The notes: generated by a model not told the origin, from the sequence alone. Positions 1 through 59,682 are shown, numbered from the stretch's first letter. The stretch is DNA of 59,682 nt from a virus (IMGVR_UViG_3300043466_003081:1-59682); one strand, 5' to 3'. Numbers and translations are program-made.

Positions 1-528
1 TAGCTCTGCTACAGTCCAAATTGTGGAACCGTAGACCACAACATCATTCTGTTTCAGCTTATCCTTTTCAACAGTAGCATGACGAGGATTACCTGTTCCA
101 GCCAACGGTACAAGTTTAACAGTATAAGGTTTCACTTCCTCAAGAGCATCTTTCTTAAATGCCTTGATAGCGTTGTTAGCGTCACCGCGAATCTCAAGTA
201 CTAGCTCACCAGCAGTATTGGTACCGATGTGGATACCATACACTTCTTCACCGATAACTTTGAATAGCTTAGACATGGTTTTCTTTTCCTCTTTTGTGTT
301 GCCGATTACTGTGTAGTTGCTTAGGGTATAGTTATCACCATCATACAAGGTACAATCGTTTAAACCTTTAGTATTGTAGTCTTGACCTTCCCAACGTTCT
401 AAGGGACGGCAACTTGCTGTGTCTGCTCTGTCATTTCTAAGATGAATCTTGTAGACTTCAAGAGGCACCTTGTTACGTCGATGCTTTAGAACATCACCTT
501 CTTTTAGATACTTTAGTACTACTGCCAT
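1..528 (-). CDS. hypothetical protein, truncated at window edge; possible internal in-frame start at 276
   Basis: Translated by hand (not in ORF track): open from ATG 528 (MAVVLKYLKEG...) to the window start. An internal GAGG-N11-ATG gives MSKLFKVIGEEV... Confidence 0.6.
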   Translation of the reverse strand, partial: MAVVLKYLKEGDVLKHRRNKVPLEVYKIHLRNDRADTASCRPLERWEGQDYNTKGLNDCTLYDGDNYTLSNYTVIGNTKEEKKTMSKLFKVIGEEVYGIHIGTNTAGELVLEIRGDANNAIKAFKKDALEEVKPYTVKLVPLAGTGNPRHATVEKDKLKQNDVVVYGSTIWTVAEL

Positions 529-680
529 TTTACCCCCAAGGTGTCTTTCCCAAATACAACGTAAAAGGGATTAGTGATTGCTGATGGAGCCTCTGAATAG
601 CTCATGTGTTCATGATGGTCCCAGTCGTCTTCGTTCCAAGCCTTGTGCTCCTTTATCAGGTTAAACTCTGCTTTACTCAT
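519..680 (-). CDS. hypothetical protein
   Basis: ORF 519..746 in track; the ATG at 680 overlaps the end of the upstream hydrolase gene and is the likelier start. Confidence 0.45.
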   Translation of the reverse strand: MSKAEFNLIKEHKAWNEDDWDHHEHMSYSEAPSAITNPFYVVFGKDTLGVKWQ

Positions 681-1029
681 AGAACGTATGTTCGCCATAG
701 CGTCCGATCCTTTTTCTGGTTTTAAAGAAACCTTTACGAGGTCCACTGTGAAAGAACAAAGCGTTTGTACCGGGTAACTCTGTGTAACCCCAGTACACTT
801 CTCCTGCCATAGTCACTGAGTCTAAGAAGACAGCTTCAGTAATAGGCAGGTCTTTGTTAGACCAAGAGAACTGTTTAGGCTGGTAGACTACCTCACAAAT
901 AGTTGCTGGGAAGTCTTCGTGTTTAACTCTGTTCATGATAACCTCAGCTACAAGTAACTGAGCATCAATAGTTTCTGAACGAGCTTCGTGGTAGAGAGCT
1001 AGGGCTAAGCATAAGATACTTTCTAGCAT
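673..1029 (-). CDS. SleB-like cell wall hydrolase (Hydrolase_2 family)
   Basis: CLALALYHEARSE...VAEVIMNRV...FPATICEVVYQPKQFSW...ALFFH...IGRYGEHTFY signature; strong GGAGG RBS. Confidence 0.88.
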   Translation of the reverse strand: MLESILCLALALYHEARSETIDAQLLVAEVIMNRVKHEDFPATICEVVYQPKQFSWSNKDLPITEAVFLDSVTMAGEVYWGYTELPGTNALFFHSGPRKGFFKTRKRIGRYGEHTFYE

Positions 1030-1043
1030 GCTACCTCCTTTGT

Positions 1044-1244
1044 TTAGAAAGGAATCAGTAGAGACTCCACGTATTGCATGTGATTTTCACTCATCTCTGC
1101 TAGGTCTTCATCAGTTATCTCTTTCCAAGTTGAGTTGTCTAAGGAACGCTCGATGTATCTCCAGTCTCGACATCGATAGTACCAAACTGTTCCGTCGAAC
1201 TCTGTGTAAGAGTTCAAAGGATCTATGCGGCAGTCATCGCACAT
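1044..1244 (-). CDS. hypothetical protein
   Basis: 66-aa ORF in the minus-strand gene run. Confidence 0.5.
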   Translation of the reverse strand: MCDDCRIDPLNSYTEFDGTVWYYRCRDWRYIERSLDNSTWKEITDEDLAEMSENHMQYVESLLIPF

Positions 1245-1389
1245 TATCCCACCTTGTTGGCATTGAAGTTACCATAGACCACAGCAAAGAGTAGATAGCT
1301 TGCTCATAGTTACCTACCCAACTGTAGTAGCATGCCATACCTAGCCAAAGAGTAGACGCTACTAGTAGTACTAAGTTTAGAAGTTTCAT
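1234..1389 (-). CDS. small hydrophobic (membrane) protein, 51 aa
   Basis: Translated by hand: MKLLNLVLLVASTLWLGMACYYSWVGNYEQAIYSLLWSMVTSMPTRWDNVR; AAGGA RBS; fills the gap between genes. Confidence 0.5.
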   Translation of the reverse strand: MKLLNLVLLVASTLWLGMACYYSWVGNYEQAIYSLLWSMVTSMPTRWDNVR

Positions 1390-1399
1390 AAGGTTTCCT

Positions 1400-1822
1400 T
1401 TAGTTGTTAGTGTAGTCTATTGTTACCCCTGCTTCTTGTAACATTGATCGTGCTACTGTGAAGTTACGATACCAAGAAGACCAAGGTTCAGGTGCAGGTG
1501 CTACTACCCTACTGATTCCTCGTTGTATAGCTAACCCTGCACAAGTACTGCAGAGAAAGCTGGTGCAGTAAAGAGTGGCTCCGTGGCAGTCGTTAGAAGA
1601 GAGAAGAGCATAAGCCTCTGCATGCACTACAATTAGGTTCTTATACTCTTTGTCTGACCAGCGGGTATCGGTGTTAGCGATACCTTTAGGAAACTGGTTG
1701 AAGCCTCTAGTGAGGACTTTCCCGTTTCTTGCAACTACGCAACCTACTTTTTTGTTAGGGTCTAGAGACCAAGAAGCTTGTTCTTGTGCTAACTTGAACA
1801 AAAAGTGATCTCGATCATTCAT
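1400..1822 (-). CDS. dCMP deaminase
   Basis: S.DPNKKVGCVV, GFNQFPKG, VHAE and CSTC Zn-binding motifs; start at 1822 couples with the upstream stop (ATGA). Confidence 0.88.
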   Translation of the reverse strand: MNDRDHFLFKLAQEQASWSLDPNKKVGCVVARNGKVLTRGFNQFPKGIANTDTRWSDKEYKNLIVVHAEAYALLSSNDCHGATLYCTSFLCSTCAGLAIQRGISRVVAPAPEPWSSWYRNFTVARSMLQEAGVTIDYTNN

Positions 1823-2001
1823 TCTAGTTCCTCTGTACAATCACAGTCGTAAACGTACTCTGACCAGATAGAGTCGTAAGCTACGTCCATTTTAGCTTTC
1901 CAATGGCCAACTCCTTCAGGACTCACTCTTGCTGAGATTGCAAGTACTAGAACATACATTGTAAGCAGGAAGATAGCGAAGTCTCTCATGTTCTGGATCA
2001 T
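1819..2001 (-). CDS. hypothetical membrane protein
   Basis: N-terminal hydrophobic helix; ATGA overlaps with neighbours. Confidence 0.55.
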   Translation of the reverse strand: MIQNMRDFAIFLLTMYVLVLAISARVSPEGVGHWKAKMDVAYDSIWSEYVYDCDCTEELE

Positions 2002-2513
2002 TTGTTTTCTCCTTTGATCTCTGCTATGAGGTCTTTGATACGTTTATTGTAAGCTCCAGCACCACTGTGCATAGCGCTGTTATAGCGTAGTGCTGACTCT
2101 AGTAGTTCTACAGACTTTTCTAGTAGCAACTCCTTCTCATGTAGTTTTTCAGCTAGTCGATCAGAAACAGCAGAGTGATTCTTTACTGCTTCTTCAAGAT
2201 GCTCTACTGGGCATTTTCCTTCGTAAGTTTGCCAAAGTAAGTTGTAGTAGCCTAGCCTAGCTTCAAGGGCTTCGATCTTCTCCCCGTTGATGGCGTCGAG
2301 GTCATCCATAAGTTTGACTTTGGCAGTCAGGGCTTCGATGCGGTCGGTGGCGGGAAGGGCGCGCAGGGCGTTGATGATGGACGCAGGGCCAAAAGCGCGG
2401 TTTTCTTCTGCCGCCGCAAGCGCATCACCGCGCCGGATCAGGTCATGGTCACTCATGGCTCTCTCCTCAATAGTCTCAAGGTCGCCAAGCTGGTGTGCTT
2501 CGGTCCAGTTCAT
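1998..2513 (-). CDS. hypothetical coiled-coil protein with a GC-rich 5' half
   Basis: 171-aa ORF with GGAGG RBS; compositional shift near 2265. Confidence 0.6.
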   Translation of the reverse strand: MNWTEAHQLGDLETIEERAMSDHDLIRRGDALAAAEENRAFGPASIINALRALPATDRIEALTAKVKLMDDLDAINGEKIEALEARLGYYNLLWQTYEGKCPVEHLEEAVKNHSAVSDRLAEKLHEKELLLEKSVELLESALRYNSAMHSGAGAYNKRIKDLIAEIKGENK

Positions 2514-2575
2514 TTCGTCCTCCGATTTGGACAGTCTCTACCTTGATTACAGTTGTTGTTACAGGGTGGGCACAT
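2510..2575 (-). CDS. 21-aa Cys-rich peptide
   Basis: MCPPCNNNCNQGRDCPNRRTK; AAGGAG RBS; stop overlaps next ATG (ATGA). Confidence 0.55.
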   Translation of the reverse strand: MCPPCNNNCNQGRDCPNRRTK

Positions 2576-2602
2576 GGTTCTCTCCTTAGTTTGTTAACCT
2601 CC

Positions 2603-2624
2603 CACCTCTTAGCTATAAAGAAGA
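2603..2624 (+). promoter_or_regulatory. putative phage single-subunit RNAP promoter, copy 1
   Basis: CACCTCTTAGCTATAAAGAAGA, identical to 22639-22660; CTATA followed by purines as in T7/SP6 promoters. Confidence 0.6.
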
Positions 2625-2646
2625 ATGAGAGTTCTTTGGGGGTCGT

Positions 2647-2682
2647 CATCAGTGGTTCAGTTAGAAGAACTATGATGTTTTT
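2647..2682 (+). terminator. hairpin plus T5, candidate intrinsic terminator
   Basis: CATCA-g-TGGTTC / GAACTA-TGATG stem followed by TTTTT. Confidence 0.4.
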
Positions 2683-2736
2683 CCTACTTTCCGGTGACTA
2701 GCGTCAGCTATAGGGGGTAGGGGGCCATCATAGTGG

Positions 2737-3012
2737 TTAGTTAGAAGAGAGAAGAAATAAATCAGTCACATCTAACTTCTTTTCTTCTTCTTTCTTCTTA
2801 TACTGATCGAGTATCAACTGTGCTTCTTCTTGTGTTTTAACCACACAATAAAATAGCTGTAGATCTGGAAAGCGAAAAGTAGTCAACTCTGAGCATACAC
2901 CAGACCACTCATACACTGGTTTAGACCACCAGAGCATACCTGTTGTTCTTCCTGTTGATTTCCAAACCTGAGGAACATAGCCTTTAGTGACCACGACAAT
3001 ACGTGTTTTCAT
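2737..3012 (-). CDS. hypothetical protein
   Basis: ORF 2737..3132 in track; likelier start at MKTRIVVV (3012), just after the upstream stop, with GGAGG RBS. Confidence 0.55.
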   Translation of the reverse strand: MKTRIVVVTKGYVPQVWKSTGRTTGMLWWSKPVYEWSGVCSELTTFRFPDLQLFYCVVKTQEEAQLILDQYKKKEEEKKLDVTDLFLLSSN

Positions 3013-3013
3013 G

Positions 3014-3265
3014 TTACGCCTCCAGACGGTTGTGAACAGCCAACGGTACTTCATTATGACGTACCTTTGTCCAGTGTTCTTTAGCGAGACTAAACACATA
3101 GTCTCCCTGTTTGTAACTGTACTCGTAGTCAAGGTCAGCCCACATAATCTTTACCTTGTCTACAGTGATACGTGCCCACTTGTTACGTACAGGATGGTGA
3201 TACCAACCCTGTGCACAGTAGTAGCCACGGTTGTTGACGGTAGTTACAGCGGTGTCCTTGCTCAT
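3014..3265 (-). CDS. hypothetical protein
   Basis: 83-aa ORF, coupled to neighbours. Confidence 0.55.
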   Translation of the reverse strand: MSKDTAVTTVNNRGYYCAQGWYHHPVRNKWARITVDKVKIMWADLDYEYSYKQGDYVFSLAKEHWTKVRHNEVPLAVHNRLEA

Positions 3266-3561
3266 AGTCCTAGTTCCTTCTTTAGCTGTTCATATTGTGA
3301 GCGTTTGTAAGCTTGCTGTCGAGTAGCTTCTAATACTACTCTTTTATTGTACTCTTCTTCTGTCTCTCCACGATAGAAGATCCAACGTAGTTCTACTGAA
3401 CCTTCATAGTCTGTACAATATTCGAAGTAAACACCATCACAGCCAAATAGAGACTTAGCTCTTTCTTGTGCTGCTTTAGTTTCTGCTTCTATTGTGCTTG
3501 CAGGAGTTTCATATCCCCAGTTTATTACTTCTTCGACTAGGTTAAACTTACGACGAGTCAT
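3262..3561 (-). CDS. hypothetical protein
   Basis: 99-aa ORF, ATGA coupling, GGAGG RBS. Confidence 0.6.
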   Translation of the reverse strand: MTRRKFNLVEEVINWGYETPASTIEAETKAAQERAKSLFGCDGVYFEYCTDYEGSVELRWIFYRGETEEEYNKRVVLEATRQQAYKRSQYEQLKKELGL

Positions 3562-3830
3562 ACTGCCTCCAGTTGTTTGTAATGTTTCTTAAAGGGTCGA
3601 TAGTAAGGTTTAGTTTTTAACAACACCATACCATCCCCAAGAAAAGCTTCAATTCTAGCTTCATGTCCAGTATTTGAAATTCGAACTAACTCTCCTTTGC
3701 TAAAGGGACCTCCACCCTTCTTTTGTGGTGTAGTAGGTTCTTTTGATTCCGAATGCTTCAATTGCACGTGAGCATCCATCGCAAGGGCAACTTGACGCTG
3801 TACTTCCATCTTTACAAGTTCTAGCAACAT
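3558..3830 (-). CDS. hypothetical protein (start uncertain; overlaps the deaminase gene)
   Basis: The 3' half fills 3558-3700 and is coupled to the next gene. Confidence 0.4.
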   Translation of the reverse strand: MLLELVKMEVQRQVALAMDAHVQLKHSESKEPTTPQKKGGGPFSKGELVRISNTGHEARIEAFLGDGMVLLKTKPYYRPFKKHYKQLEAV

Positions 3831-4083
3831 AGAGAGTGCACTCCTTTAGTAGTTCGGTTCCATAGAGATTTATTGCCCTGACTATGCAGTCTATTTCTGC
3901 ATGCAAGTTTACACAGTCAGGATGTTTACTGTAGCGTAGCATCATAGGATGCGTTTTGTAGCGGTTGACTCCTGTGGCCAACAACCGGCCTCGGTAGTAG
4001 AGTCCCGCTGCATGTTTAGAGCGGAACACTGGTTCTGTTTTCCTAGCCAGCTCGATTATATGACTAGCGTGGCTTACTTCCAC
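3700..4083 (-). CDS. cytidine/dCMP deaminase-superfamily Zn protein (second deaminase)
   Basis: KHAAGLY...ATGVN...LHAEIDCI...LYVAR...SCPCDGC motifs (HxE + PCxxC). Confidence 0.78.
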   Translation of the reverse strand: MEVSHASHIIELARKTEPVFRSKHAAGLYYRGRLLATGVNRYKTHPMMLRYSKHPDCVNLHAEIDCIVRAINLYGTELLKECTLYVARTCKDGSTASSCPCDGCSRAIEAFGIKRTYYTTKEGWRSL

Positions 4084-4421
4084 GATCGACCTAGTTCAAA
4101 GACGTATTTGAAGTAGTCTTTTTCCATCATGTAGCTGTCTCTACACTTAGCAACTTTCCAAGCCTCTTCCCAAGGTTCTAACTTGTTAGTTAGGTAGTAA
4201 TCCTTTGGGCAACAAATTTTGAAAGTTTTAGGATCTGCACGATAGATAGTATGACTTCCAGTAGTCTCAACAATCAAACGACCATCTTGATCCTTACCGA
4301 TGTAATGAAAGTCACCCCAGCCGACAACAGTAAGTGGTTTAGTTAGGTCTAGCATAGTTTTCTCCGTAGCTATAGGTGTGTAATCTCGTTGACAGATAGA
4401 ACAGCTTCCAGATAAACACAT
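4074..4421 (-). CDS. hypothetical protein, paralog family member 3 (probable start 4355)
   Basis: LDLTKPL...FELGRSWK shared with the two neighbouring genes. Confidence 0.65.
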   Translation of the reverse strand: MCLSGSCSICQRDYTPIATEKTMLDLTKPLTVVGWGDFHYIGKDQDGRLIVETTGSHTIYRADPKTFKICCPKDYYLTNKLEPWEEAWKVAKCRDSYMMEKDYFKYVFELGRSWK

Positions 4422-4708
4422 TACTTCCAGCTCCTTCCTAGTTCGAATCCACGTTTAAAGATGTACTCCTCAGTACGATCGTCATCTTCCTCGATGCAGT
4501 ATTGATCGAAGGCTTTTTCCCAGTCTGGTTTTACGTTTTGTACCTTCCAAGTATCATCTATAAAGTTTTCTACTTTTCCAGTTTTTATGTTTACTCGATA
4601 AAGCAAGTTATTGTGGGTTAACACAACTACTAGCTCCTTACTAGGCATAGGTCCAATGTAAGCTACAGGATTGCCACGTAACTCTAGAGGTTTTGACCAG
4701 TCAATCAT
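4421..4708 (-). CDS. hypothetical protein, paralog family member 2
   Basis: IDWSKPL...W.KAF...FELGRSWK. Confidence 0.68.
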   Translation of the reverse strand: MIDWSKPLELRGNPVAYIGPMPSKELVVVLTHNNLLYRVNIKTGKVENFIDDTWKVQNVKPDWEKAFDQYCIEEDDDRTEEYIFKRGFELGRSWK

Positions 4709-5190
4709 TTCCAGCTCCTTCCTAGCTCAAAAGCTTCCTTAAAGGTTTGTTCAACACTGTAGTCTTGTTCTGCTGGTTGACCTTTCCATAGTTCGAAAGC
4801 TTGTTTCCACTCTTGTGGTGGGTTAGTTACTTGGACAAACCCTAGTTGACCTTGTACAAGCCCTGTGTCTTTGTAAGCAGCGTAAACTGTGCCATCTTCG
4901 GTTTCTACTACCCACTTGTCTCCTTTAAGATTATTAGTTAGTACTTTACATGAAAGAGGAGCTTGGCCTAGACCCTCGATTCGTAGCGGTTCTTTCCAGT
5001 TTACTGTCATTTTAAGTTTCCTAAATAGTGTATACTTGAGGTTTTTTAACCGACGAACACCTGTATTAGTTTCTATAGTCAGATAGCCGTTAGCGTCTTG
5101 TTTCAGTTGATAACGTTCACCATGTTGAGTCTCAATACAGTCTCCACGGCAAACATCATAAACTATATGGTCTCCATACTTCCAAGTCAT
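4705..5190 (-). CDS. hypothetical protein, paralog family member 1 (N-terminal extension; internal start 5010)
   Basis: VNWKEPL...WKQAF...FELGRSWK. Confidence 0.68.
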   Translation of the reverse strand: MTWKYGDHIVYDVCRGDCIETQHGERYQLKQDANGYLTIETNTGVRRLKNLKYTLFRKLKMTVNWKEPLRIEGLGQAPLSCKVLTNNLKGDKWVVETEDGTVYAAYKDTGLVQGQLGFVQVTNPPQEWKQAFELWKGQPAEQDYSVEQTFKEAFELGRSWK

Positions 5191-5411
5191 GTTGCTGTGT
5201 AAGTCCCTTCTGGTAGCCCGAGAGCGGTTAACGCTTCTCTTAGCTGTTGGTTTGTCATTTCTACGACTTCATAACGCTCATACTCTTCATTCCACTGACG
5301 AACAAAGACTCCCTGTTCATCGAGTAACCATTCAACATCTTCTAGTCGTCCACTGTCGTCTAGTACTGTTATGATCGACTCAGCGAACACATGCTCTACT
5401 GTGAAGGTCAC
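5187..5411 (-). CDS. hypothetical protein
   Basis: 74-aa acidic ORF, coupled. Confidence 0.6.
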   Translation of the reverse strand: MTFTVEHVFAESIITVLDDSGRLEDVEWLLDEQGVFVRQWNEEYERYEVVEMTNQQLREALTALGLPEGTYTAT

Positions 5412-5545
5412 TTGGTCACCGCCTGATACCAGAACAAACCTTCTTTATAGGTTGCTCCTGTAGTCAACCAGCCTAGACGAGTTAGTTTTGCTACATCAGA
5501 TAGTAGTTTAGATTCTGAGTAAGCACGAAGTACTTGTAGCATCAT
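5408..5545 (-). CDS. hypothetical protein, 45 aa
   Basis: Translated by hand: MMLQVLRAYSESKLL...WYQAVTK; GGAG RBS; GTGA overlap with the next gene. Confidence 0.5.
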   Translation of the reverse strand: MMLQVLRAYSESKLLSDVAKLTRLGWLTTGATYKEGLFWYQAVTK

Positions 5546-5581
5546 AGTAGCTCTCCGATAAAAAAAGCGAAGTGTAGAAGA

Positions 5582-5604
5582 CCCCCGCCGAAGCGGGGGG
5601 TTTT
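5582..5604. terminator. GC-rich hairpin, likely intrinsic terminator (possibly bidirectional)
   Basis: CCCCCGC-CGAA-GCGGGGG (cUUCGg loop on the minus strand); TTTT follows on plus, T-rich tail further on minus. Confidence 0.7.
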
Positions 5605-5663
5605 AGTCTATTCAGACATTCTTCAGGTATTCTGTGGTGTCTAGTCACAGCCTTTGTTTAGTC

Positions 5664-5780
5664 TCATAGAATAGCCTTGAGCACTTTCCTCAGTACAAAA
5701 CTTAGAACATCAGCTAGCACGTAAGCAGCTAACTTAGAACCTACCGTTACTGCGAGGAATTTTAGTACGAGTGCAATCAA
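5664..5780 (-). CDS. tiny hydrophobic protein, 38 aa (TTG start)
   Basis: MIALVLKFLAVTVGSKLAAYVLADVLSFVLRKVLKAIL; AAGGA RBS. Confidence 0.4.
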   Translation of the reverse strand: MIALVLKFLAVTVGSKLAAYVLADVLSFVLRKVLKAIL

Positions 5781-5795
5781 AGCTATTTCCTTTTC

Positions 5796-5897
5796 TTATT
5801 TCTTATATAGCCTAATTAATACAAGTAGAACTATTACTATCACTAGCAGCATAGGCCAAATAGCTGCCCAGTATAAGCTAAGCATTAAACTTAACAT
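5796..5897 (-). CDS. tiny single-TM protein, 33 aa
   Basis: MLSLMLSLYWAAIWPMLLVIVIVLLVLIRLYKK; GAGGAG RBS. Confidence 0.55.
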   Translation of the reverse strand: MLSLMLSLYWAAIWPMLLVIVIVLLVLIRLYKK

Positions 5898-6012
5898 AGT
5901 GTAAAAGCTCCTCTAGCTTTTTGAGTTTTTTTAATTCAAGCAAAAACTTGGCTACAGTGACCAAGCAGAGTATAGTCAGCGGGATAGTTGGCACAAGAAC
6001 TACTAGCTGCAT
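5878..6012 (-). CDS. tiny single-TM protein, 44 aa
   Basis: MQLVVLVPTIPLTILCLVTVAKFLLELKKLKKLEELLHYVKFNA. Confidence 0.45.
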   Translation of the reverse strand: MQLVVLVPTIPLTILCLVTVAKFLLELKKLKKLEELLHYVKFNA

Positions 6013-6104
6013 TTTTTACTCGCAATTGCTAGCAGTACGAAGGTAGCTTGTAGTGCTATTTTTAGTAACATAAAAGTACCTAGTACCATTAGCAGTGTTT
6101 GCAT
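6003..6104 (-). CDS. tiny single-TM protein, 33 aa
   Basis: MQTLLMVLGTFMLLKIALQATFVLLAIASKKCS; TAAGGAG RBS. Confidence 0.55.
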   Translation of the reverse strand: MQTLLMVLGTFMLLKIALQATFVLLAIASKKCS

Positions 6105-6115
6105 TTTGTTTCTCC

Positions 6116-6400
6116 TTACTTAAGGGTTGGTGGAGTGAAGCCTGGATAGTATCTGTCTAAAAACTTCGAAGTATTTCTCAACTTTTCGTTAAGTAAGCAA
6201 ACTTGAGCTTCAACAGAGTCATTACTCTCACGAACACAGCATGAATCATACTCTCTTATCAAACTATAGAAGTTATTTAGCCAAACTTCTTTCTGTTTTT
6301 CTTTTAGTTGTTTTTCTAAAGCTAACTGTTTTCTTTTTTCTCGATAGTAAGTTATCGCTGTAACAGTAATAAAGAGAAGTATAAAAAACAAGGTCAGCAT
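6116..6400 (-). CDS. membrane-anchored hypothetical protein
   Basis: Likely start MLTLFFILLFITVTAITYY at 6400 (GGAGG RBS); TM helix then coiled coil. Confidence 0.6.
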   Translation of the reverse strand: MLTLFFILLFITVTAITYYREKRKQLALEKQLKEKQKEVWLNNFYSLIREYDSCCVRESNDSVEAQVCLLNEKLRNTSKFLDRYYPGFTPPTLK

Positions 6401-6618
6401 TATAGCCTCCGTCCAGTGAAGGGTTTTTGTTCTGAAGCTATCTCGTACAATCTTTGCCAAGCTGCTTCGGTTGAAGCATAGTATACCTCAGCCCAGACGA
6501 ATCCGGACTGAAGTTTTCTGTTACAGACAAACTGTCCAAAACGAAACTCTGTTTGAAGAGTCCGATCGGTCATCCAAGTAGACCAAAGTTTCTTCAACTC
6601 TTCTTCTGTGAGTTCCAT
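6400..6618 (-). CDS. hypothetical protein
   Basis: 72 aa, AGGAGG RBS, RFGQFVCN motif. Confidence 0.65.
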   Translation of the reverse strand: MELTEEELKKLWSTWMTDRTLQTEFRFGQFVCNRKLQSGFVWAEVYYASTEAAWQRLYEIASEQKPFTGRRL

Positions 6619-6755
6619 TTAGGCCTCCTAAAAGTTACTGCTAGAGTCTCATCATGAAACTTTTGCAGCCAACCCTTTTTAAGTAGCAGGTCATAAACAG
6701 TCCGGTTCACCTGTAGGAGATTACCGGGTGATAGCTCTGCGTAGTATCGTACCAT
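6594..6755 (-). CDS. hypothetical protein
   Basis: Likely start MVRYYAEL with GAGG RBS. Confidence 0.45.
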   Translation of the reverse strand: MVRYYAELSPGNLLQVNRTVYDLLLKKGWLQKFHDETLAVTFRRPKWNSQKKS

Positions 6756-6930
6756 TGATTTCCTCTCTTTCAGGTTCGTAGTCTTTGTCAATAGCTTCTA
6801 CACACAGACGACCATAACGGCTTGTCTGCTCTCTTGAAAACTGTTTTGTTTCATCATAAGAAACAACAGCTCCGGTTTCAGCCCAAACAACTTTGGCTTC
6901 GTGGTTAATTGCGAACATCTTCTTCTCCAT
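6721..6930 (-). CDS. hypothetical protein
   Basis: 69-aa ORF downstream of a pseudoknot motif; true start may be 6918. Confidence 0.55.
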   Translation of the reverse strand: MEKKMFAINHEAKVVWAETGAVVSYDETKQFSREQTSRYGRLCVEAIDKDYEPEREEINGTILRRAITR

Positions 6931-6947
6931 CTCATGGGGGTTATAGT

Positions 6948-6980
6948 TGAGCAGTTAGTCGCTTGCTCAGGCCAAGACTC
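6948..6980 (-). repeat. pseudoknot motif copy (degenerate)
   Basis: Minus strand: AGTCttgGC-CTGAGCAA-GCGACT-AACTGCTCA; loop TGAGCA pairs with 3' TGCTCA. Confidence 0.6.
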
Positions 6981-7168
6981 TAGAGAGCCATCACCAGTTC
7001 GTAAACATAAGACCCTGCAAGAGTCTCAGTCACGTCTTCATGCAGATCAAGAGCTTTTTGCAAAGCTTCTTGTTTATTACCTGCCATGAAGTAATCACTT
7101 GTCATAAAACCGTTTTCACCGTCATCACTGGTGAAAGCCAGTTTAACAAAGTACGGCATTGCTCGCAT
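6980..7168 (-). CDS. hypothetical protein
   Basis: GGAGG-N5-ATG at 7168 (MRAMPYF...). Confidence 0.55.
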   Translation of the reverse strand: MRAMPYFVKLAFTSDDGENGFMTSDYFMAGNKQEALQKALDLHEDVTETLAGSYVYELVMAL

Positions 7169-7193
7169 AGGAGCCTCCATCGTTTGGGGTTGA

Positions 7194-7220
7194 TGAGCCT
7201 TTTAACGACCTGCTCAGGTC
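7194..7220 (-). repeat. pseudoknot motif copy
   Basis: Minus strand GACCTGAGCAGGTCGTTAAAAGGCTCA; 26/27 identical to 7613-7639. Confidence 0.75.
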
Positions 7221-7226
7221 GGCTTA

Positions 7227-7418
7227 CTATTTTACTTCGTAAGCACGAAGTTGAGCTTTTAACGACTCAATAGAATCGTTAGCTGCTCTGAGGCTGTCTT
7301 CTAAATGACCAACTTGATCATAAAGACGACTAGACTCCTCATAGTACTCCAAATACATCTTGTACCAATATTTCCCATTTAGGGTATAGTACAAGTTATT
7401 CCGAAGTGTCTTCAGCAT
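7227..7418 (-). CDS. hypothetical coiled-coil protein
   Basis: 63 aa, AAGGAG RBS. Confidence 0.6.
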   Translation of the reverse strand: MLKTLRNNLYYTLNGKYWYKMYLEYYEESSRLYDQVGHLEDSLRAANDSIESLKAQLRAYEVK

Positions 7419-7445
7419 GGTTTACTCCTTTTGCTGAGGGGGTCG

Positions 7446-7639
7446 AAAAAAAAAAAGTAAAGTAAGCAGTTTATTCACTTGCTTGGGTGATGTCGTGGGT
7501 ATACTTCATAGATCCTTATCCACGCTATGAAGAACTCCGCATGCTCCCGGAGTTAACGAGTTGGCCTCTGTAGTTGCCAACAAAGCAGTATTATTTTAGC
7601 TTTTAGGGAAGGTGAGCCTTTTAATGACCTGCTCAGGTC
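7446..7639 (-). ncRNA. candidate structured non-coding RNA (three pseudoknots and two plain hairpins, ending in a U-tract)
   Basis: ORF-free ~195 nt packed with stems: GACCT/AGGTC, GTTGGC/GCCAAC, AACTCCG/CGGAGTT, CTTCATAG/CTATGAAG, TCAC/GTGA; T11 tail. Confidence 0.55.
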
Positions 7640-7644
7640 TTCTG

Positions 7645-7923
7645 TTAGTTAACAGCTACTGCTTCGTCTCCAATCGGAGATTCCACAATATCTGCTTCCT
7701 TAGTTTTTAGCGCTTCCAGTTTACGGTCGATAATCACCAGTTGATCGGTAATTTCACCAACAGCCTTGAAGGAAACGGTCTGCACTACTTCAGCTACACC
7801 TTTAGCTACAGTGGCTGCAACACCAATGTAAACAAAAGGAACTGACACAGTACCAGCAACAAACCCAGCGCCAAACTGAGCAACAGACAGGGCGGCATTA
7901 CGGACTTTCATTTGACTCTCCAT
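7645..7923 (-). CDS. hypothetical protein, first gene of the leftward block (start probably 7911)
   Basis: Hydrophobic Gly/Ala-rich segment; GGAG RBS before MKVRNAA. Confidence 0.6.
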   Translation of the reverse strand: MESQMKVRNAALSVAQFGAGFVAGTVSVPFVYIGVAATVAKGVAEVVQTVSFKAVGEITDQLVIIDRKLEALKTKEADIVESPIGDEAVAVN

Positions 7924-8013
7924 TATTGGGGGTTAAGAGATTTCTCGTCTTGAGATTATCTCATTATAGATACATAGTTTTCCTCACTTTTTTAGCATAC
8001 CAAAAGGAATAAA

Positions 8014-8691
8014 ATGACAAAAAGAATTCGTACTCGTCCACGACCTCTTGTTGAAAAGGCTGTTCACATTCAGCCAAAGACTCAAAACCAAGATCGGTTA
8101 ATTAGAGCTATCGAGCAAAACCAACTTGTAGTTACAATTGGTCCAGCAGGTGTTGGTAAAACTTATTGCGCTGTTAATGCAGCTGTAAACTTGCTTGTGC
8201 AAGGTCGTGTGAAGAAACTTGTACTAGTTCGTGCTAATATACCTACAGGAAAAACTCTTGGCTCTTTTCCCGGTGACATTTACGATAAGCTTGGTCCTTG
8301 GTTAGCTCCTATGACTAGTGAGATTAAAAAGAGACTTGGTGCAAATGACTACGATGCTAAGCGTCATTCAGGTCAAATCGAGTTTCATCCACTAGAAACT
8401 ATTCGTGGTGCTAGCTTTGAGGACACAATTATTCTCGTTGACGAATCTCAGAATTTAACTTATGAAGAAGTGAAGGCAATTACTACAAGAATCGGTGAGA
8501 ACTCTAAAATGATTCTCATGGGTGATCCTATGCAGAGAGATACACGTGACTCTGGTCTAACAACCTTTAAAAAGATTATTAACCAATTTGACTTAGAGAT
8601 TCCTGTTGTTGAGTTTGGTCTAGACGATATTGTTCGTTCTGATCTAGTCGCTCAACTTGTGAAAGCCTATGTAAAATATGAGAAAAACTAA
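8014..8691 (+). CDS. phoH: PhoH-family ATPase
   Basis: GPAGVGKT Walker A, LGSFPGD, PLETIRGASF, DESQN, TRIGENSK, GDPMQ.D, DIVRS motifs. Confidence 0.95.
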   Translation: MTKRIRTRPRPLVEKAVHIQPKTQNQDRLIRAIEQNQLVVTIGPAGVGKTYCAVNAAVNLLVQGRVKKLVLVRANIPTGKTLGSFPGDIYDKLGPWLAPMTSEIKKRLGANDYDAKRHSGQIEFHPLETIRGASFEDTIILVDESQNLTYEEVKAITTRIGENSKMILMGDPMQRDTRDSGLTTFKKIINQFDLEIPVVEFGLDDIVRSDLVAQLVKAYVKYEKN

Positions 8692-8775
8692 CACACACTA
8701 ACGCCCATTGTTTTCAGGCCAAAAACTTTCCTAAAAGAATCGACCCTGAAACTGTAAAAATAAAGGACAACAAAT

Positions 8776-9084
8776 ATGGCAAGAAATCAAGCAGCAGTGC
8801 ATGTACCAGTTGGTGTATGGACTGAACTAACTGGCGGTGATGCAACTAAGATCACATGGCAAATCGTCACTAACGAAGAGAAACTAAATGGTGTTTACGT
8901 CCGTGTAACAGACAACGGTACAGCCCCAACAGAACAGTATGGTCTCCATTTCGCAACTTGGGACGATCATGAGATTAACCGCACCATTACTGACTATCGT
9001 GCAGGTGTAGCAGGCGCTAAGCGTGTCTGGGCCAAAGCAATTAAAGAAGCTGTTGTAGTAGTCGTATCAGACGATAGCGTATAA
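8776..9084 (+). CDS. hypothetical protein (possibly virion)
   Basis: 102 aa, AAGGA RBS, beta-rich, just upstream of the portal. Confidence 0.65.
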   Translation: MARNQAAVHVPVGVWTELTGGDATKITWQIVTNEEKLNGVYVRVTDNGTAPTEQYGLHFATWDDHEINRTITDYRAGVAGAKRVWAKAIKEAVVVVVSDDSV

Positions 9085-9100
9085 CTCTAAGGAGAAATAA

Positions 9101-10666
9101 ATGACCCAGATACCAACTCTTACTTCTAAGTCTAGTGTTGGCACTCCAACTTACGAATATGAATCTATGGTTCGTATCTGGAAACGTTGCCGCGCTATTC
9201 TAAACGGAGAGCTTTATGCTAAAGAGCATGACCGTTATCTCGATCAAGTAAACTATACTAACTTATTAGTACCTTTTAGCCCTCGTATGTCAGCAGAACA
9301 GTATCGCTGGTACGTAGCTGAAGCAGAACTACCTGGGTTAACCTCTCAGTATGCAAAGATTCTCACAGGTGGTTTGCTACGTAAACCCCCAGAAATGACA
9401 CTACCTGAAACAGTACCCGAAGAAGCTCTTAACTGGCTACGTAATCGCTTTACTGAGGACGGTCGTCCAATGGTTGCTTTCCTTGATGCAGCTATTTGGG
9501 AGGAACTTTCAACTAGCCGCGGTTGGGTTTCTGTAGACTTTCCTATGGTCCCTAACTATACCGATCTAGACCCTGAACAAAAACAAATGATTGCTCCTTA
9601 TCCAGTACTTTGGAGAGCAGAAGATGTTATTAACTGGCAAACTGGTATTGACAAAGTTACAGGTCGTCCAACTCTTACTCGTATTGTATTCCGCTACATT
9701 GGTAGAACTTATAGAGACTCTGAGTGGCATCCTAACCTTGACATCGTTGCTGCAGACCACTATCTTGATGAGGCAGGTGTCTACAGGGTACAGTACTACA
9801 AAAAAGAGGGTGAAGCAACAGTAGACCTGATTAACGGTGATCTAAAGATGACTCAGCTCTTTGGTACTGAATTGTTCTCGAATGATCACTGGATCGCAGA
9901 TGGCGAGCCTCTAACTCCTATGATGTGGGGCGAGCCTATGAAACAGCTTCCTATCTTCCCATTGAATGGTGAAGTTACTCTTGAAGCTCCTATGCTGACT
10001 CCTCTTATTGACAAAGAAATTGCGCTCTACAATAAAGTCTCTCGTCGCAACCATTTGATGTACGGTGCTTCTACTTTTACTCCTGTTGTTTTCTCTGACA
10101 TGAGTAATGAAGATTTTGCTAGCGTAGTTAATGCTGGTTTAGGCTCTTGGATTAAGCTAGGATCTAATGACAAAATTGATGCTTTCCGTACTCCAACAGA
10201 TGCTTTAGCAGACATGGAAAAGGCTATTGAAGCTTCTCTTTCTGAAATGGCTCGCATGGGTGTTCGTATCCTTGCGCCTGAAGGCGATCAGTCTGGTATT
10301 GCGCTAGAAATCCGTAACTCAAGCCTAACAGCACAGCTAGGTCTACTTAATAATAAGCTATCTGCTACTATGGGTGAAGTTATCAAGCTAATGCTTCGTT
10401 GGCGTTATGGTAAAGATCTTGATGTAGAAGAGCTAGAATTCAAACTATCAGCAGACTTTAACCCAACACCTCTTGGTTCTGAATGGACTCGTCTAGTAAC
10501 TGAATGGTATCAGAATCGTTTGATTCCTCGTTCTGTATGGCTTTCTGTAGCTAAACAACATGATATTATTCCTAATGACTATGATGATGTAGCAGGTATG
10601 GAAGAAATCGGTCAAGATCCACTAATTCAAGACAACTCTGGCATAGACATAGAGGATAGTGTATAA
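9101..10666 (+). CDS. portal protein (DUF4055-like)
   Basis: 521 aa; position in the head module; GLLRKPP, YPVLWRAEDVINW and PMLTPLIDKEIALY segments resemble DUF4055 portals. Confidence 0.8.
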   Translation: MTQIPTLTSKSSVGTPTYEYESMVRIWKRCRAILNGELYAKEHDRYLDQVNYTNLLVPFSPRMSAEQYRWYVAEAELPGLTSQYAKILTGGLLRKPPEMTLPETVPEEALNWLRNRFTEDGRPMVAFLDAAIWEELSTSRGWVSVDFPMVPNYTDLDPEQKQMIAPYPVLWRAEDVINWQTGIDKVTGRPTLTRIVFRYIGRTYRDSEWHPNLDIVAADHYLDEAGVYRVQYYKKEGEATVDLINGDLKMTQLFGTELFSNDHWIADGEPLTPMMWGEPMKQLPIFPLNGEVTLEAPMLTPLIDKEIALYNKVSRRNHLMYGASTFTPVVFSDMSNEDFASVVNAGLGSWIKLGSNDKIDAFRTPTDALADMEKAIEASLSEMARMGVRILAPEGDQSGIALEIRNSSLTAQLGLLNNKLSATMGEVIKLMLRWRYGKDLDVEELEFKLSADFNPTPLGSEWTRLVTEWYQNRLIPRSVWLSVAKQHDIIPNDYDDVAGMEEIGQDPLIQDNSGIDIEDSV

Positions 10667-10860
10667 TGTTTTTAGCAATGCTACTAGTGTGCACTTCAGC
10701 TGAAGTACAATCTTGCGAAATCTTTTACAATACTGAAGAGGTCTTTGTAACTCAAGAAGCTTGTGAAGCAGATCTTGATGAAGCTTCTACTTTTCTTGAC
10801 AGTCCTGAAGTTTACTACAGCAAGACTGGTTGCATTGTTCTTCCTGGGGAGTCTGCGTAA
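10666..10860 (+). CDS. small Cys-containing secreted/periplasmic-like protein
   Basis: MFLAMLLVC...C...C...C pattern, coupled to the portal stop. Confidence 0.6.
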
Positions 10861-11006
10861 TGCCTCTCAAAAAAGGTTATTCACAAAAGACTATTTCTTC
10901 TAACATTCGTAGAGAGAAGAAACGTGGTCATTCACAGAAACAGTCTGTAGCTATCGCATTGTCGGTAGCTGCAGAGGCTAAAAAGAAAAGAAATAAAAAG
11001 AAATAA
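10860..11006 (+). CDS. small highly basic protein, 48 aa
   Basis: Translated by hand: [48 protein letters not shown]; TAATG coupling. Confidence 0.7.
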
Positions 11007-11070
11007 CTCTCCTCAATGAAGGATCTTAACAACACAACCCAGCTGAGGCTCGGTTAGAGGAGACACACAC

Positions 11071-11508
11071 ATGGCACGCAGTAGAATTACATCTGCTTCC
11101 CAAGATCTTATCTCTGATAATGGAGCAGTCTTAGCAAGCATTGTTGACGGTGAACAGATTCAAATGGAAGTAACCCTTAATTGGCTAACTAACCTTACAG
11201 GTTACCAAATAAAAGTTACCGTCATTGAAGCTCTAAACACTGGCGATGGTAAAATACCTACTGCTGTACAACCTAGCGGTGTAATTTATCAGTTACCAAT
11301 TTTAGATGCTACTGTTACAGACAATACTTTTAAGATTGTTTTTCCAGAAAATTTGATTGATAGTTGGGAAACAGAGCCCTCACCTGATAAACCTGTTTAT
11401 GGATATATAGAATTAGAAGTAAAAGATACTGGAGTAGGTACTCTACAGCAAATTTGGAAGCCTATTAGAGGTTTAGTAGAAATTTTGTATTCTCCAACGG
11501 ACGCTTAA
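11071..11508 (+). CDS. putative virion structural protein
   Basis: 145 aa beta-rich, GAGGAG RBS, precedes the fibre genes. Confidence 0.6.
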   Translation: MARSRITSASQDLISDNGAVLASIVDGEQIQMEVTLNWLTNLTGYQIKVTVIEALNTGDGKIPTAVQPSGVIYQLPILDATVTDNTFKIVFPENLIDSWETEPSPDKPVYGYIELEVKDTGVGTLQQIWKPIRGLVEILYSPTDA

Positions 11509-11509
11509 A

Positions 11510-11992
11510 ATGACATACAAACTTTCTACTAAAGGAAATAAATTAGAAGTAAGCTTAACTACAAACAAACTTGTTACAGAAGTTGATAAGTTAGAGTATG
11601 CAGTTTCTTTGTCAAGAACAGGTGGACAGGGAACTAAAGGCGATACTATCAGCAATGTTTACGTCGATGCTAATCAACACTTAATTGTTCAAACAACTAA
11701 CTCTTTAGGGGTAGTAACTTCTTTTGATGCAGGCGATGTTGAAGCAGAGATTGTTTTAAACCATCTTGAAGATGTTACTATTACAAATATTCAAGAAGCT
11801 GACATTATTGCTTATGACTCTACTACACAAGTCTTTAGAAACTATCAGCTAACAACTTCTCGTTTGTTAGATGTAGACAACAATGACAGAACTGACGGTT
11901 CTCTTCTTGTTTTTAAAGAAAATGATAACAAGTATGTTGCAACAAGCTTACTTAACAATCCAAACACTATTATTACTGGGGGAACCTTCTAA
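11510..11992 (+). CDS. putative fibre-associated structural protein
   Basis: GGQGTKGD collagen-like triplets; L..LEDVTITN...D.IAYD fibre repeat. Confidence 0.6.
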   Translation: MTYKLSTKGNKLEVSLTTNKLVTEVDKLEYAVSLSRTGGQGTKGDTISNVYVDANQHLIVQTTNSLGVVTSFDAGDVEAEIVLNHLEDVTITNIQEADIIAYDSTTQVFRNYQLTTSRLLDVDNNDRTDGSLLVFKENDNKYVATSLLNNPNTIITGGTF

Positions 11993-13086
11993 TGGCAACT
12001 AAAATTCTTCTTAAAAAATCTAGTACAGCAGGTGCTGTGCCGCTAACAACCGATCTCGAAATTGGTGAAGTAGCATTAAACCTTGCTGATCGTAAACTTT
12101 ATTCTAAAAATAATTCTAACACTGTAATTCCTATTGGCTCTGCGTATGTTGGCACTACTGCTCCTACTGCTCCTGCTGAAGGCGATCTTTGGTACGATTC
12201 TACTAACGATCTTCTAAAAGCGTATAATGGTACTGCTTGGGCAGCTGCAGGTTACACTTCTCTAACTCAATTTGGTGTTAACGCTAGTGCTGCAGAGTTA
12301 AATATCCTTGATGGAGCTACACTAACTACTACTGAGCTAAACTATGTTGATGGTGTTACCTCTGCTATTCAAACTCAGTTAGATGGCAAATCTTCCACTT
12401 CGCATAACCATACTATTGACTCACTTTCTAACGTAGTTGTCACTTCTAACTCTGATAACGAAGTACTAGCTTGGGATTCAGCTACTTCTAAGTGGATTAA
12501 CCAAACAGCAGCAGAAGCTGGTCTCGCTACTGCAGCTCACAACCACACTTTAGATTCTCTTTCTAACGTTACGATCACATCAAATGCTAGCGGTGAAATC
12601 TTAAAGTGGAATGGCACTGCTTGGATCAACAATACTCTTGCAGAAGCAGGTATTCAACCAGCTGGTTCTTACCTAACTGCCGAAGCAGATACTCTTGCTA
12701 CTGTAACAGGTCGTGGTGCAACTACTGCAACTGCTGTCTCAGTTACTAACGCTACAGCTTCATCTAACACTACTACAGGTGCATTGATCGTAACTGGTGG
12801 TGTTGGTGTTGGTGGTAACCTCAACGTTGGTGGCAACACTACTATCACAGGTAACTTAACTGTTAGCGGCACTACTACTACTGTCAACTCAAACACTGTT
12901 AACATTGGCGACAACATTATTGTTCTCAACTCTGATGAAACAGGGGCTGCTAGCCAAAATGCTGGTTTTGAAGTAGAGCGTGGTACTGATGCTAACGTAC
13001 AGTTTATCTGGAACGAAGGTAACGACGCTTGGGACATGGGCGATTGGCCATTACAAAACGTAAAGCTTGACGGCGGTTCTTACTAA
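11992..13086 (+). CDS. fibre protein (short)
   Basis: Mtd_N-like start (VPLTTDLEIGEVALN), SA.ELNILDG, HNHT.DSLSNV repeats, TGALIVTGGVGVGGNLNVGG fibre motifs. Confidence 0.75.
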   Translation: MATKILLKKSSTAGAVPLTTDLEIGEVALNLADRKLYSKNNSNTVIPIGSAYVGTTAPTAPAEGDLWYDSTNDLLKAYNGTAWAAAGYTSLTQFGVNASAAELNILDGATLTTTELNYVDGVTSAIQTQLDGKSSTSHNHTIDSLSNVVVTSNSDNEVLAWDSATSKWINQTAAEAGLATAAHNHTLDSLSNVTITSNASGEILKWNGTAWINNTLAEAGIQPAGSYLTAEADTLATVTGRGATTATAVSVTNATASSNTTTGALIVTGGVGVGGNLNVGGNTTITGNLTVSGTTTTVNSNTVNIGDNIIVLNSDETGAASQNAGFEVERGTDANVQFIWNEGNDAWDMGDWPLQNVKLDGGSY

Positions 13087-13108
13087 GACATAGAAAGGTC
13101 TCATCTAT

Positions 13109-16100
13109 ATGGCGACTAAAATTATTCACAAGAAGTCTAGTGTTGCTGAAAAAGTTCCACTAACGACTGATCTTGAAATCGGCGAGCTTGCTATCAACCT
13201 TGTCGATAAAAAACTTTTCTCAAAAGATGGCAACGGTAACATCATCGAGTTCGGCTCTGTAGAAGTACAGCAGCTAACTGTTTACAATGGTACTGGTGCT
13301 ACTATTCCTAAAGGCTCTGCTGTTTATATCAATGGAGCACAAGGACAAAGACCTAGTATTGCTTTAGCTAGTAACGCTAGTGAAGCTACTTCTAGCAAGA
13401 CTATTGGTTTCGTAAATGCAGACATTCTCAATGGAGCTGAAGGTGTAGTAACTACAGAAGGTTTAGTTTACAACTTAAATACGGCGGCTTTTACAGAAGG
13501 TGGAGCTATTTATCTGGGTGCTACAGCAGGTTCTATTACTCAGACTAAGCCTGTTGCTCCTGCCCACTTAGTTTCTCTTGGTTGGGTAGTCAAAGCTCAC
13601 GCTAGCTCAGGCCGTATTCTTGCTCATGTACAGAATGGCTTTGAGTTAAATGAGCTACATGACGTTCTTATTACTAGCCCTGCTAACACACAAGTACTAG
13701 CCTACGAGACCTCCACAGGTCTTTGGAAAAACTCTAATTTAGACTGGGCTAACGTACAGAACAAACCTGACCCTGTCATTACTCTTGCAGGTGACTTGTC
13801 AGGTAGTGTTACTCTTACAGACCTTGCTTCAGGCACTCTAACAGCTACTATTGCAGCGAACTCTGTTGCTCTTGGTACAGACACTACAGGCAACTACGTG
13901 GCTACTGTTGCAGCAGGTACTTCAGGTGCACAAACAAGCTCTAGTGGTTTAACTATCTCTGCAACAGCAGGAGAAGGTACAGCTGCAACTATTGCTCATG
14001 CCGATACTTCTACAGCAGCTAATTTAACTGCTAGTGGTAGAACTTATGTAACAGGTTTGACTTTTGACACCTATGGTCATGTTACTGCTTATACAACTGG
14101 AGCAGAAACTGTAACTGATACTAATACAACAAGTTTACCTATTGAAAACTCAGCAGGTACAGTACAATTTACTGCAACAGATACAACAGGGCTACAATTT
14201 GTAGGTTCTGGGGCTACTACTGTAGCTTTTGATGCAGCTAACTCAAGAGTGACTATTTCAAGCACAGACACAAACTCAGGTGGTACAGTAACTTCAGTTA
14301 GTGGAACTGCTCCTATTGTTAGCTCTGGTGGCACTACACCAGCTATTTCAATCACTGCAGCTACAACTTCAGCTGCTGGGTCAATGAGTGCCGCTGATAA
14401 GACTAAACTCGACGGTATTGCAACTAGCGCTAACAACTACTCTTTACCAGCAGCTACCTCAACTGCTCTTGGTGGTATTGAACTATTCAGTGATACTGCA
14501 CAAACCGTAGCAGCTAATACAGTTTCAACTACAGCTGGCAGAACTTATGGTTTGCAAGCTAACGGTTCTGGTCAAGGAGTAGTTAACGTTCCTTGGACTG
14601 ATACGAATACTACAAGCTTACCTATTAAGAACTCAGCGGGTGTTACTCAGATAACTGTAACTGATACTACTGGTTTACAATTTGTTGGTTCAGGAACTAC
14701 AAATGTTGCTTTTGATTCTCCAAATTCAAGAGTTACTATTTCTAGTACAGATTACACTTTACCTGCAGCATCTTCCACTACGAGAGGTGGTGTTGAGCTA
14801 TTTAGTGATACAATACAAACTACAGCAGCTAATGCTACCTCTCAAACAGCTAGTAGAACTTATGGTGTTCAAGTTAACTCTGACGCTCAATTAGTAGTCA
14901 ACGTTCCTTGGACTGATACAACCTCGACTTATACACTCCCAGCCGCTACATCAACTGCTCTTGGTGGTATTGAGCTAGCTTCAGATACTGTTCAAACTGT
15001 TGCTGCAGAAGCAGTTTCAGCTACTGCTTCAAGAACTTATGGTGTTCAAGTTAACTCTGCAGGTCAAGCTGTTGTTAACGTTCCTTGGGTAGATACAAAC
15101 TCTGGGGGAAATGCTCTTACTAGCAATACTTTAGCTCAGTTTGCAGCAACAACTTCTGCTCAACTTGCAGGCGTTATCTCAGATGAAACTGGATCGGGAG
15201 CTCTTGTATTTGGCACATCGCCTTCATTTACTACAGGTATTAACGCCGCTAGCGCCACAATGTCGTTGTTTGATACCACGGCAACAACTGTGCATGCTTT
15301 TGGTGCAGCTACTACAGGTAATCTTGGTTATGACGGTACTGCAGCTAGTACCACTAATATTTCAATTGGTGCTAATACTTCTGGTGTAGTTAAAGCAGTT
15401 AATATTGGAACCGGAGGCGTTTCTGGTTCTACCACTAATATTACTTTAGGCTCTACAACAGCAGGTGCACTCGGAAATACTACTGTAAGATCATCTTCTC
15501 TTATCGTACCAAACCGTTTAGCAGTGGGTGCTGATATGGCCGCCAATACTGGCCCCATTTTAACTCTTGGTACAATTACTAATAATGGCAGCGGCCTTAT
15601 GAATGGCACTCATACAAACCAAGCATTTGTTGGTGGCTCCGGGTCTGGTATGCTTGGTACGGTCACTGTTGCGCTTGGTGTTGTAACTGGGATTACTCTT
15701 ACTTGGGGAGGTCATAAATATTTAGTTGGCGATGTCCTTACTATGACGTCGTTATCTACAGCTTTAGCTACAACTGCAATTAGCGGAAACGGCACTACTG
15801 TAACTATTACGTTTGCAACTCAAGCTGCCGCTCCATTTGAAGTTGGTTCACAAATTTTTGTTTCAGGTGTTACACCTACTGGCTATAACGGCACTTTTAC
15901 TGTTACTGCTTGTACGACTACTTCAGTTTCTTATGCAAATGCTACAACGGGCGCGCAAACTGTGGCTGGCACGGTTAAGATGGGCTCAGCTCTTACTTCT
16001 TCAACCATTCCAGTGGCTACTATCCAAGGTGCGAATATTTATGTTAACTCGTATACTTCTGATTCAATTGGCGCAAGAATTCGTCTAGAATCAAACGATA

Positions 16101-17455
16101 CATCAATTGCTGCTGGTCAAGAGTATGGCGCAATTACCTTTAGTGGTCGTGATGCTAGCATAAACGGCTCTGGTGATTTAGCTTTAATTCGTGGTGTTGG
16201 TGTTGGAACCTCTGGAGGTAGCGATCTTCAATTTTGGACGGCTGCTAACGGTGCCGCTCCTACTCCTTCTGCTGTGATTACCTCAGGTGGAGACTTTAGA
16301 CTTTATAATGCGGCTGGTACGTTCTACTCAGAACTTTCAAATAACCCAACTGCAAACAGAACAGTTACAATTCCAGACGGTACTGGTACTCTAGTATTTG
16401 ATACTTCGCCTTCATTTACGACAGGTATTAACGCTGCTAGCACAACAATGGCGTTATTCGATACAACAGCTACAACTGTAAACGCTTTTGGTGCAACAAC
16501 AACTCTTAACTTAGGTTATGATGGAACAGCCCAAAGTACCACCAACATTTCTACAGGGGTGGTAGCATCTGGTGTACCCAAAACTGTCAACATTGGTACT
16601 GGTGGATCTGGAGCATCTACTACTAACATCAATATTGGTGCTAATGATAACGGCGGGCTTACTATCAACTCATCTGCAGTAAACGCACCAAATGCAAATT
16701 TAACGGCTTATACTCTAGCTGCTGATTACATCGACGCCAATGCTGGTGTTATGCAAATTCATGCACCCGCTGGTTTTGGCGCGCAACTGAATTTTTATCC
16801 AGACGCTTCTACCTATGGCTGGAGTATTAATGCAGAAACAGATAATACAATTTCGTTCTATTCCCAAACTCCGAATGAGGCTGTATTTAGGGTTGGTGCT
16901 GCTGGGCAAATCGGCGTTGGTGTAGTTACTGACTACGGTACCGCTGGGCAAGTATTAACTTCTGGCGGAACTGCTGGTGAAGCTAGCTGGACTACTTTAC
17001 CAACTGCAACATCAACTGTTAAGGGTGTTGTTGAGCTGTTTAGCGATACAGTGCAAACCGTAGCAGCTAATGCTGTAACTGCGACTGCAAGTAGAACCTA
17101 CGGTATTCAACTAAATGCCGCAAATCAAATGGTAGTAAACGTCCCTTGGACAAGTGGAGCCCCAACAACTGCTGAGGTAGGTACAGCCACGGCTGGCTTA
17201 GCGGTCGGCGATGTTGGTTCTTATGCGCTCCTTTGGCATAATACTACTGCCGCAGAAACTCCAGGTACTACTGCTGCAGGCTCAACTTTGCGTTATGCTA
17301 ATACAACGACAGATGCGACAAACCCACTCGTTGGATATGGCGCAACAGCTCCCGCTGGCACTTGGAGAATCATGGGTCATACCGCGGTGCAAGGTGGAGG
17401 CACTGCTTTTGCATTTTCCCTGGCAAACGTATCAGTCTGGTTAAGGATATCTTAA
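13109..17455 (+). CDS. long fibre / receptor-binding protein
   Basis: 1448 aa, Thr/Ala/Gly rich, several internal repeats, same N-terminus as the upstream fibre, C-terminal GTWRIMG...VWLRIS. Confidence 0.8.
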   Translation: MATKIIHKKSSVAEKVPLTTDLEIGELAINLVDKKLFSKDGNGNIIEFGSVEVQQLTVYNGTGATIPKGSAVYINGAQGQRPSIALASNASEATSSKTIGFVNADILNGAEGVVTTEGLVYNLNTAAFTEGGAIYLGATAGSITQTKPVAPAHLVSLGWVVKAHASSGRILAHVQNGFELNELHDVLITSPANTQVLAYETSTGLWKNSNLDWANVQNKPDPVITLAGDLSGSVTLTDLASGTLTATIAANSVALGTDTTGNYVATVAAGTSGAQTSSSGLTISATAGEGTAATIAHADTSTAANLTASGRTYVTGLTFDTYGHVTAYTTGAETVTDTNTTSLPIENSAGTVQFTATDTTGLQFVGSGATTVAFDAANSRVTISSTDTNSGGTVTSVSGTAPIVSSGGTTPAISITAATTSAAGSMSAADKTKLDGIATSANNYSLPAATSTALGGIELFSDTAQTVAANTVSTTAGRTYGLQANGSGQGVVNVPWTDTNTTSLPIKNSAGVTQITVTDTTGLQFVGSGTTNVAFDSPNSRVTISSTDYTLPAASSTTRGGVELFSDTIQTTAANATSQTASRTYGVQVNSDAQLVVNVPWTDTTSTYTLPAATSTALGGIELASDTVQTVAAEAVSATASRTYGVQVNSAGQAVVNVPWVDTNSGGNALTSNTLAQFAATTSAQLAGVISDETGSGALVFGTSPSFTTGINAASATMSLFDTTATTVHAFGAATTGNLGYDGTAASTTNISIGANTSGVVKAVNIGTGGVSGSTTNITLGSTTAGALGNTTVRSSSLIVPNRLAVGADMAANTGPILTLGTITNNGSGLMNGTHTNQAFVGGSGSGMLGTVTVALGVVTGITLTWGGHKYLVGDVLTMTSLSTALATTAISGNGTTVTITFATQAAAPFEVGSQIFVSGVTPTGYNGTFTVTACTTTSVSYANATTGAQTVAGTVKMGSALTSSTIPVATIQGANIYVNSYTSDSIGARIRLESNDTSIAAGQEYGAITFSGRDASINGSGDLALIRGVGVGTSGGSDLQFWTAANGAAPTPSAVITSGGDFRLYNAAGTFYSELSNNPTANRTVTIPDGTGTLVFDTSPSFTTGINAASTTMALFDTTATTVNAFGATTTLNLGYDGTAQSTTNISTGVVASGVPKTVNIGTGGSGASTTNINIGANDNGGLTINSSAVNAPNANLTAYTLAADYIDANAGVMQIHAPAGFGAQLNFYPDASTYGWSINAETDNTISFYSQTPNEAVFRVGAAGQIGVGVVTDYGTAGQVLTSGGTAGEASWTTLPTATSTVKGVVELFSDTVQTVAANAVTATASRTYGIQLNAANQMVVNVPWTSGAPTTAEVGTATAGLAVGDVGSYALLWHNTTAAETPGTTAAGSTLRYANTTTDATNPLVGYGATAPAGTWRIMGHTAVQGGGTAFAFSLANVSVWLRIS

Positions 17456-17456
17456 T

Positions 17457-17855
17457 ATGAATTATAGAAACGCAAAAAAATTAGCAAATAACCGCATAGA
17501 CTGCGAAATTGAGCATGAAACTTTAGGTTGGATACCGTTCACCTGTGATCCAAACGACACTGGGGCGTTGTTTGATGTAGCGGAACTCTATTCTACAATG
17601 GATGCAGATCCAAATACTGCAGAGTACATTCCTCCTACTCAAGCAGAGCTAGATGCTGTTGCAACAGAAAACGTACGAAATCAACGAAACTATCTACTGA
17701 CAACAGAAGTAGATCCAATAGTTAGTAATCCGCTACGTTGGGCAGACTTGTCCACTGAGCAGCAACAAGCTTGGGCAACATATCGTCGTGATCTTCTCGA
17801 TATTCCTAACCAGTCTGGTTTTCCATATAGTATTGTTTGGCCAGAAAAACCATAA
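17457..17855 (+). CDS. tail-fibre assembly chaperone
   Basis: IDCEIEHETLGWIPFT and VRNQRN.LL...WATYRRDLLDIPNQSGFPYSIVWPEKP signature. Confidence 0.85.
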   Translation: MNYRNAKKLANNRIDCEIEHETLGWIPFTCDPNDTGALFDVAELYSTMDADPNTAEYIPPTQAELDAVATENVRNQRNYLLTTEVDPIVSNPLRWADLSTEQQQAWATYRRDLLDIPNQSGFPYSIVWPEKP

Positions 17856-17867
17856 ACAGGAGTTACC

Positions 17868-20800
17868 ATGAGTCTAACCCAAGAATTATTTGACAGACAA
17901 ATTGAGCACTTGCTCACAATTAGACGTTATCAAGATGCTGCAAACTTACTTATTGATAAAGCTTCAAACCGTCACCGTGGTTTTTTAAAGAAAATTCTTG
18001 GAAAAGACTTAAAAGATAAACTAGCACTAGAGCGTGAGGTTACAAGGCATGTCCAAGAGCTTCACGCACTAGGAGCTAATGCTGTTTCTGACTTCATCGG
18101 AGCAGAGTTAGACTTCCAAACTAACAATCTTAGACGTTCTGTTGGTGACTTTTACAGTGTTAACTCTGTTAACCGCGGACAACTTGCTAGAGAAATCACT
18201 AGCCAGCCTCTCAAGCTCTTTAACGAGACCAAGTCTCATCCCACTATGGTAAAGAGTTTTGAGAACGTAGGCGGTGCAGAACTAACACGAATCAATCTTA
18301 CAATTCGTAGGGGCATTGCTGCAGGCGAAGTCGAAGACGACATCATCAAGAAAGTACTACAGACTACAAAGTTAACTGACAACCAAGCCAAGACTCTTGT
18401 TACTACTCACATGACTCAAGCAGACAACATCGTCAAGCAAAAAGTACTTGAAGCAAATAAAGAAGTTTACTCTGGTTATGTCTTTACAGCTATTCTTGAC
18501 TCCCGTACTAGTGAAATCTGTTCTCGTTATGACAACTTGTTCCAGTCAGCAGACAACGTAAAAGTTCGTCCTCCATTACATTGGCGTTGCCGTTCTGTTC
18601 TTGTTCCTGTTCTAAAGTCTAAGAAAGAAATCGCTCGTTCTACAAGTGACAGGCTAAACAAAGAACGGCTAGCTGCTGTAGCTGACAACAATTTGTCAGG
18701 TGCATTACCTATTAAAGAGACTTTTAGCGAGTGGTTGATCCGTCAACCTATGGCAACAAAAGTAGACAAGTTAGGTTCAGAGGAACGAGTAGCTCTCTTT
18801 GAAAGAGGCGCTCTTGGTTTAACAGACTTCTTTAGCAATTTAGGTCGTCCTCTTGATATTAGTGCTGTAAGAATTAAAGATAATCTTCTTACTTTCTTTA
18901 GCCCTGTTTCTCTTCGTGACAAAGATCCCCAAGCTGCTTTTCTTGATGTTGCTAGACCTTTTCAAGTAGTTCGTTCAGCACAAATACAAAAGGATCTTGC
19001 CGACCTCATTGTTGCAGATACTATGAATGGTAACTCAGCGATTAGTTTAACAGACTTCCGCGGTACTAGTTTAGGCGGTAAACGTGGTGTTAGACAAGCA
19101 GCTAACAACGAGTTTGATCCTCGCAATCAAACTTTTGATCCTTTTACAGGAGAAGTACGTTCTACTCTTTACTATGATCCAGACTTCACACTTCTTCGTG
19201 AACGTATTGACTACATGAAAGAGTCTAAGTTACTCGATCGTAATCAGAAACAGTTTATCGAAGACTTTACTAACAGCTTAGAAGATCGAGTGTCTGTAAA
19301 TCAGCAAACAGTAGTAGTAGAAAACCTTCGTGTTCTATTTGAACGCTATCAAAAGAACCCAGAACCTTGGGAAAATTTTGTAGCTACCGTTCGAGCAGAA
19401 ATGAATTTCTCTACAATAAACGTTTCAAGGTTACTTGATCGTCGTTCAAGAGCACGTTCAGAATTGTTCCTTGGTTTTAAGGGAGATCCTAACGAACCTG
19501 CAGTAATGATTCAAGGTCAAACACTAGCTATTTCAAAACTACATGCTGAAAAGTTAGAATATGAACGCTATGTGAAAGACTGGGCTTCAACTGAGGGTAT
19601 CAAGCTAGCTCGCAGTGTTTACTACCGTGGTAAAGCACCTTGGACTTCTTATTTCTTTGGGCCTAATGAGAAACCAGAAGGTTTGTTTGAAACACTAAAA
19701 GACAGTTTTATTAAACGTTCTATTCGTGCTACTTTTTACAAAGACGATCCTATTGGTTTTTATACTCGTTTCGGTAAAACTCCAGACAAATTCTCTAAAA
19801 TTGTTAAAAAGTACTTGAAAAAGAAAGTTACTCCTGATTGGTTAACTATGTTTCTTGAGATCAAGGAAGAAGGCTTTGCCGACTTCATTACAAGAACTAT
19901 TCGTGAAGAATATCGTTCTATTGTAGACCTGGAATTCTTTTATAAACTAAGGCGTTCTTTAACGCTAGAGCGTTTGTTTGTTCAAAAGTTAGCTGAGCCT
20001 ATCGAAGGTGAAGTTACTCGTTCTATGTCAAGGCTGATGGCAGTAGTTGCTGAAGGCACTACAACAGACTATGACTCACTAGCTATTAGCCTAGGTAAGG
20101 AGTTAAAGTCTACTTGGAATCCTATTTACCCTATCTTTGGTTCTTCTCTTGAAGACTACCATGAGCAAGGGTCTAAGATTCTAGAACTAATGCGTCAACA
20201 AGGGCTTATCAGAGTAAACTCTCGTGGTGTTACTCGCAGAGCTACTACAGACTTAGACACAGGTCGTGCTTCAGGAAACTGGAAAGATACTGTTTCAAGA
20301 GAAGTTCAAGTTATTGATCCAGTAATGCTTAAACTACAAGACTATAATCGTCGTATTGAACTGTCTAATCGCCTAGGTGTAGATCGTCCTGAAAACAAGT
20401 ATTTTGTCGTTCCCGGTAAAAAGACTTATGTAGATGCTCGTGGGCGTGATACTGGTGTTCCTGTTGTAACTCGTTCAGCTTTTTCTAAGTTCGATGAAAA
20501 ACAAATTGATGGCGATTTCGCCGATATGTTAAACCACACAATGTCTTTCCGTTATGAAGTAGACGACGAGTTTACTAGCTTTATGGATGACTTAGTTAGA
20601 TTTAAAGACCAGAGAGGTAAAGCGGCTTACTATGACTCAATTAACGGCTTTCGTGAAGAAATTATCAGGCGAGGAGACCAAGGCTATGGTCTTATGGAAA
20701 CTATCAGGTACTATCGGGCCAATGGAAAGACTTTCACCGTACATGCCCGTATTGACGGTCGTGGCCGCGTATATTACAACGGGTATTTAACACCTACTGG

Positions 20801-22391
20801 TGGTGAAGTAGTTCGTCCTTTCTTAAACACAGCTCATGCTGTTTCAATGACTCCTCAAGGTTTAAACCAGCTACGGATTCAAATGGCAGCTGTTATAGGT
20901 CCAGGTACTGAAGCACTTACTGATGCTGGCAGACTAGCTATCTTCAAGCGTAATGAAAAGTTTATTCTTGAGGTAGGGCAGTTACTTAGCGCAAAAACTC
21001 AAAGAGAACGTCGTATTAGAGAGTTTCTTGAACATCCTTTAATTCAGTCTACAGATGCTGCTGAAGTAGCTAAGATTGCTCGCTTTAGTCTTGAGTACTA
21101 TCGTATTCATAAGCATACAGGTGGTGATTTTACTCCTGCAAAGCTAAAAACTTATAAGTCTAAACTACTTGGTGAAGCTGACGCTTCTGCTTCAGGCTTA
21201 CAAATGATTGCTCTTGCTACAGGTGATCGTGGTGCTGCTATTACCTCTAATGTATTGCAGTCTATTAAGAAAAACAGAATCTATGACCTTGTTGCTCAAG
21301 ATACTGTTAGTGATCCTCGTTTTCAAGATTTGATGCAAGAATTAAATCTTAACTTGACTTGGGAAGATATCAATAAAGCTGCAAAGTATCAGGTTATGAT
21401 CTCACTGTATGGTGCAGGTAAAGCAGGACAAGCAGCTCGAGTTGCTCTTGAGTTGTCAAAAGTACTTCGTAAGCAAGATGTGCTTGTTACTACCAGAGCA
21501 GAATATTTAGCTTTGACTAAACAAATTGACGTCAAAATTAAAGAAGCTAAGTCTTTAGGTGCAACAGACACTCAAGCTGACCTCTTAGCATTAAAGAAAG
21601 AAGTCCTTGAAATTGCTAACAATCCTGATAAAGCTGTTAGCGATGCGTTACTTGCTGAAGCAGCAGATTTTCACCCAGATCTTTCTGACTTTATTTACAA
21701 GTACTCAAATAGGAGAGGTCCTCAAGTAGGTCCTGACCACTTCAAAAGAATTGCTGCTATTATGTCTGAAAAACTCTCAGAACGTGCACCTGTTACTGAT
21801 AACTACATTGACTTTTGGAAAAGAGTTGGCCAAGATTACGCACGATCAACTAAAAAGGTTCGTATTCCTTGGGTTACTTTTGATGGTAAACTACTATACC
21901 AAGACTATCGACCAAAGATCCAACAAGAAATTCGTTTCTACGATCCTCAATCTAAACGTTACATTCGCAACATTTATCAAATGAATGCTGAAGATGGTAA
22001 GCTATTAGGTAAAGGGCAAGTAGGCGATGTTCGACTGGGTCTAGGTGTTAACGGTACTCACGCAGACGATGCTAGTGTTGTTAGACAGCTACATCTTTGG
22101 GGTCGTCGTACTGGTATTCCAACTTCAACTATTCATGACGCTGCTGCTTTAAATATCAATGAAATCGATCCTCTCTTAGCAGAAGTTCGAGATATCTACA
22201 AGCGTTTTGCTCAATATCCAAAAGTTAAAAAGACTCTTGATGCTCTTCGTGAAGAAGGGTTACCTGACGAGTTGTATTTTAAATACTTAAAAGAAGCTGA
22301 AGACCTTGGCTACTTTGATCCTAAATTTAAACCAGAAGAAATTACAGCTCCTTTAAAAACCGGGTATGACTACTACGGTTGGGGGCCATAA
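17868..22391 (+). CDS. MuF/SPP1-gp7 head morphogenesis domain fused to a T7-like single-subunit DNA-directed RNA polymerase
   Basis: N-term: FTAILDSRTSEIC...RPPLHWRCRSVLVP (MuF). C-term: DGRGRVY, motif A DASASGLQ, motif B K.QVMISLYG, NGTHADDAS, motif C IHDA. Confidence 0.9.
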   Translation: MSLTQELFDRQIEHLLTIRRYQDAANLLIDKASNRHRGFLKKILGKDLKDKLALEREVTRHVQELHALGANAVSDFIGAELDFQTNNLRRSVGDFYSVNSVNRGQLAREITSQPLKLFNETKSHPTMVKSFENVGGAELTRINLTIRRGIAAGEVEDDIIKKVLQTTKLTDNQAKTLVTTHMTQADNIVKQKVLEANKEVYSGYVFTAILDSRTSEICSRYDNLFQSADNVKVRPPLHWRCRSVLVPVLKSKKEIARSTSDRLNKERLAAVADNNLSGALPIKETFSEWLIRQPMATKVDKLGSEERVALFERGALGLTDFFSNLGRPLDISAVRIKDNLLTFFSPVSLRDKDPQAAFLDVARPFQVVRSAQIQKDLADLIVADTMNGNSAISLTDFRGTSLGGKRGVRQAANNEFDPRNQTFDPFTGEVRSTLYYDPDFTLLRERIDYMKESKLLDRNQKQFIEDFTNSLEDRVSVNQQTVVVENLRVLFERYQKNPEPWENFVATVRAEMNFSTINVSRLLDRRSRARSELFLGFKGDPNEPAVMIQGQTLAISKLHAEKLEYERYVKDWASTEGIKLARSVYYRGKAPWTSYFFGPNEKPEGLFETLKDSFIKRSIRATFYKDDPIGFYTRFGKTPDKFSKIVKKYLKKKVTPDWLTMFLEIKEEGFADFITRTIREEYRSIVDLEFFYKLRRSLTLERLFVQKLAEPIEGEVTRSMSRLMAVVAEGTTTDYDSLAISLGKELKSTWNPIYPIFGSSLEDYHEQGSKILELMRQQGLIRVNSRGVTRRATTDLDTGRASGNWKDTVSREVQVIDPVMLKLQDYNRRIELSNRLGVDRPENKYFVVPGKKTYVDARGRDTGVPVVTRSAFSKFDEKQIDGDFADMLNHTMSFRYEVDDEFTSFMDDLVRFKDQRGKAAYYDSINGFREEIIRRGDQGYGLMETIRYYRANGKTFTVHARIDGRGRVYYNGYLTPTGGEVVRPFLNTAHAVSMTPQGLNQLRIQMAAVIGPGTEALTDAGRLAIFKRNEKFILEVGQLLSAKTQRERRIREFLEHPLIQSTDAAEVAKIARFSLEYYRIHKHTGGDFTPAKLKTYKSKLLGEADASASGLQMIALATGDRGAAITSNVLQSIKKNRIYDLVAQDTVSDPRFQDLMQELNLNLTWEDINKAAKYQVMISLYGAGKAGQAARVALELSKVLRKQDVLVTTRAEYLALTKQIDVKIKEAKSLGATDTQADLLALKKEVLEIANNPDKAVSDALLAEAADFHPDLSDFIYKYSNRRGPQVGPDHFKRIAAIMSEKLSERAPVTDNYIDFWKRVGQDYARSTKKVRIPWVTFDGKLLYQDYRPKIQQEIRFYDPQSKRYIRNIYQMNAEDGKLLGKGQVGDVRLGLGVNGTHADDASVVRQLHLWGRRTGIPTSTIHDAAALNINEIDPLLAEVRDIYKRFAQYPKVKKTLDALREEGLPDELYFKYLKEAEDLGYFDPKFKPEEITAPLKTGYDYYGWGP

Positions 22392-22400
22392 GGAAATATA

Positions 22401-22637
22401 ATGACAGATAAGATTGTATCAATTTTTAATAAGCAACCCGTCAACACTACAACAGATCGTGCTGAGATTGAGGAAGTTATCGCTCAACTAGTTGACATGA
22501 AAGATACTGTAGAAGAACTACTTGTCATTTCTGTAACTAAAGACGATGAAATGCTTGTTCGCTCAGGTAACATGACTCGTGAAACAGCCTATTTCCTTCT
22601 TGGTCTAGCTCAGTTGAACGCTCTAGCTGCAGAGTAA
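22401..22637 (+). CDS. hypothetical protein
   Basis: 78 aa, AAGGA RBS. Confidence 0.65.
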   Translation: MTDKIVSIFNKQPVNTTTDRAEIEEVIAQLVDMKDTVEELLVISVTKDDEMLVRSGNMTRETAYFLLGLAQLNALAAE

Positions 22638-22638
22638 T

Positions 22639-22660
22639 CACCTCTTAGCTATAAAGAAGA
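22639..22660 (+). promoter_or_regulatory. putative phage RNAP promoter, copy 2 (upstream of the scaffold/capsid operon)
   Basis: CACCTCTTAGCTATAAAGAAGA, intergenic, co-oriented with the capsid genes. Confidence 0.65.
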
Positions 22661-22678
22661 GGGGGTTGAAAACCTTAT

Positions 22679-22730
22679 GGGGGCGGGAGCTTATGCTTCT
22701 GCTCCTCCCTCACTTTCCTTTCTTTTTCTT
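22679..22730 (+). terminator. G:U-rich hairpin plus pyrimidine tract, candidate terminator/attenuator
   Basis: GGGGGCGGGAGC-TTAT-GCTTCTGCTCCT then CCCTCACTTTCCTTTCTTTTTCTT. Confidence 0.4.
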
Positions 22731-22895
22731 GAGGTGACTTATGACTCGTGATTACTCCTTGTACCCCGGTTGCCTTTGTCCTTTCTGTAAAGAAGGAAAG
22801 ATAAAAGAAGTAACTGTATGGAATCATCGAGAAGGCTTTTTTGTTTGTTCTTCTTGCGATTTTACATACCAGCCTCCTCAATATAGGTATAAAAA

Positions 22896-23069
22896 ATGAA
22901 AACAAAAGAATTTAAAGAGTGGTTTGCTGATTTTGCTGCTGGTGTCGCTATCGAAGGCCCCAACTCAGGTCAATGGCGTAAACTACAAACAATTGTCAAC
23001 TCTCTAGAAGTAGAAGCTCCTAAACCAGTGGTTGAAAAAGCTCCTGTTGAGAAAAAGATTAAAGAATAA
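22896..23069 (+). CDS. hypothetical protein, 57 aa
   Basis: Translated by hand: MKTKEFKEWFADFAAGVAIEGPNSGQWRKLQTIV...; AGGT RBS. Confidence 0.6.
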   Translation: MKTKEFKEWFADFAAGVAIEGPNSGQWRKLQTIVNSLEVEAPKPVVEKAPVEKKIKE

Positions 23070-23158
23070 TACTAATAACTAGAATACCATAGACTAACGA
23101 ACTATTGTTGTACCTTTAGTTCTCTATTCAATGCTGTGCAAAAGGAAATACTATAACT

Positions 23159-23839
23159 ATGGCTGATCAAAACGACGATAATACTGTCAATGATAATGAA
23201 GACGATAATGACACCAATCAACAAGACCTTTCCCAACGGAAAGCCTCTCTTGCTGATGAGCATCAAGCTCTACTAAAACAATTGGTGGCTGACGAGCTTA
23301 AACAAATGAAGGGCAATGTTGACAAAGCCTACAAAAAAGCTGAAGAGCTAGCACGTGAAAATGCTCGTCTCAAAGCAGAAGCTCAAGATAAGCAACGTAA
23401 ACAACTCGAAGACGAAGGCAAGCATTATGAAGTTGCTAAACTCAAGCTTGCTGAACTAGAAGAAGAAAAGAAAATTCTGCAGGATAAACTTACTTCTGTT
23501 ACTCGAGATCGTGAGCTAGAGAAGCACTTAGGCTCTCTCGAGTTCCGTAACGACTTCGCACGTGAAACTGCTTTCAAAACTATTCTCCCTGAACTTGTCC
23601 AAGACGAGGACGGCTCATGGGTTCACAAGTCTGGCGCTAGTATTAATGACTATCTCAAGGCTTTTTCTAAAGATCCTAATAAGGATTTTCTCTTTAAACC
23701 TAAAGAAAACTCAGGTGCTGGCTCAAACTCGAACAAGAACTCTGCTTCAATGTCACGTCCAAAGACTCTCTCTGGCATGACTACTGAAGAGCTACTTGCT
23801 CTTGCTGAATCAGGTAAACTCGGAACAGTGACTTTCTAA
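23159..23839 (+). CDS. capsid scaffolding protein
   Basis: Acidic N-term, long coiled coil, FLFKP...SGAGS motif, directly upstream of the MCP. Confidence 0.8.
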   Translation: MADQNDDNTVNDNEDDNDTNQQDLSQRKASLADEHQALLKQLVADELKQMKGNVDKAYKKAEELARENARLKAEAQDKQRKQLEDEGKHYEVAKLKLAELEEEKKILQDKLTSVTRDRELEKHLGSLEFRNDFARETAFKTILPELVQDEDGSWVHKSGASINDYLKAFSKDPNKDFLFKPKENSGAGSNSNKNSASMSRPKTLSGMTTEELLALAESGKLGTVTF

Positions 23840-23870
23840 GTCACAAATAATCTAAAAAAGGTACAACAAA

Positions 23871-24962
23871 ATGGCTATTAATCATCTAAACTTTCAGAAC
23901 GTAGCAGTTGCTATCTCTGCTTATGCAGAAGAGCGCTGGACCGAAGAAAAGCGTATTAACTCAACTGGTATGGTTGCTGCTTCAACCGAGCTAGACCCAT
24001 CAGGCGAAGGCTTCGCTGGTCAGCTACGCTGGTACAAACCACTATCAGCTACCATCAACAACGCTTCACTAACCACTGCTACTGATGGTACTTATTCTTC
24101 AATCTCAACCGACATTGCTAACTATGTTAAGAATGCTCGCACCATCGGTGCTGAACAGGTTAACCTACAGCGCATTATCTCACAGCAGGACGGCCTAGCT
24201 TTCTTCGCTCGTAACTTTGCTCAGTCACGTGCTCAGGACGAGCATAACGCTGTTCTAAACATCATGAAGGGCGTTGCTGCTTCTGAAGTTGCTCTTGGTG
24301 CTGGTATTGTCGGCTTCGACACTGTTCCTTCAGGTTCAGTTGGTGCTTTCGTTGACGTTAACGCTGCTGGTGCTTTCGGTGCTGCTGCTACTGGTGCTGG
24401 CGATGCTCGCAAGCTAGTTGACTCTTCAGAAATCGGTGCTGCTCGTGGTGAGCGTCTATTCCGCGCTATGGGTATGTTCTACAAGGACTACGAACCAGAC
24501 TTCGTCTACATGGTAACTTCACCTGAAGTTCTTGCTGACCTTCGTGCAGCTAACCTAATCGACCAAGACCGTGTTCGTGACGGTAACCTAGACTTCCAAA
24601 CCATCTTTGGTGGTAAGTTCCGTCTAGTGCTAACTCGTGCTGCTCAGGGCAACCTTGCTGCCTCAGCTAACGTTAATGACCAGTCAACCAAGACAACCTT
24701 CCTTGTCAAGCCTGGCTCAGTTGCTTTCCGCGAAATCCCAATGCCAGTCGCTACCGAAGTTGATCGTAATCCTGCTAGCTATGCTGGTGGCGGTTCAACC
24801 AACATCTGGTATCGCTATGGCTTCGTTGCTCATCCTATGGGCTACGACTGGGTTGGCGCAACCAACAACTTCGCTACCAACTCAACCCTAGGGGCTGCTG
24901 CCTCATGGACCCGTACTATGGATCCACTAAACCTAGGTATTCTCCCCATCCTACACGCTTAA
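23871..24962 (+). CDS. major capsid protein
   Basis: 363 aa after the scaffold; strong codon bias; C-terminal EVDRNP...GGG...WYRYGFVAHPMGYDW typical of siphovirus coat proteins. Confidence 0.85.
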   Translation: MAINHLNFQNVAVAISAYAEERWTEEKRINSTGMVAASTELDPSGEGFAGQLRWYKPLSATINNASLTTATDGTYSSISTDIANYVKNARTIGAEQVNLQRIISQQDGLAFFARNFAQSRAQDEHNAVLNIMKGVAASEVALGAGIVGFDTVPSGSVGAFVDVNAAGAFGAAATGAGDARKLVDSSEIGAARGERLFRAMGMFYKDYEPDFVYMVTSPEVLADLRAANLIDQDRVRDGNLDFQTIFGGKFRLVLTRAAQGNLAASANVNDQSTKTTFLVKPGSVAFREIPMPVATEVDRNPASYAGGGSTNIWYRYGFVAHPMGYDWVGATNNFATNSTLGAAASWTRTMDPLNLGILPILHA

Positions 24963-24975
24963 TCGGTGGTGTATC

Positions 24976-25128
24976 ATGGCTGAAAAACCAGTTTATGTAA
25001 CAACCGCTACTGGCGTATCAGTAGACGTAGAAGCTTTCATCACTAAATTCAAACTTGAAGATAATGATGATCAGCTAATGACTTATCTACGTCGCTATGC
25101 TCGCCGCTGTGTAGCTGTAGCACCTTAA
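24976..25128 (+). CDS. hypothetical protein, 50 aa
   Basis: Translated by hand: MAEKPVYVTTATGVSVDVEAF...; GGTGG RBS; fills the gap after the MCP. Confidence 0.55.
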   Translation: MAEKPVYVTTATGVSVDVEAFITKFKLEDNDDQLMTYLRRYARRCVAVAP

Positions 25129-25142
25129 CTTGAGGAGGCATC

Positions 25143-25643
25143 ATGGCGCTAATTTTATTTGAAAACTCTTACTTAGAGTCTGCTGACGATTATCTTGCAG
25201 ACAACCCTTTTTGGGAAGCTGCAGATACAGATGCTCAAGAACAGGCGCTAGTTGATGCAACTCGAATTCTGGACCAAAATGAATGGATTGGGACGGCGGT
25301 AACGTCGTCTCAGTCTCTTGCTTGGCCTAGAGCTAAACTTAGTTTCTTTGATCCTGTACTTTCTCTTCATGTTCCTGTTGAACAAGGAGATATCCCTATT
25401 CGTCTAGAAAAAGCTGTGGCTTATCTAGCACTTCACTTAGTAAAACACCCAACAGTAATTAAAGGTTATGAGGTAACTTATGACTCTATCAGTATTGGTC
25501 CTATTAGCTTAGCTAACAGTGATGCTGGCAGAAGCTCTTCTCCTCAAGTTCCTTTAGTACCTGCTGAGATTAATAAGCTTATTGCTCCTTTAATCTTTAG
25601 CCAAGGTTACACTGCTGCAGGGGGCTGGTGGAGGTCAAACTAA
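25143..25643 (+). CDS. head-tail adaptor (DnaT-like)
   Basis: NSYLESADDY...W...EQALVDATRILD..W.G....QSLAWPR motif. Confidence 0.8.
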   Translation: MALILFENSYLESADDYLADNPFWEAADTDAQEQALVDATRILDQNEWIGTAVTSSQSLAWPRAKLSFFDPVLSLHVPVEQGDIPIRLEKAVAYLALHLVKHPTVIKGYEVTYDSISIGPISLANSDAGRSSSPQVPLVPAEINKLIAPLIFSQGYTAAGGWWRSN

Positions 25644-25978
25644 TGAGCCTACTACAAACAGTAGAGTCTGCAGTTGACCAAGCCTTTCAAGCTGCTGGTG
25701 ACTTAGTACAGTTAGGTGTTCTTCTTGAAGAAACAGCTACAGGATTTAATTTCGGCACAGGTACACTAATTTCTGATGAACAACCCTATTCAGTAGAGTT
25801 TATCGAAGTTAGCTCTGTGCTAGATAAAGATTTAAATATCGTAAAGGAATTAGTTATTAGAACTAGAGATCTAGATGGTTCTCGTTATTCAACTATCAGT
25901 TTTGGAAACAAGACTTATCGTTTTGAAAAACTTGAAACTTATCCAGGAATTACGCAATTAACAGTAAGGAGTGTTTGA
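25643..25978 (+). CDS. head closure / neck protein
   Basis: Position and size; TAATG coupling. Confidence 0.6.
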   Translation: MSLLQTVESAVDQAFQAAGDLVQLGVLLEETATGFNFGTGTLISDEQPYSVEFIEVSSVLDKDLNIVKELVIRTRDLDGSRYSTISFGNKTYRFEKLETYPGITQLTVRSV

Positions 25979-26370
25979 TGTTTCAAGATATCATAGACAC
26001 TTTTTATTCGTTACCACAAAATAACTTACTAGCAAATTTGCCCGTTTATCCGGCTGATTACCGAGGAACAATCTCTGCCGTTCCTTTTTTGAAGCTTAAC
26101 ATTGTAACCGGAAAAGCAAATCAATTTGCCTATAGAGATAACAAATTAGTTACTGGTCTCGTCATTGTAAGTATTTATTACCCTGCTGGTAGTGGACAAA
26201 AAGAACCTACTACAATTGCTAACTCCTTAGATCTTGTATTCCAAAATCAATTCTTAGCTTACGGTATTCAAACTAGTGTAAGCTCTTTACAATTCATTGG
26301 ACCAGATCCAGATGACTCAACCCTTTCAAGAGCAGATTACTCTGTTCCTTTTTCTTACTATGGAGAATAA
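25975..26370 (+). CDS. tail terminator / completion protein
   Basis: GLVIVSIYYPAGSG motif; precedes the major tail protein. Confidence 0.7.
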   Translation: MMFQDIIDTFYSLPQNNLLANLPVYPADYRGTISAVPFLKLNIVTGKANQFAYRDNKLVTGLVIVSIYYPAGSGQKEPTTIANSLDLVFQNQFLAYGIQTSVSSLQFIGPDPDDSTLSRADYSVPFSYYGE

Positions 26371-26373
26371 CTA

Positions 26374-26952
26374 ATGACCTTCCCAACTTCAATTTCAGCT
26401 GCACAATTCTCAGCTCTTGCTGTTTCTCGTGATGCAGTTCCATCTTCTCTAACTGAGAGCAATCTTAAAGCAAACTTTGCCACTGCTGCAGATTTTGTCG
26501 AAATCGAAAATATTCGTGACATGCCTAGCTTCGGTACTCCTGCTAACATCGTTAAAGTTCCTGTTTATGGCCAGGCTCAGACCCAGTCTATCGGTGCTCA
26601 GTCAGACGCTCCTGACCTAGAACTAACTATCAACTACATTCCTTCAGAGTGGGCAAAGAACAACGCTTCTTTCGCTACTACTGGTACTCTAGGTGATGCA
26701 GTTGCTGATGGTGTTGCAAAGGTATTTCAGTTCGCACTACTTCCCGCTAAGCCTCCAGCACTAACTACTGCTTTAACTGCTGGCGTTGGTGGTACTCTTG
26801 CTGCTCCTGTGCCAAATGCTCTCATCTACTTCGTAGGTAAGGTTGAATCACTACTTGTCAACCCTGCTCGTGATGACGCTTCAACTGCTACTGTAGCTCT
26901 TTCAATCCAGTCCGACTTCTTCGGTCCTTTCACTATTACTGCTACAAGCTAA
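26374..26952 (+). CDS. major tail tube protein
   Basis: EIENIRDMPSFGTPANIVKVPVYG...Q.DAPDLELTINY; strong codon bias. Confidence 0.85.
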   Translation: MTFPTSISAAQFSALAVSRDAVPSSLTESNLKANFATAADFVEIENIRDMPSFGTPANIVKVPVYGQAQTQSIGAQSDAPDLELTINYIPSEWAKNNASFATTGTLGDAVADGVAKVFQFALLPAKPPALTTALTAGVGGTLAAPVPNALIYFVGKVESLLVNPARDDASTATVALSIQSDFFGPFTITATS

Positions 26953-26960
26953 TTTAGGAA

Positions 26961-26990
26961 GGCCCCTTGACTAACGTCAGTTGAGGGGCC
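26961..26990 (+). terminator. hairpin after the major tail gene (terminator or mRNA stabiliser)
   Basis: GGCCCCTTGACT...AGTTGAGGGGCC; no clear U-tract. Confidence 0.5.
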
Positions 26991-27011
26991 AACCTTTACA
27001 TAGGTATATAC

Positions 27012-27239
27012 ATGAATAAACCATTTTCAAATAACTATGTCATCAAAGAGACATTAAAACATATGCAATCTAGTGTAGCTATTTCTACACAAAAAACAAT
27101 CGCACGGCTACCTGAATTTCAAGGTCAACCAGAAAAAGTACAAGAAGTAATGACTACTCTTGCTAATCTTGGTAAACTTAATTCTATGATTGAGTCAATT
27201 CGCGAAAATAATGAAGATATTCTAGGAGATAAAGAATGA
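27012..27239 (+). CDS. hypothetical protein
   Basis: 75-aa ORF coupled to the chaperone gene. Confidence 0.6.
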   Translation: MNKPFSNNYVIKETLKHMQSSVAISTQKTIARLPEFQGQPEKVQEVMTTLANLGKLNSMIESIRENNEDILGDKE

Positions 27240-27559
27240 AACATCTAGTCGGTAAAGCACAAAAAACAGTAAAAGTTAAATTTATGGATGGTGAAACTGT
27301 AGAAGTAAAAAAGCTTACTGTTTCTCAGGTAAAGGACTTTCAATCACAATTAGATGCTATTAAAGAAAAAGACTCTACCGATTCAGGCCTTCAAATCCAA
27401 CGTAGTGTAATTCGTATGGGTGTTGTAGGTGCGGAAGATCTTACAGATGAAGAACTAGATTCTTTCCCATTAGACGAAGTAGTAAATCTCGCTCAAAAAG
27501 TACTTGAGCTAGCAGGCGTGCGTTCGGCAGAGGGAAACGACTCAGTGAAGAAGAATTAA
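27236..27559 (+). CDS. tail assembly chaperone (gpG-like)
   Basis: Position between major tail and tape measure genes; slippery site near the 3' end. Confidence 0.8.
   Translation: MKHLVGKAQKTVKVKFMDGETVEVKKLTVSQVKDFQSQLDAIKEKDSTDSGLQIQRSVIRMGVVGAEDLTDEELDSFPLDEVVNLAQKVLELAGVRSAEGNDSVKKN
27532..27538 (+). other. -1 programmed ribosomal frameshift site G GGA AAC
   Basis: XXXYYYZ heptamer in the correct phase; the -1 frame is open into ORF 27613..27864. Confidence 0.8.
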
Positions 27560-27864
27560 ATTACTACGAGATAGCTTATAATTTAAAATTAACTTTACAA
27601 GAGCTTAATGAGTTGTCTTATGAAGAAATGCTAGGCTGGTCAGAATACTTTAGGAGAAGACCAGTTGGATGGCGAGAAGACAATAGAGCAGCAATTATTG
27701 CTATGTCTTTTGGCGGATCTAAACTAAAGCCAAGTGATTTATTTAGCTCTTTAAAAGTTATAGAAGATGAAAACAAAGCAGTAGACAACTCTACTACAGT
27801 TGGCCAAAAATTCTTCGAAAGATTTAAACATAAACTTACAGAGGAGATTCCTTTTAATGCTTAA
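27532..27864 (+). CDS. frameshift extension of the tail chaperone (gpT-like)
   Basis: -1 frame reads GKRLSEEELNYYEIAYNLKLTLQELNELSYEEMLGWSEYFRRRPVGWREDNRA... Confidence 0.75.
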   Translation, partial: GKRLSEEELNYYEIAYNLKLTLQELNELSYEEMLGWSEYFRRRPVGWREDNRAAIIAMSFGGSKLKPSDLFSSLKVIEDENKAVDNSTTVGQKFFERFKHKLTEEIPFNA

Positions 27865-28168
27865 TATTACTTTTAATAGGACTCTCCTTTCTAAAAAAAT
27901 AAAAGCTGAAGTAGAACAGCAGTTTAAACAACAAACTAAAAAATTATTAGAAGATTTAGAAGATGCTACACCTGTAGATACAGGCTTAGCTAGAAATAGC
28001 TGGTCTTTAGAGTTTAAAGATAGCACTACAGCTACTATTTCAAATTCTCAAGAATACATCGATATTCTTAACAAAGGCAGTTCAAAACAAGCTCCTCGTT
28101 ATTTCATAGAAAGAACTATGATGAATAATGGCTTCAAAGTCAAAGAGCTAATAACAACAAAAAAATAG
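27857..28168 (+). CDS. HK97 gp10-like neck/tail-completion protein
   Basis: TPVDTGLARNSW...YIDILNKGSSKQAPRYFIE motif; GAGGAG RBS. Confidence 0.8.
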   Translation: MLNITFNRTLLSKKIKAEVEQQFKQQTKKLLEDLEDATPVDTGLARNSWSLEFKDSTTATISNSQEYIDILNKGSSKQAPRYFIERTMMNNGFKVKELITTKK

Positions 28169-28177
28169 TCATAAAGT

Positions 28178-28213
28178 GCCTCATAGTATAAATACTGTGG
28201 GGCTATTTTATTT
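28178..28213 (+). terminator. candidate intrinsic terminator before the tape measure gene
   Basis: GCCTCATAGTAT-AA-ATACTGTGGGGC followed by TATTTTATTT. Confidence 0.55.
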
Positions 28214-28225
28214 AGGAGTTAAAAA

Positions 28226-31200
28226 ATGGCAATTGAAGTTGACATTGTAGCTAATGAAAGTAGTATTGAATCTGCTCTTAAAAAAATCTCAACTAGACTT
28301 AAGACTCTTGAAGTTGAGTCTAGAGCAGTATCTAAAAACATTTCAAACGTTGGTGTCAAAAGCATCGACAGCAAACAAATTTCACAAGAATTAAAGTCTT
28401 TAAGACAAGACTTATCAAAAACAAATAAAGAACTAGCTAGCTCTGTTAACGGGCTAAGTAATGGCTTTTCTAATTTAGCAAGAAATCTAACCTTAGCTTT
28501 AACTGGTGGTGCATTAACTGCTGGGTTTGTAGGTGTTACTTCTAAGTTTAGTGAGCTAGAAAATAGAATTGCGTTAGTTACTGGTAGAACAGATAACCTA
28601 ATCCTAACTCAAGAAAAGTTAATTAGTGTTTCTGCAAAAACCTTTACCTCTGTAGAAGGATCAGTAGAAACTTTTAATCGTTTTGGCTTAGCATTAAGAG
28701 ATGCTGGAGTTGAAACAGAAACACTTATTGAAGTAACTGAGAATGTTCAAAAAGCTATTGCTATTTCTGGTGGTTCAGCTCAATCTGCTTCTGCTGCTAT
28801 TTTCCAGTTAGGCCAAGGTCTTAGTGCTGGTGCATTGAGAGGTCAAGAACTTAATTCTGTCCTTGAACAAGCACCTAGAATTGCTACAGCAATTGCAGAT
28901 GAACTTGGAGTTAGTATTGGACAATTAAGAGCTATTGCTGAAGAAGGCGGGCTATCTGCTGATGTAGTAATGAAAGCTTTACTTAATCAAGGCGCAGCAA
29001 TTAATAAAGAATTTAAAAATATTGCTCCTTCTATTACTAAGTCTTCAGTAGTATTTTTAGACGCGGTAACTAACTACATAGGGCAAGTAGATAAGGGTTT
29101 AGGACTAAGTAAAAGTATTGCAGCAGGTACCTTAAATCTTTCTAGAACACTTAATGAAGCAAGTGTTGATCTTGATTTAAGAGTAGCTGAACGTGTAAAA
29201 GATCTTAATGTCGTACAAACTTTCAAAGATATCCAATTAGTTGCAGGGGGTATCTTTAACGTACTTGGTGCAATCGTAGGAAGAATTGGGAGTTCTTTTC
29301 CTAAAGTTATTGTTCCAGTACTTACTCTTTTTGATCAGCTTTCTTTAGCATTATTTAAGATTCCAACTGTAGAATTTTTTGCTGCAGTAACTAGGTCTCT
29401 TTTAGCTGTTAGAGCTTCCTTTTTAGAGATTGCTAGCTTAGGTGGAGGTGTATCTAGCGCCTTTACTAAAGTATTCCAGTCTACTAGCGTAGTAGAACTT
29501 AGACAAAACTTAGATGATTTAGCTTCTGCAATTGACAACTATGGTAAAAGATGGTTTAACGTATTTAACTTTGCAACTACTATTGTTCGTCAAACTAATG
29601 TTTTTCTTGTTGAAACAGGAAGATATTTAGGCATACTTGATCAAAAATTAATTGAATTTAGATTTGATACCTTTGAAGACTTTGGCTTCTTGCTTGAATT
29701 TTCTTCTAAACTACTAGTAGAATTTACTAAAAACTTTCTAGCAATGAATGTAATTGTTAGCCTATTTTCTGGCGCTCTTATCTTTGAAGCTTATTTAGGT
29801 AGAATGTTAGAAGCTGCTAAGAATACTTTTGATGATATAACTGCTTTTGCAACTTCAGGTCTAACTAAAGTTACAAAAATTATAACTAAATTTTCAAGCA
29901 AAATTAGAAAAACTTTCTATGATCTTTATATTTACTTAGTAGGTGGTTCTGTTTGGCCAGATACTATTGAAGGGATAGTTAAGTGGACTAATTATCTTCT
30001 TGATACTGCTCTCCCTATAATTAACACTTTTAGTGCTAAAATTAAAACAGAGTTTTCTAAGACTTTGAAATTTTTAAGAAGTTTATTTTCTAACTCCCCT
30101 TTAGCAAATCTTCTTGATCTTGATTTTGATTTTAAAAATCTTAATTTAGACTTTTTAAAAGATTACTTATCAAACCTATTTGAACAAATAGACTTATCTG
30201 CGCTAGATGATATCAAATCTAAAATATCAGATAAATTCAAAGAGCTTACAAATACTCGTTTTGATTTCTCCTTAGATATTCAGCTCAACTTAGCGCAAGC
30301 TTTAAATTCTCTGATCATTTTTGTTCAGAAAGCCGAAATTTATTTAGCTTCTAAACTTCTTAGCGGAATTCTTTCTGTTTGGGGTGAGCTAAACAACAGT
30401 GCACCTGTTCTTGCTAATTTACTAGCAGCAGGTATTGTTACTGGATTAGCCGAATTATTTGGGGTTAAATTATTTGCAGCTTTAAAAACATTATTGCTAG
30501 GCACTTTAGTAGCAAATGTTTTAAATAAAGTCCTACAGAATTCTGGAGAACTTTTAATCGATGAAGGTTTCTTTGAAAATATCGGTCAAAGTGCAGGTAA
30601 ACTTGTAGGTACTATTATCAAAGCTATTTTTGACAATTTACCATTATTACTTCAAGGGTTGCTAGATGTAGCTAAAGGCTTTGCACATGGTTTACTAGAT
30701 CAATTAGGTATTGTAGGTAAATCTATAAGTCTGCTTATAAGCGCAACACCAGGAATAGGTAGTATTATTGAAATAGCCTTATTTGGCGCAGGCATTGCAG
30801 CTCTTCTCGGTAAGTTTAAAATGATTACTACAGTAATCAATGCTGGTTTAACACTTTTACTAAGCAAGAGTATAGGTGGTGTTGGTTCTAGTGGCATACT
30901 TCAATTTCTATTACTAGGAAAAGGTAGAACTGTTATTGCAGCTGTGCTAGGTGTCATAGCAGTACTCAACCTAATACCTGGTATTTTTAATGATATTGGT
31001 AACACTGTAAGCACTTTTATTTCTGTAGGGGGTTTAGTTTCTGTACTTCTTTTTGGTGCAGGTGGAACGTTTAAAGGAATAGTTAAGACTTTTGATGCTA
31101 TTATAAACTATATTGGTTTAATGTCTGGGCTAATGTCAGTTAATGGTAAAATGCTAAATCTTACTGGTTATTTGTGGCCAGCTTCTGGAGCTTTAAGCTT

Positions 31201-34200
31201 AAAAGCAAGAATTGCAGCATGGTTTGCTTGGTTTAGATTCCAATATTATAGTGCAATTGGTGGCGGATCTTTAGCTACTGTTCTTGGTACAAAATTAGCT
31301 AATGCTGTTTATTCTTTTACTACTTGGTATACTATGTCTATGGGTCGTTTACGTAACAGATCCTTAGCTATTGGCGGTCCATTAGGTACTATTGGCAGTG
31401 TTCTTTTCGGTAAAATAGGTAGAGCTGCTTTGTTAGCTGCAGTAGTTCTGGGGTTATTTACCACAGTTGCTATGGCTAGCGAGGATGCTGCTAGCTCTGG
31501 TTTTGGTTTAGGTTTTTCAGCTTTAGAGTATGGAATGCTAGGGGTAATGCTTTTTGGAGCTATGGGCCCTAGATCTTTTAGAAAACTAGTAATTTCTTCT
31601 GTTAACTTTGTTAAACTACAATTTAGAGCCTTAATTGCTGGTTTAGCTATTGAAGCTGCTGTAGCAACTGCACTAGGTGCAGGTTTTAAAGCAGGACTAG
31701 TAACAGTAGGTATTATGCTATTACGTTTTGTAGGCACTATTTTTGCTGTAATCTTTAGCAAAATAGGTGCTGTAATTCTTGGCGTTGGTTTACTAGGTTT
31801 GATGCTTTTTGGTAAAGGAGACTCTCTATCTGAAAAGTGGACTAACTTTAAAAATAGTGTTACAGACTTTTTTACGAATACTACAGAAGGTGGTAGAGCA
31901 GCAAGAGAAAGCATCGAAGGTGTTTTAGCTCCTCTTAAAGGTAGCGCTCTTGGAGATATTAACTTTTCTGGGGCTTTTAAATCTTTAGACGCTGTTGATT
32001 TAAGTGGATTAAATGCTAGTCAAATAGGCGACATGAAAGCTAGCTTAAAACAATCTGTAAATAGACTAGAAGAACTTAAAACAGTCTATGAGCAAGAAGG
32101 AAAGCTAACCAGAGGCGAAAGAAGAGAAGCAAACGCTCTACTAAAAGAGATCAATGACAAAATCAAAGAAGCTCCAGAAATAGGCACTGCAACAAATCTA
32201 AACGTACAAGGATTGCTTTCTGCAGCTGATAAACTAGGGGTAGCAAATCTACCTCAAACAGGTGGTGGTTTATTCTCTAGTCCTACCTCTGATATTGCAG
32301 GAGCAGCTGACAGAGTAGTAAAAGGTACAGCGCCTATCTCTGCTTTTATTGATATTGAAGAGCTTAGAGGTATCGACCCTATTGCTGCAGAATTAGCTGA
32401 CAAACTTAACTTTGCTTTATCACAAGGATTTTCTGTAGACCCTAAGCTTATGCGTGATGTTAACGAAATGTTAGTTGATCGTATTAGACAGAATACGACA
32501 GGAACATTAGAAAACGTATTTGCAAATGCTAATAATTTTGTTCTTCAACAAGATAACCAAAGACAGGAAGTAGCAGCTAAACAGCTAGTTAAAGATCTAG
32601 ATACTGCAGTAATGTTAGCATCTAATCGTCTTTCTAAGGAAGAAGCTATTGCTACTGTGCAAGAACTTCAACAAGGTTTAGGTTTTGAGCAACTAAAAAC
32701 AGATGAAGCTCAAAGACTATCTATTGAAGGAGCATTGCTTCTACAACAAAAACTTAAAGATCTGTCTGATAGAACTGTAAATATTAGCGGAGCAAATGTA
32801 CCTGTATTTGGTGAAAGTACTTCAGATCTCTTTAATACACCTCAGCTAATTGCTCAAAGAAAAACAGCTGAAAAAGAATTCGAAATCCTTAAAAACATTT
32901 ACTCTTCTGAATCAGGTGTGCTAGTAGACTCAGTTAATGAATCACTAAACTTGATCGGGGTAAACTTAACTTTAAGCAATTTTGATGCTAAGAGGCTTAA
33001 TAAGTTTGTAGAAGGAGCTTCAAGAGTATTAGAAGCTGAAGCAGCTAACATCGCTGCAGGTTCTACTGCTGATAGTAAGCAAGCCTTAGATAACGCAAAA
33101 CAAGCATTTAGACTTGAGTTACTAGAATATAAAGCTACTATTGAAGATGTATTAGGATCTATTGATACTTCTATGACTTTAGAAGATGTATTTTCTGCTA
33201 GCCAAGGTACTCAATCTCAGATTGAAAGTCTAGGTAAAGAACTACTTAAAATAAACGAAGATATGGCTACTGAAGCTTACGCAGCACTTCCTCTTTCTAT
33301 GAAAGAAGGTATCTCTGCAAATAGAACTTCTATTGTAAATCAACTAGTTGCTTTGTTTAGGCAAGTTGCTATCGAAACCAAAAAGATTGATTATTTTGGT
33401 GAAGGTAGAGATTTATCTTCACAAATACAAGACAAGTTTAATACCTTTACTGGTAATAATCCTACTGTATTGCCTTTGAACATTATGGGTCCTCAAGATA
33501 CGGCGGCGGCTCTAAAGGCTATTGAAGCTATTGATCAAGCTTATACTAATTTACAAACAGATATGTCTAATGGAATTAAACCCGATTTTGGACAATCAGT
33601 TTCTCAACTAAGTTCTAAGCTATTAGCTGCAGAATTACAGTTTACTTCTTTCGAAGATAGACTAGAGTATGCTAGATCTTTAGCAGATAACCCAATTGAT
33701 TTTAATGAGCTAATTAAATTACCTAGAGAAAAACTAAATCAACTTGACTTGTTAACTATCAAACTAAGGGCACTCCAAATAAGGATGGTAGTTATTAAAA
33801 CTATTGGAGCTATTACTGGATCAGATATCTTTGGAAACTTAAAAGATGTTTCTGCACAGATTGATGCTACAATTAAGCAAATGGATGCCTTAATTCCAGA
33901 AATGCCTGACTCTGGCGGCGGTGATGCTAAAACTTGGTGGGAAGACTTTGTTGAAAAAGCTAACTCCTTAGAGTTAAATCTTTCAGATAAATTACTAGCA
34001 GGCTTAGACTCAACTCGACTTGATGTACTAGTAAAAGCTAGCGAAGATTATAAAAAAGCTCAAGAAGCTATCACTAAGTCTACTAAAAATGAAGTTGATC
34101 TTCGTCAAAAGTCACTTGCTATTATGAGGCAAGCAAGAGAAGAAGCGGCTAAAGCATTGAGAGATGGTACTCTAGGTGGTTTACAAGCTCAAACTTCAGC

Positions 34201-37200
34201 GCTAGGCCAAGAAATTGATTTAGGAATTTTAGCTCAGTTAACTCAATCTGAAAGAGATTTTGTTTCTTCAGCACTTCAAAGAATCCAAGCTATTCAAGAA
34301 GAACTAAGAGTTACTGATGAATCTAGCATAAAGGCAAGACAGCTAGCGGCTGAATTAGACTTGCTAACAGGTTCTGTTGAAAGACTAACTAACTTCTCTA
34401 CAGAGGTGAGATCTTCTGTTCAATCAGGTCTTGCTGAGTTCCTTAAAGGTACTAAAAGTTTTGGTGAAGTTCTTGATGTATTGCTAGATACTTTCACTAA
34501 CAAAGTTATAGAGTCTTTTACTACAGGATTTACAGACGCTTTGTTTGAAAAGTTTGGTTTAGATAGAATGTTCAATTCTATGTTTAACAACATTTTCAAC
34601 TTAGGTGGTAACTTAGTAGATAAAAAACTAGGTTCAACACCTAGAGCTGCACTATGGGTTAGGGTTGCTGATGCAGGAGTATTTCCTGGTAAAACAAGTT
34701 TACCTAGATTCTTTGCAACAGGTGGGTATGTATCAGGTCCTGGTACAGGAACTTCTGATTCTATTCCTTCAATGCTTTCTAATGGTGAGTATGTAATCAA
34801 TGCTCAAGCAACTAGAAAGTTTGGCCCAGTATTAGAGGCTATTAACTCAGGAACCTATGGTGCTTTTGCAACAGGTGGACCAGTTGGTAGTCTAGGGGGT
34901 GTCCCTTTAAATGATACTATGAGCAATGAAGGTATTGCCGAACTATTTAGGTATGCAAGTGGCTTTAATGATCCTCTAAAAATTGGTGGATGGTTAGCTT
35001 CTATGGCAACTTTGTCAGGAGCAGATTTACCAACTACACAAGCTATGCAGTATCTCTTTGGTGCTACAGACTTTTCTGGTATCTTTGGTTCTATGATTAG
35101 TGGCGAAGCTCACCCAGCAGTTTACGGTGTACTTGGAGCAAGTGTTGCTTCCTTAGTTAGCACTGCTATTTCTTCAGCAATGACTTCTAAAATACCGTAT
35201 ATTGGGCAAGCTTTAAGCACTGTATTCTTAGCTAACGATGCAGCTAAAGTAGGTCAAGGTTACTCTGCAGGAGCAAGACAACTAGGTCATTATAATGACA
35301 TTCCTAATTGGCTTAATTCAATGCTTTATGGTTTTGAAACGAGTGGAGTAACAGATGTTATTACTACTTTCAAAAACTTTGCAGGTGGTGGTTTACTAGC
35401 TAACTTTGCAAAAGATAAGTTTTATGAAAGTATTTCAGCTTTTGTTACTGGTCGTCAAGCTCCTAGAAAAGAAAAAGAAGCTCTAGATAGTCAATATAAA
35501 AACTTTTTAAGTAGATTACAAAGTACTCCAAATGATCCTACTAAAGTATCTGAACTATTCGATACTATTTGGACAAAGAAACAATTTGTTAAAAAAGCAG
35601 TAGAGTCTTCTTCAGACCCAATGAATAATGCTTTATTAATTGATAGAAATTATCAAAATCTAAAAGAATTAGCTTCTAACTATCAAGATAACGCTTATGA
35701 CGTTGTTAATAATAAAATTAAAGATAACTTTAATATTTCAGCTAAGTATCCTCTTAACTCAAAAAATATTTCTGATTATGCGCCTCTCTATAACATGCAG
35801 CCTATGTACATGCCAGGAGTTGGCTCTAGTCGTCCTACTGTTCAAAGCTTTGAATTATTACCTGATGACACTTTAGACTCTAGATTAGCTATCTCTGCTC
35901 ATGAATTTGGCCATGCCTATGATGCTATTGACACACTTGAAAAGAGTAAATCTTATAAAGCTATTGTTCAAAGAGAACTAGAAGAAGCACAAAAAATCTT
36001 TGCTAATAGTGCCTTTTTAAAAGCTACTGAAACAGAAAGAATTTCTACTGGATTAACTTCAGCTCTTATGATGAAACCAGGTTTATCTGCAGAATTTATG
36101 GCAAATAAAAATGCTTATGAACAATTTGATTGGGGTAATTTTGATAAGTTACCAGGCTTTCAGGAGGCTATTGCTCTCTCTTTTAGAAGCTATGTTATTG
36201 GTGAATCTTTTAAGAGACAAAACTCTAAAGAAGCAGCAGCTATCTCCTTAATTAAAAGCAAGACTAACAGTACTCTTGAAGATTCTGTTAAGACTATGAA
36301 TGATCCTTCTCTATTCTCAGGATTTCTTTCAGGAAATGCTGTATGGTTAAAGTCTTGGTTAAACTCTGGAGAAGCTCTAAACTTAGATAACACTAATTCT
36401 ATAAAATCTTGGGAAAAAGTGTTAGATTTAGCAGATGATGGTGTATTTAACAACTCTGGTTTTAACCCTAAGGATATACCAAGCTATACTGGAATTGCAA
36501 GTTTTGATAAAGTAATTTCTAAGTTTGCATTAGCAAGTAATATTGATGCAGCAGTATCTAAACTAGAAAGAGATAAATTTAATAAGGTTATTGAAAGAGC
36601 AGGTAGTATTTCTGATTACGATGTAGTAAAAGGGTTTGCAACAGGAGGATATATCTCCGGTGCAGGAACAGGTACTAGTGACTCTATCCCTGCTATGTTG
36701 TCTAATGGTGAGTATGTAATTAACGCTAAAGCAACAAAGAAATTCGGTCCTATTCTATCAGCAATTAACTCTGGAGACTACCAGGGTTTTGCTGCAGGTA
36801 GCCCTGGAATGGTATCTGGAACACTCAAGGTAGATGCTGTAAAGGCAACTAACATTCTACAGAAAATACTTGACTTCATTATTCCAAAGTTAACTGCTTC
36901 TGTAGATGCTACTCTAGAGTTATCAGACACTATGAAAGAAGAGATTTCTAATCTAACTAAAACTGATCAGAAAACTCTTTCAGATAGAGCAGCTAGCGGA
37001 GTTAAAGATATCAGAGATTCATTTGTTCAAAATATTTCTAGTGCTTTAACTGGAAGCATGTCTATTTCTGACTCTATTGGTGGTATCATGGATACTATTA
37101 CAAGCAAGGTAGTTAATAACTTTGTAAGTGGTATGGTAGATCAAGTATTCAACAACTTAAATCTTGGTGAAACATTTGGTAAACTACTTCTAGGTCAAGG

Positions 37201-37846
37201 TAATGCTGGTGTAGCTGCAGCTGGAGGTATTTTAGACTCTAGCCTAAAGCAAGGTAGTAGTCCTATGAATCCTCTATATGTTCAGGATGCTAACCCTGTT
37301 ATGGGTGCAGGTTCTAGTAGTGCTTCTAATCCAGAAGGTGGTTTCCTTAGTAATTTGTTCTCAGGTATCCAAGGTTTCTTTGGTAAGTTATTTGGAGGTA
37401 TTGGTAATATCTTTGCTAATCTTCTAGGTGGCTTAGGTAGTCTCTTTGGAGGTGGTGGTAGCTTCTTTAGTATGGTTTTTGCTGCTGAAGGGGGAAAAGT
37501 CACTGGCCCTGGAACAGGCACTTCTGATTCTATAATGGCTATGCTTTCTAACGGTGAGTACGTAGTAAATGCTGCTACAACTAAACGTTGGTTGCCTTTC
37601 CTTGAAACGCTAAATGCTAACGATGGCCGTTTACCAGCTTTTGCTAGTGGGGGTCTAGTTGGTCCTAGTAATCCTAGTGCCTTCAAAACTGTACAAGAAA
37701 ATAATAACAATAAGGACAAACAACAAGTGTTCAACATTAATGTTTCAGGTGATGTCTCCATGCAAACTCGTAAAGAGATTGCCCGTATGATTCCGGAGAT
37801 CACTGCTGGGGTCAATATGACTAATCGCGAGAGAGGATCACGATAA
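28226..37846 (+). CDS. tape measure protein (3206 aa)
   Basis: Tape-measure domain AIFQLGQGLSAGALRGQELNSVLEQAP; hydrophobic middle; C-terminal FATGG..GPGTGTSDSIP.MLSNGEYV repeats. Confidence 0.92.
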   Translation: MAIEVDIVANESSIESALKKISTRLKTLEVESRAVSKNISNVGVKSIDSKQISQELKSLRQDLSKTNKELASSVNGLSNGFSNLARNLTLALTGGALTAGFVGVTSKFSELENRIALVTGRTDNLILTQEKLISVSAKTFTSVEGSVETFNRFGLALRDAGVETETLIEVTENVQKAIAISGGSAQSASAAIFQLGQGLSAGALRGQELNSVLEQAPRIATAIADELGVSIGQLRAIAEEGGLSADVVMKALLNQGAAINKEFKNIAPSITKSSVVFLDAVTNYIGQVDKGLGLSKSIAAGTLNLSRTLNEASVDLDLRVAERVKDLNVVQTFKDIQLVAGGIFNVLGAIVGRIGSSFPKVIVPVLTLFDQLSLALFKIPTVEFFAAVTRSLLAVRASFLEIASLGGGVSSAFTKVFQSTSVVELRQNLDDLASAIDNYGKRWFNVFNFATTIVRQTNVFLVETGRYLGILDQKLIEFRFDTFEDFGFLLEFSSKLLVEFTKNFLAMNVIVSLFSGALIFEAYLGRMLEAAKNTFDDITAFATSGLTKVTKIITKFSSKIRKTFYDLYIYLVGGSVWPDTIEGIVKWTNYLLDTALPIINTFSAKIKTEFSKTLKFLRSLFSNSPLANLLDLDFDFKNLNLDFLKDYLSNLFEQIDLSALDDIKSKISDKFKELTNTRFDFSLDIQLNLAQALNSLIIFVQKAEIYLASKLLSGILSVWGELNNSAPVLANLLAAGIVTGLAELFGVKLFAALKTLLLGTLVANVLNKVLQNSGELLIDEGFFENIGQSAGKLVGTIIKAIFDNLPLLLQGLLDVAKGFAHGLLDQLGIVGKSISLLISATPGIGSIIEIALFGAGIAALLGKFKMITTVINAGLTLLLSKSIGGVGSSGILQFLLLGKGRTVIAAVLGVIAVLNLIPGIFNDIGNTVSTFISVGGLVSVLLFGAGGTFKGIVKTFDAIINYIGLMSGLMSVNGKMLNLTGYLWPASGALSLKARIAAWFAWFRFQYYSAIGGGSLATVLGTKLANAVYSFTTWYTMSMGRLRNRSLAIGGPLGTIGSVLFGKIGRAALLAAVVLGLFTTVAMASEDAASSGFGLGFSALEYGMLGVMLFGAMGPRSFRKLVISSVNFVKLQFRALIAGLAIEAAVATALGAGFKAGLVTVGIMLLRFVGTIFAVIFSKIGAVILGVGLLGLMLFGKGDSLSEKWTNFKNSVTDFFTNTTEGGRAARESIEGVLAPLKGSALGDINFSGAFKSLDAVDLSGLNASQIGDMKASLKQSVNRLEELKTVYEQEGKLTRGERREANALLKEINDKIKEAPEIGTATNLNVQGLLSAADKLGVANLPQTGGGLFSSPTSDIAGAADRVVKGTAPISAFIDIEELRGIDPIAAELADKLNFALSQGFSVDPKLMRDVNEMLVDRIRQNTTGTLENVFANANNFVLQQDNQRQEVAAKQLVKDLDTAVMLASNRLSKEEAIATVQELQQGLGFEQLKTDEAQRLSIEGALLLQQKLKDLSDRTVNISGANVPVFGESTSDLFNTPQLIAQRKTAEKEFEILKNIYSSESGVLVDSVNESLNLIGVNLTLSNFDAKRLNKFVEGASRVLEAEAANIAAGSTADSKQALDNAKQAFRLELLEYKATIEDVLGSIDTSMTLEDVFSASQGTQSQIESLGKELLKINEDMATEAYAALPLSMKEGISANRTSIVNQLVALFRQVAIETKKIDYFGEGRDLSSQIQDKFNTFTGNNPTVLPLNIMGPQDTAAALKAIEAIDQAYTNLQTDMSNGIKPDFGQSVSQLSSKLLAAELQFTSFEDRLEYARSLADNPIDFNELIKLPREKLNQLDLLTIKLRALQIRMVVIKTIGAITGSDIFGNLKDVSAQIDATIKQMDALIPEMPDSGGGDAKTWWEDFVEKANSLELNLSDKLLAGLDSTRLDVLVKASEDYKKAQEAITKSTKNEVDLRQKSLAIMRQAREEAAKALRDGTLGGLQAQTSALGQEIDLGILAQLTQSERDFVSSALQRIQAIQEELRVTDESSIKARQLAAELDLLTGSVERLTNFSTEVRSSVQSGLAEFLKGTKSFGEVLDVLLDTFTNKVIESFTTGFTDALFEKFGLDRMFNSMFNNIFNLGGNLVDKKLGSTPRAALWVRVADAGVFPGKTSLPRFFATGGYVSGPGTGTSDSIPSMLSNGEYVINAQATRKFGPVLEAINSGTYGAFATGGPVGSLGGVPLNDTMSNEGIAELFRYASGFNDPLKIGGWLASMATLSGADLPTTQAMQYLFGATDFSGIFGSMISGEAHPAVYGVLGASVASLVSTAISSAMTSKIPYIGQALSTVFLANDAAKVGQGYSAGARQLGHYNDIPNWLNSMLYGFETSGVTDVITTFKNFAGGGLLANFAKDKFYESISAFVTGRQAPRKEKEALDSQYKNFLSRLQSTPNDPTKVSELFDTIWTKKQFVKKAVESSSDPMNNALLIDRNYQNLKELASNYQDNAYDVVNNKIKDNFNISAKYPLNSKNISDYAPLYNMQPMYMPGVGSSRPTVQSFELLPDDTLDSRLAISAHEFGHAYDAIDTLEKSKSYKAIVQRELEEAQKIFANSAFLKATETERISTGLTSALMMKPGLSAEFMANKNAYEQFDWGNFDKLPGFQEAIALSFRSYVIGESFKRQNSKEAAAISLIKSKTNSTLEDSVKTMNDPSLFSGFLSGNAVWLKSWLNSGEALNLDNTNSIKSWEKVLDLADDGVFNNSGFNPKDIPSYTGIASFDKVISKFALASNIDAAVSKLERDKFNKVIERAGSISDYDVVKGFATGGYISGAGTGTSDSIPAMLSNGEYVINAKATKKFGPILSAINSGDYQGFAAGSPGMVSGTLKVDAVKATNILQKILDFIIPKLTASVDATLELSDTMKEEISNLTKTDQKTLSDRAASGVKDIRDSFVQNISSALTGSMSISDSIGGIMDTITSKVVNNFVSGMVDQVFNNLNLGETFGKLLLGQGNAGVAAAGGILDSSLKQGSSPMNPLYVQDANPVMGAGSSSASNPEGGFLSNLFSGIQGFFGKLFGGIGNIFANLLGGLGSLFGGGGSFFSMVFAAEGGKVTGPGTGTSDSIMAMLSNGEYVVNAATTKRWLPFLETLNANDGRLPAFASGGLVGPSNPSAFKTVQENNNNKDKQQVFNINVSGDVSMQTRKEIARMIPEITAGVNMTNRERGSR

Positions 37847-38451
37847 TGACAGTTTATTATTTCGAGGGGAGCCCAATTGTGGCTCCTCTTACTATTGAGT
37901 CTAATGAACCTGTATTTGCTGCAGATACAGTTTCTCTAAAACAACAAAGGGCATCGCAAGGTGCCCAGCGTTGGGAACTAAGCTTTCAAATTCAAACTAA
38001 AGATATCGAAGAAGACTATTTTGTTGGAATGGTAACAGGTATCAAAGATGCTAAAACTATGGTTATGCCTCAGCTGCTTTCAGTTGATAAAAAAGTAACT
38101 GTAACTACTAATGGTTCAGCTAGTGCTACTTCTGCAGGAGCTAGCTCTGTGTTAATTAATTTTTCAATAGCAGGAAGGCTACTTCCTAAAGGTTCTTTTA
38201 TTAACTTCTCTAACCATAGCAAAATTTACATGGTTACTGCAAATGTAGCTACACAAACAACCCCTGTTGCTGTTACTATTTATCCTGAGCTAAAACAAAC
38301 TCTCCCTTCTTCAACTACTGTGTATCATCCAGGTTCTTCTACAAAACCTGTTTTACAGTACTATCGAGATTTAGAAACATTACAAGGTATCACTTATGAA
38401 GATGGTGTGCTTGTAAATCCTGGAACTATTAAGTTATTAGAGGCATTGTAA
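37846..38451 (+). CDS. distal tail protein
   Basis: Directly after the TMP; AQRWELSF and IYMVT...IYPEL segments. Confidence 0.65.
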   Translation: MTVYYFEGSPIVAPLTIESNEPVFAADTVSLKQQRASQGAQRWELSFQIQTKDIEEDYFVGMVTGIKDAKTMVMPQLLSVDKKVTVTTNGSASATSAGASSVLINFSIAGRLLPKGSFINFSNHSKIYMVTANVATQTTPVAVTIYPELKQTLPSSTTVYHPGSSTKPVLQYYRDLETLQGITYEDGVLVNPGTIKLLEAL

Positions 38452-38452
38452 T

Positions 38453-39019
38453 ATGAGAACACTAAGCGCAGCAGCATTAGCTGCAATAAATTTGCCTAAT
38501 CCTAAATTTACATTATTTGCAAAGATTGTACTAAACAGCACTACACTCTTAGTAACTAGTAATCCTTTCAACCACGATTTTAATGAAGAAACTTATTTAA
38601 GCGATAATGCTTTAGTTAGCTTTGGACCTCCAAGAATTTCTAGTTCTGTTGATCGTGAAGTATATGAATTAGTTTTTTTGGATCACGACAATTTAATTCA
38701 GCAAGCGTTAAGAGCCGGTATTACTGGTAAAAAAGTTACTGTTTATGCTGCTTTTTACAATAGCTCAAATGTCTTACTTAATTCAGTAAATGATGTTTTA
38801 GTCGCTTATGAAGGTTTAATTGATAGCGGTAAAGTAGTTAATGACGGTTCAGTTAAGCAAGCTATCATATCAGTAGCTTCGCCAATGGCTACTTTGGATT
38901 CTATTGGTGGCTACATCGTATCAAGAGATGGTATGGATCAAATTAGCTCTACAGATACTTCTTTTGATGAAGTTTATGTCGGTGGCGAAACAGTTAATCT
39001 TAAGTGGGGAAAAGACTAA
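38453..39019 (+). CDS. tail tip / hub-associated protein (DUF2163-like)
   Basis: Position; YEGLIDS segment and C-terminal D.SFDEV....LKWG. Confidence 0.65.
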   Translation: MRTLSAAALAAINLPNPKFTLFAKIVLNSTTLLVTSNPFNHDFNEETYLSDNALVSFGPPRISSSVDREVYELVFLDHDNLIQQALRAGITGKKVTVYAAFYNSSNVLLNSVNDVLVAYEGLIDSGKVVNDGSVKQAIISVASPMATLDSIGGYIVSRDGMDQISSTDTSFDEVYVGGETVNLKWGKD

Positions 39020-41442
39020 TGGCAATTTTCACAGCATTTTTTACTGCAGTAGGACTTACAGGAGCTGCTTTATCTACCGCTGTTTCTTTATCTTTGACAG
39101 TAGCTTCAATAGCATATCAGCAATCTCGTATGAGAAAGCTTAGAAATGAGTTAGACAAACGAAAACAAGTTAACGTAGCTGTAGATGGTGAGCCTTTTTA
39201 TTTACCAATTGTTTATGGTAAAGCTAAAGTTTCAGGTGGTAAAGTTTATCATAAACTCAAAGATAGGTATACTCATCCAACCTCTGTTAATGCTAATCAA
39301 AATTTTTCAAGAGGATTATCTTCTACCCAAACAGGTTCTCAAAATGAATATCTTTTTGTTCAACAAGCTATTTGTTATGGCGGCATTAATAACGTAGTTG
39401 ATATTACTGTTGATGATAAAAATTGGGATGAAGAAACTTTAAGGTATGGTCAAAGGATTCATGTGTTTAAGGACGGTGGCGTAGCTGACACTATGGCAAC
39501 AGCTAACTCAATTCCTTCAACTAACCGTTTTACTAATACTGCTTACGCTTCTATGGTTTTTAAGTTAAACAGAGAAGAATATAACTACAATGGATCGCCT
39601 AATGTGTCTTTCTTTGTTGAAGGACAAAAAGTTTATGATATTAACTTTGTCAGTGGAGAATATTCTATTTCTGCTACTAAAAGTTTTACAGAAAATCCTG
39701 CTAGAATTCTTTTAGACTATTTGACAAACAACGTTTATGGAAAAGGGTTATCTATTTCGTCTATTGATTTAGCCTCTTTTTACAAAGCAAAAGTTATTTG
39801 TGATAGAGTAGTTTCTACTAACGTTATACAAGATGGGCGTATTAACGGACGTAGACCTGATATTGAAAATGAAGATGGTACTATTACAACTCAACCCCAG
39901 TTACCTAATACTTCTATAAAACTATATGAATGTAATGTTGTTCTTGACTCAGAAAGACCTTTACGAGAAAATATTGAGATTATATTAGAGTCTATGGAAG
40001 AAGCAGAGTTAATTTGGTCAGGTGGTAAATATAAGTTAATGATTGACGCACCTATTAATTTAGATGAGCAAGATGCATTAGTCGTAGCTAGTTTTACAGA
40101 GGAAGACATTATCCGCGGAGGGATGGAGTTAGAGTTCCCTGATTCTTCTACACGTTATAACCAATGCGTAGCTCGCTTTATGAGTGAATTTGAAAACTTT
40201 GTAGATGATACGGTTACTTGGCCAACTAGTTACTCTGATCCTTATAATCAATATTTACTTGACGATAGTGGAATTCTTTTAAAAACTGAAATTTACTTAC
40301 CTTGTACTTCTGACCCTTATCATGCCTTGGCTAAAGCAGAACAAATCGTTAGAACTTCTAGAAGAGAAATGAGGGCTAAGTTTACAGCTTCTAAAAAGGG
40401 TTTACTATTAGAACCAGGTGATATTATTAAAGTTACAGACAGTACTAGTAATTTGCTTAACGAAACTATGAAAGTTGATTCTGTTAAAACTAATGCAGAT
40501 TTGACTGTAAATATTGAAGCTAGACAATATAGCTTTGAAAATTTTGCTTGGAATGTTCCAGATAATATTCCTTATGCTTCTACAAAAACAGACTATTACT
40601 ACCCTATTGTAAGACCTACAAATGTTTTATTTACTCCAGACAACCCTAATGGTGTTTTTGGAGTTAGCTCAGGAAAAATAACTTGGACTTATCCTAACAC
40701 TGTTTCTGTAAGTGGATTTTTAGTAGAAATTTCATCAAACAACGGAGTTACTTGGCAAACTTTATCAACTACCTTAACTAACAACTATGATGTAGTTGGA
40801 CTAAATAATGGGGTTTACAAATTTTCTGTTCGTTCCTTTAATAACTTAAATAAGTATTCAGAAAGAGTTTTAGCTAAAGATGCTGCAACTCAGCTGCTAG
40901 AGTCTTTCACAATTCAAAGAGCTACTAGCGACCAAGTTGCTATTATTTATGGAAGTACAAGTAATAGTTTGACTAATACTCAAAGTTATGATGTAGGTTC
41001 AAATCAGTATGTAGCTTACTACGTTTATTCTGGAGATTTACCTGAGTTGCCTATTCGTTCTAATATTTCATTTTCTAAGTTTATAGCGGATGATACTGTT
41101 ACTGTTAGAATTGAGGTTAGAACTAAACCTGCAGGAGTTTCTTGGGATTCTGCTTTAGAACCTCAAACTACTGACCCTTCAACTTGGCTTTTTTCTAACT
41201 CTGGAACAGTATTTCGAAATGATACTGGAGAAACAAAAGCTTTAGTTGCATTTGTTTACCAAGGCGATGAACTCTTACCTTTAAACACTCATTATAATCA
41301 AATTCAGTATTCTTGGCTTCAAGGAGAAAATCTTTATGTATCTAATATACCTGGATCAAATAGGTTCAGCCGCTGGGTACCTGTCTCTGCCTCTGAAGTT
41401 GTAGCTGACTCACAGTACATTTGTGACGTAACAATACTATAA
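39019..41442 (+). CDS. tail tip / central fibre protein (gpJ-like) with FN3 domain
   Basis: LPIVYGKAKV, ENPARILLDYLTN..YGKG, YECNVVLD, LEPGDIIKV, FN3-like GLNNGVYKFSVRSFN. Confidence 0.85.
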   Translation: MAIFTAFFTAVGLTGAALSTAVSLSLTVASIAYQQSRMRKLRNELDKRKQVNVAVDGEPFYLPIVYGKAKVSGGKVYHKLKDRYTHPTSVNANQNFSRGLSSTQTGSQNEYLFVQQAICYGGINNVVDITVDDKNWDEETLRYGQRIHVFKDGGVADTMATANSIPSTNRFTNTAYASMVFKLNREEYNYNGSPNVSFFVEGQKVYDINFVSGEYSISATKSFTENPARILLDYLTNNVYGKGLSISSIDLASFYKAKVICDRVVSTNVIQDGRINGRRPDIENEDGTITTQPQLPNTSIKLYECNVVLDSERPLRENIEIILESMEEAELIWSGGKYKLMIDAPINLDEQDALVVASFTEEDIIRGGMELEFPDSSTRYNQCVARFMSEFENFVDDTVTWPTSYSDPYNQYLLDDSGILLKTEIYLPCTSDPYHALAKAEQIVRTSRREMRAKFTASKKGLLLEPGDIIKVTDSTSNLLNETMKVDSVKTNADLTVNIEARQYSFENFAWNVPDNIPYASTKTDYYYPIVRPTNVLFTPDNPNGVFGVSSGKITWTYPNTVSVSGFLVEISSNNGVTWQTLSTTLTNNYDVVGLNNGVYKFSVRSFNNLNKYSERVLAKDAATQLLESFTIQRATSDQVAIIYGSTSNSLTNTQSYDVGSNQYVAYYVYSGDLPELPIRSNISFSKFIADDTVTVRIEVRTKPAGVSWDSALEPQTTDPSTWLFSNSGTVFRNDTGETKALVAFVYQGDELLPLNTHYNQIQYSWLQGENLYVSNIPGSNRFSRWVPVSASEVVADSQYICDVTIL

Positions 41443-41457
41443 AAGAAGGAAAACAAA

Positions 41458-42534
41458 ATGCCTACAGCACGTGGTGTGGTAACTATTACAGATATTACTG
41501 ATGGTTTACCCACAATCTCTATTATTCAATCAAACGAAAACCATACTTTTCCTGCTACTTCTGCAGGGGTAGTTTCTGCTACAGACAGAAATAACTTTAC
41601 AAACGATATACTAGTTCTTGTAGGAGCAGACCAAGCAGCTTACGTAACTATTACTCCTACTGCTAACAACACTTACACTGTAGGTACTCCTACAGTTACT
41701 CCTGCAGCAGGGGTTACTCCTGTTTTTACTAGTGCTAGCGTAACTGAAATCGATGGAGCTGGTGCTATAAATATTGCTAGAATGACTATCTCAGCAATGA
41801 ATGATACTACTACTGTTCAGTCTGTTAGAGTCTCTGTCCCTGTTATTGTCAGAAGACTAAATCAAAACGTAACTATTAACGTAGAAGTAACTTTTTCTAA
41901 AGCAGTAGGTGGTTCTGCTTCTAGTTTAACTATTAACGGTACTAGACAAAACTTCTTGTTTAATGATTACACCTCTTCTGCTCCTATTGCAGATAACACT
42001 ATTAACGGAGATATTACACTTACTGCCGCGTATGACGGACCAGCTTCAGGTAATATTAGCTGGTTCCAGTCCACTAACGGTGGAGCTGAATCAGCGTTAA
42101 CCCCTACAGTTGCAGGAGCAACTACTAGTACACACACAGTGACAAGAGCAGCTTTTGGGAATGCTAGCTACATTACTTACAGAGTAGCTAAAGGCGGCGT
42201 AGTAGACCGTATGTCAGTTGTTCGTATTGATAGAGGTGAAGCTAGTTACATTGTAGTTCCTAGAGTAACTTCTGGCTCTCTTCAACTTAAAAACAATAGT
42301 GGCTCAGTTACAGTTACTGTAGACTTATTTCAAGGAAGTGCAGAAGTATCTGATTACACTGGTTGGACTTTTCAATGGTTTAACGGAGCAACTGCTATTG
42401 CTGGTCCAACTACTACTCCACCAGCAGGGGTTACAGAAGTAGATCCTACAGTGTGTAGGACTGTAACTATTGATGCTAGCTATGTGCCTGATAACGGTTC
42501 TATTACATTAAACGTTGTAGCTACTAAGCCATAA
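41458..42534 (+). CDS. tail tip / fibre accessory protein (Ig-like)
   Basis: MPTARG.VTITDITDG start; beta-rich. Confidence 0.65.
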   Translation: MPTARGVVTITDITDGLPTISIIQSNENHTFPATSAGVVSATDRNNFTNDILVLVGADQAAYVTITPTANNTYTVGTPTVTPAAGVTPVFTSASVTEIDGAGAINIARMTISAMNDTTTVQSVRVSVPVIVRRLNQNVTINVEVTFSKAVGGSASSLTINGTRQNFLFNDYTSSAPIADNTINGDITLTAAYDGPASGNISWFQSTNGGAESALTPTVAGATTSTHTVTRAAFGNASYITYRVAKGGVVDRMSVVRIDRGEASYIVVPRVTSGSLQLKNNSGSVTVTVDLFQGSAEVSDYTGWTFQWFNGATAIAGPTTTPPAGVTEVDPTVCRTVTIDASYVPDNGSITLNVVATKP

Positions 42535-42552
42535 TAGCGAAAGGACAATATC

Positions 42553-44295
42553 ATGCCTACAGCTAGAGGTACAGTTGTTATAACTGACGTAAGAGACGGA
42601 ATTAACAGCAGACCATTAACTCTTTATAATAAAAACACTTCAACTACTGCACCAGCAAGCTTTTCAGGAACCGCTACTTACACTTTTAGTACAAACTCGC
42701 TTACAGGTTTAACACTTAATGGATGGACTAGAGATGCACCTACTATTACAAATGGAGAAAATCTCTGGTTAAGACAAGCAACCGCTACTAGTACCTCTGA
42801 CACAGCTAGCATTCCTCTTGAAAGCTGGTCTGCTGCTGCAATTGTCGGAGCAGGTGGCGTAATCGGAAGATCTGTTTATACTGCAATTGTGTTTCGACGT
42901 TCTGCAACAGCACCTGCAGCACCTACTACTGGTTCTTTTGATTTTGGAACTAACACGCTTACAGCTCCTGCTGGTTGGTTTTTAGACGTCCCTACTGGCA
43001 CAGATCCTGTATATGGTACTCGTTTTGTATTTTCTGTAATTGGAAACACTGGTGTTCAAAATGCTAGTACTTGGTCAACACCTTTTAAAATTGCAGAAAA
43101 TGGTATCCAAGGTGTAGATGGCTCACCTGGAGCTGATGGTACAAGCACTTACCAGTTAAGTGTTTTTAGACGCTCTGCTACAGCTCCTTCTACACCTACG
43201 GGTGGATCTTATAACTTTGGAACACAAGTTGTAACTGCTCCTTCTGGCTGGAGTGTTTCTGTACCTTCAGGAACAGATCCTATTTATGTTTCTAATACTT
43301 TAGCTTCAATTCAAGGTGTAACGGGTATCGACTCTACCTTAACTTGGTCAGCTCCGGTAATTTTAGCTCAAAATGGAGATAACGGTTTACCTGGTGAATC
43401 TGCTTGGCCAGCTACAGGTAATGCTGTTTCGGGCTACAATGACTTACAGTCTAACGCTTCAGTGCTAGACACTAACGTAGAGTACAGATTAGTTTCCTCA
43501 GGGGTTACCTCTACTACTAACCTAGCAGTTACTACCATATTACATCTTGGTTATGCAAATGCTAACGATATCGTTCAAAAAAAATTAGATACAGTTACTG
43601 TTGGAGACTATGTTACTGCAACTGTTACCTATGGAGCAACAACAGTTAAATTTGCCTACATTATTACAAGTGTAGCTAAACGTTCAAACTTTACTTTTAA
43701 TGCTATTGCTGCTCAATATTTTTATGAGTTTGGTGTTCTTTTAGTTAAGTCTAACGCTGCAAGTTCAGCTATTGATCTTGCAACTGGGGGAAGTGCTGCT
43801 ACTTTTGATTTTTCTAGAGCAGTTGGAACAAGAGGAGCTGGTTGGTGGCGCTATAACGCTGGAGCTTCAGATCTATCGGGAGTAGACACAACTGCAGAAG
43901 TAAACGTATTTTGGGCAGCTCTTCATAGCCCAGATATTGACCCTGTAAAAGATGACCGTTTCGTTATTGCTACAACGCATGTTAGTGGCACTAAAGCTTT
44001 TGTTTATAACGGTACGGATTGGGTAACACAAACAGCTTTTATAGATGGAAATCTTCTTGTAGCAGGTACTGTAACGGCTGCTGCTATGTCAGCTAATTCA
44101 ATTTCTACTGATTCTTTACAAGCAGATGCTGTAACCGCAGAAAAAATTGACGTAACACAATTGTCTGCTATTTCAGCAACTATTGGAACTTTAAGAACAT
44201 CAACCTCAGGCGCTAGAATGGAAATTTATTCTGATAAAATTCTTGTTTATGATGCTAACGGAAATATTAGAGTTAAGATGGGCAATCTATTATAA
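42553..44295 (+). CDS. tail fibre protein with gpJ-like C-terminus
   Basis: FRRSATAP..PT.GS repeats, collagen triplets, C-term FIDGNLLVAGTVTA...LSAISATIG...VYDANGNIRVKMGNL. Confidence 0.75.
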   Translation: MPTARGTVVITDVRDGINSRPLTLYNKNTSTTAPASFSGTATYTFSTNSLTGLTLNGWTRDAPTITNGENLWLRQATATSTSDTASIPLESWSAAAIVGAGGVIGRSVYTAIVFRRSATAPAAPTTGSFDFGTNTLTAPAGWFLDVPTGTDPVYGTRFVFSVIGNTGVQNASTWSTPFKIAENGIQGVDGSPGADGTSTYQLSVFRRSATAPSTPTGGSYNFGTQVVTAPSGWSVSVPSGTDPIYVSNTLASIQGVTGIDSTLTWSAPVILAQNGDNGLPGESAWPATGNAVSGYNDLQSNASVLDTNVEYRLVSSGVTSTTNLAVTTILHLGYANANDIVQKKLDTVTVGDYVTATVTYGATTVKFAYIITSVAKRSNFTFNAIAAQYFYEFGVLLVKSNAASSAIDLATGGSAATFDFSRAVGTRGAGWWRYNAGASDLSGVDTTAEVNVFWAALHSPDIDPVKDDRFVIATTHVSGTKAFVYNGTDWVTQTAFIDGNLLVAGTVTAAAMSANSISTDSLQADAVTAEKIDVTQLSAISATIGTLRTSTSGARMEIYSDKILVYDANGNIRVKMGNLL

Positions 44296-44306
44296 GAGGA
44301 TATATT

Positions 44307-44525
44307 ATGCCAATTAAAATTATTGAAAATACAACTAAAATTAATTGTGAAATTTGCAATTATGAAGTAATTACTGAAAAGAATGATGGAGTAGTACCTT
44401 CTGATTGGATGACTGGTCAACTTTGGCTAGATAAGTCCTTATCAGAACAACATCAGAGACCTTTGTGTTTTTGTCCAACCTGTAAAGGCTATCTACCTCA
44501 TAACTTAACTTTTGGTTTACTATAA
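44307..44525 (+). CDS. small Zn-finger-like protein
   Basis: CEIC...FCPTC. Confidence 0.55.
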   Translation: MPIKIIENTTKINCEICNYEVITEKNDGVVPSDWMTGQLWLDKSLSEQHQRPLCFCPTCKGYLPHNLTFGLL

Positions 44526-44528
44526 AAA

Positions 44529-44834
44529 ATGAGTTATGGAATCGTTATACCTAGCATTACTAGCTCAACCGCTACTCCTGCTGACTTTAGATCCGCAAGA
44601 CTAGTTAGTCTTGTAGAAGTTAGAACGCATAATGGTAGTGCTAGTGTTCCGAATTTTGATTCAACAAAAGGATTTTTTTACGCAAAAACAAATGTGTTTG
44701 CTTTAGCAGTACAAAAACTAGTTTGGAACAATACAACAAAAATTATTACTTGGTCAGTAGGAGGAGCAGGTACGGTTACGGATACTACTTGGTCAAGAAA
44801 CTTTGATATATTGTTCTTTGAAAGCGAGGTTTAA
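44529..44834 (+). CDS. tail tip accessory protein
   Basis: MSYGI start, position after the fibre gene. Confidence 0.55.
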   Translation: MSYGIVIPSITSSTATPADFRSARLVSLVEVRTHNGSASVPNFDSTKGFFYAKTNVFALAVQKLVWNNTTKIITWSVGGAGTVTDTTWSRNFDILFFESEV

Positions 44835-45613
44835 TGTCATACGGTTTTGAAGCATATGATGCTCTTAATAAAAAAATTGTAGATTCTAACTTACCAGTTT
44901 TTGCTCTTGAAAGGATAATTACCTCAACAGGAGTTGGTAAATTTTTTACTTATTCTGATCAATCAGGTTACTTTCCTTGGGATCCAGCGAATCCTTTAAG
45001 ATTAGCTTATCTCTCTGCTGAATTTACTGCATTTCCACTTGCAAGTTTTGGATCTCCCCCAGGTGCTTACTGGCATGACTTAGCTTCTTTTTTTACTAAT
45101 GACCCTTCAGCACAGTCAGCTATTTTAGCTTTTTCTATTCCTGTTAACGGTTTTGCGTTTTATTATTCTTCTGAAAAAAGAGTCTTTACTAGTAGAACCC
45201 AACCTACTTTGCAAATTGCTGTTTTAAAACCTGTAAGTTCTTTAGGAATTGGAACTAGTAATTATGGCGCGGCTGTATATAACGCTTCAGGACAATTGAC
45301 TTGGTCTACAAATTGGTCTGCTATTCGAATTCAAAAACCTATAGGCAATGTAACTATTGAGCAGTCTAGCTGGTTTGCATTAAGTGGTAATCGAATCAGA
45401 AGAATAAACTCGCAATACAATGGAACTACTAAAAGAGGATACTCTGGAGTTGTAGGAGTGCTAAGAACAGGTCTTACAACTATCCAAACAAAATATCAGC
45501 CTTTGTTTTCCTCAGCTGGTGGACAAAGTACAACACTTTTTAACAATTGGGATAACTTTGCCGCAGATGGCCAAGATACTAAAGGTTTTGTACTTTACGA
45601 TATTGCTATATAA
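44834..45613 (+). CDS. tail tip accessory / receptor-binding protein
   Basis: MSYGFEAYDA and YGAAVYNASGQLTWS motifs typical of siphovirus tip proteins following gpJ. Confidence 0.6.
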   Translation: MSYGFEAYDALNKKIVDSNLPVFALERIITSTGVGKFFTYSDQSGYFPWDPANPLRLAYLSAEFTAFPLASFGSPPGAYWHDLASFFTNDPSAQSAILAFSIPVNGFAFYYSSEKRVFTSRTQPTLQIAVLKPVSSLGIGTSNYGAAVYNASGQLTWSTNWSAIRIQKPIGNVTIEQSSWFALSGNRIRRINSQYNGTTKRGYSGVVGVLRTGLTTIQTKYQPLFSSAGGQSTTLFNNWDNFAADGQDTKGFVLYDIAI

Positions 45614-45634
45614 CTTTTGTAATAAGGAAACATA

Positions 45635-46057
45635 ATGTATCAACTAGGCAACAAATCTAAAGACAAGTTAAAGGGTGTTCATCCTAACTTAGTGCGAGTT
45701 ATTGAAAAGGCTATTGAGCTATCCTCTCAAGACTTTATGGTATTAGAAGGGTTACGTACTCCTGAACGTCAAGCAGAGCTTTATGCTCAAGGTCGTACTA
45801 AACCAGGCCAAGTAGTTACTTGGACACTAAAATCAAGACATTTTGTTCAAGCAGATGGTTGGGGTCATGCAGTAGATATTGCTCCGTATCCTCTTGACTG
45901 GAATGATTTATCAAAGTTTGAAGCTATTGCTGATGCAATGTTTCAAGCTTCAAAAGAACTTGGTACTCCGATTCGTTGGGGTGCTGACTGGGACCAAGAT
46001 GGTCGTCCTCGTGAAAAAGGCGAAACAGATAGTCCCCATTTCGAGCTAGTAGTGTAA
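45635..46057 (+). CDS. endolysin, M15 L-alanyl-D-glutamate peptidase
   Basis: LKGVHPNL, EGLRT.ERQ..LY.QGRT, SRH...GHAVD, IRWGADW, DSPHFEL. Confidence 0.93.
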   Translation: MYQLGNKSKDKLKGVHPNLVRVIEKAIELSSQDFMVLEGLRTPERQAELYAQGRTKPGQVVTWTLKSRHFVQADGWGHAVDIAPYPLDWNDLSKFEAIADAMFQASKELGTPIRWGADWDQDGRPREKGETDSPHFELVV

Positions 46058-46266
46058 TGAAAACTTACAAGCGTGAAGCGGCTATAGCAATCATCTTTTA
46101 TCTTTGTTACTTGGGACTATACGGTCGTGTAGAAGCTCTAGAAGTTATCGCTTGGCCCTTCATGCTTTTTGTTGGAGCGGCCTTTGGTATGGATTGGGCA
46201 GGTAAACAAACTAACCTAGTATCAAGAAAGAGAGAATACACAGATGATGAGCTTAATAACAAATAA
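46057..46266 (+). CDS. putative holin
   Basis: Two TM helices, charged C-terminus, between endolysin and spanins. Confidence 0.6.
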   Translation: MKTYKREAAIAIIFYLCYLGLYGRVEALEVIAWPFMLFVGAAFGMDWAGKQTNLVSRKREYTDDELNNK

Positions 46267-46489
46267 ACTTATGATAGGAGCGGTTATTCTTCTTCTTAGC
46301 CTAGCAAGTGTAGCAAGCTATTACTTGTACAACAAAGGTTTTAAAGCTAAAGAGCAAGAGGTAATCATACAACAACAAGAAACTTACATTCAAACTAGGA
46401 GAAGGATCGATGAAGCCACTAGTGATAACCGTTCTGTTAACGATGCTCTTGACAGGTTGCGGGCTAGGCAAAAATCTAGGAGTAAATGA
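46244..46489 (+). CDS. i-spanin (Rz-like)
   Basis: N-terminal TM plus coiled coil; overlapped by a lipoprotein gene. Confidence 0.7.
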   Translation: MMSLITNKLMIGAVILLLSLASVASYYLYNKGFKAKEQEVIIQQQETYIQTRRRIDEATSDNRSVNDALDRLRARQKSRSK

Positions 46490-46631
46490 GAAAGGACTAT
46501 GTGACGGTTTGTCACCTAAAATAGACCGATTAAATGACGCTCTTTTGATTGACGGTGGTCAACAAACTATCCTTGCTGGTGAAGATGTAATTATAGGATT
46601 TGATGCAGGATGTTATGGACCAGTGGATTGA
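46410..46631 (+). CDS. o-spanin (Rz1-like lipoprotein)
   Basis: Signal peptide with LLTG-C lipobox; starts inside the i-spanin in another frame. Confidence 0.75.
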   Translation: MKPLVITVLLTMLLTGCGLGKNLGVNEKGLCDGLSPKIDRLNDALLIDGGQQTILAGEDVIIGFDAGCYGPVD

Positions 46632-46851
46632 CAAAATTATTGCAGGAGCAATAGCTACTGTCTTTGCTTCTATTACTTGGTTAGTTCGAACAGTTTTAAC
46701 TAACAATCGTAAAATTGAGTTGCTACAATTAGAAATCAAAAATAGAGATCAACGTAGAGAAGAAGATCGTAAAGCAGTAGCTGAAATAAAACAAGAAATG
46801 AAGGACCTTCGTAAAGAACTTCATGATTACTTTTTTAGCAAGATAGACTAA
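46615..46851 (+). CDS. TM plus coiled-coil protein (lysis-cassette accessory)
   Basis: IIAGAIATVFASITWLV TM then coiled coil; AGGA RBS. Confidence 0.6.
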   Translation: MDQWIDKIIAGAIATVFASITWLVRTVLTNNRKIELLQLEIKNRDQRREEDRKAVAEIKQEMKDLRKELHDYFFSKID

Positions 46852-46852
46852 C

Positions 46853-46916
46853 AAAAAAAAAAAAAAAAGAAAAGTGGATAGCCCCCGCCAGCGCAATGCT
46901 GACAGGGGCTTTCTTA
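46853..46916. terminator. bidirectional terminator between convergent arms
   Basis: AGCCCC.GCCAGC-GCAAT-GCTGAC.GGGGCT hairpin; TTCTT on plus and a long A-tract (T-tract on minus) on the other side. Confidence 0.75.
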
Positions 46917-47762
46917 TTAAAAGTTATTTATTACTAAGTTATTATAGCGTACTGCTGCTGCTGCTACAGGTTCTGCAAGTACCCAATCACCTGTAATTGT
47001 ATTTGTCTTTTGAATCTTAATCTCTCCTTTTTTCATGTTGTCTATTTTAAGCTGCAACTCAGGATGCAGCCTGTTAAGATAACCGTAAACTTTATTCTTG
47101 AAGTAAGCTGGGTGATCTAGGAAGTCTTCAGCCCAGTAACTGAAAGGAAAGTCAGTTAGCCCCCATTGAAACAACTCACCTAAGCTCTCACAGTTTAGTA
47201 CAAGTTCTCTTAACGCAGGTGCTTCTACAGGCAACCCTAGTGCTACTAACTTTTCTATATGTACTTCTGGCTTATTAAACCGTTCAACAATATACTCGAA
47301 ACAATAACAATAAGTCTCTAGCATTAGTACTAGATCTTCTTTAGATACCTTCCTTTTCTTGTCCGCAAAGTGAAGATCTCGAAAGATAGCCGCAAGATAT
47401 TGATCGTTCATCCTTTCAGTGATCACTAACTTTCTGTTGAAGCTAAAGAAGCGATTCCTTTCAAAGTTCTTGAAAGAATACTCTTCTAGCACCCTCAAAA
47501 AGTCTAACTTAAAGATAGAAAGATCCTCCTTGTAGTCAGTACCGAAGTCTTTTGGTTCTGGTCCTCCTGCAAAGTAAAGATTGAAGTCATGCAGCATTGT
47601 TTGTGCAAGAAGCTGCCTGTTTTCTTCTGAGTAGTGAGTTCTCCAGTCTGCCCTGACTTTTAGCCAAAACTCTGAAGATTCATAGCTCCATCCTAGATAA
47701 TCAGGCTCAAACACCTTTTGAATCTGGTATAGTACTTTAGATACTTTTCGAAAATTAATCAT
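46917..47762 (-). CDS. hypothetical protein
   Basis: 281-aa ORF at the end of the amidoligase cluster. Confidence 0.65.
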   Translation of the reverse strand: MINFRKVSKVLYQIQKVFEPDYLGWSYESSEFWLKVRADWRTHYSEENRQLLAQTMLHDFNLYFAGGPEPKDFGTDYKEDLSIFKLDFLRVLEEYSFKNFERNRFFSFNRKLVITERMNDQYLAAIFRDLHFADKKRKVSKEDLVLMLETYCYCFEYIVERFNKPEVHIEKLVALGLPVEAPALRELVLNCESLGELFQWGLTDFPFSYWAEDFLDHPAYFKNKVYGYLNRLHPELQLKIDNMKKGEIKIQKTNTITGDWVLAEPVAAAAVRYNNLVINNF

Positions 47763-48552
47763 TCTTCAGCCTGTCAAACATTGCTACATAGTCTTCGATA
47801 GTAGAACCTTCTAGCCCTGGGGCAGTGTTTAGCTCTAGAGCATAAGCTGTTGCTTGCCTTTCATTGTAGATAACATCGACTGCACCAAAGTCAAGACCAG
47901 TTACAGCTAGCGCCTTCACTGCTTGCTCTTTGCAACCTTCTGGAACATCGATGTCTTGTTTTGCAAAGATGAAACCATTTGCATGATTTCGGATTTGGTA
48001 GTCCACTTCCTCATTAGGTACATCTTTCTTTTTCAGCTTTTCTTGAATGCAGAACACACCTGCTTTACGATCTACGTGGAAACGAAACTCACGTTTTTTT
48101 GGAACGTAAACAACAAACATAGTGCCTTCAGCAATAGGAGCGAGATCCTCTACTGTGTTTACTTTTACGATACCTTCACCAGAGTGACCTGCTAGTACTG
48201 TACGAGCAAACAGCTTCTTAGGCTTATCTTCTGTTAGCCATTGTCGAGCTTGCTCTTTACTAAATGTAAACTCAGGAACATTAGGACCAGCTTCACCTGC
48301 TTCTTTAGCCAACTCAAAAAAGTTTTTCTTGTTACTAGCACGGTTAACTAAACTGGGTGGGTTAATAACTTTAGTCAGCCGCAGGATATCTGGTTCCATA
48401 GTTGTAGAACCCCAGTTAACTACTGTTTTTCGAGTGGAGGGTTTAAACTTAGAGTTCTCCAAGCGAATAACTTTACCTTGGATACCCTGAGCAAGAGCAA
48501 TAGCGCTGTTAGACCCTTGACGATAGGGGTAGACGAAGTTTTCAGTAGCCAT
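47755..48552 (-). CDS. ATP-grasp ligase (RimK/phiEco32-like)
   Basis: VVNWG, GHSGEGI, EFRFHV, IRNHANGF, GLDFGAVDVI, LELNTAPGL. Confidence 0.88.
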   Translation of the reverse strand: MATENFVYPYRQGSNSAIALAQGIQGKVIRLENSKFKPSTRKTVVNWGSTTMEPDILRLTKVINPPSLVNRASNKKNFFELAKEAGEAGPNVPEFTFSKEQARQWLTEDKPKKLFARTVLAGHSGEGIVKVNTVEDLAPIAEGTMFVVYVPKKREFRFHVDRKAGVFCIQEKLKKKDVPNEEVDYQIRNHANGFIFAKQDIDVPEGCKEQAVKALAVTGLDFGAVDVIYNERQATAYALELNTAPGLEGSTIEDYVAMFDRLKND

Positions 48553-48553
48553 G

Positions 48554-49381
48554 TTATTTAGTCTCCCAGTTGTTTAGAAATACCCAGTGTTGGATTTGAC
48601 GAATACCCTCATACAAGGATTCTTCGAAGTTAGGTTTGCTGATTTGTTTTTCAGCATGAGCACCCAGTAGTTTTCTTACTACTTCTGCTCCCCCGTTTGC
48701 AGACATGCTGTTTAACAATTCTACAGGACTAGAGAACTCTTTTACTGTATTCTCTTTTAAAGTCAAAAAGAGATCAGCCCACTCAATAATCTTGTCTGCT
48801 GTTTGTGGAGTACGTAAGGCTCGGAACTCAAGAGAACCAAACTTAGAGACACTAACAAGATTCATTGCACCATAGCGCAAATTCTCGTTAGAGAAAATAC
48901 CACCATCGGCTAGGAAGTCTCGATGCGTAAGACAACCCATAATACCTGTGTTAACATAGTCTGCATCTGACAATCGCAAACAGAACAAATTACCTTGTCG
49001 TTCTTCTCCTGCATCTTCTGTTAGAAGATTCTCTAGACAGTAATAAGCAGCCATTACAGTGAACAACTGCTTGACAGTAAGTCGTTGGCAGTTGACATGT
49101 ACGTGAACACCTGCTCGCATAGAGTCATTGACTTTACCGTCTAGGTATAGGTAAAGATTCCTGACTTCTGCAAAAGCTACTTCTTTAGCTAGAGGTTTAG
49201 AGAAGACATACTCTTTAGCTTCACCACGTAAAGAACCATCATTCAGAACTTTCCAATAGCTATCTGGAATTTGAATGGGTAGTTTTTGATTTGACTCTAC
49301 CTCAACTTCAATTCCAAGATCACCTTCTTTAAGAGAGTGACCGAATACTTCGTATACTTTTTTAGCGAGAAAGTTTGTCAT
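48554..49381 (-). CDS. putative amidoligase (Amidoligase_2-like)
   Basis: GIEVEVE, W....DGSLR...EYV, AGVHVHVN, RYGAMN, GSLEFR. Confidence 0.85.
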   Translation of the reverse strand: MTNFLAKKVYEVFGHSLKEGDLGIEVEVESNQKLPIQIPDSYWKVLNDGSLRGEAKEYVFSKPLAKEVAFAEVRNLYLYLDGKVNDSMRAGVHVHVNCQRLTVKQLFTVMAAYYCLENLLTEDAGEERQGNLFCLRLSDADYVNTGIMGCLTHRDFLADGGIFSNENLRYGAMNLVSVSKFGSLEFRALRTPQTADKIIEWADLFLTLKENTVKEFSSPVELLNSMSANGGAEVVRKLLGAHAEKQISKPNFEESLYEGIRQIQHWVFLNNWETK

Positions 49382-49967
49382 TGCCGACCTCTTTTGTGAA
49401 CTCTTCTTCGATAAAGTTAAACGCAGTGTACAGCTTAAACTTATCGTCTTTTGTTAGATCACCAACAGTAAACCCTTTATAAAGCAACTTGTACTTACTA
49501 CTTAGAGCAAAGTTTTTGCTAAAAGCAATATCACCATTACATTCTTCAGCTAGCTCAATAACCGTGTCAAAGCTTTGGTATCTATTCCTCAGACACTTGT
49601 CGACACTCTTTGCGTTACTCTCTAGCCAGTTTTCAGAGAGGTTGTTATAAGACCCATTACGAACATGAGACAACTGAGAAGAACGTAGACCTTGACGAAA
49701 GTCTCTCCGAATCGGAAGACGACTAATAAACATAGCTGTTCCCGAATAAGAGTCATTAACATAACCTAGCTTTCCAATAGAGAAGTCTAGGTCTTTAATG
49801 TGCAACTTAACTTCGTTTCGGTCTTCATCAAAAGCAATGATTGTAGCTTTATCTAAGTCATTAGTCTTAGAGTAGATATCAACAATCTTATAGAAGCCTT
49901 TTTCTTTACCTTTCATGTAACTAGAGTTAAGCCTTGATCTTGCATAGCTTGCATCGTTATTGAACAT
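49362..49967 (-). CDS. hypothetical protein of the amidoligase cluster
   Basis: 201 aa; LGYVN and R.P.R..RQGL segments. Confidence 0.65.
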   Translation of the reverse strand: MFNNDASYARSRLNSSYMKGKEKGFYKIVDIYSKTNDLDKATIIAFDEDRNEVKLHIKDLDFSIGKLGYVNDSYSGTAMFISRLPIRRDFRQGLRSSQLSHVRNGSYNNLSENWLESNAKSVDKCLRNRYQSFDTVIELAEECNGDIAFSKNFALSSKYKLLYKGFTVGDLTKDDKFKLYTAFNFIEEEFTKEVGNDKLSR

Positions 49968-50802
49968 ATTGTGCCTTTAGGTTGTTAAAGATAGCTTCAC
50001 CAAGATAAGCCCAATTACTATTAATAATTTCCTGTGAAGGAAGGTTAATAGCTCCTTTGAAGAAGGCTTGGTTATTAGCACTCTTCCTCTGCTTTTTATC
50101 CATCAAGCTTGTAATCGCTTGAATAGTAGTGTCGTACACAAAACCAATTAACTCGTCAGACTTCAACCATTGATTAGAACCAGAGCGATACTCCATGCCA
50201 TAAGGTTTAGGACGGAAAGCACCCGCAGCACCGTAGATAGAACGACGAAGAGCATCTTTGTCCCAAGCAAGAGAAGCTGCACCCATGTAGTAGTCCATTT
50301 CCGCGGCTAGAGCAGCACAAGCCTCGATATGCTTAGGGTCTCGAGTAGGTAACCCAGCAGCCCAACCAATGTGCACATGACCACCTGCTGATCGAATGTT
50401 AGGATCAGGTAGTTTAGGACGAGGATTCTTGTCTAGAGTATAAGCATTGTAGTCAGGATCACAACCTAGCTCAAGAGCTTCTTCAGGTTGAACAGCCATG
50501 ATCTCTGGAGAGAACTTGGCAATAGATGAAACTGACAGACTGTGACCTTCTGGCAGCATTTCCTTTAGTTGAGTTAGTACATCATTAATACGATAGATGA
50601 AGTCCCTTTTATTGGTGGCAGGATCGATACCGAACTCGAGAGCCATACCATCTACCTGAACCATACCGTTACGTACTTTGAGTGGTTCTGTTTTTGTTCC
50701 GGGAATCATTCCGTGAGCACTAACAAACTCACCTTTAGCATTAGTAACAAATACTTCAGGGTCACAGCCAATAAGGAATTCTACGTTATTGATGATAGTC
50801 AT
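49957..50802 (-). CDS. phiEco32-like COOH-NH2 ligase type 2
   Basis: IGCDPEVF, IPGTK.EP, DGMALEF, GCDPDYNAY, RSAGGHVHIG, RR.IYG.AGAFRPKPYGMEYR. Confidence 0.9.
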   Translation of the reverse strand: MTIINNVEFLIGCDPEVFVTNAKGEFVSAHGMIPGTKTEPLKVRNGMVQVDGMALEFGIDPATNKRDFIYRINDVLTQLKEMLPEGHSLSVSSIAKFSPEIMAVQPEEALELGCDPDYNAYTLDKNPRPKLPDPNIRSAGGHVHIGWAAGLPTRDPKHIEACAALAAEMDYYMGAASLAWDKDALRRSIYGAAGAFRPKPYGMEYRSGSNQWLKSDELIGFVYDTTIQAITSLMDKKQRKSANNQAFFKGAINLPSQEIINSNWAYLGEAIFNNLKAQYVQ

Positions 50803-50819
50803 TTCCTAAGTCCTTCTAG

Positions 50820-51905
50820 TTAGGAAGCGTGTTTCCATTCTTTAGAACATGCAAGGCAGATAGGTGTTTCTCTATCCATCCACTTTACAAATCCTTCTAC
50901 ATGATCTTCGTATTCCAAGTCTGTTTGGCACATAGCGCAACCGTCTCGAGCATCTTTGTCAAACTCCTCTTTAGTGATGTAGGATCGATCCAACCAACCG
51001 GAGGCTGGACGAAAGGGTTCTTTTGATTTGTTAACCTCGCTAGCCCAGTTAGGCTTTTTGTGGTTTAACAATTTGACATGCTTATTAGCAAAGGTAGTTA
51101 CAACGCCCGTATTCCGATCCCCATAAGAACTGTTGGTAGGCTTCACTACTAAAGGGGCTACGGAGTTTACTTTTACCTCCTCGATTTTGTTGTCACCTAG
51201 AACAATCTCTACATGCTCGTTTACTGGAAACTCTTTAATGTTTTTAACAAGTTCACCGAGTTTACCTTTTACAAGAGCTACTCTTAGAATCCACTCCTCA
51301 CTAGCATAAGCATAAACTGTTTTAGTTTCATTGTGAGTTAGAAACAAAGATCGTTCTTTGTTGCGGTAGATATTGAAGGTTTTCTTTTCAGAATCCCACC
51401 AAGTCATTGCCGCTGCACCAGTAACAGTATCCATGATCTTCTTGATAGACCAACCTTTGCTTAGAGCAAAGATTAGCTTTTCAGAATCAGTATGACCAGA
51501 GATAGCTTCTCCTGTTGGAAGAACCAGCAGCCCTCCGCTAATAGTTCCATTATGACAACCAGTGATTGAACCATGATGGAAAGGGTGAGCATTAGTAGCA
51601 TTAACTGCACCAATAGTAGCTGCGCGGTTATGCCCCATTAGGAAGTCAAACCGTTCAGTTAGTTTGTTATGCAGCATACCTTTATGGTCAAACAATTCTG
51701 GAAACTTACGTGTCAAGTTAGAAGGATGACCTTCTGTTTTAGCAACAATTACTTGTGAACGATCTTTCTTACCTACGAAAGACTTACGAAGAGCAATGCC
51801 CGTGGAGTCTTCTCCTCGAACAGTATCTAGATGTAGCATCCATTTGAATGCTTCAAGATGTAGAGTGGAGAGATTTGCTCCCACAATACCGACTAGTCCA
51901 CACAT
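50820..51905 (-). CDS. class II (Ntn) glutamine amidotransferase
   Basis: N-terminal MCGLVG, RGEDSTG, GHNRAAT, NAHPF, HNGT, DSE; C-terminal CxxC...CxxC. Confidence 0.9.
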   Translation of the reverse strand: MCGLVGIVGANLSTLHLEAFKWMLHLDTVRGEDSTGIALRKSFVGKKDRSQVIVAKTEGHPSNLTRKFPELFDHKGMLHNKLTERFDFLMGHNRAATIGAVNATNAHPFHHGSITGCHNGTISGGLLVLPTGEAISGHTDSEKLIFALSKGWSIKKIMDTVTGAAAMTWWDSEKKTFNIYRNKERSLFLTHNETKTVYAYASEEWILRVALVKGKLGELVKNIKEFPVNEHVEIVLGDNKIEEVKVNSVAPLVVKPTNSSYGDRNTGVVTTFANKHVKLLNHKKPNWASEVNKSKEPFRPASGWLDRSYITKEEFDKDARDGCAMCQTDLEYEDHVEGFVKWMDRETPICLACSKEWKHAS

Positions 51906-52507
51906 TATAGCATTCCTTGGAATTTATGTTTCATTAGTTCAGCAAAGAAGTCTACCCCGTTTTCAGGGCAGTTTGAGTACTCTGGATGGTATTGTACACC
52001 TAAGAATCCACAGCCAGTAGCTACTACTACCTCTGTAGAGCCTTCATGGCTTACGTACACTTCATCTGCATAGTCTACCTCATGGATAGGTACACACTGG
52101 TGATGAGAAGAGTTGATAGTTAACCCTTCCCATCCTTCGATTTCTTCCTCATCCATAGCTAGTAGGCGATGTGGTGTTCCTGCATGACCTGAGATATGCT
52201 GGATCAGTGTACCTCCATTAGCTACGTGTAACAACTGTAAACCTCTACAAATACCTAACATTGGAATCTGCTTTAGTTTACCTGCAATAACTGTGCAGAA
52301 GTCTTGGTAGTCAACGTCACTGTCAGAGTAGGTACCTCTAAGTTTTTCCGCATTATACAGAGAAGGAGAAACATCATACCCTCCTCCAAAAACAATGAAG
52401 TCAGGTGTTTCCTTATCACTAACCTCTTGATAACCTAGTTTTCGTAGAAGACTAGCTACACCATAGTCGAAGCGACTCATTAGAAACTTAGCTGCCATGT
52501 TATTCAC
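51905..52507 (-). CDS. class I glutamine amidotransferase / peptidase C26
   Basis: GGGYDVSPSLY, LGICRGLQ, NSSHHQ, GVQYHPE catalytic triad motifs. Confidence 0.9.
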   Translation of the reverse strand: MNNMAAKFLMSRFDYGVASLLRKLGYQEVSDKETPDFIVFGGGYDVSPSLYNAEKLRGTYSDSDVDYQDFCTVIAGKLKQIPMLGICRGLQLLHVANGGTLIQHISGHAGTPHRLLAMDEEEIEGWEGLTINSSHHQCVPIHEVDYADEVYVSHEGSTEVVVATGCGFLGVQYHPEYSNCPENGVDFFAELMKHKFQGML

Positions 52508-53486
52508 CTAGTTTGAGTTGTTTAGAAAGCATCTCGATTGGAGTCAGGTTAATAGGCACTCCATTCGAATCAGCCTTGTCTGTAATGATAAACGATTTCA
52601 ACTCGTCAATAGCATCCTGCCACAAAGAAGTGTAATCTACCTCAACCACTTCTGCTGCAGTGTTAAACAACATTGAGCCGTTACCACGCATAATCTCAGA
52701 GAAAGATTGTTGCAGTTCAAACTCGTTTCTTCCTGTATACTCTTTAGCTAGAGGAGACAAGATGTAGTTACTGTTAGCTGGCCAGCGTCCTTGTGTAAAG
52801 CTAATCTGGTTTACCCAACCAAAAGGTTTGTTAGGATCATCTTTACACATATCTTTTAGTGCAGCTATAGACTCAGCGTACACTAGCGGTAGATGCGCAC
52901 TATTAGAAGAATGTAGGCTATCACGAAGACTTTTTACTCGAGGAGTTCGTGTTGCCTTGACAGTTTTCTTGTCAGAAACAAGATTCAACTCAGTAGCTAC
53001 AAGCAGCAGCAACATAGGGTGAATATCATAGCCTGAGGCTAGAATATCATAGACTGCATGCATAAACTTTTTAAACTCACTAGTACTTAGACGAGCTAAC
53101 TGAGCAGCACCCAACCACTTAGCCGCAGATACGTCTACTCGTTTAACGAAACCATGACGAAGACTTAGTACAGGGTCTTTACAAAGAAAAACATCAGAGA
53201 AGAAGCTCTTATTAATCAGCCAGTCGTAGAACTGAATTGCTCCTTGATCATTCTCTAATTTGTTATCAGCCATAGTAATAACAGCAAGAGCTTTGTCTCG
53301 ATAAATTGCACTGTTTACTGCTGCATGGCAAGCTCCTTGGACTATACCTCTAGTCCGATAACTACCTTCTGGATCATCATTGTGAGCAACGTAACCTGTC
53401 ATAGCATAGGTGCTATTTCTGTAACCTTCAAAGATTTGATCGTAAAAGCCTTCAGCATGTTGACGTAGTACAGTTTGAATATCCAT
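52500..53486 (-). CDS. hypothetical protein, first gene of the amidoligase cluster
   Basis: 328-aa ORF with GAGG RBS. Confidence 0.65.
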   Translation of the reverse strand: MDIQTVLRQHAEGFYDQIFEGYRNSTYAMTGYVAHNDDPEGSYRTRGIVQGACHAAVNSAIYRDKALAVITMADNKLENDQGAIQFYDWLINKSFFSDVFLCKDPVLSLRHGFVKRVDVSAAKWLGAAQLARLSTSEFKKFMHAVYDILASGYDIHPMLLLLVATELNLVSDKKTVKATRTPRVKSLRDSLHSSNSAHLPLVYAESIAALKDMCKDDPNKPFGWVNQISFTQGRWPANSNYILSPLAKEYTGRNEFELQQSFSEIMRGNGSMLFNTAAEVVEVDYTSLWQDAIDELKSFIITDKADSNGVPINLTPIEMLSKQLKLGE

Positions 53487-53526
53487 TTTAGGACCTCTTA
53501 GCTAGGTTAAGTAAAAAGCCCAGTTT

Positions 53527-53769
53527 TCACTGGGCCTTTGTTGAGGGTAGTTCTTTGTCTTTACCGCAAACATAGCGGCCAACAACTTCAAAAGTAAGAA
53601 GTCTCTTTTCATCTTCCATTAGCACGACAAGATAAACATCTTGGAAAGTTATAACCCAAGAATCTCTTAGACCAATAGAATGACTTACGATTCTTTCTAC
53701 TTTTTCTCCTTCGATTTTGATGATGTCTCCTCGTTTAAGGGAACACCATTCTTCATACAGAGTAGACAT
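53527..53769 (-). CDS. hypothetical protein
   Basis: Likely start MSTLYEEW. Confidence 0.5.
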   Translation of the reverse strand: MSTLYEEWCSLKRGDIIKIEGEKVERIVSHSIGLRDSWVITFQDVYLVVLMEDEKRLLTFEVVGRYVCGKDKELPSTKAQ

Positions 53770-53983
53770 GACGTTGAAACTCTGTAGCACCACCAATGTA
53801 GTTTTCCATAGTCATAGACTCTTTAAAAATAGCTGGAACAGTCTTTAAGCCGTTGTCTTGCATAAACTCCATAACACTCTCTACAGGAACAATCTTGTAG
53901 TCTAATCCTGCTTTGTCTGCAAGATTCTTAGCCATTTCGCAGTAAATGCATTTTGGTGTTTGTCTAGTTATGATGTAGTACAA
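53753..53983 (-). CDS. glutaredoxin (RNR reductant)
   Basis: CIYC active site, TVPAIF, YIGG. Confidence 0.85.
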   Translation of the reverse strand: MYYIITRQTPKCIYCEMAKNLADKAGLDYKIVPVESVMEFMQDNGLKTVPAIFKESMTMENYIGGATEFQRHVYSV

Positions 53984-54456
53984 GCAAACTCTCCATGTAG
54001 TTTTTTAGATGCTTCTTGATAAACCATAGCTGCTTCTTCTGGAGTTTTAAAAACTCCTAAATGTTTTTGTTTTCCATTTATCATTATCTGAGAATAATAT
54101 CCTCCATAATGGTTAGAGTATCTAACTCCTTTGTAGCCAGTAGAATTTTTAATTGTTTTACTGGTATTGAACAAATTTTGAGATATTGTAGCTAGTCGAA
54201 GATTTTCTATCATGTTGTTATTTTTAATTCTATCAACATGATCTATTACATACCCTTCAGGTATAGGTCCATTAAAGAGTTCATAGATAACTCTATGGAC
54301 TTTATATGTTTTCTTATTGACTTGAACATGCATATAACCCGAACTATGCAAATGACCTGCTTTTTTATCCTTTTTAGATCTATTATTGATAGTTTCCTTC
54401 CAAAATAAAAAACCATCTTTATAATAGAAATACTCTTCCCAATTTAAGCTTCGCAT
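53968..54456 (-). CDS. HNH homing endonuclease with AP2-like C-terminal domain
   Basis: VHRVIYE...IDHVDR...NN..ENLRLAT..QN; TGYKGV...HLG.F.T.EEAA..Y..A...LHGEFA; more AT-rich than flanks. Confidence 0.92.
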   Translation of the reverse strand: MRSLNWEEYFYYKDGFLFWKETINNRSKKDKKAGHLHSSGYMHVQVNKKTYKVHRVIYELFNGPIPEGYVIDHVDRIKNNNMIENLRLATISQNLFNTSKTIKNSTGYKGVRYSNHYGGYYSQIMINGKQKHLGVFKTPEEAAMVYQEASKKLHGEFACTTS

Positions 54457-56129
54457 GATGAGCAGGTCAATAAATTACGGACTAACTCTTGTGCAGGGTT
54501 AGTTGAGCGCTGATAGTACATAGTTTTCACACCTAGGTGCCAAGCCATGACAAGAAGATCATGGACATCACTTGGAGGGGAATTAGGATGCACAGTAATA
54601 TTAAGAGATTGCGATTGATCAATATATTTTTGCCGATCTGCTGCTTGAATAACAATTTCTAGCTGTGAGATTTCTCCGAAGGTTTTAAAGACTTCTCGTT
54701 CATGCTCACTGAGAAACTCGAGGTGTTGGACTGAACCACCACGGATGAGGATTGAGCGCCAGACCTCATCGTTGTCTTGATCGTATTTTTGGAGTACTTT
54801 GGCGAGATAAGGGTTCTTGTATGTGTACTTACCTTTTGCGAGGTCTTTCGTGAAGTAGTTACTAGCAAGCGGTTCAATACTAGGAGAAACAGCACCAAGG
54901 ATAAAACTTGAGCTAGTAGTAGGAGCAACAGCCATGAGAGTGACATTACGACGACCATAACCTTTCAGTAGCTCAGGCTCACCAAATAGTTTAGCCATTT
55001 CTTTAGAAGCAGCTAGTGATCTGATGTTAATAAAGTTGTGAATAGTTCGGTTTAGGTCACGTGCTTCTTCTGATTCAAAGGCTAGTAGTTTAGACTGAAG
55101 TAAGCTATGATACCCAAGAGTACCAATCCCGAGAGCACGTTGCTTAATAGCGAAGTTACGAGCAGCTTCCATAAACTTGATGTTGGTTGTTTTTTCAATG
55201 TACTCTTCCATGACAGCATCAAGGAAGAAAGCCAAAACTTCAACTGCATCTGTATCTTTCCATTCATCCCAAGTAGCCATGTTCATTGAAGACAAGTCGC
55301 AAACAAAAGATTCATCTTCTGTTGAGGACAGAGCAATCTCTGAGCACAAGTTGCTTGAGTAGATTTTACGCCCTAGAGCCTTATAAACCTCTGGGGCTGC
55401 GTTATTTACGGTGTCAGTCCAGAAGATATAGGGATAGCCAGATTCGAAACGTTTACGAATAATAGCTCCCCAAACCTTACGTTTTTCTTTATCACCGCCA
55501 AGCATAGATTGCATCCAAGCGTCTGTAATACAGACTCCTAGCGAAATGTCCTGAATCGGTGATCCTTCTTCTCGCATGTTGAGCCACTCGTGAATGTCTG
55601 GGTGTTCGACATCAAGGTAACCCGCCCAGGCCCCGCGACGTGTAGTGCCTTGGCTGATGACGCTTGTGGTCGTCTGAAACATTTCCACAAAATGTACTGG
55701 GCCATCAGCTGAACCACCAGACTTGATAGGAGTCCCCCGAGCACGAATATGACCAAGATAACCGCTAGTACCTGCTCCATGTTTTGTTTGCATCCCCACT
55801 TCTGCTACTTTTTCAAGAATACCGCCCATGTCATCAGGAACATAGACGTTATTACAACTGATAGGTAGTCCATCACGACCAAAGTTTGACCACACAGGTG
55901 AGGCTAGACTGTAAAAGCCTCGTGACATGTAGTCGTAAAACTTAGCCTCTAGCTGATCTACAAACTTATGATCAGCTTCAACTAGCATGTTAGAAACAAC
56001 TACACCAAATCGGTTAGCAATGTCTCCTACTCGTTGTTGTACCGTTTCTCCGTTACGAAGATAACTACCTCCTTTAGACATAAAATCGACAGTATCTTTT
56101 GTTACCCAGTACCAAGGTTCTTGCATCAC
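54444..56129 (-). CDS. nrdA: ribonucleotide reductase class Ia alpha subunit
   Basis: SPVWSNFG, PISC, SNLCSE, VCDLSS, APTTSSS, IDQSQSLN, KTMYY, C-terminal CSSC. Confidence 0.95.
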   Translation of the reverse strand: MMQEPWYWVTKDTVDFMSKGGSYLRNGETVQQRVGDIANRFGVVVSNMLVEADHKFVDQLEAKFYDYMSRGFYSLASPVWSNFGRDGLPISCNNVYVPDDMGGILEKVAEVGMQTKHGAGTSGYLGHIRARGTPIKSGGSADGPVHFVEMFQTTTSVISQGTTRRGAWAGYLDVEHPDIHEWLNMREEGSPIQDISLGVCITDAWMQSMLGGDKEKRKVWGAIIRKRFESGYPYIFWTDTVNNAAPEVYKALGRKIYSSNLCSEIALSSTEDESFVCDLSSMNMATWDEWKDTDAVEVLAFFLDAVMEEYIEKTTNIKFMEAARNFAIKQRALGIGTLGYHSLLQSKLLAFESEEARDLNRTIHNFINIRSLAASKEMAKLFGEPELLKGYGRRNVTLMAVAPTTSSSFILGAVSPSIEPLASNYFTKDLAKGKYTYKNPYLAKVLQKYDQDNDEVWRSILIRGGSVQHLEFLSEHEREVFKTFGEISQLEIVIQAADRQKYIDQSQSLNITVHPNSPPSDVHDLLVMAWHLGVKTMYYQRSTNPAQELVRNLLTCSSCEA

Positions 56130-57109
56130 TTAAAAATATCCTCTAGATCGAAACTTTTGTTGTTTTTAGCATACTCGACTGGACGCTTGTGGAAGAAATC
56201 TGTCATGTTAGACCCAAGTGTTTCTTCTTCCATCCAAAGTGTTTGCTTTACTAATTCTTTTTCTTCTGTTGACTCTTCTAGTTTGGGAAACCCAATCTGT
56301 TCCATAGAGTCGTTAATACGGCGTTTAATATACGCTTTCAAAATGTCCTGTGATAAGTGTTTGTTAGTGTACCCTTGTAGGATCCAGTCGATAACTTTAG
56401 CTTCAGCTTCATAAGCTGCTTGACATTCTTCTTTAATTCTTTGTTTGAGTTCATCGTCGAATAAATCAGGATATTCTTCTTTTAGTTTGTTGATAAGATA
56501 AATACCAACTTGAGCATGAAGCATTTCCTCATTTCTTGTATACTGAATTTGTTGTGCTACATCTTTTAACACGTTATCAAAACGGTTAAAGTGCATCATA
56601 GTATAGAACTGACTGAAAAGAGATACGTTTTCTACGAACAGAGTGAAGAGACAGATAGCATAGACATACTGTTTCTTATCATCTTTGTATTTCTTTTCAA
56701 GGTACTTTTGTAGATACTTGACACGGTTAGCTACAACGTCTTTCTTTAGATTTTCTTCGAATACAGCTTCTAAACCTAGAACTGTAAGTAACTTCTCATA
56801 AGCAATGTTGTGAATGACTTCTGAGTTAGCCATAACATAGCCTAAGTCTTTGATAGCAGGATGGGGTAAGTGATCACCTAGCTGTGCCCAAAAGCTTTTA
56901 ACAGCTACTTCAATTTGACCGATAGCAGAAAGAGTGCGTACTACTACTTCTTTTTCTTCTTCTGTCAACTGAGTTTTGAACTGAGCATAATCGGACTTGA
57001 ATGAAAACTCATTACTAGTCCAAAAGCCTGACCACATAGCATCAATGAATTGTTGTGTTTCCGGATAGTTATTAGGTTTCCGTGATACCTGTTTGTCGAA
57101 TAAGCCCAT
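56126..57109 (-). CDS. nrdB: ribonucleotide reductase class Ia beta subunit
   Basis: FW...EF, SEVIHNIAY, FVENVSLFSQF, EEMLH, DFFHKRPVEY. Confidence 0.95.
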   Translation of the reverse strand: MGLFDKQVSRKPNNYPETQQFIDAMWSGFWTSNEFSFKSDYAQFKTQLTEEEKEVVVRTLSAIGQIEVAVKSFWAQLGDHLPHPAIKDLGYVMANSEVIHNIAYEKLLTVLGLEAVFEENLKKDVVANRVKYLQKYLEKKYKDDKKQYVYAICLFTLFVENVSLFSQFYTMMHFNRFDNVLKDVAQQIQYTRNEEMLHAQVGIYLINKLKEEYPDLFDDELKQRIKEECQAAYEAEAKVIDWILQGYTNKHLSQDILKAYIKRRINDSMEQIGFPKLEESTEEKELVKQTLWMEEETLGSNMTDFFHKRPVEYAKNNKSFDLEDIFK

Positions 57110-57141
57110 AGTTCCCTCGTCGTTTCTTGTTATTAGTTGTC

Positions 57142-57163
57142 TCTGCTTTATAGCTAAGAGGTA
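57142..57163 (-). promoter_or_regulatory. putative phage RNAP promoter, copy 3 (upstream of nrdB)
   Basis: Reverse complement TACCTCTTAGCTATAAAGCAGA, 20/22 match, co-oriented with nrdB/nrdA. Confidence 0.65.
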
Positions 57164-57429
57164 GACTCATTTTGGCTCACCAAGATAGTTGCTATTTCTT
57201 GTACAATTGTTGGGTAATCTTCTTTAGACAGTAAAAGAGTACCAGCAGCAAGGTCTTCTTTGTTAATAAGGCTCTTGTGTCTATGCTCAATTAAATCATA
57301 GGTTTTTAAGAGTTCTTTAGCCATCGAATCAAATTTAGAGTCTTCAATTAAACTCTCGTCTAGTATGTAGTATGCATAGGCCGTGATCAAATACCACGGC
57401 ACAAGCATGTTAGGATTAGTTTTTGTCAC
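57154..57429 (-). CDS. small protein resembling NAD-dependent DNA ligase subdomain Ia
   Basis: AYAYYILDESLIEDSKFDSMAKEL resembles YY..D.P.ISD.EYD.L; start uncertain. Confidence 0.55.
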   Translation of the reverse strand: MTKTNPNMLVPWYLITAYAYYILDESLIEDSKFDSMAKELLKTYDLIEHRHKSLINKEDLAAGTLLLSKEDYPTIVQEIATILVSQNESTS

Positions 57430-57952
57430 CTTGAAGTTTTTTATACTTAGCAAGGATTTCTTCGATCGCAATCGGTTTGTAGTCATTCTGTTCCACACAA
57501 GCGTTAAAGTAAGGACCTGGAGGGCTATCGTTATTATGGATATGACCGTGAACGTTAACACCACCAGCTACAACAATACGCTCATGGATGCTAGCTTCAT
57601 GAATAGGAACATGAGTCAGTAGAAGGTTCCATTCAGTAAAGACTCGCCACATAGATATCTTTTTAAACCATCCTCCTTTTGCAAGAAAAGGAATATCGTC
57701 ATGGTTTCCTACGATCAACCGTTTAGAGCCGTGCAGTTTACTTAATAGACTACCTAGCTCCTCGTAACAGTTAGCTCCCATACCAACATCGCCCAGATGG
57801 TAAACCTTATCACCGGGTTTCACTACAGAGTTCCAGTTATCAACTAAACACTCATTCATTAACTCTGCATTAGCAAAAGGACGACCACAGTACTGGATAA
57901 TATTGTCGTGAAAGAAGTGAGTATCAGAAGTAACCCAGATGTTTTTACTCAT
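57416..57952 (-). CDS. calcineurin-like metallophosphoesterase
   Basis: SDTHF.H, HLGD, GNHD, TH.P, HGHIH. Confidence 0.92.
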   Translation of the reverse strand: MSKNIWVTSDTHFFHDNIIQYCGRPFANAELMNECLVDNWNSVVKPGDKVYHLGDVGMGANCYEELGSLLSKLHGSKRLIVGNHDDIPFLAKGGWFKKISMWRVFTEWNLLLTHVPIHEASIHERIVVAGGVNVHGHIHNNDSPPGPYFNACVEQNDYKPIAIEEILAKYKKLQGDKN

Positions 57953-58238
57953 GACTCATTCCATTACCTATAGAGATTTTTCGATACTTTTCAATCTTTA
58001 CAAACTTCATATCAAGTAAGTCTGCGTTAGGGTCATACTCAAAACGAGGCTCTTCACCTTCCACTAGAATAGCACAAGCACAGACATCGTTCCACTCTTT
58101 AATAAGAGCTTCATAGTTTTTCTCAAGAGTGTTAGGATGAACTTCATCCATACCAAACTGAGCGCACTTGATAGCTACTTGAGCTAGCTCTGCTGCTTCT
58201 TCTGCTAGCTTTAGAAGGTAGTATTGCTGCTTATTCAT
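57945..58238 (-). CDS. MazG-like nucleotide pyrophosphohydrolase domain protein
   Basis: KLAEEAAELAQ...KEWNDV acidic EExxE...ExxD pattern. Confidence 0.6.
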   Translation of the reverse strand: MNKQQYYLLKLAEEAAELAQVAIKCAQFGMDEVHPNTLEKNYEALIKEWNDVCACAILVEGEEPRFEYDPNADLLDMKFVKIEKYRKISIGNGMSHE

Positions 58239-58389
58239 TTTTGCATTCCACTTTTGTGTCTAGTGTTGGGGGTAACTGATACTGTTCAACTATTAACTTT
58301 TCACCACAAGTTTCGCAGACATAAACTTTTCTAAGTGTGTTGATAAGTATGTCATGGAACTTCCATTTGCAAGCTTTCACTTTGATCAT
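58231..58389 (-). CDS. small hypothetical protein, 52 aa
   Basis: Translated by hand: MIKVKACKWKFHDILINTLRKVYVCETCGEK...; ATGA coupling. Confidence 0.45.
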   Translation of the reverse strand: MIKVKACKWKFHDILINTLRKVYVCETCGEKLIVEQYQLPPTLDTKVECKNE

Positions 58390-58835
58390 CGTAAAGCTTT
58401 CTTGTAAGTAAACTCGATAGCCTCATAACCAAGCTTGGTATAAAGCAGATCTAAGTTACTCATCTTACTAGTGAAAGACATAACTACAAAATCTGCTTTA
58501 GCTTTTTCTTTAGCCCAAATTTCAAAGTCTTTAAGCATAGCTAGGCTCTTACGCCCTCGGTACTCAGGCTTTACATACCAACCTAGCTCTGAAGCAAGTA
58601 CTTCATCAAAGTAAGGTCCTTCGCTAGCAACACCTACTAACAACCCTACTACTTTAACTTCATCTTTCAAAACAATGCAGTAAAAGTTCTTATCGTAAAC
58701 CAAAGAAGCTTCTAAAATATTTCTTAGCTTAGCTCGATTAAACTTTTTAGAAGTTCCATAAAGGGTGTTAAACTCAGTAGCTAAGTCTAAAGTAGCTTCA
58801 ATGTCGAATACTTGTAATTTTTCTAGTTGAATCAT
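58386..58835 (-). CDS. GNAT-family acetyltransferase
   Basis: VVGLLVG, ELGWYVKPEYRG, LYTKLGY. Confidence 0.85.
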   Translation of the reverse strand: MIQLEKLQVFDIEATLDLATEFNTLYGTSKKFNRAKLRNILEASLVYDKNFYCIVLKDEVKVVGLLVGVASEGPYFDEVLASELGWYVKPEYRGRKSLAMLKDFEIWAKEKAKADFVVMSFTSKMSNLDLLYTKLGYEAIEFTYKKALR

Positions 58836-59682
58836 TATGCTACCTCTGTTGTTATTAGCTCAAAGCTGTCCTCATCTTTTTTCTCAACTTCTTCAAGGCG
58901 ACCCGTAGCTGAGTTGAATCGATACGCACCTGCAGGACCTGTATTTCCGGTTTTCCGGTCTTTGAGAAGGTAGATTTGACTACGATTTCGAACCAACTCA
59001 TTTTCTGCAAGCTTGTTCCTTGAAATCGCAATAGTCTGGAAGGAGATTTGCTTAAGTGATCCAGAGCCTTTAAGGTCATCTTCGCTAATTGGAGCACCCG
59101 ACTCAAATGAGTCTTCCCCCGACTTAACCTTTCTAAGATGTGATACAACTCCGACCCAAATGTTGTGGCGTTTAACGATCTTAAGTAAATCGGACATGAA
59201 TCGATCGATTGCAGCGTTAACATTACCATCTTCTGTCTCCGATACTGCGATAGTGATATGGTCTAGATAAATATAACGGCAACCGTTTAAAGCCATGTAC
59301 TCAATCTTGTCTATCAACCCGTTATCGCTAACAGAGCCTTGGTGATCAAGAAGGATAACACGATTAGGTAACCCTACAGTAGCCTCCCAAGCCTTACGCT
59401 CGTCTTCTTCTGTAATCTCTACTCCTGGAAGACCTAAACGTTTGTTCAGGTACAAGCCCATAATACCGCCAACAGTTTCACCCACATCTTCTTCAAGGAA
59501 AATACAACCGATTTTTTCTTCTGTTGTTTTGAGAAGATGAAAGATATCTTCACGAAGCATAGTAGACTTACCAATAGAGGTACCAGCAGCAATCATAGTA
59601 ATAGTGCTTAACGCACGACCATGAGTCAACTCATTTAGTCGATTAAGGAAAGGGGGCCAAGGAACAAACTCAAGGTTTTTAA
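58835..59682 (-). CDS. T7 gp4-like (SF4) primase/helicase, C-terminal part (5' truncated)
   Basis: AGTSIGKST Walker A, LEE, YLDHITI, VSHLRK, DLKGSGSLKQIS, LKDRKTG.TG; frame open to the window end. Confidence 0.92.
   Translation of the reverse strand, partial: KNLEFVPWPPFLNRLNELTHGRALSTITMIAAGTSIGKSTMLREDIFHLLKTTEEKIGCIFLEEDVGETVGGIMGLYLNKRLGLPGVEITEEDERKAWEATVGLPNRVILLDHQGSVSDNGLIDKIEYMALNGCRYIYLDHITIAVSETEDGNVNAAIDRFMSDLLKIVKRHNIWVGVVSHLRKVKSGEDSFESGAPISEDDLKGSGSLKQISFQTIAISRNKLAENELVRNRSQIYLLKDRKTGNTGPAGAYRFNSATGRLEEVEKKDEDSFELITTEVA

Follow-up and report, generated by a model that had tools for sequence, protein, structure and literature searches.

The RNA polymerase (RNAP) of phage T7 (gene 1) is an early product that is made in the infected cell and is not packaged. 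Virion RNAPs are described as products of late synthesis that transcribe the early genes at the next infection, and phages phiKZ and AR9 (PBS2-type) are described as independent of the host RNAP by means of a virion RNAP and a non-virion RNAP (PMC5312081). In phage N4, the single-subunit RNAP gp50 of the T7 superfamily is carried in the virion, is ejected together with the DNA and serves to transcribe the early genes, after which a second phage RNAP takes over (PMC4496689, PMC13434306). This protein of ~3500 aa is depicted with a central polymerase between injection and encapsidation regions of its own, and without a MuF domain (PMC5512222). In P23-45, a siphovirus of Thermus, a two-barrel virion RNAP is fused to the tape measure and is reported to transcribe the pre-early genes, including that of another RNAP (bioRxiv 10.1101/2022.12.01.518664). 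According to Iyer et al. (2017), N4-type RNAPs are confined to N4-like phages, and no MuF-RNAP fusion is among those listed there. MuF proteins are a further group of capsid components. SPP1 gp7 binds the portal and is present in few copies in the capsid (PMC6316719), and in the MuF cargo fusions (i.e., MuF-ART, MuF-RNase, MuF-RelA/SpoT and polymorphic toxins), whose genes lie by the portal gene, a C-terminal enzyme is carried on an N-terminal MuF/gp7 domain, with capsid entry via portal interaction and delivery at infection being proposed (PMC6316719, PMC5512222). Even in the model systems, the step by which MuF cargo would reach the host is described as no more than a proposal (PMC6316719).

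The window analyzed here is the whole 59,682-nt stretch of viral DNA IMGVR_UViG_3300043466_003081:1-59682. Its MuF-RNAP fusion gene (17868..22391, + strand, stop included) is one unbroken ORF that begins with ATG 12 nt from the preceding structural gene and encodes 1507 aa. The protein matches both Phage_Mu_F (PF04233, residues 142-245, E 1.4e-10, 42.3 bits vs. a curated cut-off of 29.6) and RNA_pol (PF00940, residues 1092-1455, E 8.1e-11, 41.8 bits vs. a cut-off of 22) above the gathering scores. In PHROG, it matches head morphogenesis phrog_241 (E 8e-47) and RNA polymerase phrog_414 (E 3.4e-20). The fusion of a MuF head-assembly protein to a complete T7-type single-subunit RNAP is therefore a real protein of three parts: MuF (residues 1-345), a MuF-associated domain (residues ~360-535) and the T7-type RNAP (residues ~552-1507). 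A sequence-only reading of this DNA had described a MuF N-terminus and a C-terminal T7-like RNAP, and Pfam, PHROG and structural alignment fully support that architecture. All motifs quoted in it were found in the translation at the positions given, and the Pfam matches, homologue search and AlphaFold models that it had proposed as checks bore it out. The misassembly that it had considered is excluded by the identical architecture in two cultured phages, at least 170 protein clusters and 567 IMG/VR stretches. Both the MuF and the RNAP modules are under purifying selection.

The MuF/SPP1-gp7-like head-morphogenesis domain (residues 1-345; 17868..18902, +) was delimited by Pfam, PHROG, an AF2 model and conservation. 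It contains the Phage_Mu_F core at 18291-18602 (+) and, in the translation, the MuF signature FTAILDSRTSEIC...RPPLHWRCRSVLVP (residues 205-247; 18480-18608, +). In 19 sequences with identities as low as 20%, L210, D211, T214, C218, P235, P236, H238, C241, R242 and S243 do not vary. The AF2 model of residues 1-600 (pLDDT 84.8) matches 112 predicted viral minor-capsid/head-morphogenesis structures in BFVD at E<=1e-3, among them the 1192-aa MuF-ADP-ribosyltransferase of phage Xp12. In each of the three records tested (the window, its relative G001 and DSS3_VP1), the fusion is the sole PF04233 match. Given that the structural alignment described below spans T7 residues 34-882, only residues ~346-545 belong to neither the RNAP nor the MuF core, and this part includes a helical domain (residues ~360-535; 18945..19472, +) that is folded confidently in both AF2 models. 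PDB, Pfam and Atlas searches with this domain gave no informative match; it recurs in MuF proteins without an RNAP (matches P0167, P0191, P0195 and P0209).

Further analyses revealed that the polymerase is larger than had been thought. The AlphaFold model of residues 330-1507 (pLDDT 77.3; confidence is low at residues ~590-714) aligns with the whole T7 RNAP (VIA; Z 30.1, rmsd 3.5 Å, 525 residues aligned, sequence identity ~17%), with model positions 229..1176 placed on T7 residues 34..882. The extent of this alignment gives an RNAP module of ~955 aa, so that the C-terminal assignment made from the sequence holds for identity but not for its length of ~600 aa. Foldseek also matched the polymerase model to T7 RNAP (E 1.5e-19), and the family profile retrieved T7 RNAP chains from the PDB as three collinear segments (E 1.1e-5), while a single-sequence search of the PDB with the fusion protein gave no match. 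T7 residue 412 falls at about residue 955 in the HMM alignment. Residues ~552-954 (19521..20729, +; VIA alignment) are equivalent to the N-terminal domain and thumb of T7 RNAP, and residues ~955-1507 (20730..22388, +) form the palm/fingers polymerase domain according to Pfam RNA_pol, the family profile, Foldseek and VIA. Thus, most of the ~550-aa middle region that had seemed unexplained is T7-like N-terminal domain and thumb, with residues ~360-535 standing as a separate domain. The earlier guess of a role in promoter recognition is right in part, because residues ~552-954 correspond to the promoter-binding N-terminal domain of T7 RNAP.

The fusion gene sits in a late structural operon. The portal gene (9101..10666, +; phrog_145, E 7e-46), on whose product the MuF domain presumably docks, lies upstream, and the scaffold (23159-23839, +) and major capsid protein (23871-24962, +) genes lie downstream (phrog_206/phrog_247 for the pair). 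The proposed slot between portal and scaffold is preserved as an order, but in the window the portal gene is not adjacent to the fusion gene, from which it is separated by ~7.2 kb of fibre-like genes. Three small ORFs, which matched no family, lie between the fusion and scaffold genes. Among related loci, 42 of the 47 testable have the portal gene directly upstream of the fusion and on its strand, and all 49 testable have the capsid gene downstream, which places the fusion in the head module by the portal gene, as is the case for the MuF family. The tail module is of siphovirus type (tape measure, J-like). Passage of the folded polymerase (~110 kDa) through such a tail would require unfolding and then refolding, a point against delivery.

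The family includes the roseophages DSS3_VP1/PM1 (Naomviridae), in which the fusion is annotated as a head protein, and the DSS3 phages have a dU genome (PMC8323127). More generally, Naomviridae and their relatives have deoxyuridine or otherwise non-canonical DNA. We found no description of the DSS3-type head protein as a polymerase in the literature and no proteomic or infection data for members of the fusion family; the main text of the DSS3_VP1 paper reports no virion proteomics. The PF00940 search covered ten records (DSS3_VP1, G001-G007, the window and EBPR siphovirus 1). A canonical RNAP accompanies the fusion in six of them (DSS3_VP1, G001, G004, G005, G006 and G007), among them all complete records and all others of at least 88% completeness, and the other four are fragments (the window, 86%; G002, 62%; G003, 42%; EBPR siphovirus 1, partial). 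The canonical RNAPs are open frames of 722-766 aa that score 244-272 bits on PF00940, compared to only 24-42 bits for the fusions, and they are encoded in the replication module. This search found no second RNAP in the window. In G001, a relative with 87-98% identity to the window, the canonical RNAP lies in a ~19.7-kb stretch that is exactly missing from the window, and from the relatives we infer that the window's virus also has one. Being only ~20% identical, the two RNAPs are not recent duplicates.

Together, these observations suggest that the fusion is a capsid-packaged, co-ejected early RNAP, in which a T7-like enzyme is put to N4-like use by a MuF tag. We assign this reading, in which packaging and ejection are the inferred steps, a probability of about 0.62. 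The fusion thus probably provides a widespread group of aquatic phages with a transcription enzyme of their own that enters the cell with the DNA. Delivery is supported by the sole MuF gene, the conserved portal/MuF/capsid slot and the late structural operon, as well as by the second, canonical RNAP of the relatives, purifying selection on both modules and the free, catalytically important C-terminus of the polymerase. For the earlier idea of MuF as a packaging and ejection tag that delivers a polymerase with the genome, this amounts to substantial circumstantial support, which does not extend to presence in virions or to ejection itself. As we envisage it, the fusion would be expressed late, together with the head genes, and its MuF domain would dock on the portal during procapsid assembly, in the way that SPP1 gp7 binds gp6. 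The capsid would enclose a few copies of the ~170-kDa protein, and in the producing cell docking on the portal would keep the polymerase off the DNA. In the following infection, the fusion would exit through the tail with the DNA, refold and transcribe early genes from phage-specific promoters without the host RNAP. These early genes would include that of the canonical ~730-aa RNAP, which would then take over middle and late transcription. If so, the first minutes of infection would be independent of how the host RNAP reads a modified template.

Alternatively, the fusion might stay undelivered and act in the producing cell, for example as a late-gene RNAP translationally coupled to the head genes, tethered to the procapsid or cleaved free, with MuF confined to its task in head assembly. 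The location of the gene in the late operon fits such a role, as does a T7-like promoter-like motif at 22639-22660, just downstream of the fusion gene and ahead of the scaffold and capsid genes; this was the one recurrent T7-like motif found, and it is assignable to neither of the two RNAPs. In all near-complete relatives, however, a canonical RNAP is already available for the middle/late genes, and the MuF fusions known so far carry cargo. The head module yielded no prohead protease, so that there is no obvious mechanism of release by cleavage. The fusion is covalently conserved down to 20% identity, with MuF at the N-terminus in seven of seven distant matches, which speaks for a polymerase that has to accompany MuF. 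We therefore consider a role confined to the producing cell unlikely.

RNAPs pull T7 DNA into the cell by transcribing it. The main job of a packaged and ejected fusion could likewise be mechanical or priming, with the polymerase, tethered by MuF close to the end of the DNA, pulling the genome in by transcription or making a replication primer. This possibility draws on the same architecture and synteny as delivery of an early RNAP, and an active polymerase would fit either role. SPP1 gp7 is also described as aiding the start of infection, with ~25% infectivity in its absence (PMC6316719). Priming is opposed by the primase/helicase that the relatives encode, with which a primer-making RNAP is not needed, while pulling is compatible with early transcription, the two roles not being exclusive. 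As the main function, either seems quite improbable to us.

Whichever role it has, the polymerase is likely to be active, judging from its conserved catalytic residues and C-terminus and from intron homing into motif B. In the HMM alignment, D963-G-R965-G-R967 (20754..20768, +; part of DGRGRVY, residues 963-969) aligns with T7 'DWRGR' (residues 421-425), and motif A, D1105-ASASGLQ (residues 1105-1112; 21180..21203, +), places D1105 on T7 D537. Motif B, K1173-x7-Y1181-G1182 (21384..21413, +), is invariant in sets of 29 and of 19 sequences, has a spacing that we take to be that of T7 K631/Y639 and is where a group I intron/HNH element is inserted in relatives. H1398..D1401 (in NGTHADDAS, residues 1395-1403) and motif C H1423-D1424 (in IHD, residues 1422-1424, nt 22131) extend over 22059..22139 (+) and align with T7 H784/D787 and H811-D812, respectively. 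R967, D1105, K1173, Y1181, G1182, D1401 and D1424 are invariant in the 19 sequences down to 20% identity, whereas the invariance of H1398 and H1423 is confined to the 29-sequence set and does not hold in this deepest alignment. The two metal-binding aspartates (D1105 and D1424) and the O-helix Lys/Tyr (K1173 and Y1181) of T7-like RNAPs are thus present, and they are invariant in the 29 sequences as well. A beta-hairpin at residues ~1347-1380 (21906..22007, +) aligns with T7 residues ~739-770 in the HMM alignment and appears in the AF2 model as two long strands (model residues 1021-1030 and 1035-1044); its name and role as a specificity loop are presumed from T7. The free C-terminus YGWGP (22374..22388, +) is conserved, with Y1503 and G1506 invariant and P1507 at least 90% conserved in the 29-sequence set, and the structural alignment makes the two C-terminal ends coincide (model 1176 of 1178 vs. 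T7 882 of 883). It should be noted that the low RNA_pol score (41.8 vs. ~250 bits for canonical RNAPs) marks a very divergent polymerase that could have changed its role. It is very unlikely that its fold has lost catalysis and persists as a relic that now serves as an ejection protein or inside the capsid: the weak Pfam score, the lack of a single-sequence PDB match and the low hhalign probability against the genome's canonical RNAP would fit, but throughout the family there is no variation in the catalytic Asp, Lys and Tyr, in the RGR motif or in the C-terminus, the predicted structure matches the whole enzyme including the N-terminal domain and specificity-loop hairpin, and homing introns target motif B.

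The fusion polymerase agrees with T7 RNAP in the whole-enzyme fold, in the catalytic motifs and their order, in a hairpin resembling the specificity loop and in the position of the C-terminus, but has little sequence identity to it (~17%). Like the MuF cargo fusions, of which the Xp12 protein is an example, the fusion combines an N-terminal MuF domain with a C-terminal enzyme and a portal-side gene. Unlike toxins or enzymes that modify the host, its ~955-aa polymerase cargo would act on the phage's own DNA, and no immunity gene is expected. Assignment to the MuF polymorphic toxins was rejected, as the C-terminal module is an RNAP and the small downstream ORFs match no family. The uracil-containing DNA of AR9/PBS2 resembles that of the Naomviridae relatives of the window; the enzymes of phiKZ and AR9, in contrast, are multisubunit two-barrel RNAPs of jumbo myoviruses and are not linked to MuF. 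With N4 (Schitoviridae), the locus shares an RNAP gene among late/structural genes and the logic of a two-RNAP genome, although packaging is established for gp50 and would be predicted for the fusion. The giant ~3500-aa type with a central polymerase does not describe a protein of 1507 aa with MuF at the N-terminus and the polymerase at the C-terminus, and N4-like RNAP phrog_2166 gave only E 0.0011 over residues 886-974. In fold, the polymerase resembles T7 RNAP (Z 30.1) far more than N4 mini-vRNAP (Z 16.8), in agreement with the suggestion of a route distinct from N4, and the tail module is of siphovirus type rather than that of a podovirus. If delivery is correct, the N4 strategy has been assembled here from different parts. 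P23-45 offers a precedent for a siphovirus RNAP fused to a virion component that is released upon infection, but there a two-barrel enzyme is carried on the tape measure, whereas here a T7-type right-hand enzyme is joined to a capsid-internal MuF protein.

The window is a linear record of 59,682 bp, estimated by CheckV to be 86% complete, in which the MuF-RNAP fusion gene forms one ORF at 17868-22391 (+) that begins with ATG and spans 1507 codons. The motifs quoted in the sequence-only reading were all recovered at their positions in the translation of this ORF, and the two domains that it proposed were both detected by Pfam above cut-off, Phage_Mu_F (PF04233) at residues 142-245 (E 1.4e-10, 42.3 bits, cut-off 29.6) and RNA_pol (PF00940) at residues 1092-1455 (E 8.1e-11, 41.8 bits, cut-off 22). 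In PHROGs, residues 64-329 matched phrog_241 (head morphogenesis; E 8e-47) and residues 957-1196 matched profile positions 385-607 of 816 of phrog_414 (RNA polymerase; E 3.4e-20). Among 29 full-length homologues with 41-88% identity to the query, D963, R965, G966, R967, D1105 of motif A, K1173, Y1181 and G1182 of motif B, H1398, D1401, H1423 and D1424 of motif C, and the C-terminal Y1503 and G1506 were invariant. In a 19-sequence alignment reaching down to 20% identity, the polymerase residues R967, D1105, K1170, K1173, Y1181, G1182, D1401 and D1424 and the MuF residues L210, D211, T214, C218, P235, P236, H238, C241, R242 and S243 were invariant, while H1398 and H1423 lost their invariance. 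The N-terminal MuF domain was present in all seven distant matches tested.

When the fusion protein was compared as a single sequence with PDB sequences, only chance-level matches were obtained; a family profile was required. The profile of the 29-sequence alignment matched T7 RNAP chains (E 1.1e-5) in three collinear pieces (T7 residues 412-469, 527-579 and 722-841), placing D1105 on T7 D537 and H1423-D1424 on T7 H811-D812. An AlphaFold2 model of residues 330-1507, built from a 38-row alignment (mean pLDDT 77.3, pTM 0.68; residues ~590-714 of low confidence), matched T7 RNAP at E 1.5e-19 in Foldseek. With VIA-align, T7 RNAP gave a Z of 30.1 (rmsd 3.5 A over 525 residues), followed by the yeast and human mitochondrial RNAPs (Z about 26-27). 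Because the structural match spans model positions 229..1176 and T7 residues 34..882, the polymerase module (residues ~552-1507) is, as modeled, an entire T7-type enzyme. The predicted structure includes a counterpart of the T7 N-terminal domain, a long beta-hairpin at the position of the T7 specificity loop and a C-terminus that coincides with that of T7 RNAP. Membership of the N4 vRNAP family was ruled out by the PHROGs match and by the structure comparison, in which the N4 mini-vRNAP reached a Z of just 16.8.

A second model, of residues 1-600 (pLDDT 84.8), matched 112 predicted viral minor-capsid or head-morphogenesis structures at E<=0.001, one of which is the 1192-aa MuF-ADP-ribosyltransferase of Xanthomonas phage Xp12. 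Against solved structures in the PDB, the same model gave zero Foldseek matches at E<=0.001, and a wide VIA search returned generic helical bundles only (Z<=10.2). Residues ~360-535 are predicted with confidence to fold into a helical domain of their own, which is also found in the polymerase-free MuF proteins P0167, P0191, P0195 and P0209; a Protein Atlas search with residues 355-545 gave no usable match. Complex prediction with the 521-aa portal protein and MuF residues 1-345 scored 0.00, which counts neither for nor against binding.

The fusion gene had been placed between the portal and scaffold genes, and this order holds in the head module of the window. PhoH (8014) and the portal (9101-10666) lie upstream, the fusion gene starts 12 nt past the preceding gene, and three small ORFs separate it from the scaffold (23159), which is followed by the major capsid protein (23871), an adaptor, the tape measure and J-like tail genes; no prohead protease was found in the module. 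Among 80 related loci, the portal gene preceded the fusion gene, on the same strand, in 42 of the 47 with enough upstream DNA, mostly at a spacing of 29-520 nt, and a capsid gene lay downstream in 49 of 49. In the window, about 7.2 kb (10667-17855) is interposed between portal and fusion gene; in most relatives these two genes are immediate neighbours. The fibre-like genes of this stretch (11992-17855) comprise a tail-fibre-like gene (11992), a gene at 13109-17455 that has internal repeats of 161 and 255 nt and encodes a repeat-rich protein of 1448 aa matching a head-fibre Pfam family, and a fibre-assembly-like gene (17457). Just 3' of the fusion gene and a promoter-like motif, a 52-aa ORF (22741-22896, +) has a CxxC...CxxC zinc-ribbon pattern, with weak Zn-ribbon Pfam matches below cut-off (E 0.001-0.004). 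The fusion protein is the sole PF04233 match in each of the three records searched, i.e., the window, its close relative G001 and DSS3_VP1.

A search for homologues with the same architecture found many, in cultured phages, protein clusters and IMG/VR stretches. In 50,697 GenBank phage records, the full-length relatives are those of DSS3_VP1 and DSS3_PM1 only (43% identity), publicly labeled 'head morphogenesis' or 'minor head protein-like protein', and EBPR siphovirus 1 has a split version. In metagenomes, the family splits into at least 170 clusters at 90% identity, almost all of which have precomputed matches to the two Pfam domains and bear the name 'SPP1 gp7 family putative phage head morphogenesis protein'; a search of 1.84 billion sequences at E<=0.001 gave 125 representatives at 50% identity. 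In IMG/VR, at least 567 stretches, of 599 candidates among the matches listed, carry the fusion. Misassembly of the fusion is ruled out by the GenBank relatives, these clusters and the IMG/VR stretches.

In many relatives the ORF ends at residue ~1173-1183, with separate ORFs beginning at 1177 or 1183. At the related locus L042 (3453-4310) the break falls between residues 1177 and 1178, within motif B, and the 836-nt insert matches the group I intron model RF00028 over its full length with 31.6 bits (E 5.4e-6), which is below the gathering score of 50. The insert also contains a 209-aa ORF that appears HNH-like by eye and had no Pfam match. Motif B is likewise interrupted in EBPR siphovirus 1 (L116, 8934-9854), and proteins P0010, P0017, P0019-P0021, P0142 and P0155 are interrupted or bear insertions. 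Other relatives have insertions of ~110-130 aa after residue ~1089 and after residue ~260. For the window and the EBPR locus, Rfam at its gathering threshold and a tRNA scan each returned no matches.

A PF00940 search of ten records identified both the fusion and a second, canonical RNAP (open frames of 722-766 aa, 244-272 bits) in six: DSS3_VP1, G001, G004, G005, G006 and G007. Completeness is rated at 100% for G004 and G005, which both have terminal repeats; the G001 contig stops inside the polymerase end of its fusion and includes the MuF part. The four fusion-only records are all fragments (the window, 86%; G002, 62%; G003, 42%; EBPR siphovirus 1, partial). Over most of its length, G001 shares 87-98% identity with the window; its segment 31,684-51,436 (about 19.7 kb), missing from the window, carries the canonical RNAP (726 aa; phrog_414, E 1.2e-132), a DNA polymerase, an exonuclease, the large terminase and a second HNH gene. 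The window is a fragment, and its right end cuts a primase/helicase gene. Judged by their sequences, the fused and canonical polymerases are very divergent: their identity is about 20%, and hhalign of the family against the G001 canonical RNAP gave a probability of 4% (E 0.011) with an alignment collinear at most motifs and wrong at motif B. Recent duplication of the phage's own RNAP was rejected, as tblastn with the polymerase part misses the canonical RNAP of DSS3_VP1 (E<=1e-3).

We propose, with a probability of about 0.6, that the fusion is a packaged, co-ejected early RNAP. Its protein would bind the portal, be present in the virion, be ejected at infection and then transcribe early genes. 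The polymerase gene lies in the late head operon and is fused to the phage's only MuF protein, both of which fit such an enzyme; that it is instead a late polymerase acting without delivery appears unlikely. Conservation of the catalytic site and a canonical RNAP encoded elsewhere in the genome also fit a packaged early RNAP. Delivery of an enzyme that serves mainly to pull DNA or to prime seems quite doubtful. A dead polymerase fold is highly improbable given the residues that stay invariant down to 20% identity. The proposed packaged early RNAP has parallels in previous findings that gp7-like proteins have C-terminal cargo, for which delivery at infection has been proposed (PMC6316719, PMC5512222), and that virion RNAPs, after late synthesis and packaging, transcribe early genes in the following infection and often turn on a second phage RNAP (PMC5312081; PMC4496689, PMC13434306). 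In a broader form, to which we give even odds, Naomviridae and relatives (a large, ecologically abundant lineage of aquatic siphoviruses, some with dU-substituted DNA) would be transcriptionally autonomous from the first second of infection, with the capsid-internal MuF protein as a general tag for delivering a ~110-kDa T7-type RNAP through the tail and the polymerase reading promoters in non-canonical DNA and turning on the canonical RNAP.

The 22-nt motif CACCTCTTAGCTATAAAGAAGA occurs three times in the window, twice exactly and once with 2 mismatches, with 0 expected by chance (2603-2624, +; 22639-22660, +; 57142-57163, -). One placement is 33 nt ahead of the RNR small-subunit start and another is just 3' of the fusion gene and precedes the genes for scaffold and capsid; the copy at 2603 is oriented against its flanking ORFs. 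G001 has orthologous copies and intergenic variants with 1-3 mismatches, one of them 13 nt before a ribosome-binding site. The motif is probably a phage RNAP promoter, and in its CTATA core it resembles T7-group promoters. The ACCTCTTAGCTATAAAG-type motif is a putative promoter motif that either the fused or the canonical RNAP might use. Exact 9-mer enumeration in intergenic DNA revealed nothing further as promoters of the fused enzyme, and sigma-70-like sites were not enriched in the early region of G001 (12 found vs. 12.5 expected). A 38-nt repeat between minus-strand small genes (7183-7220 and 7602-7639) contains the palindrome GACCTGCTCAGGTC and could be a regulatory hairpin; it is absent from G001 at up to 6 mismatches and was set aside as a promoter candidate for the fused enzyme.

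The window and DSS3_VP1 have about 23 genes in common, including a dCMP deaminase and a phosphoesterase, gene types tied to dT-to-dU replacement by Rihtman et al. (PMC8323127). Two dCMP-deaminase-like genes (1400-1840 and 3700-4083) and a phosphoesterase gene (57416-57952) are orthologous to DSS3_VP1 genes. At 47755-52507 (-) lie ATP-grasp-like (RimK-type), amidoligase, COOH-NH2 ligase and two glutamine amidotransferase genes, and gene sets of this type are linked to hypermodification of DNA bases or to peptide tagging. Together, this cluster, the deaminase-like genes and the phosphoesterase suggest that the window phage may have non-canonical DNA too. The tape measure gene (28226-37846; 3206 aa) has internal repeats of 95-170 nt at 34712-37583. 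At the nucleotide level, the region 27247-37332 (about 10.1 kb) is unmatched in G001, and the matches on either side of it are separated there by only about 5.4 kb, which suggests that tail lengths may be very different between near relatives. A free-standing HNH endonuclease ORF (53968-54456, -) adjoins the ribonucleotide reductase large subunit; compared with G001, in which 37 nt separate the flanks, 53947-54443 is inserted.

The fusion gene is already in public records, where both Pfam domains are precomputed and the gene is labeled only as a head protein. A full-text literature search, which did not extend to supplements or subscription journals, found no description of a MuF-RNAP fusion, nor did term look-ups in the available text of PMC8323127, PMC12669031 and PMC5512222. 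RNA polymerase is not mentioned in the main text of the two Naomviridae papers. The fusion is widespread, not rare, as the IMG/VR stretches and the clusters at 50% identity indicate. Naomviridae carry it, and they are described as abundant in seawater and under-sampled owing to their non-canonical DNA in a 2025 single-particle study (PMC12669031). Since the two cultured members, DSS3_VP1 and DSS3_PM1, infect Ruegeria pomeroyi DSS-3, the hypothesis is directly testable. Being widespread, present in a marine lineage that is abundant and has non-canonical DNA, and testable in culture, the fusion is of high interest, and a delivered RNAP could explain how transcription begins in dU-genome phages.

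Virion RNAPs and MuF cargo are both already known kinds. To our knowledge, virion-packaged RNAPs come from few phage groups only, the N4-like, phiKZ/AR9-like and crAss-like phages and P23-45, and every known group has altered views of phage early transcription and host takeover. In the available text of Iyer et al. (2017), N4-like virion RNAPs are confined to N4-like phages, and the MuF fusions listed include RNase, 2H, RelA/SpoT and other domains, RNAP being absent from the list (PMC5512222). P23-45 provides a precedent for an RNAP fused to an ejected virion protein (bioRxiv 10.1101/2022.12.01.518664). If our proposal is true, the MuF tag would be shown to deliver a large working enzyme, beyond toxins, and the fusion would be a compact natural 'self-delivering' T7-like polymerase and a third independently evolved virion RNAP design, after N4 and the two-barrel enzymes.
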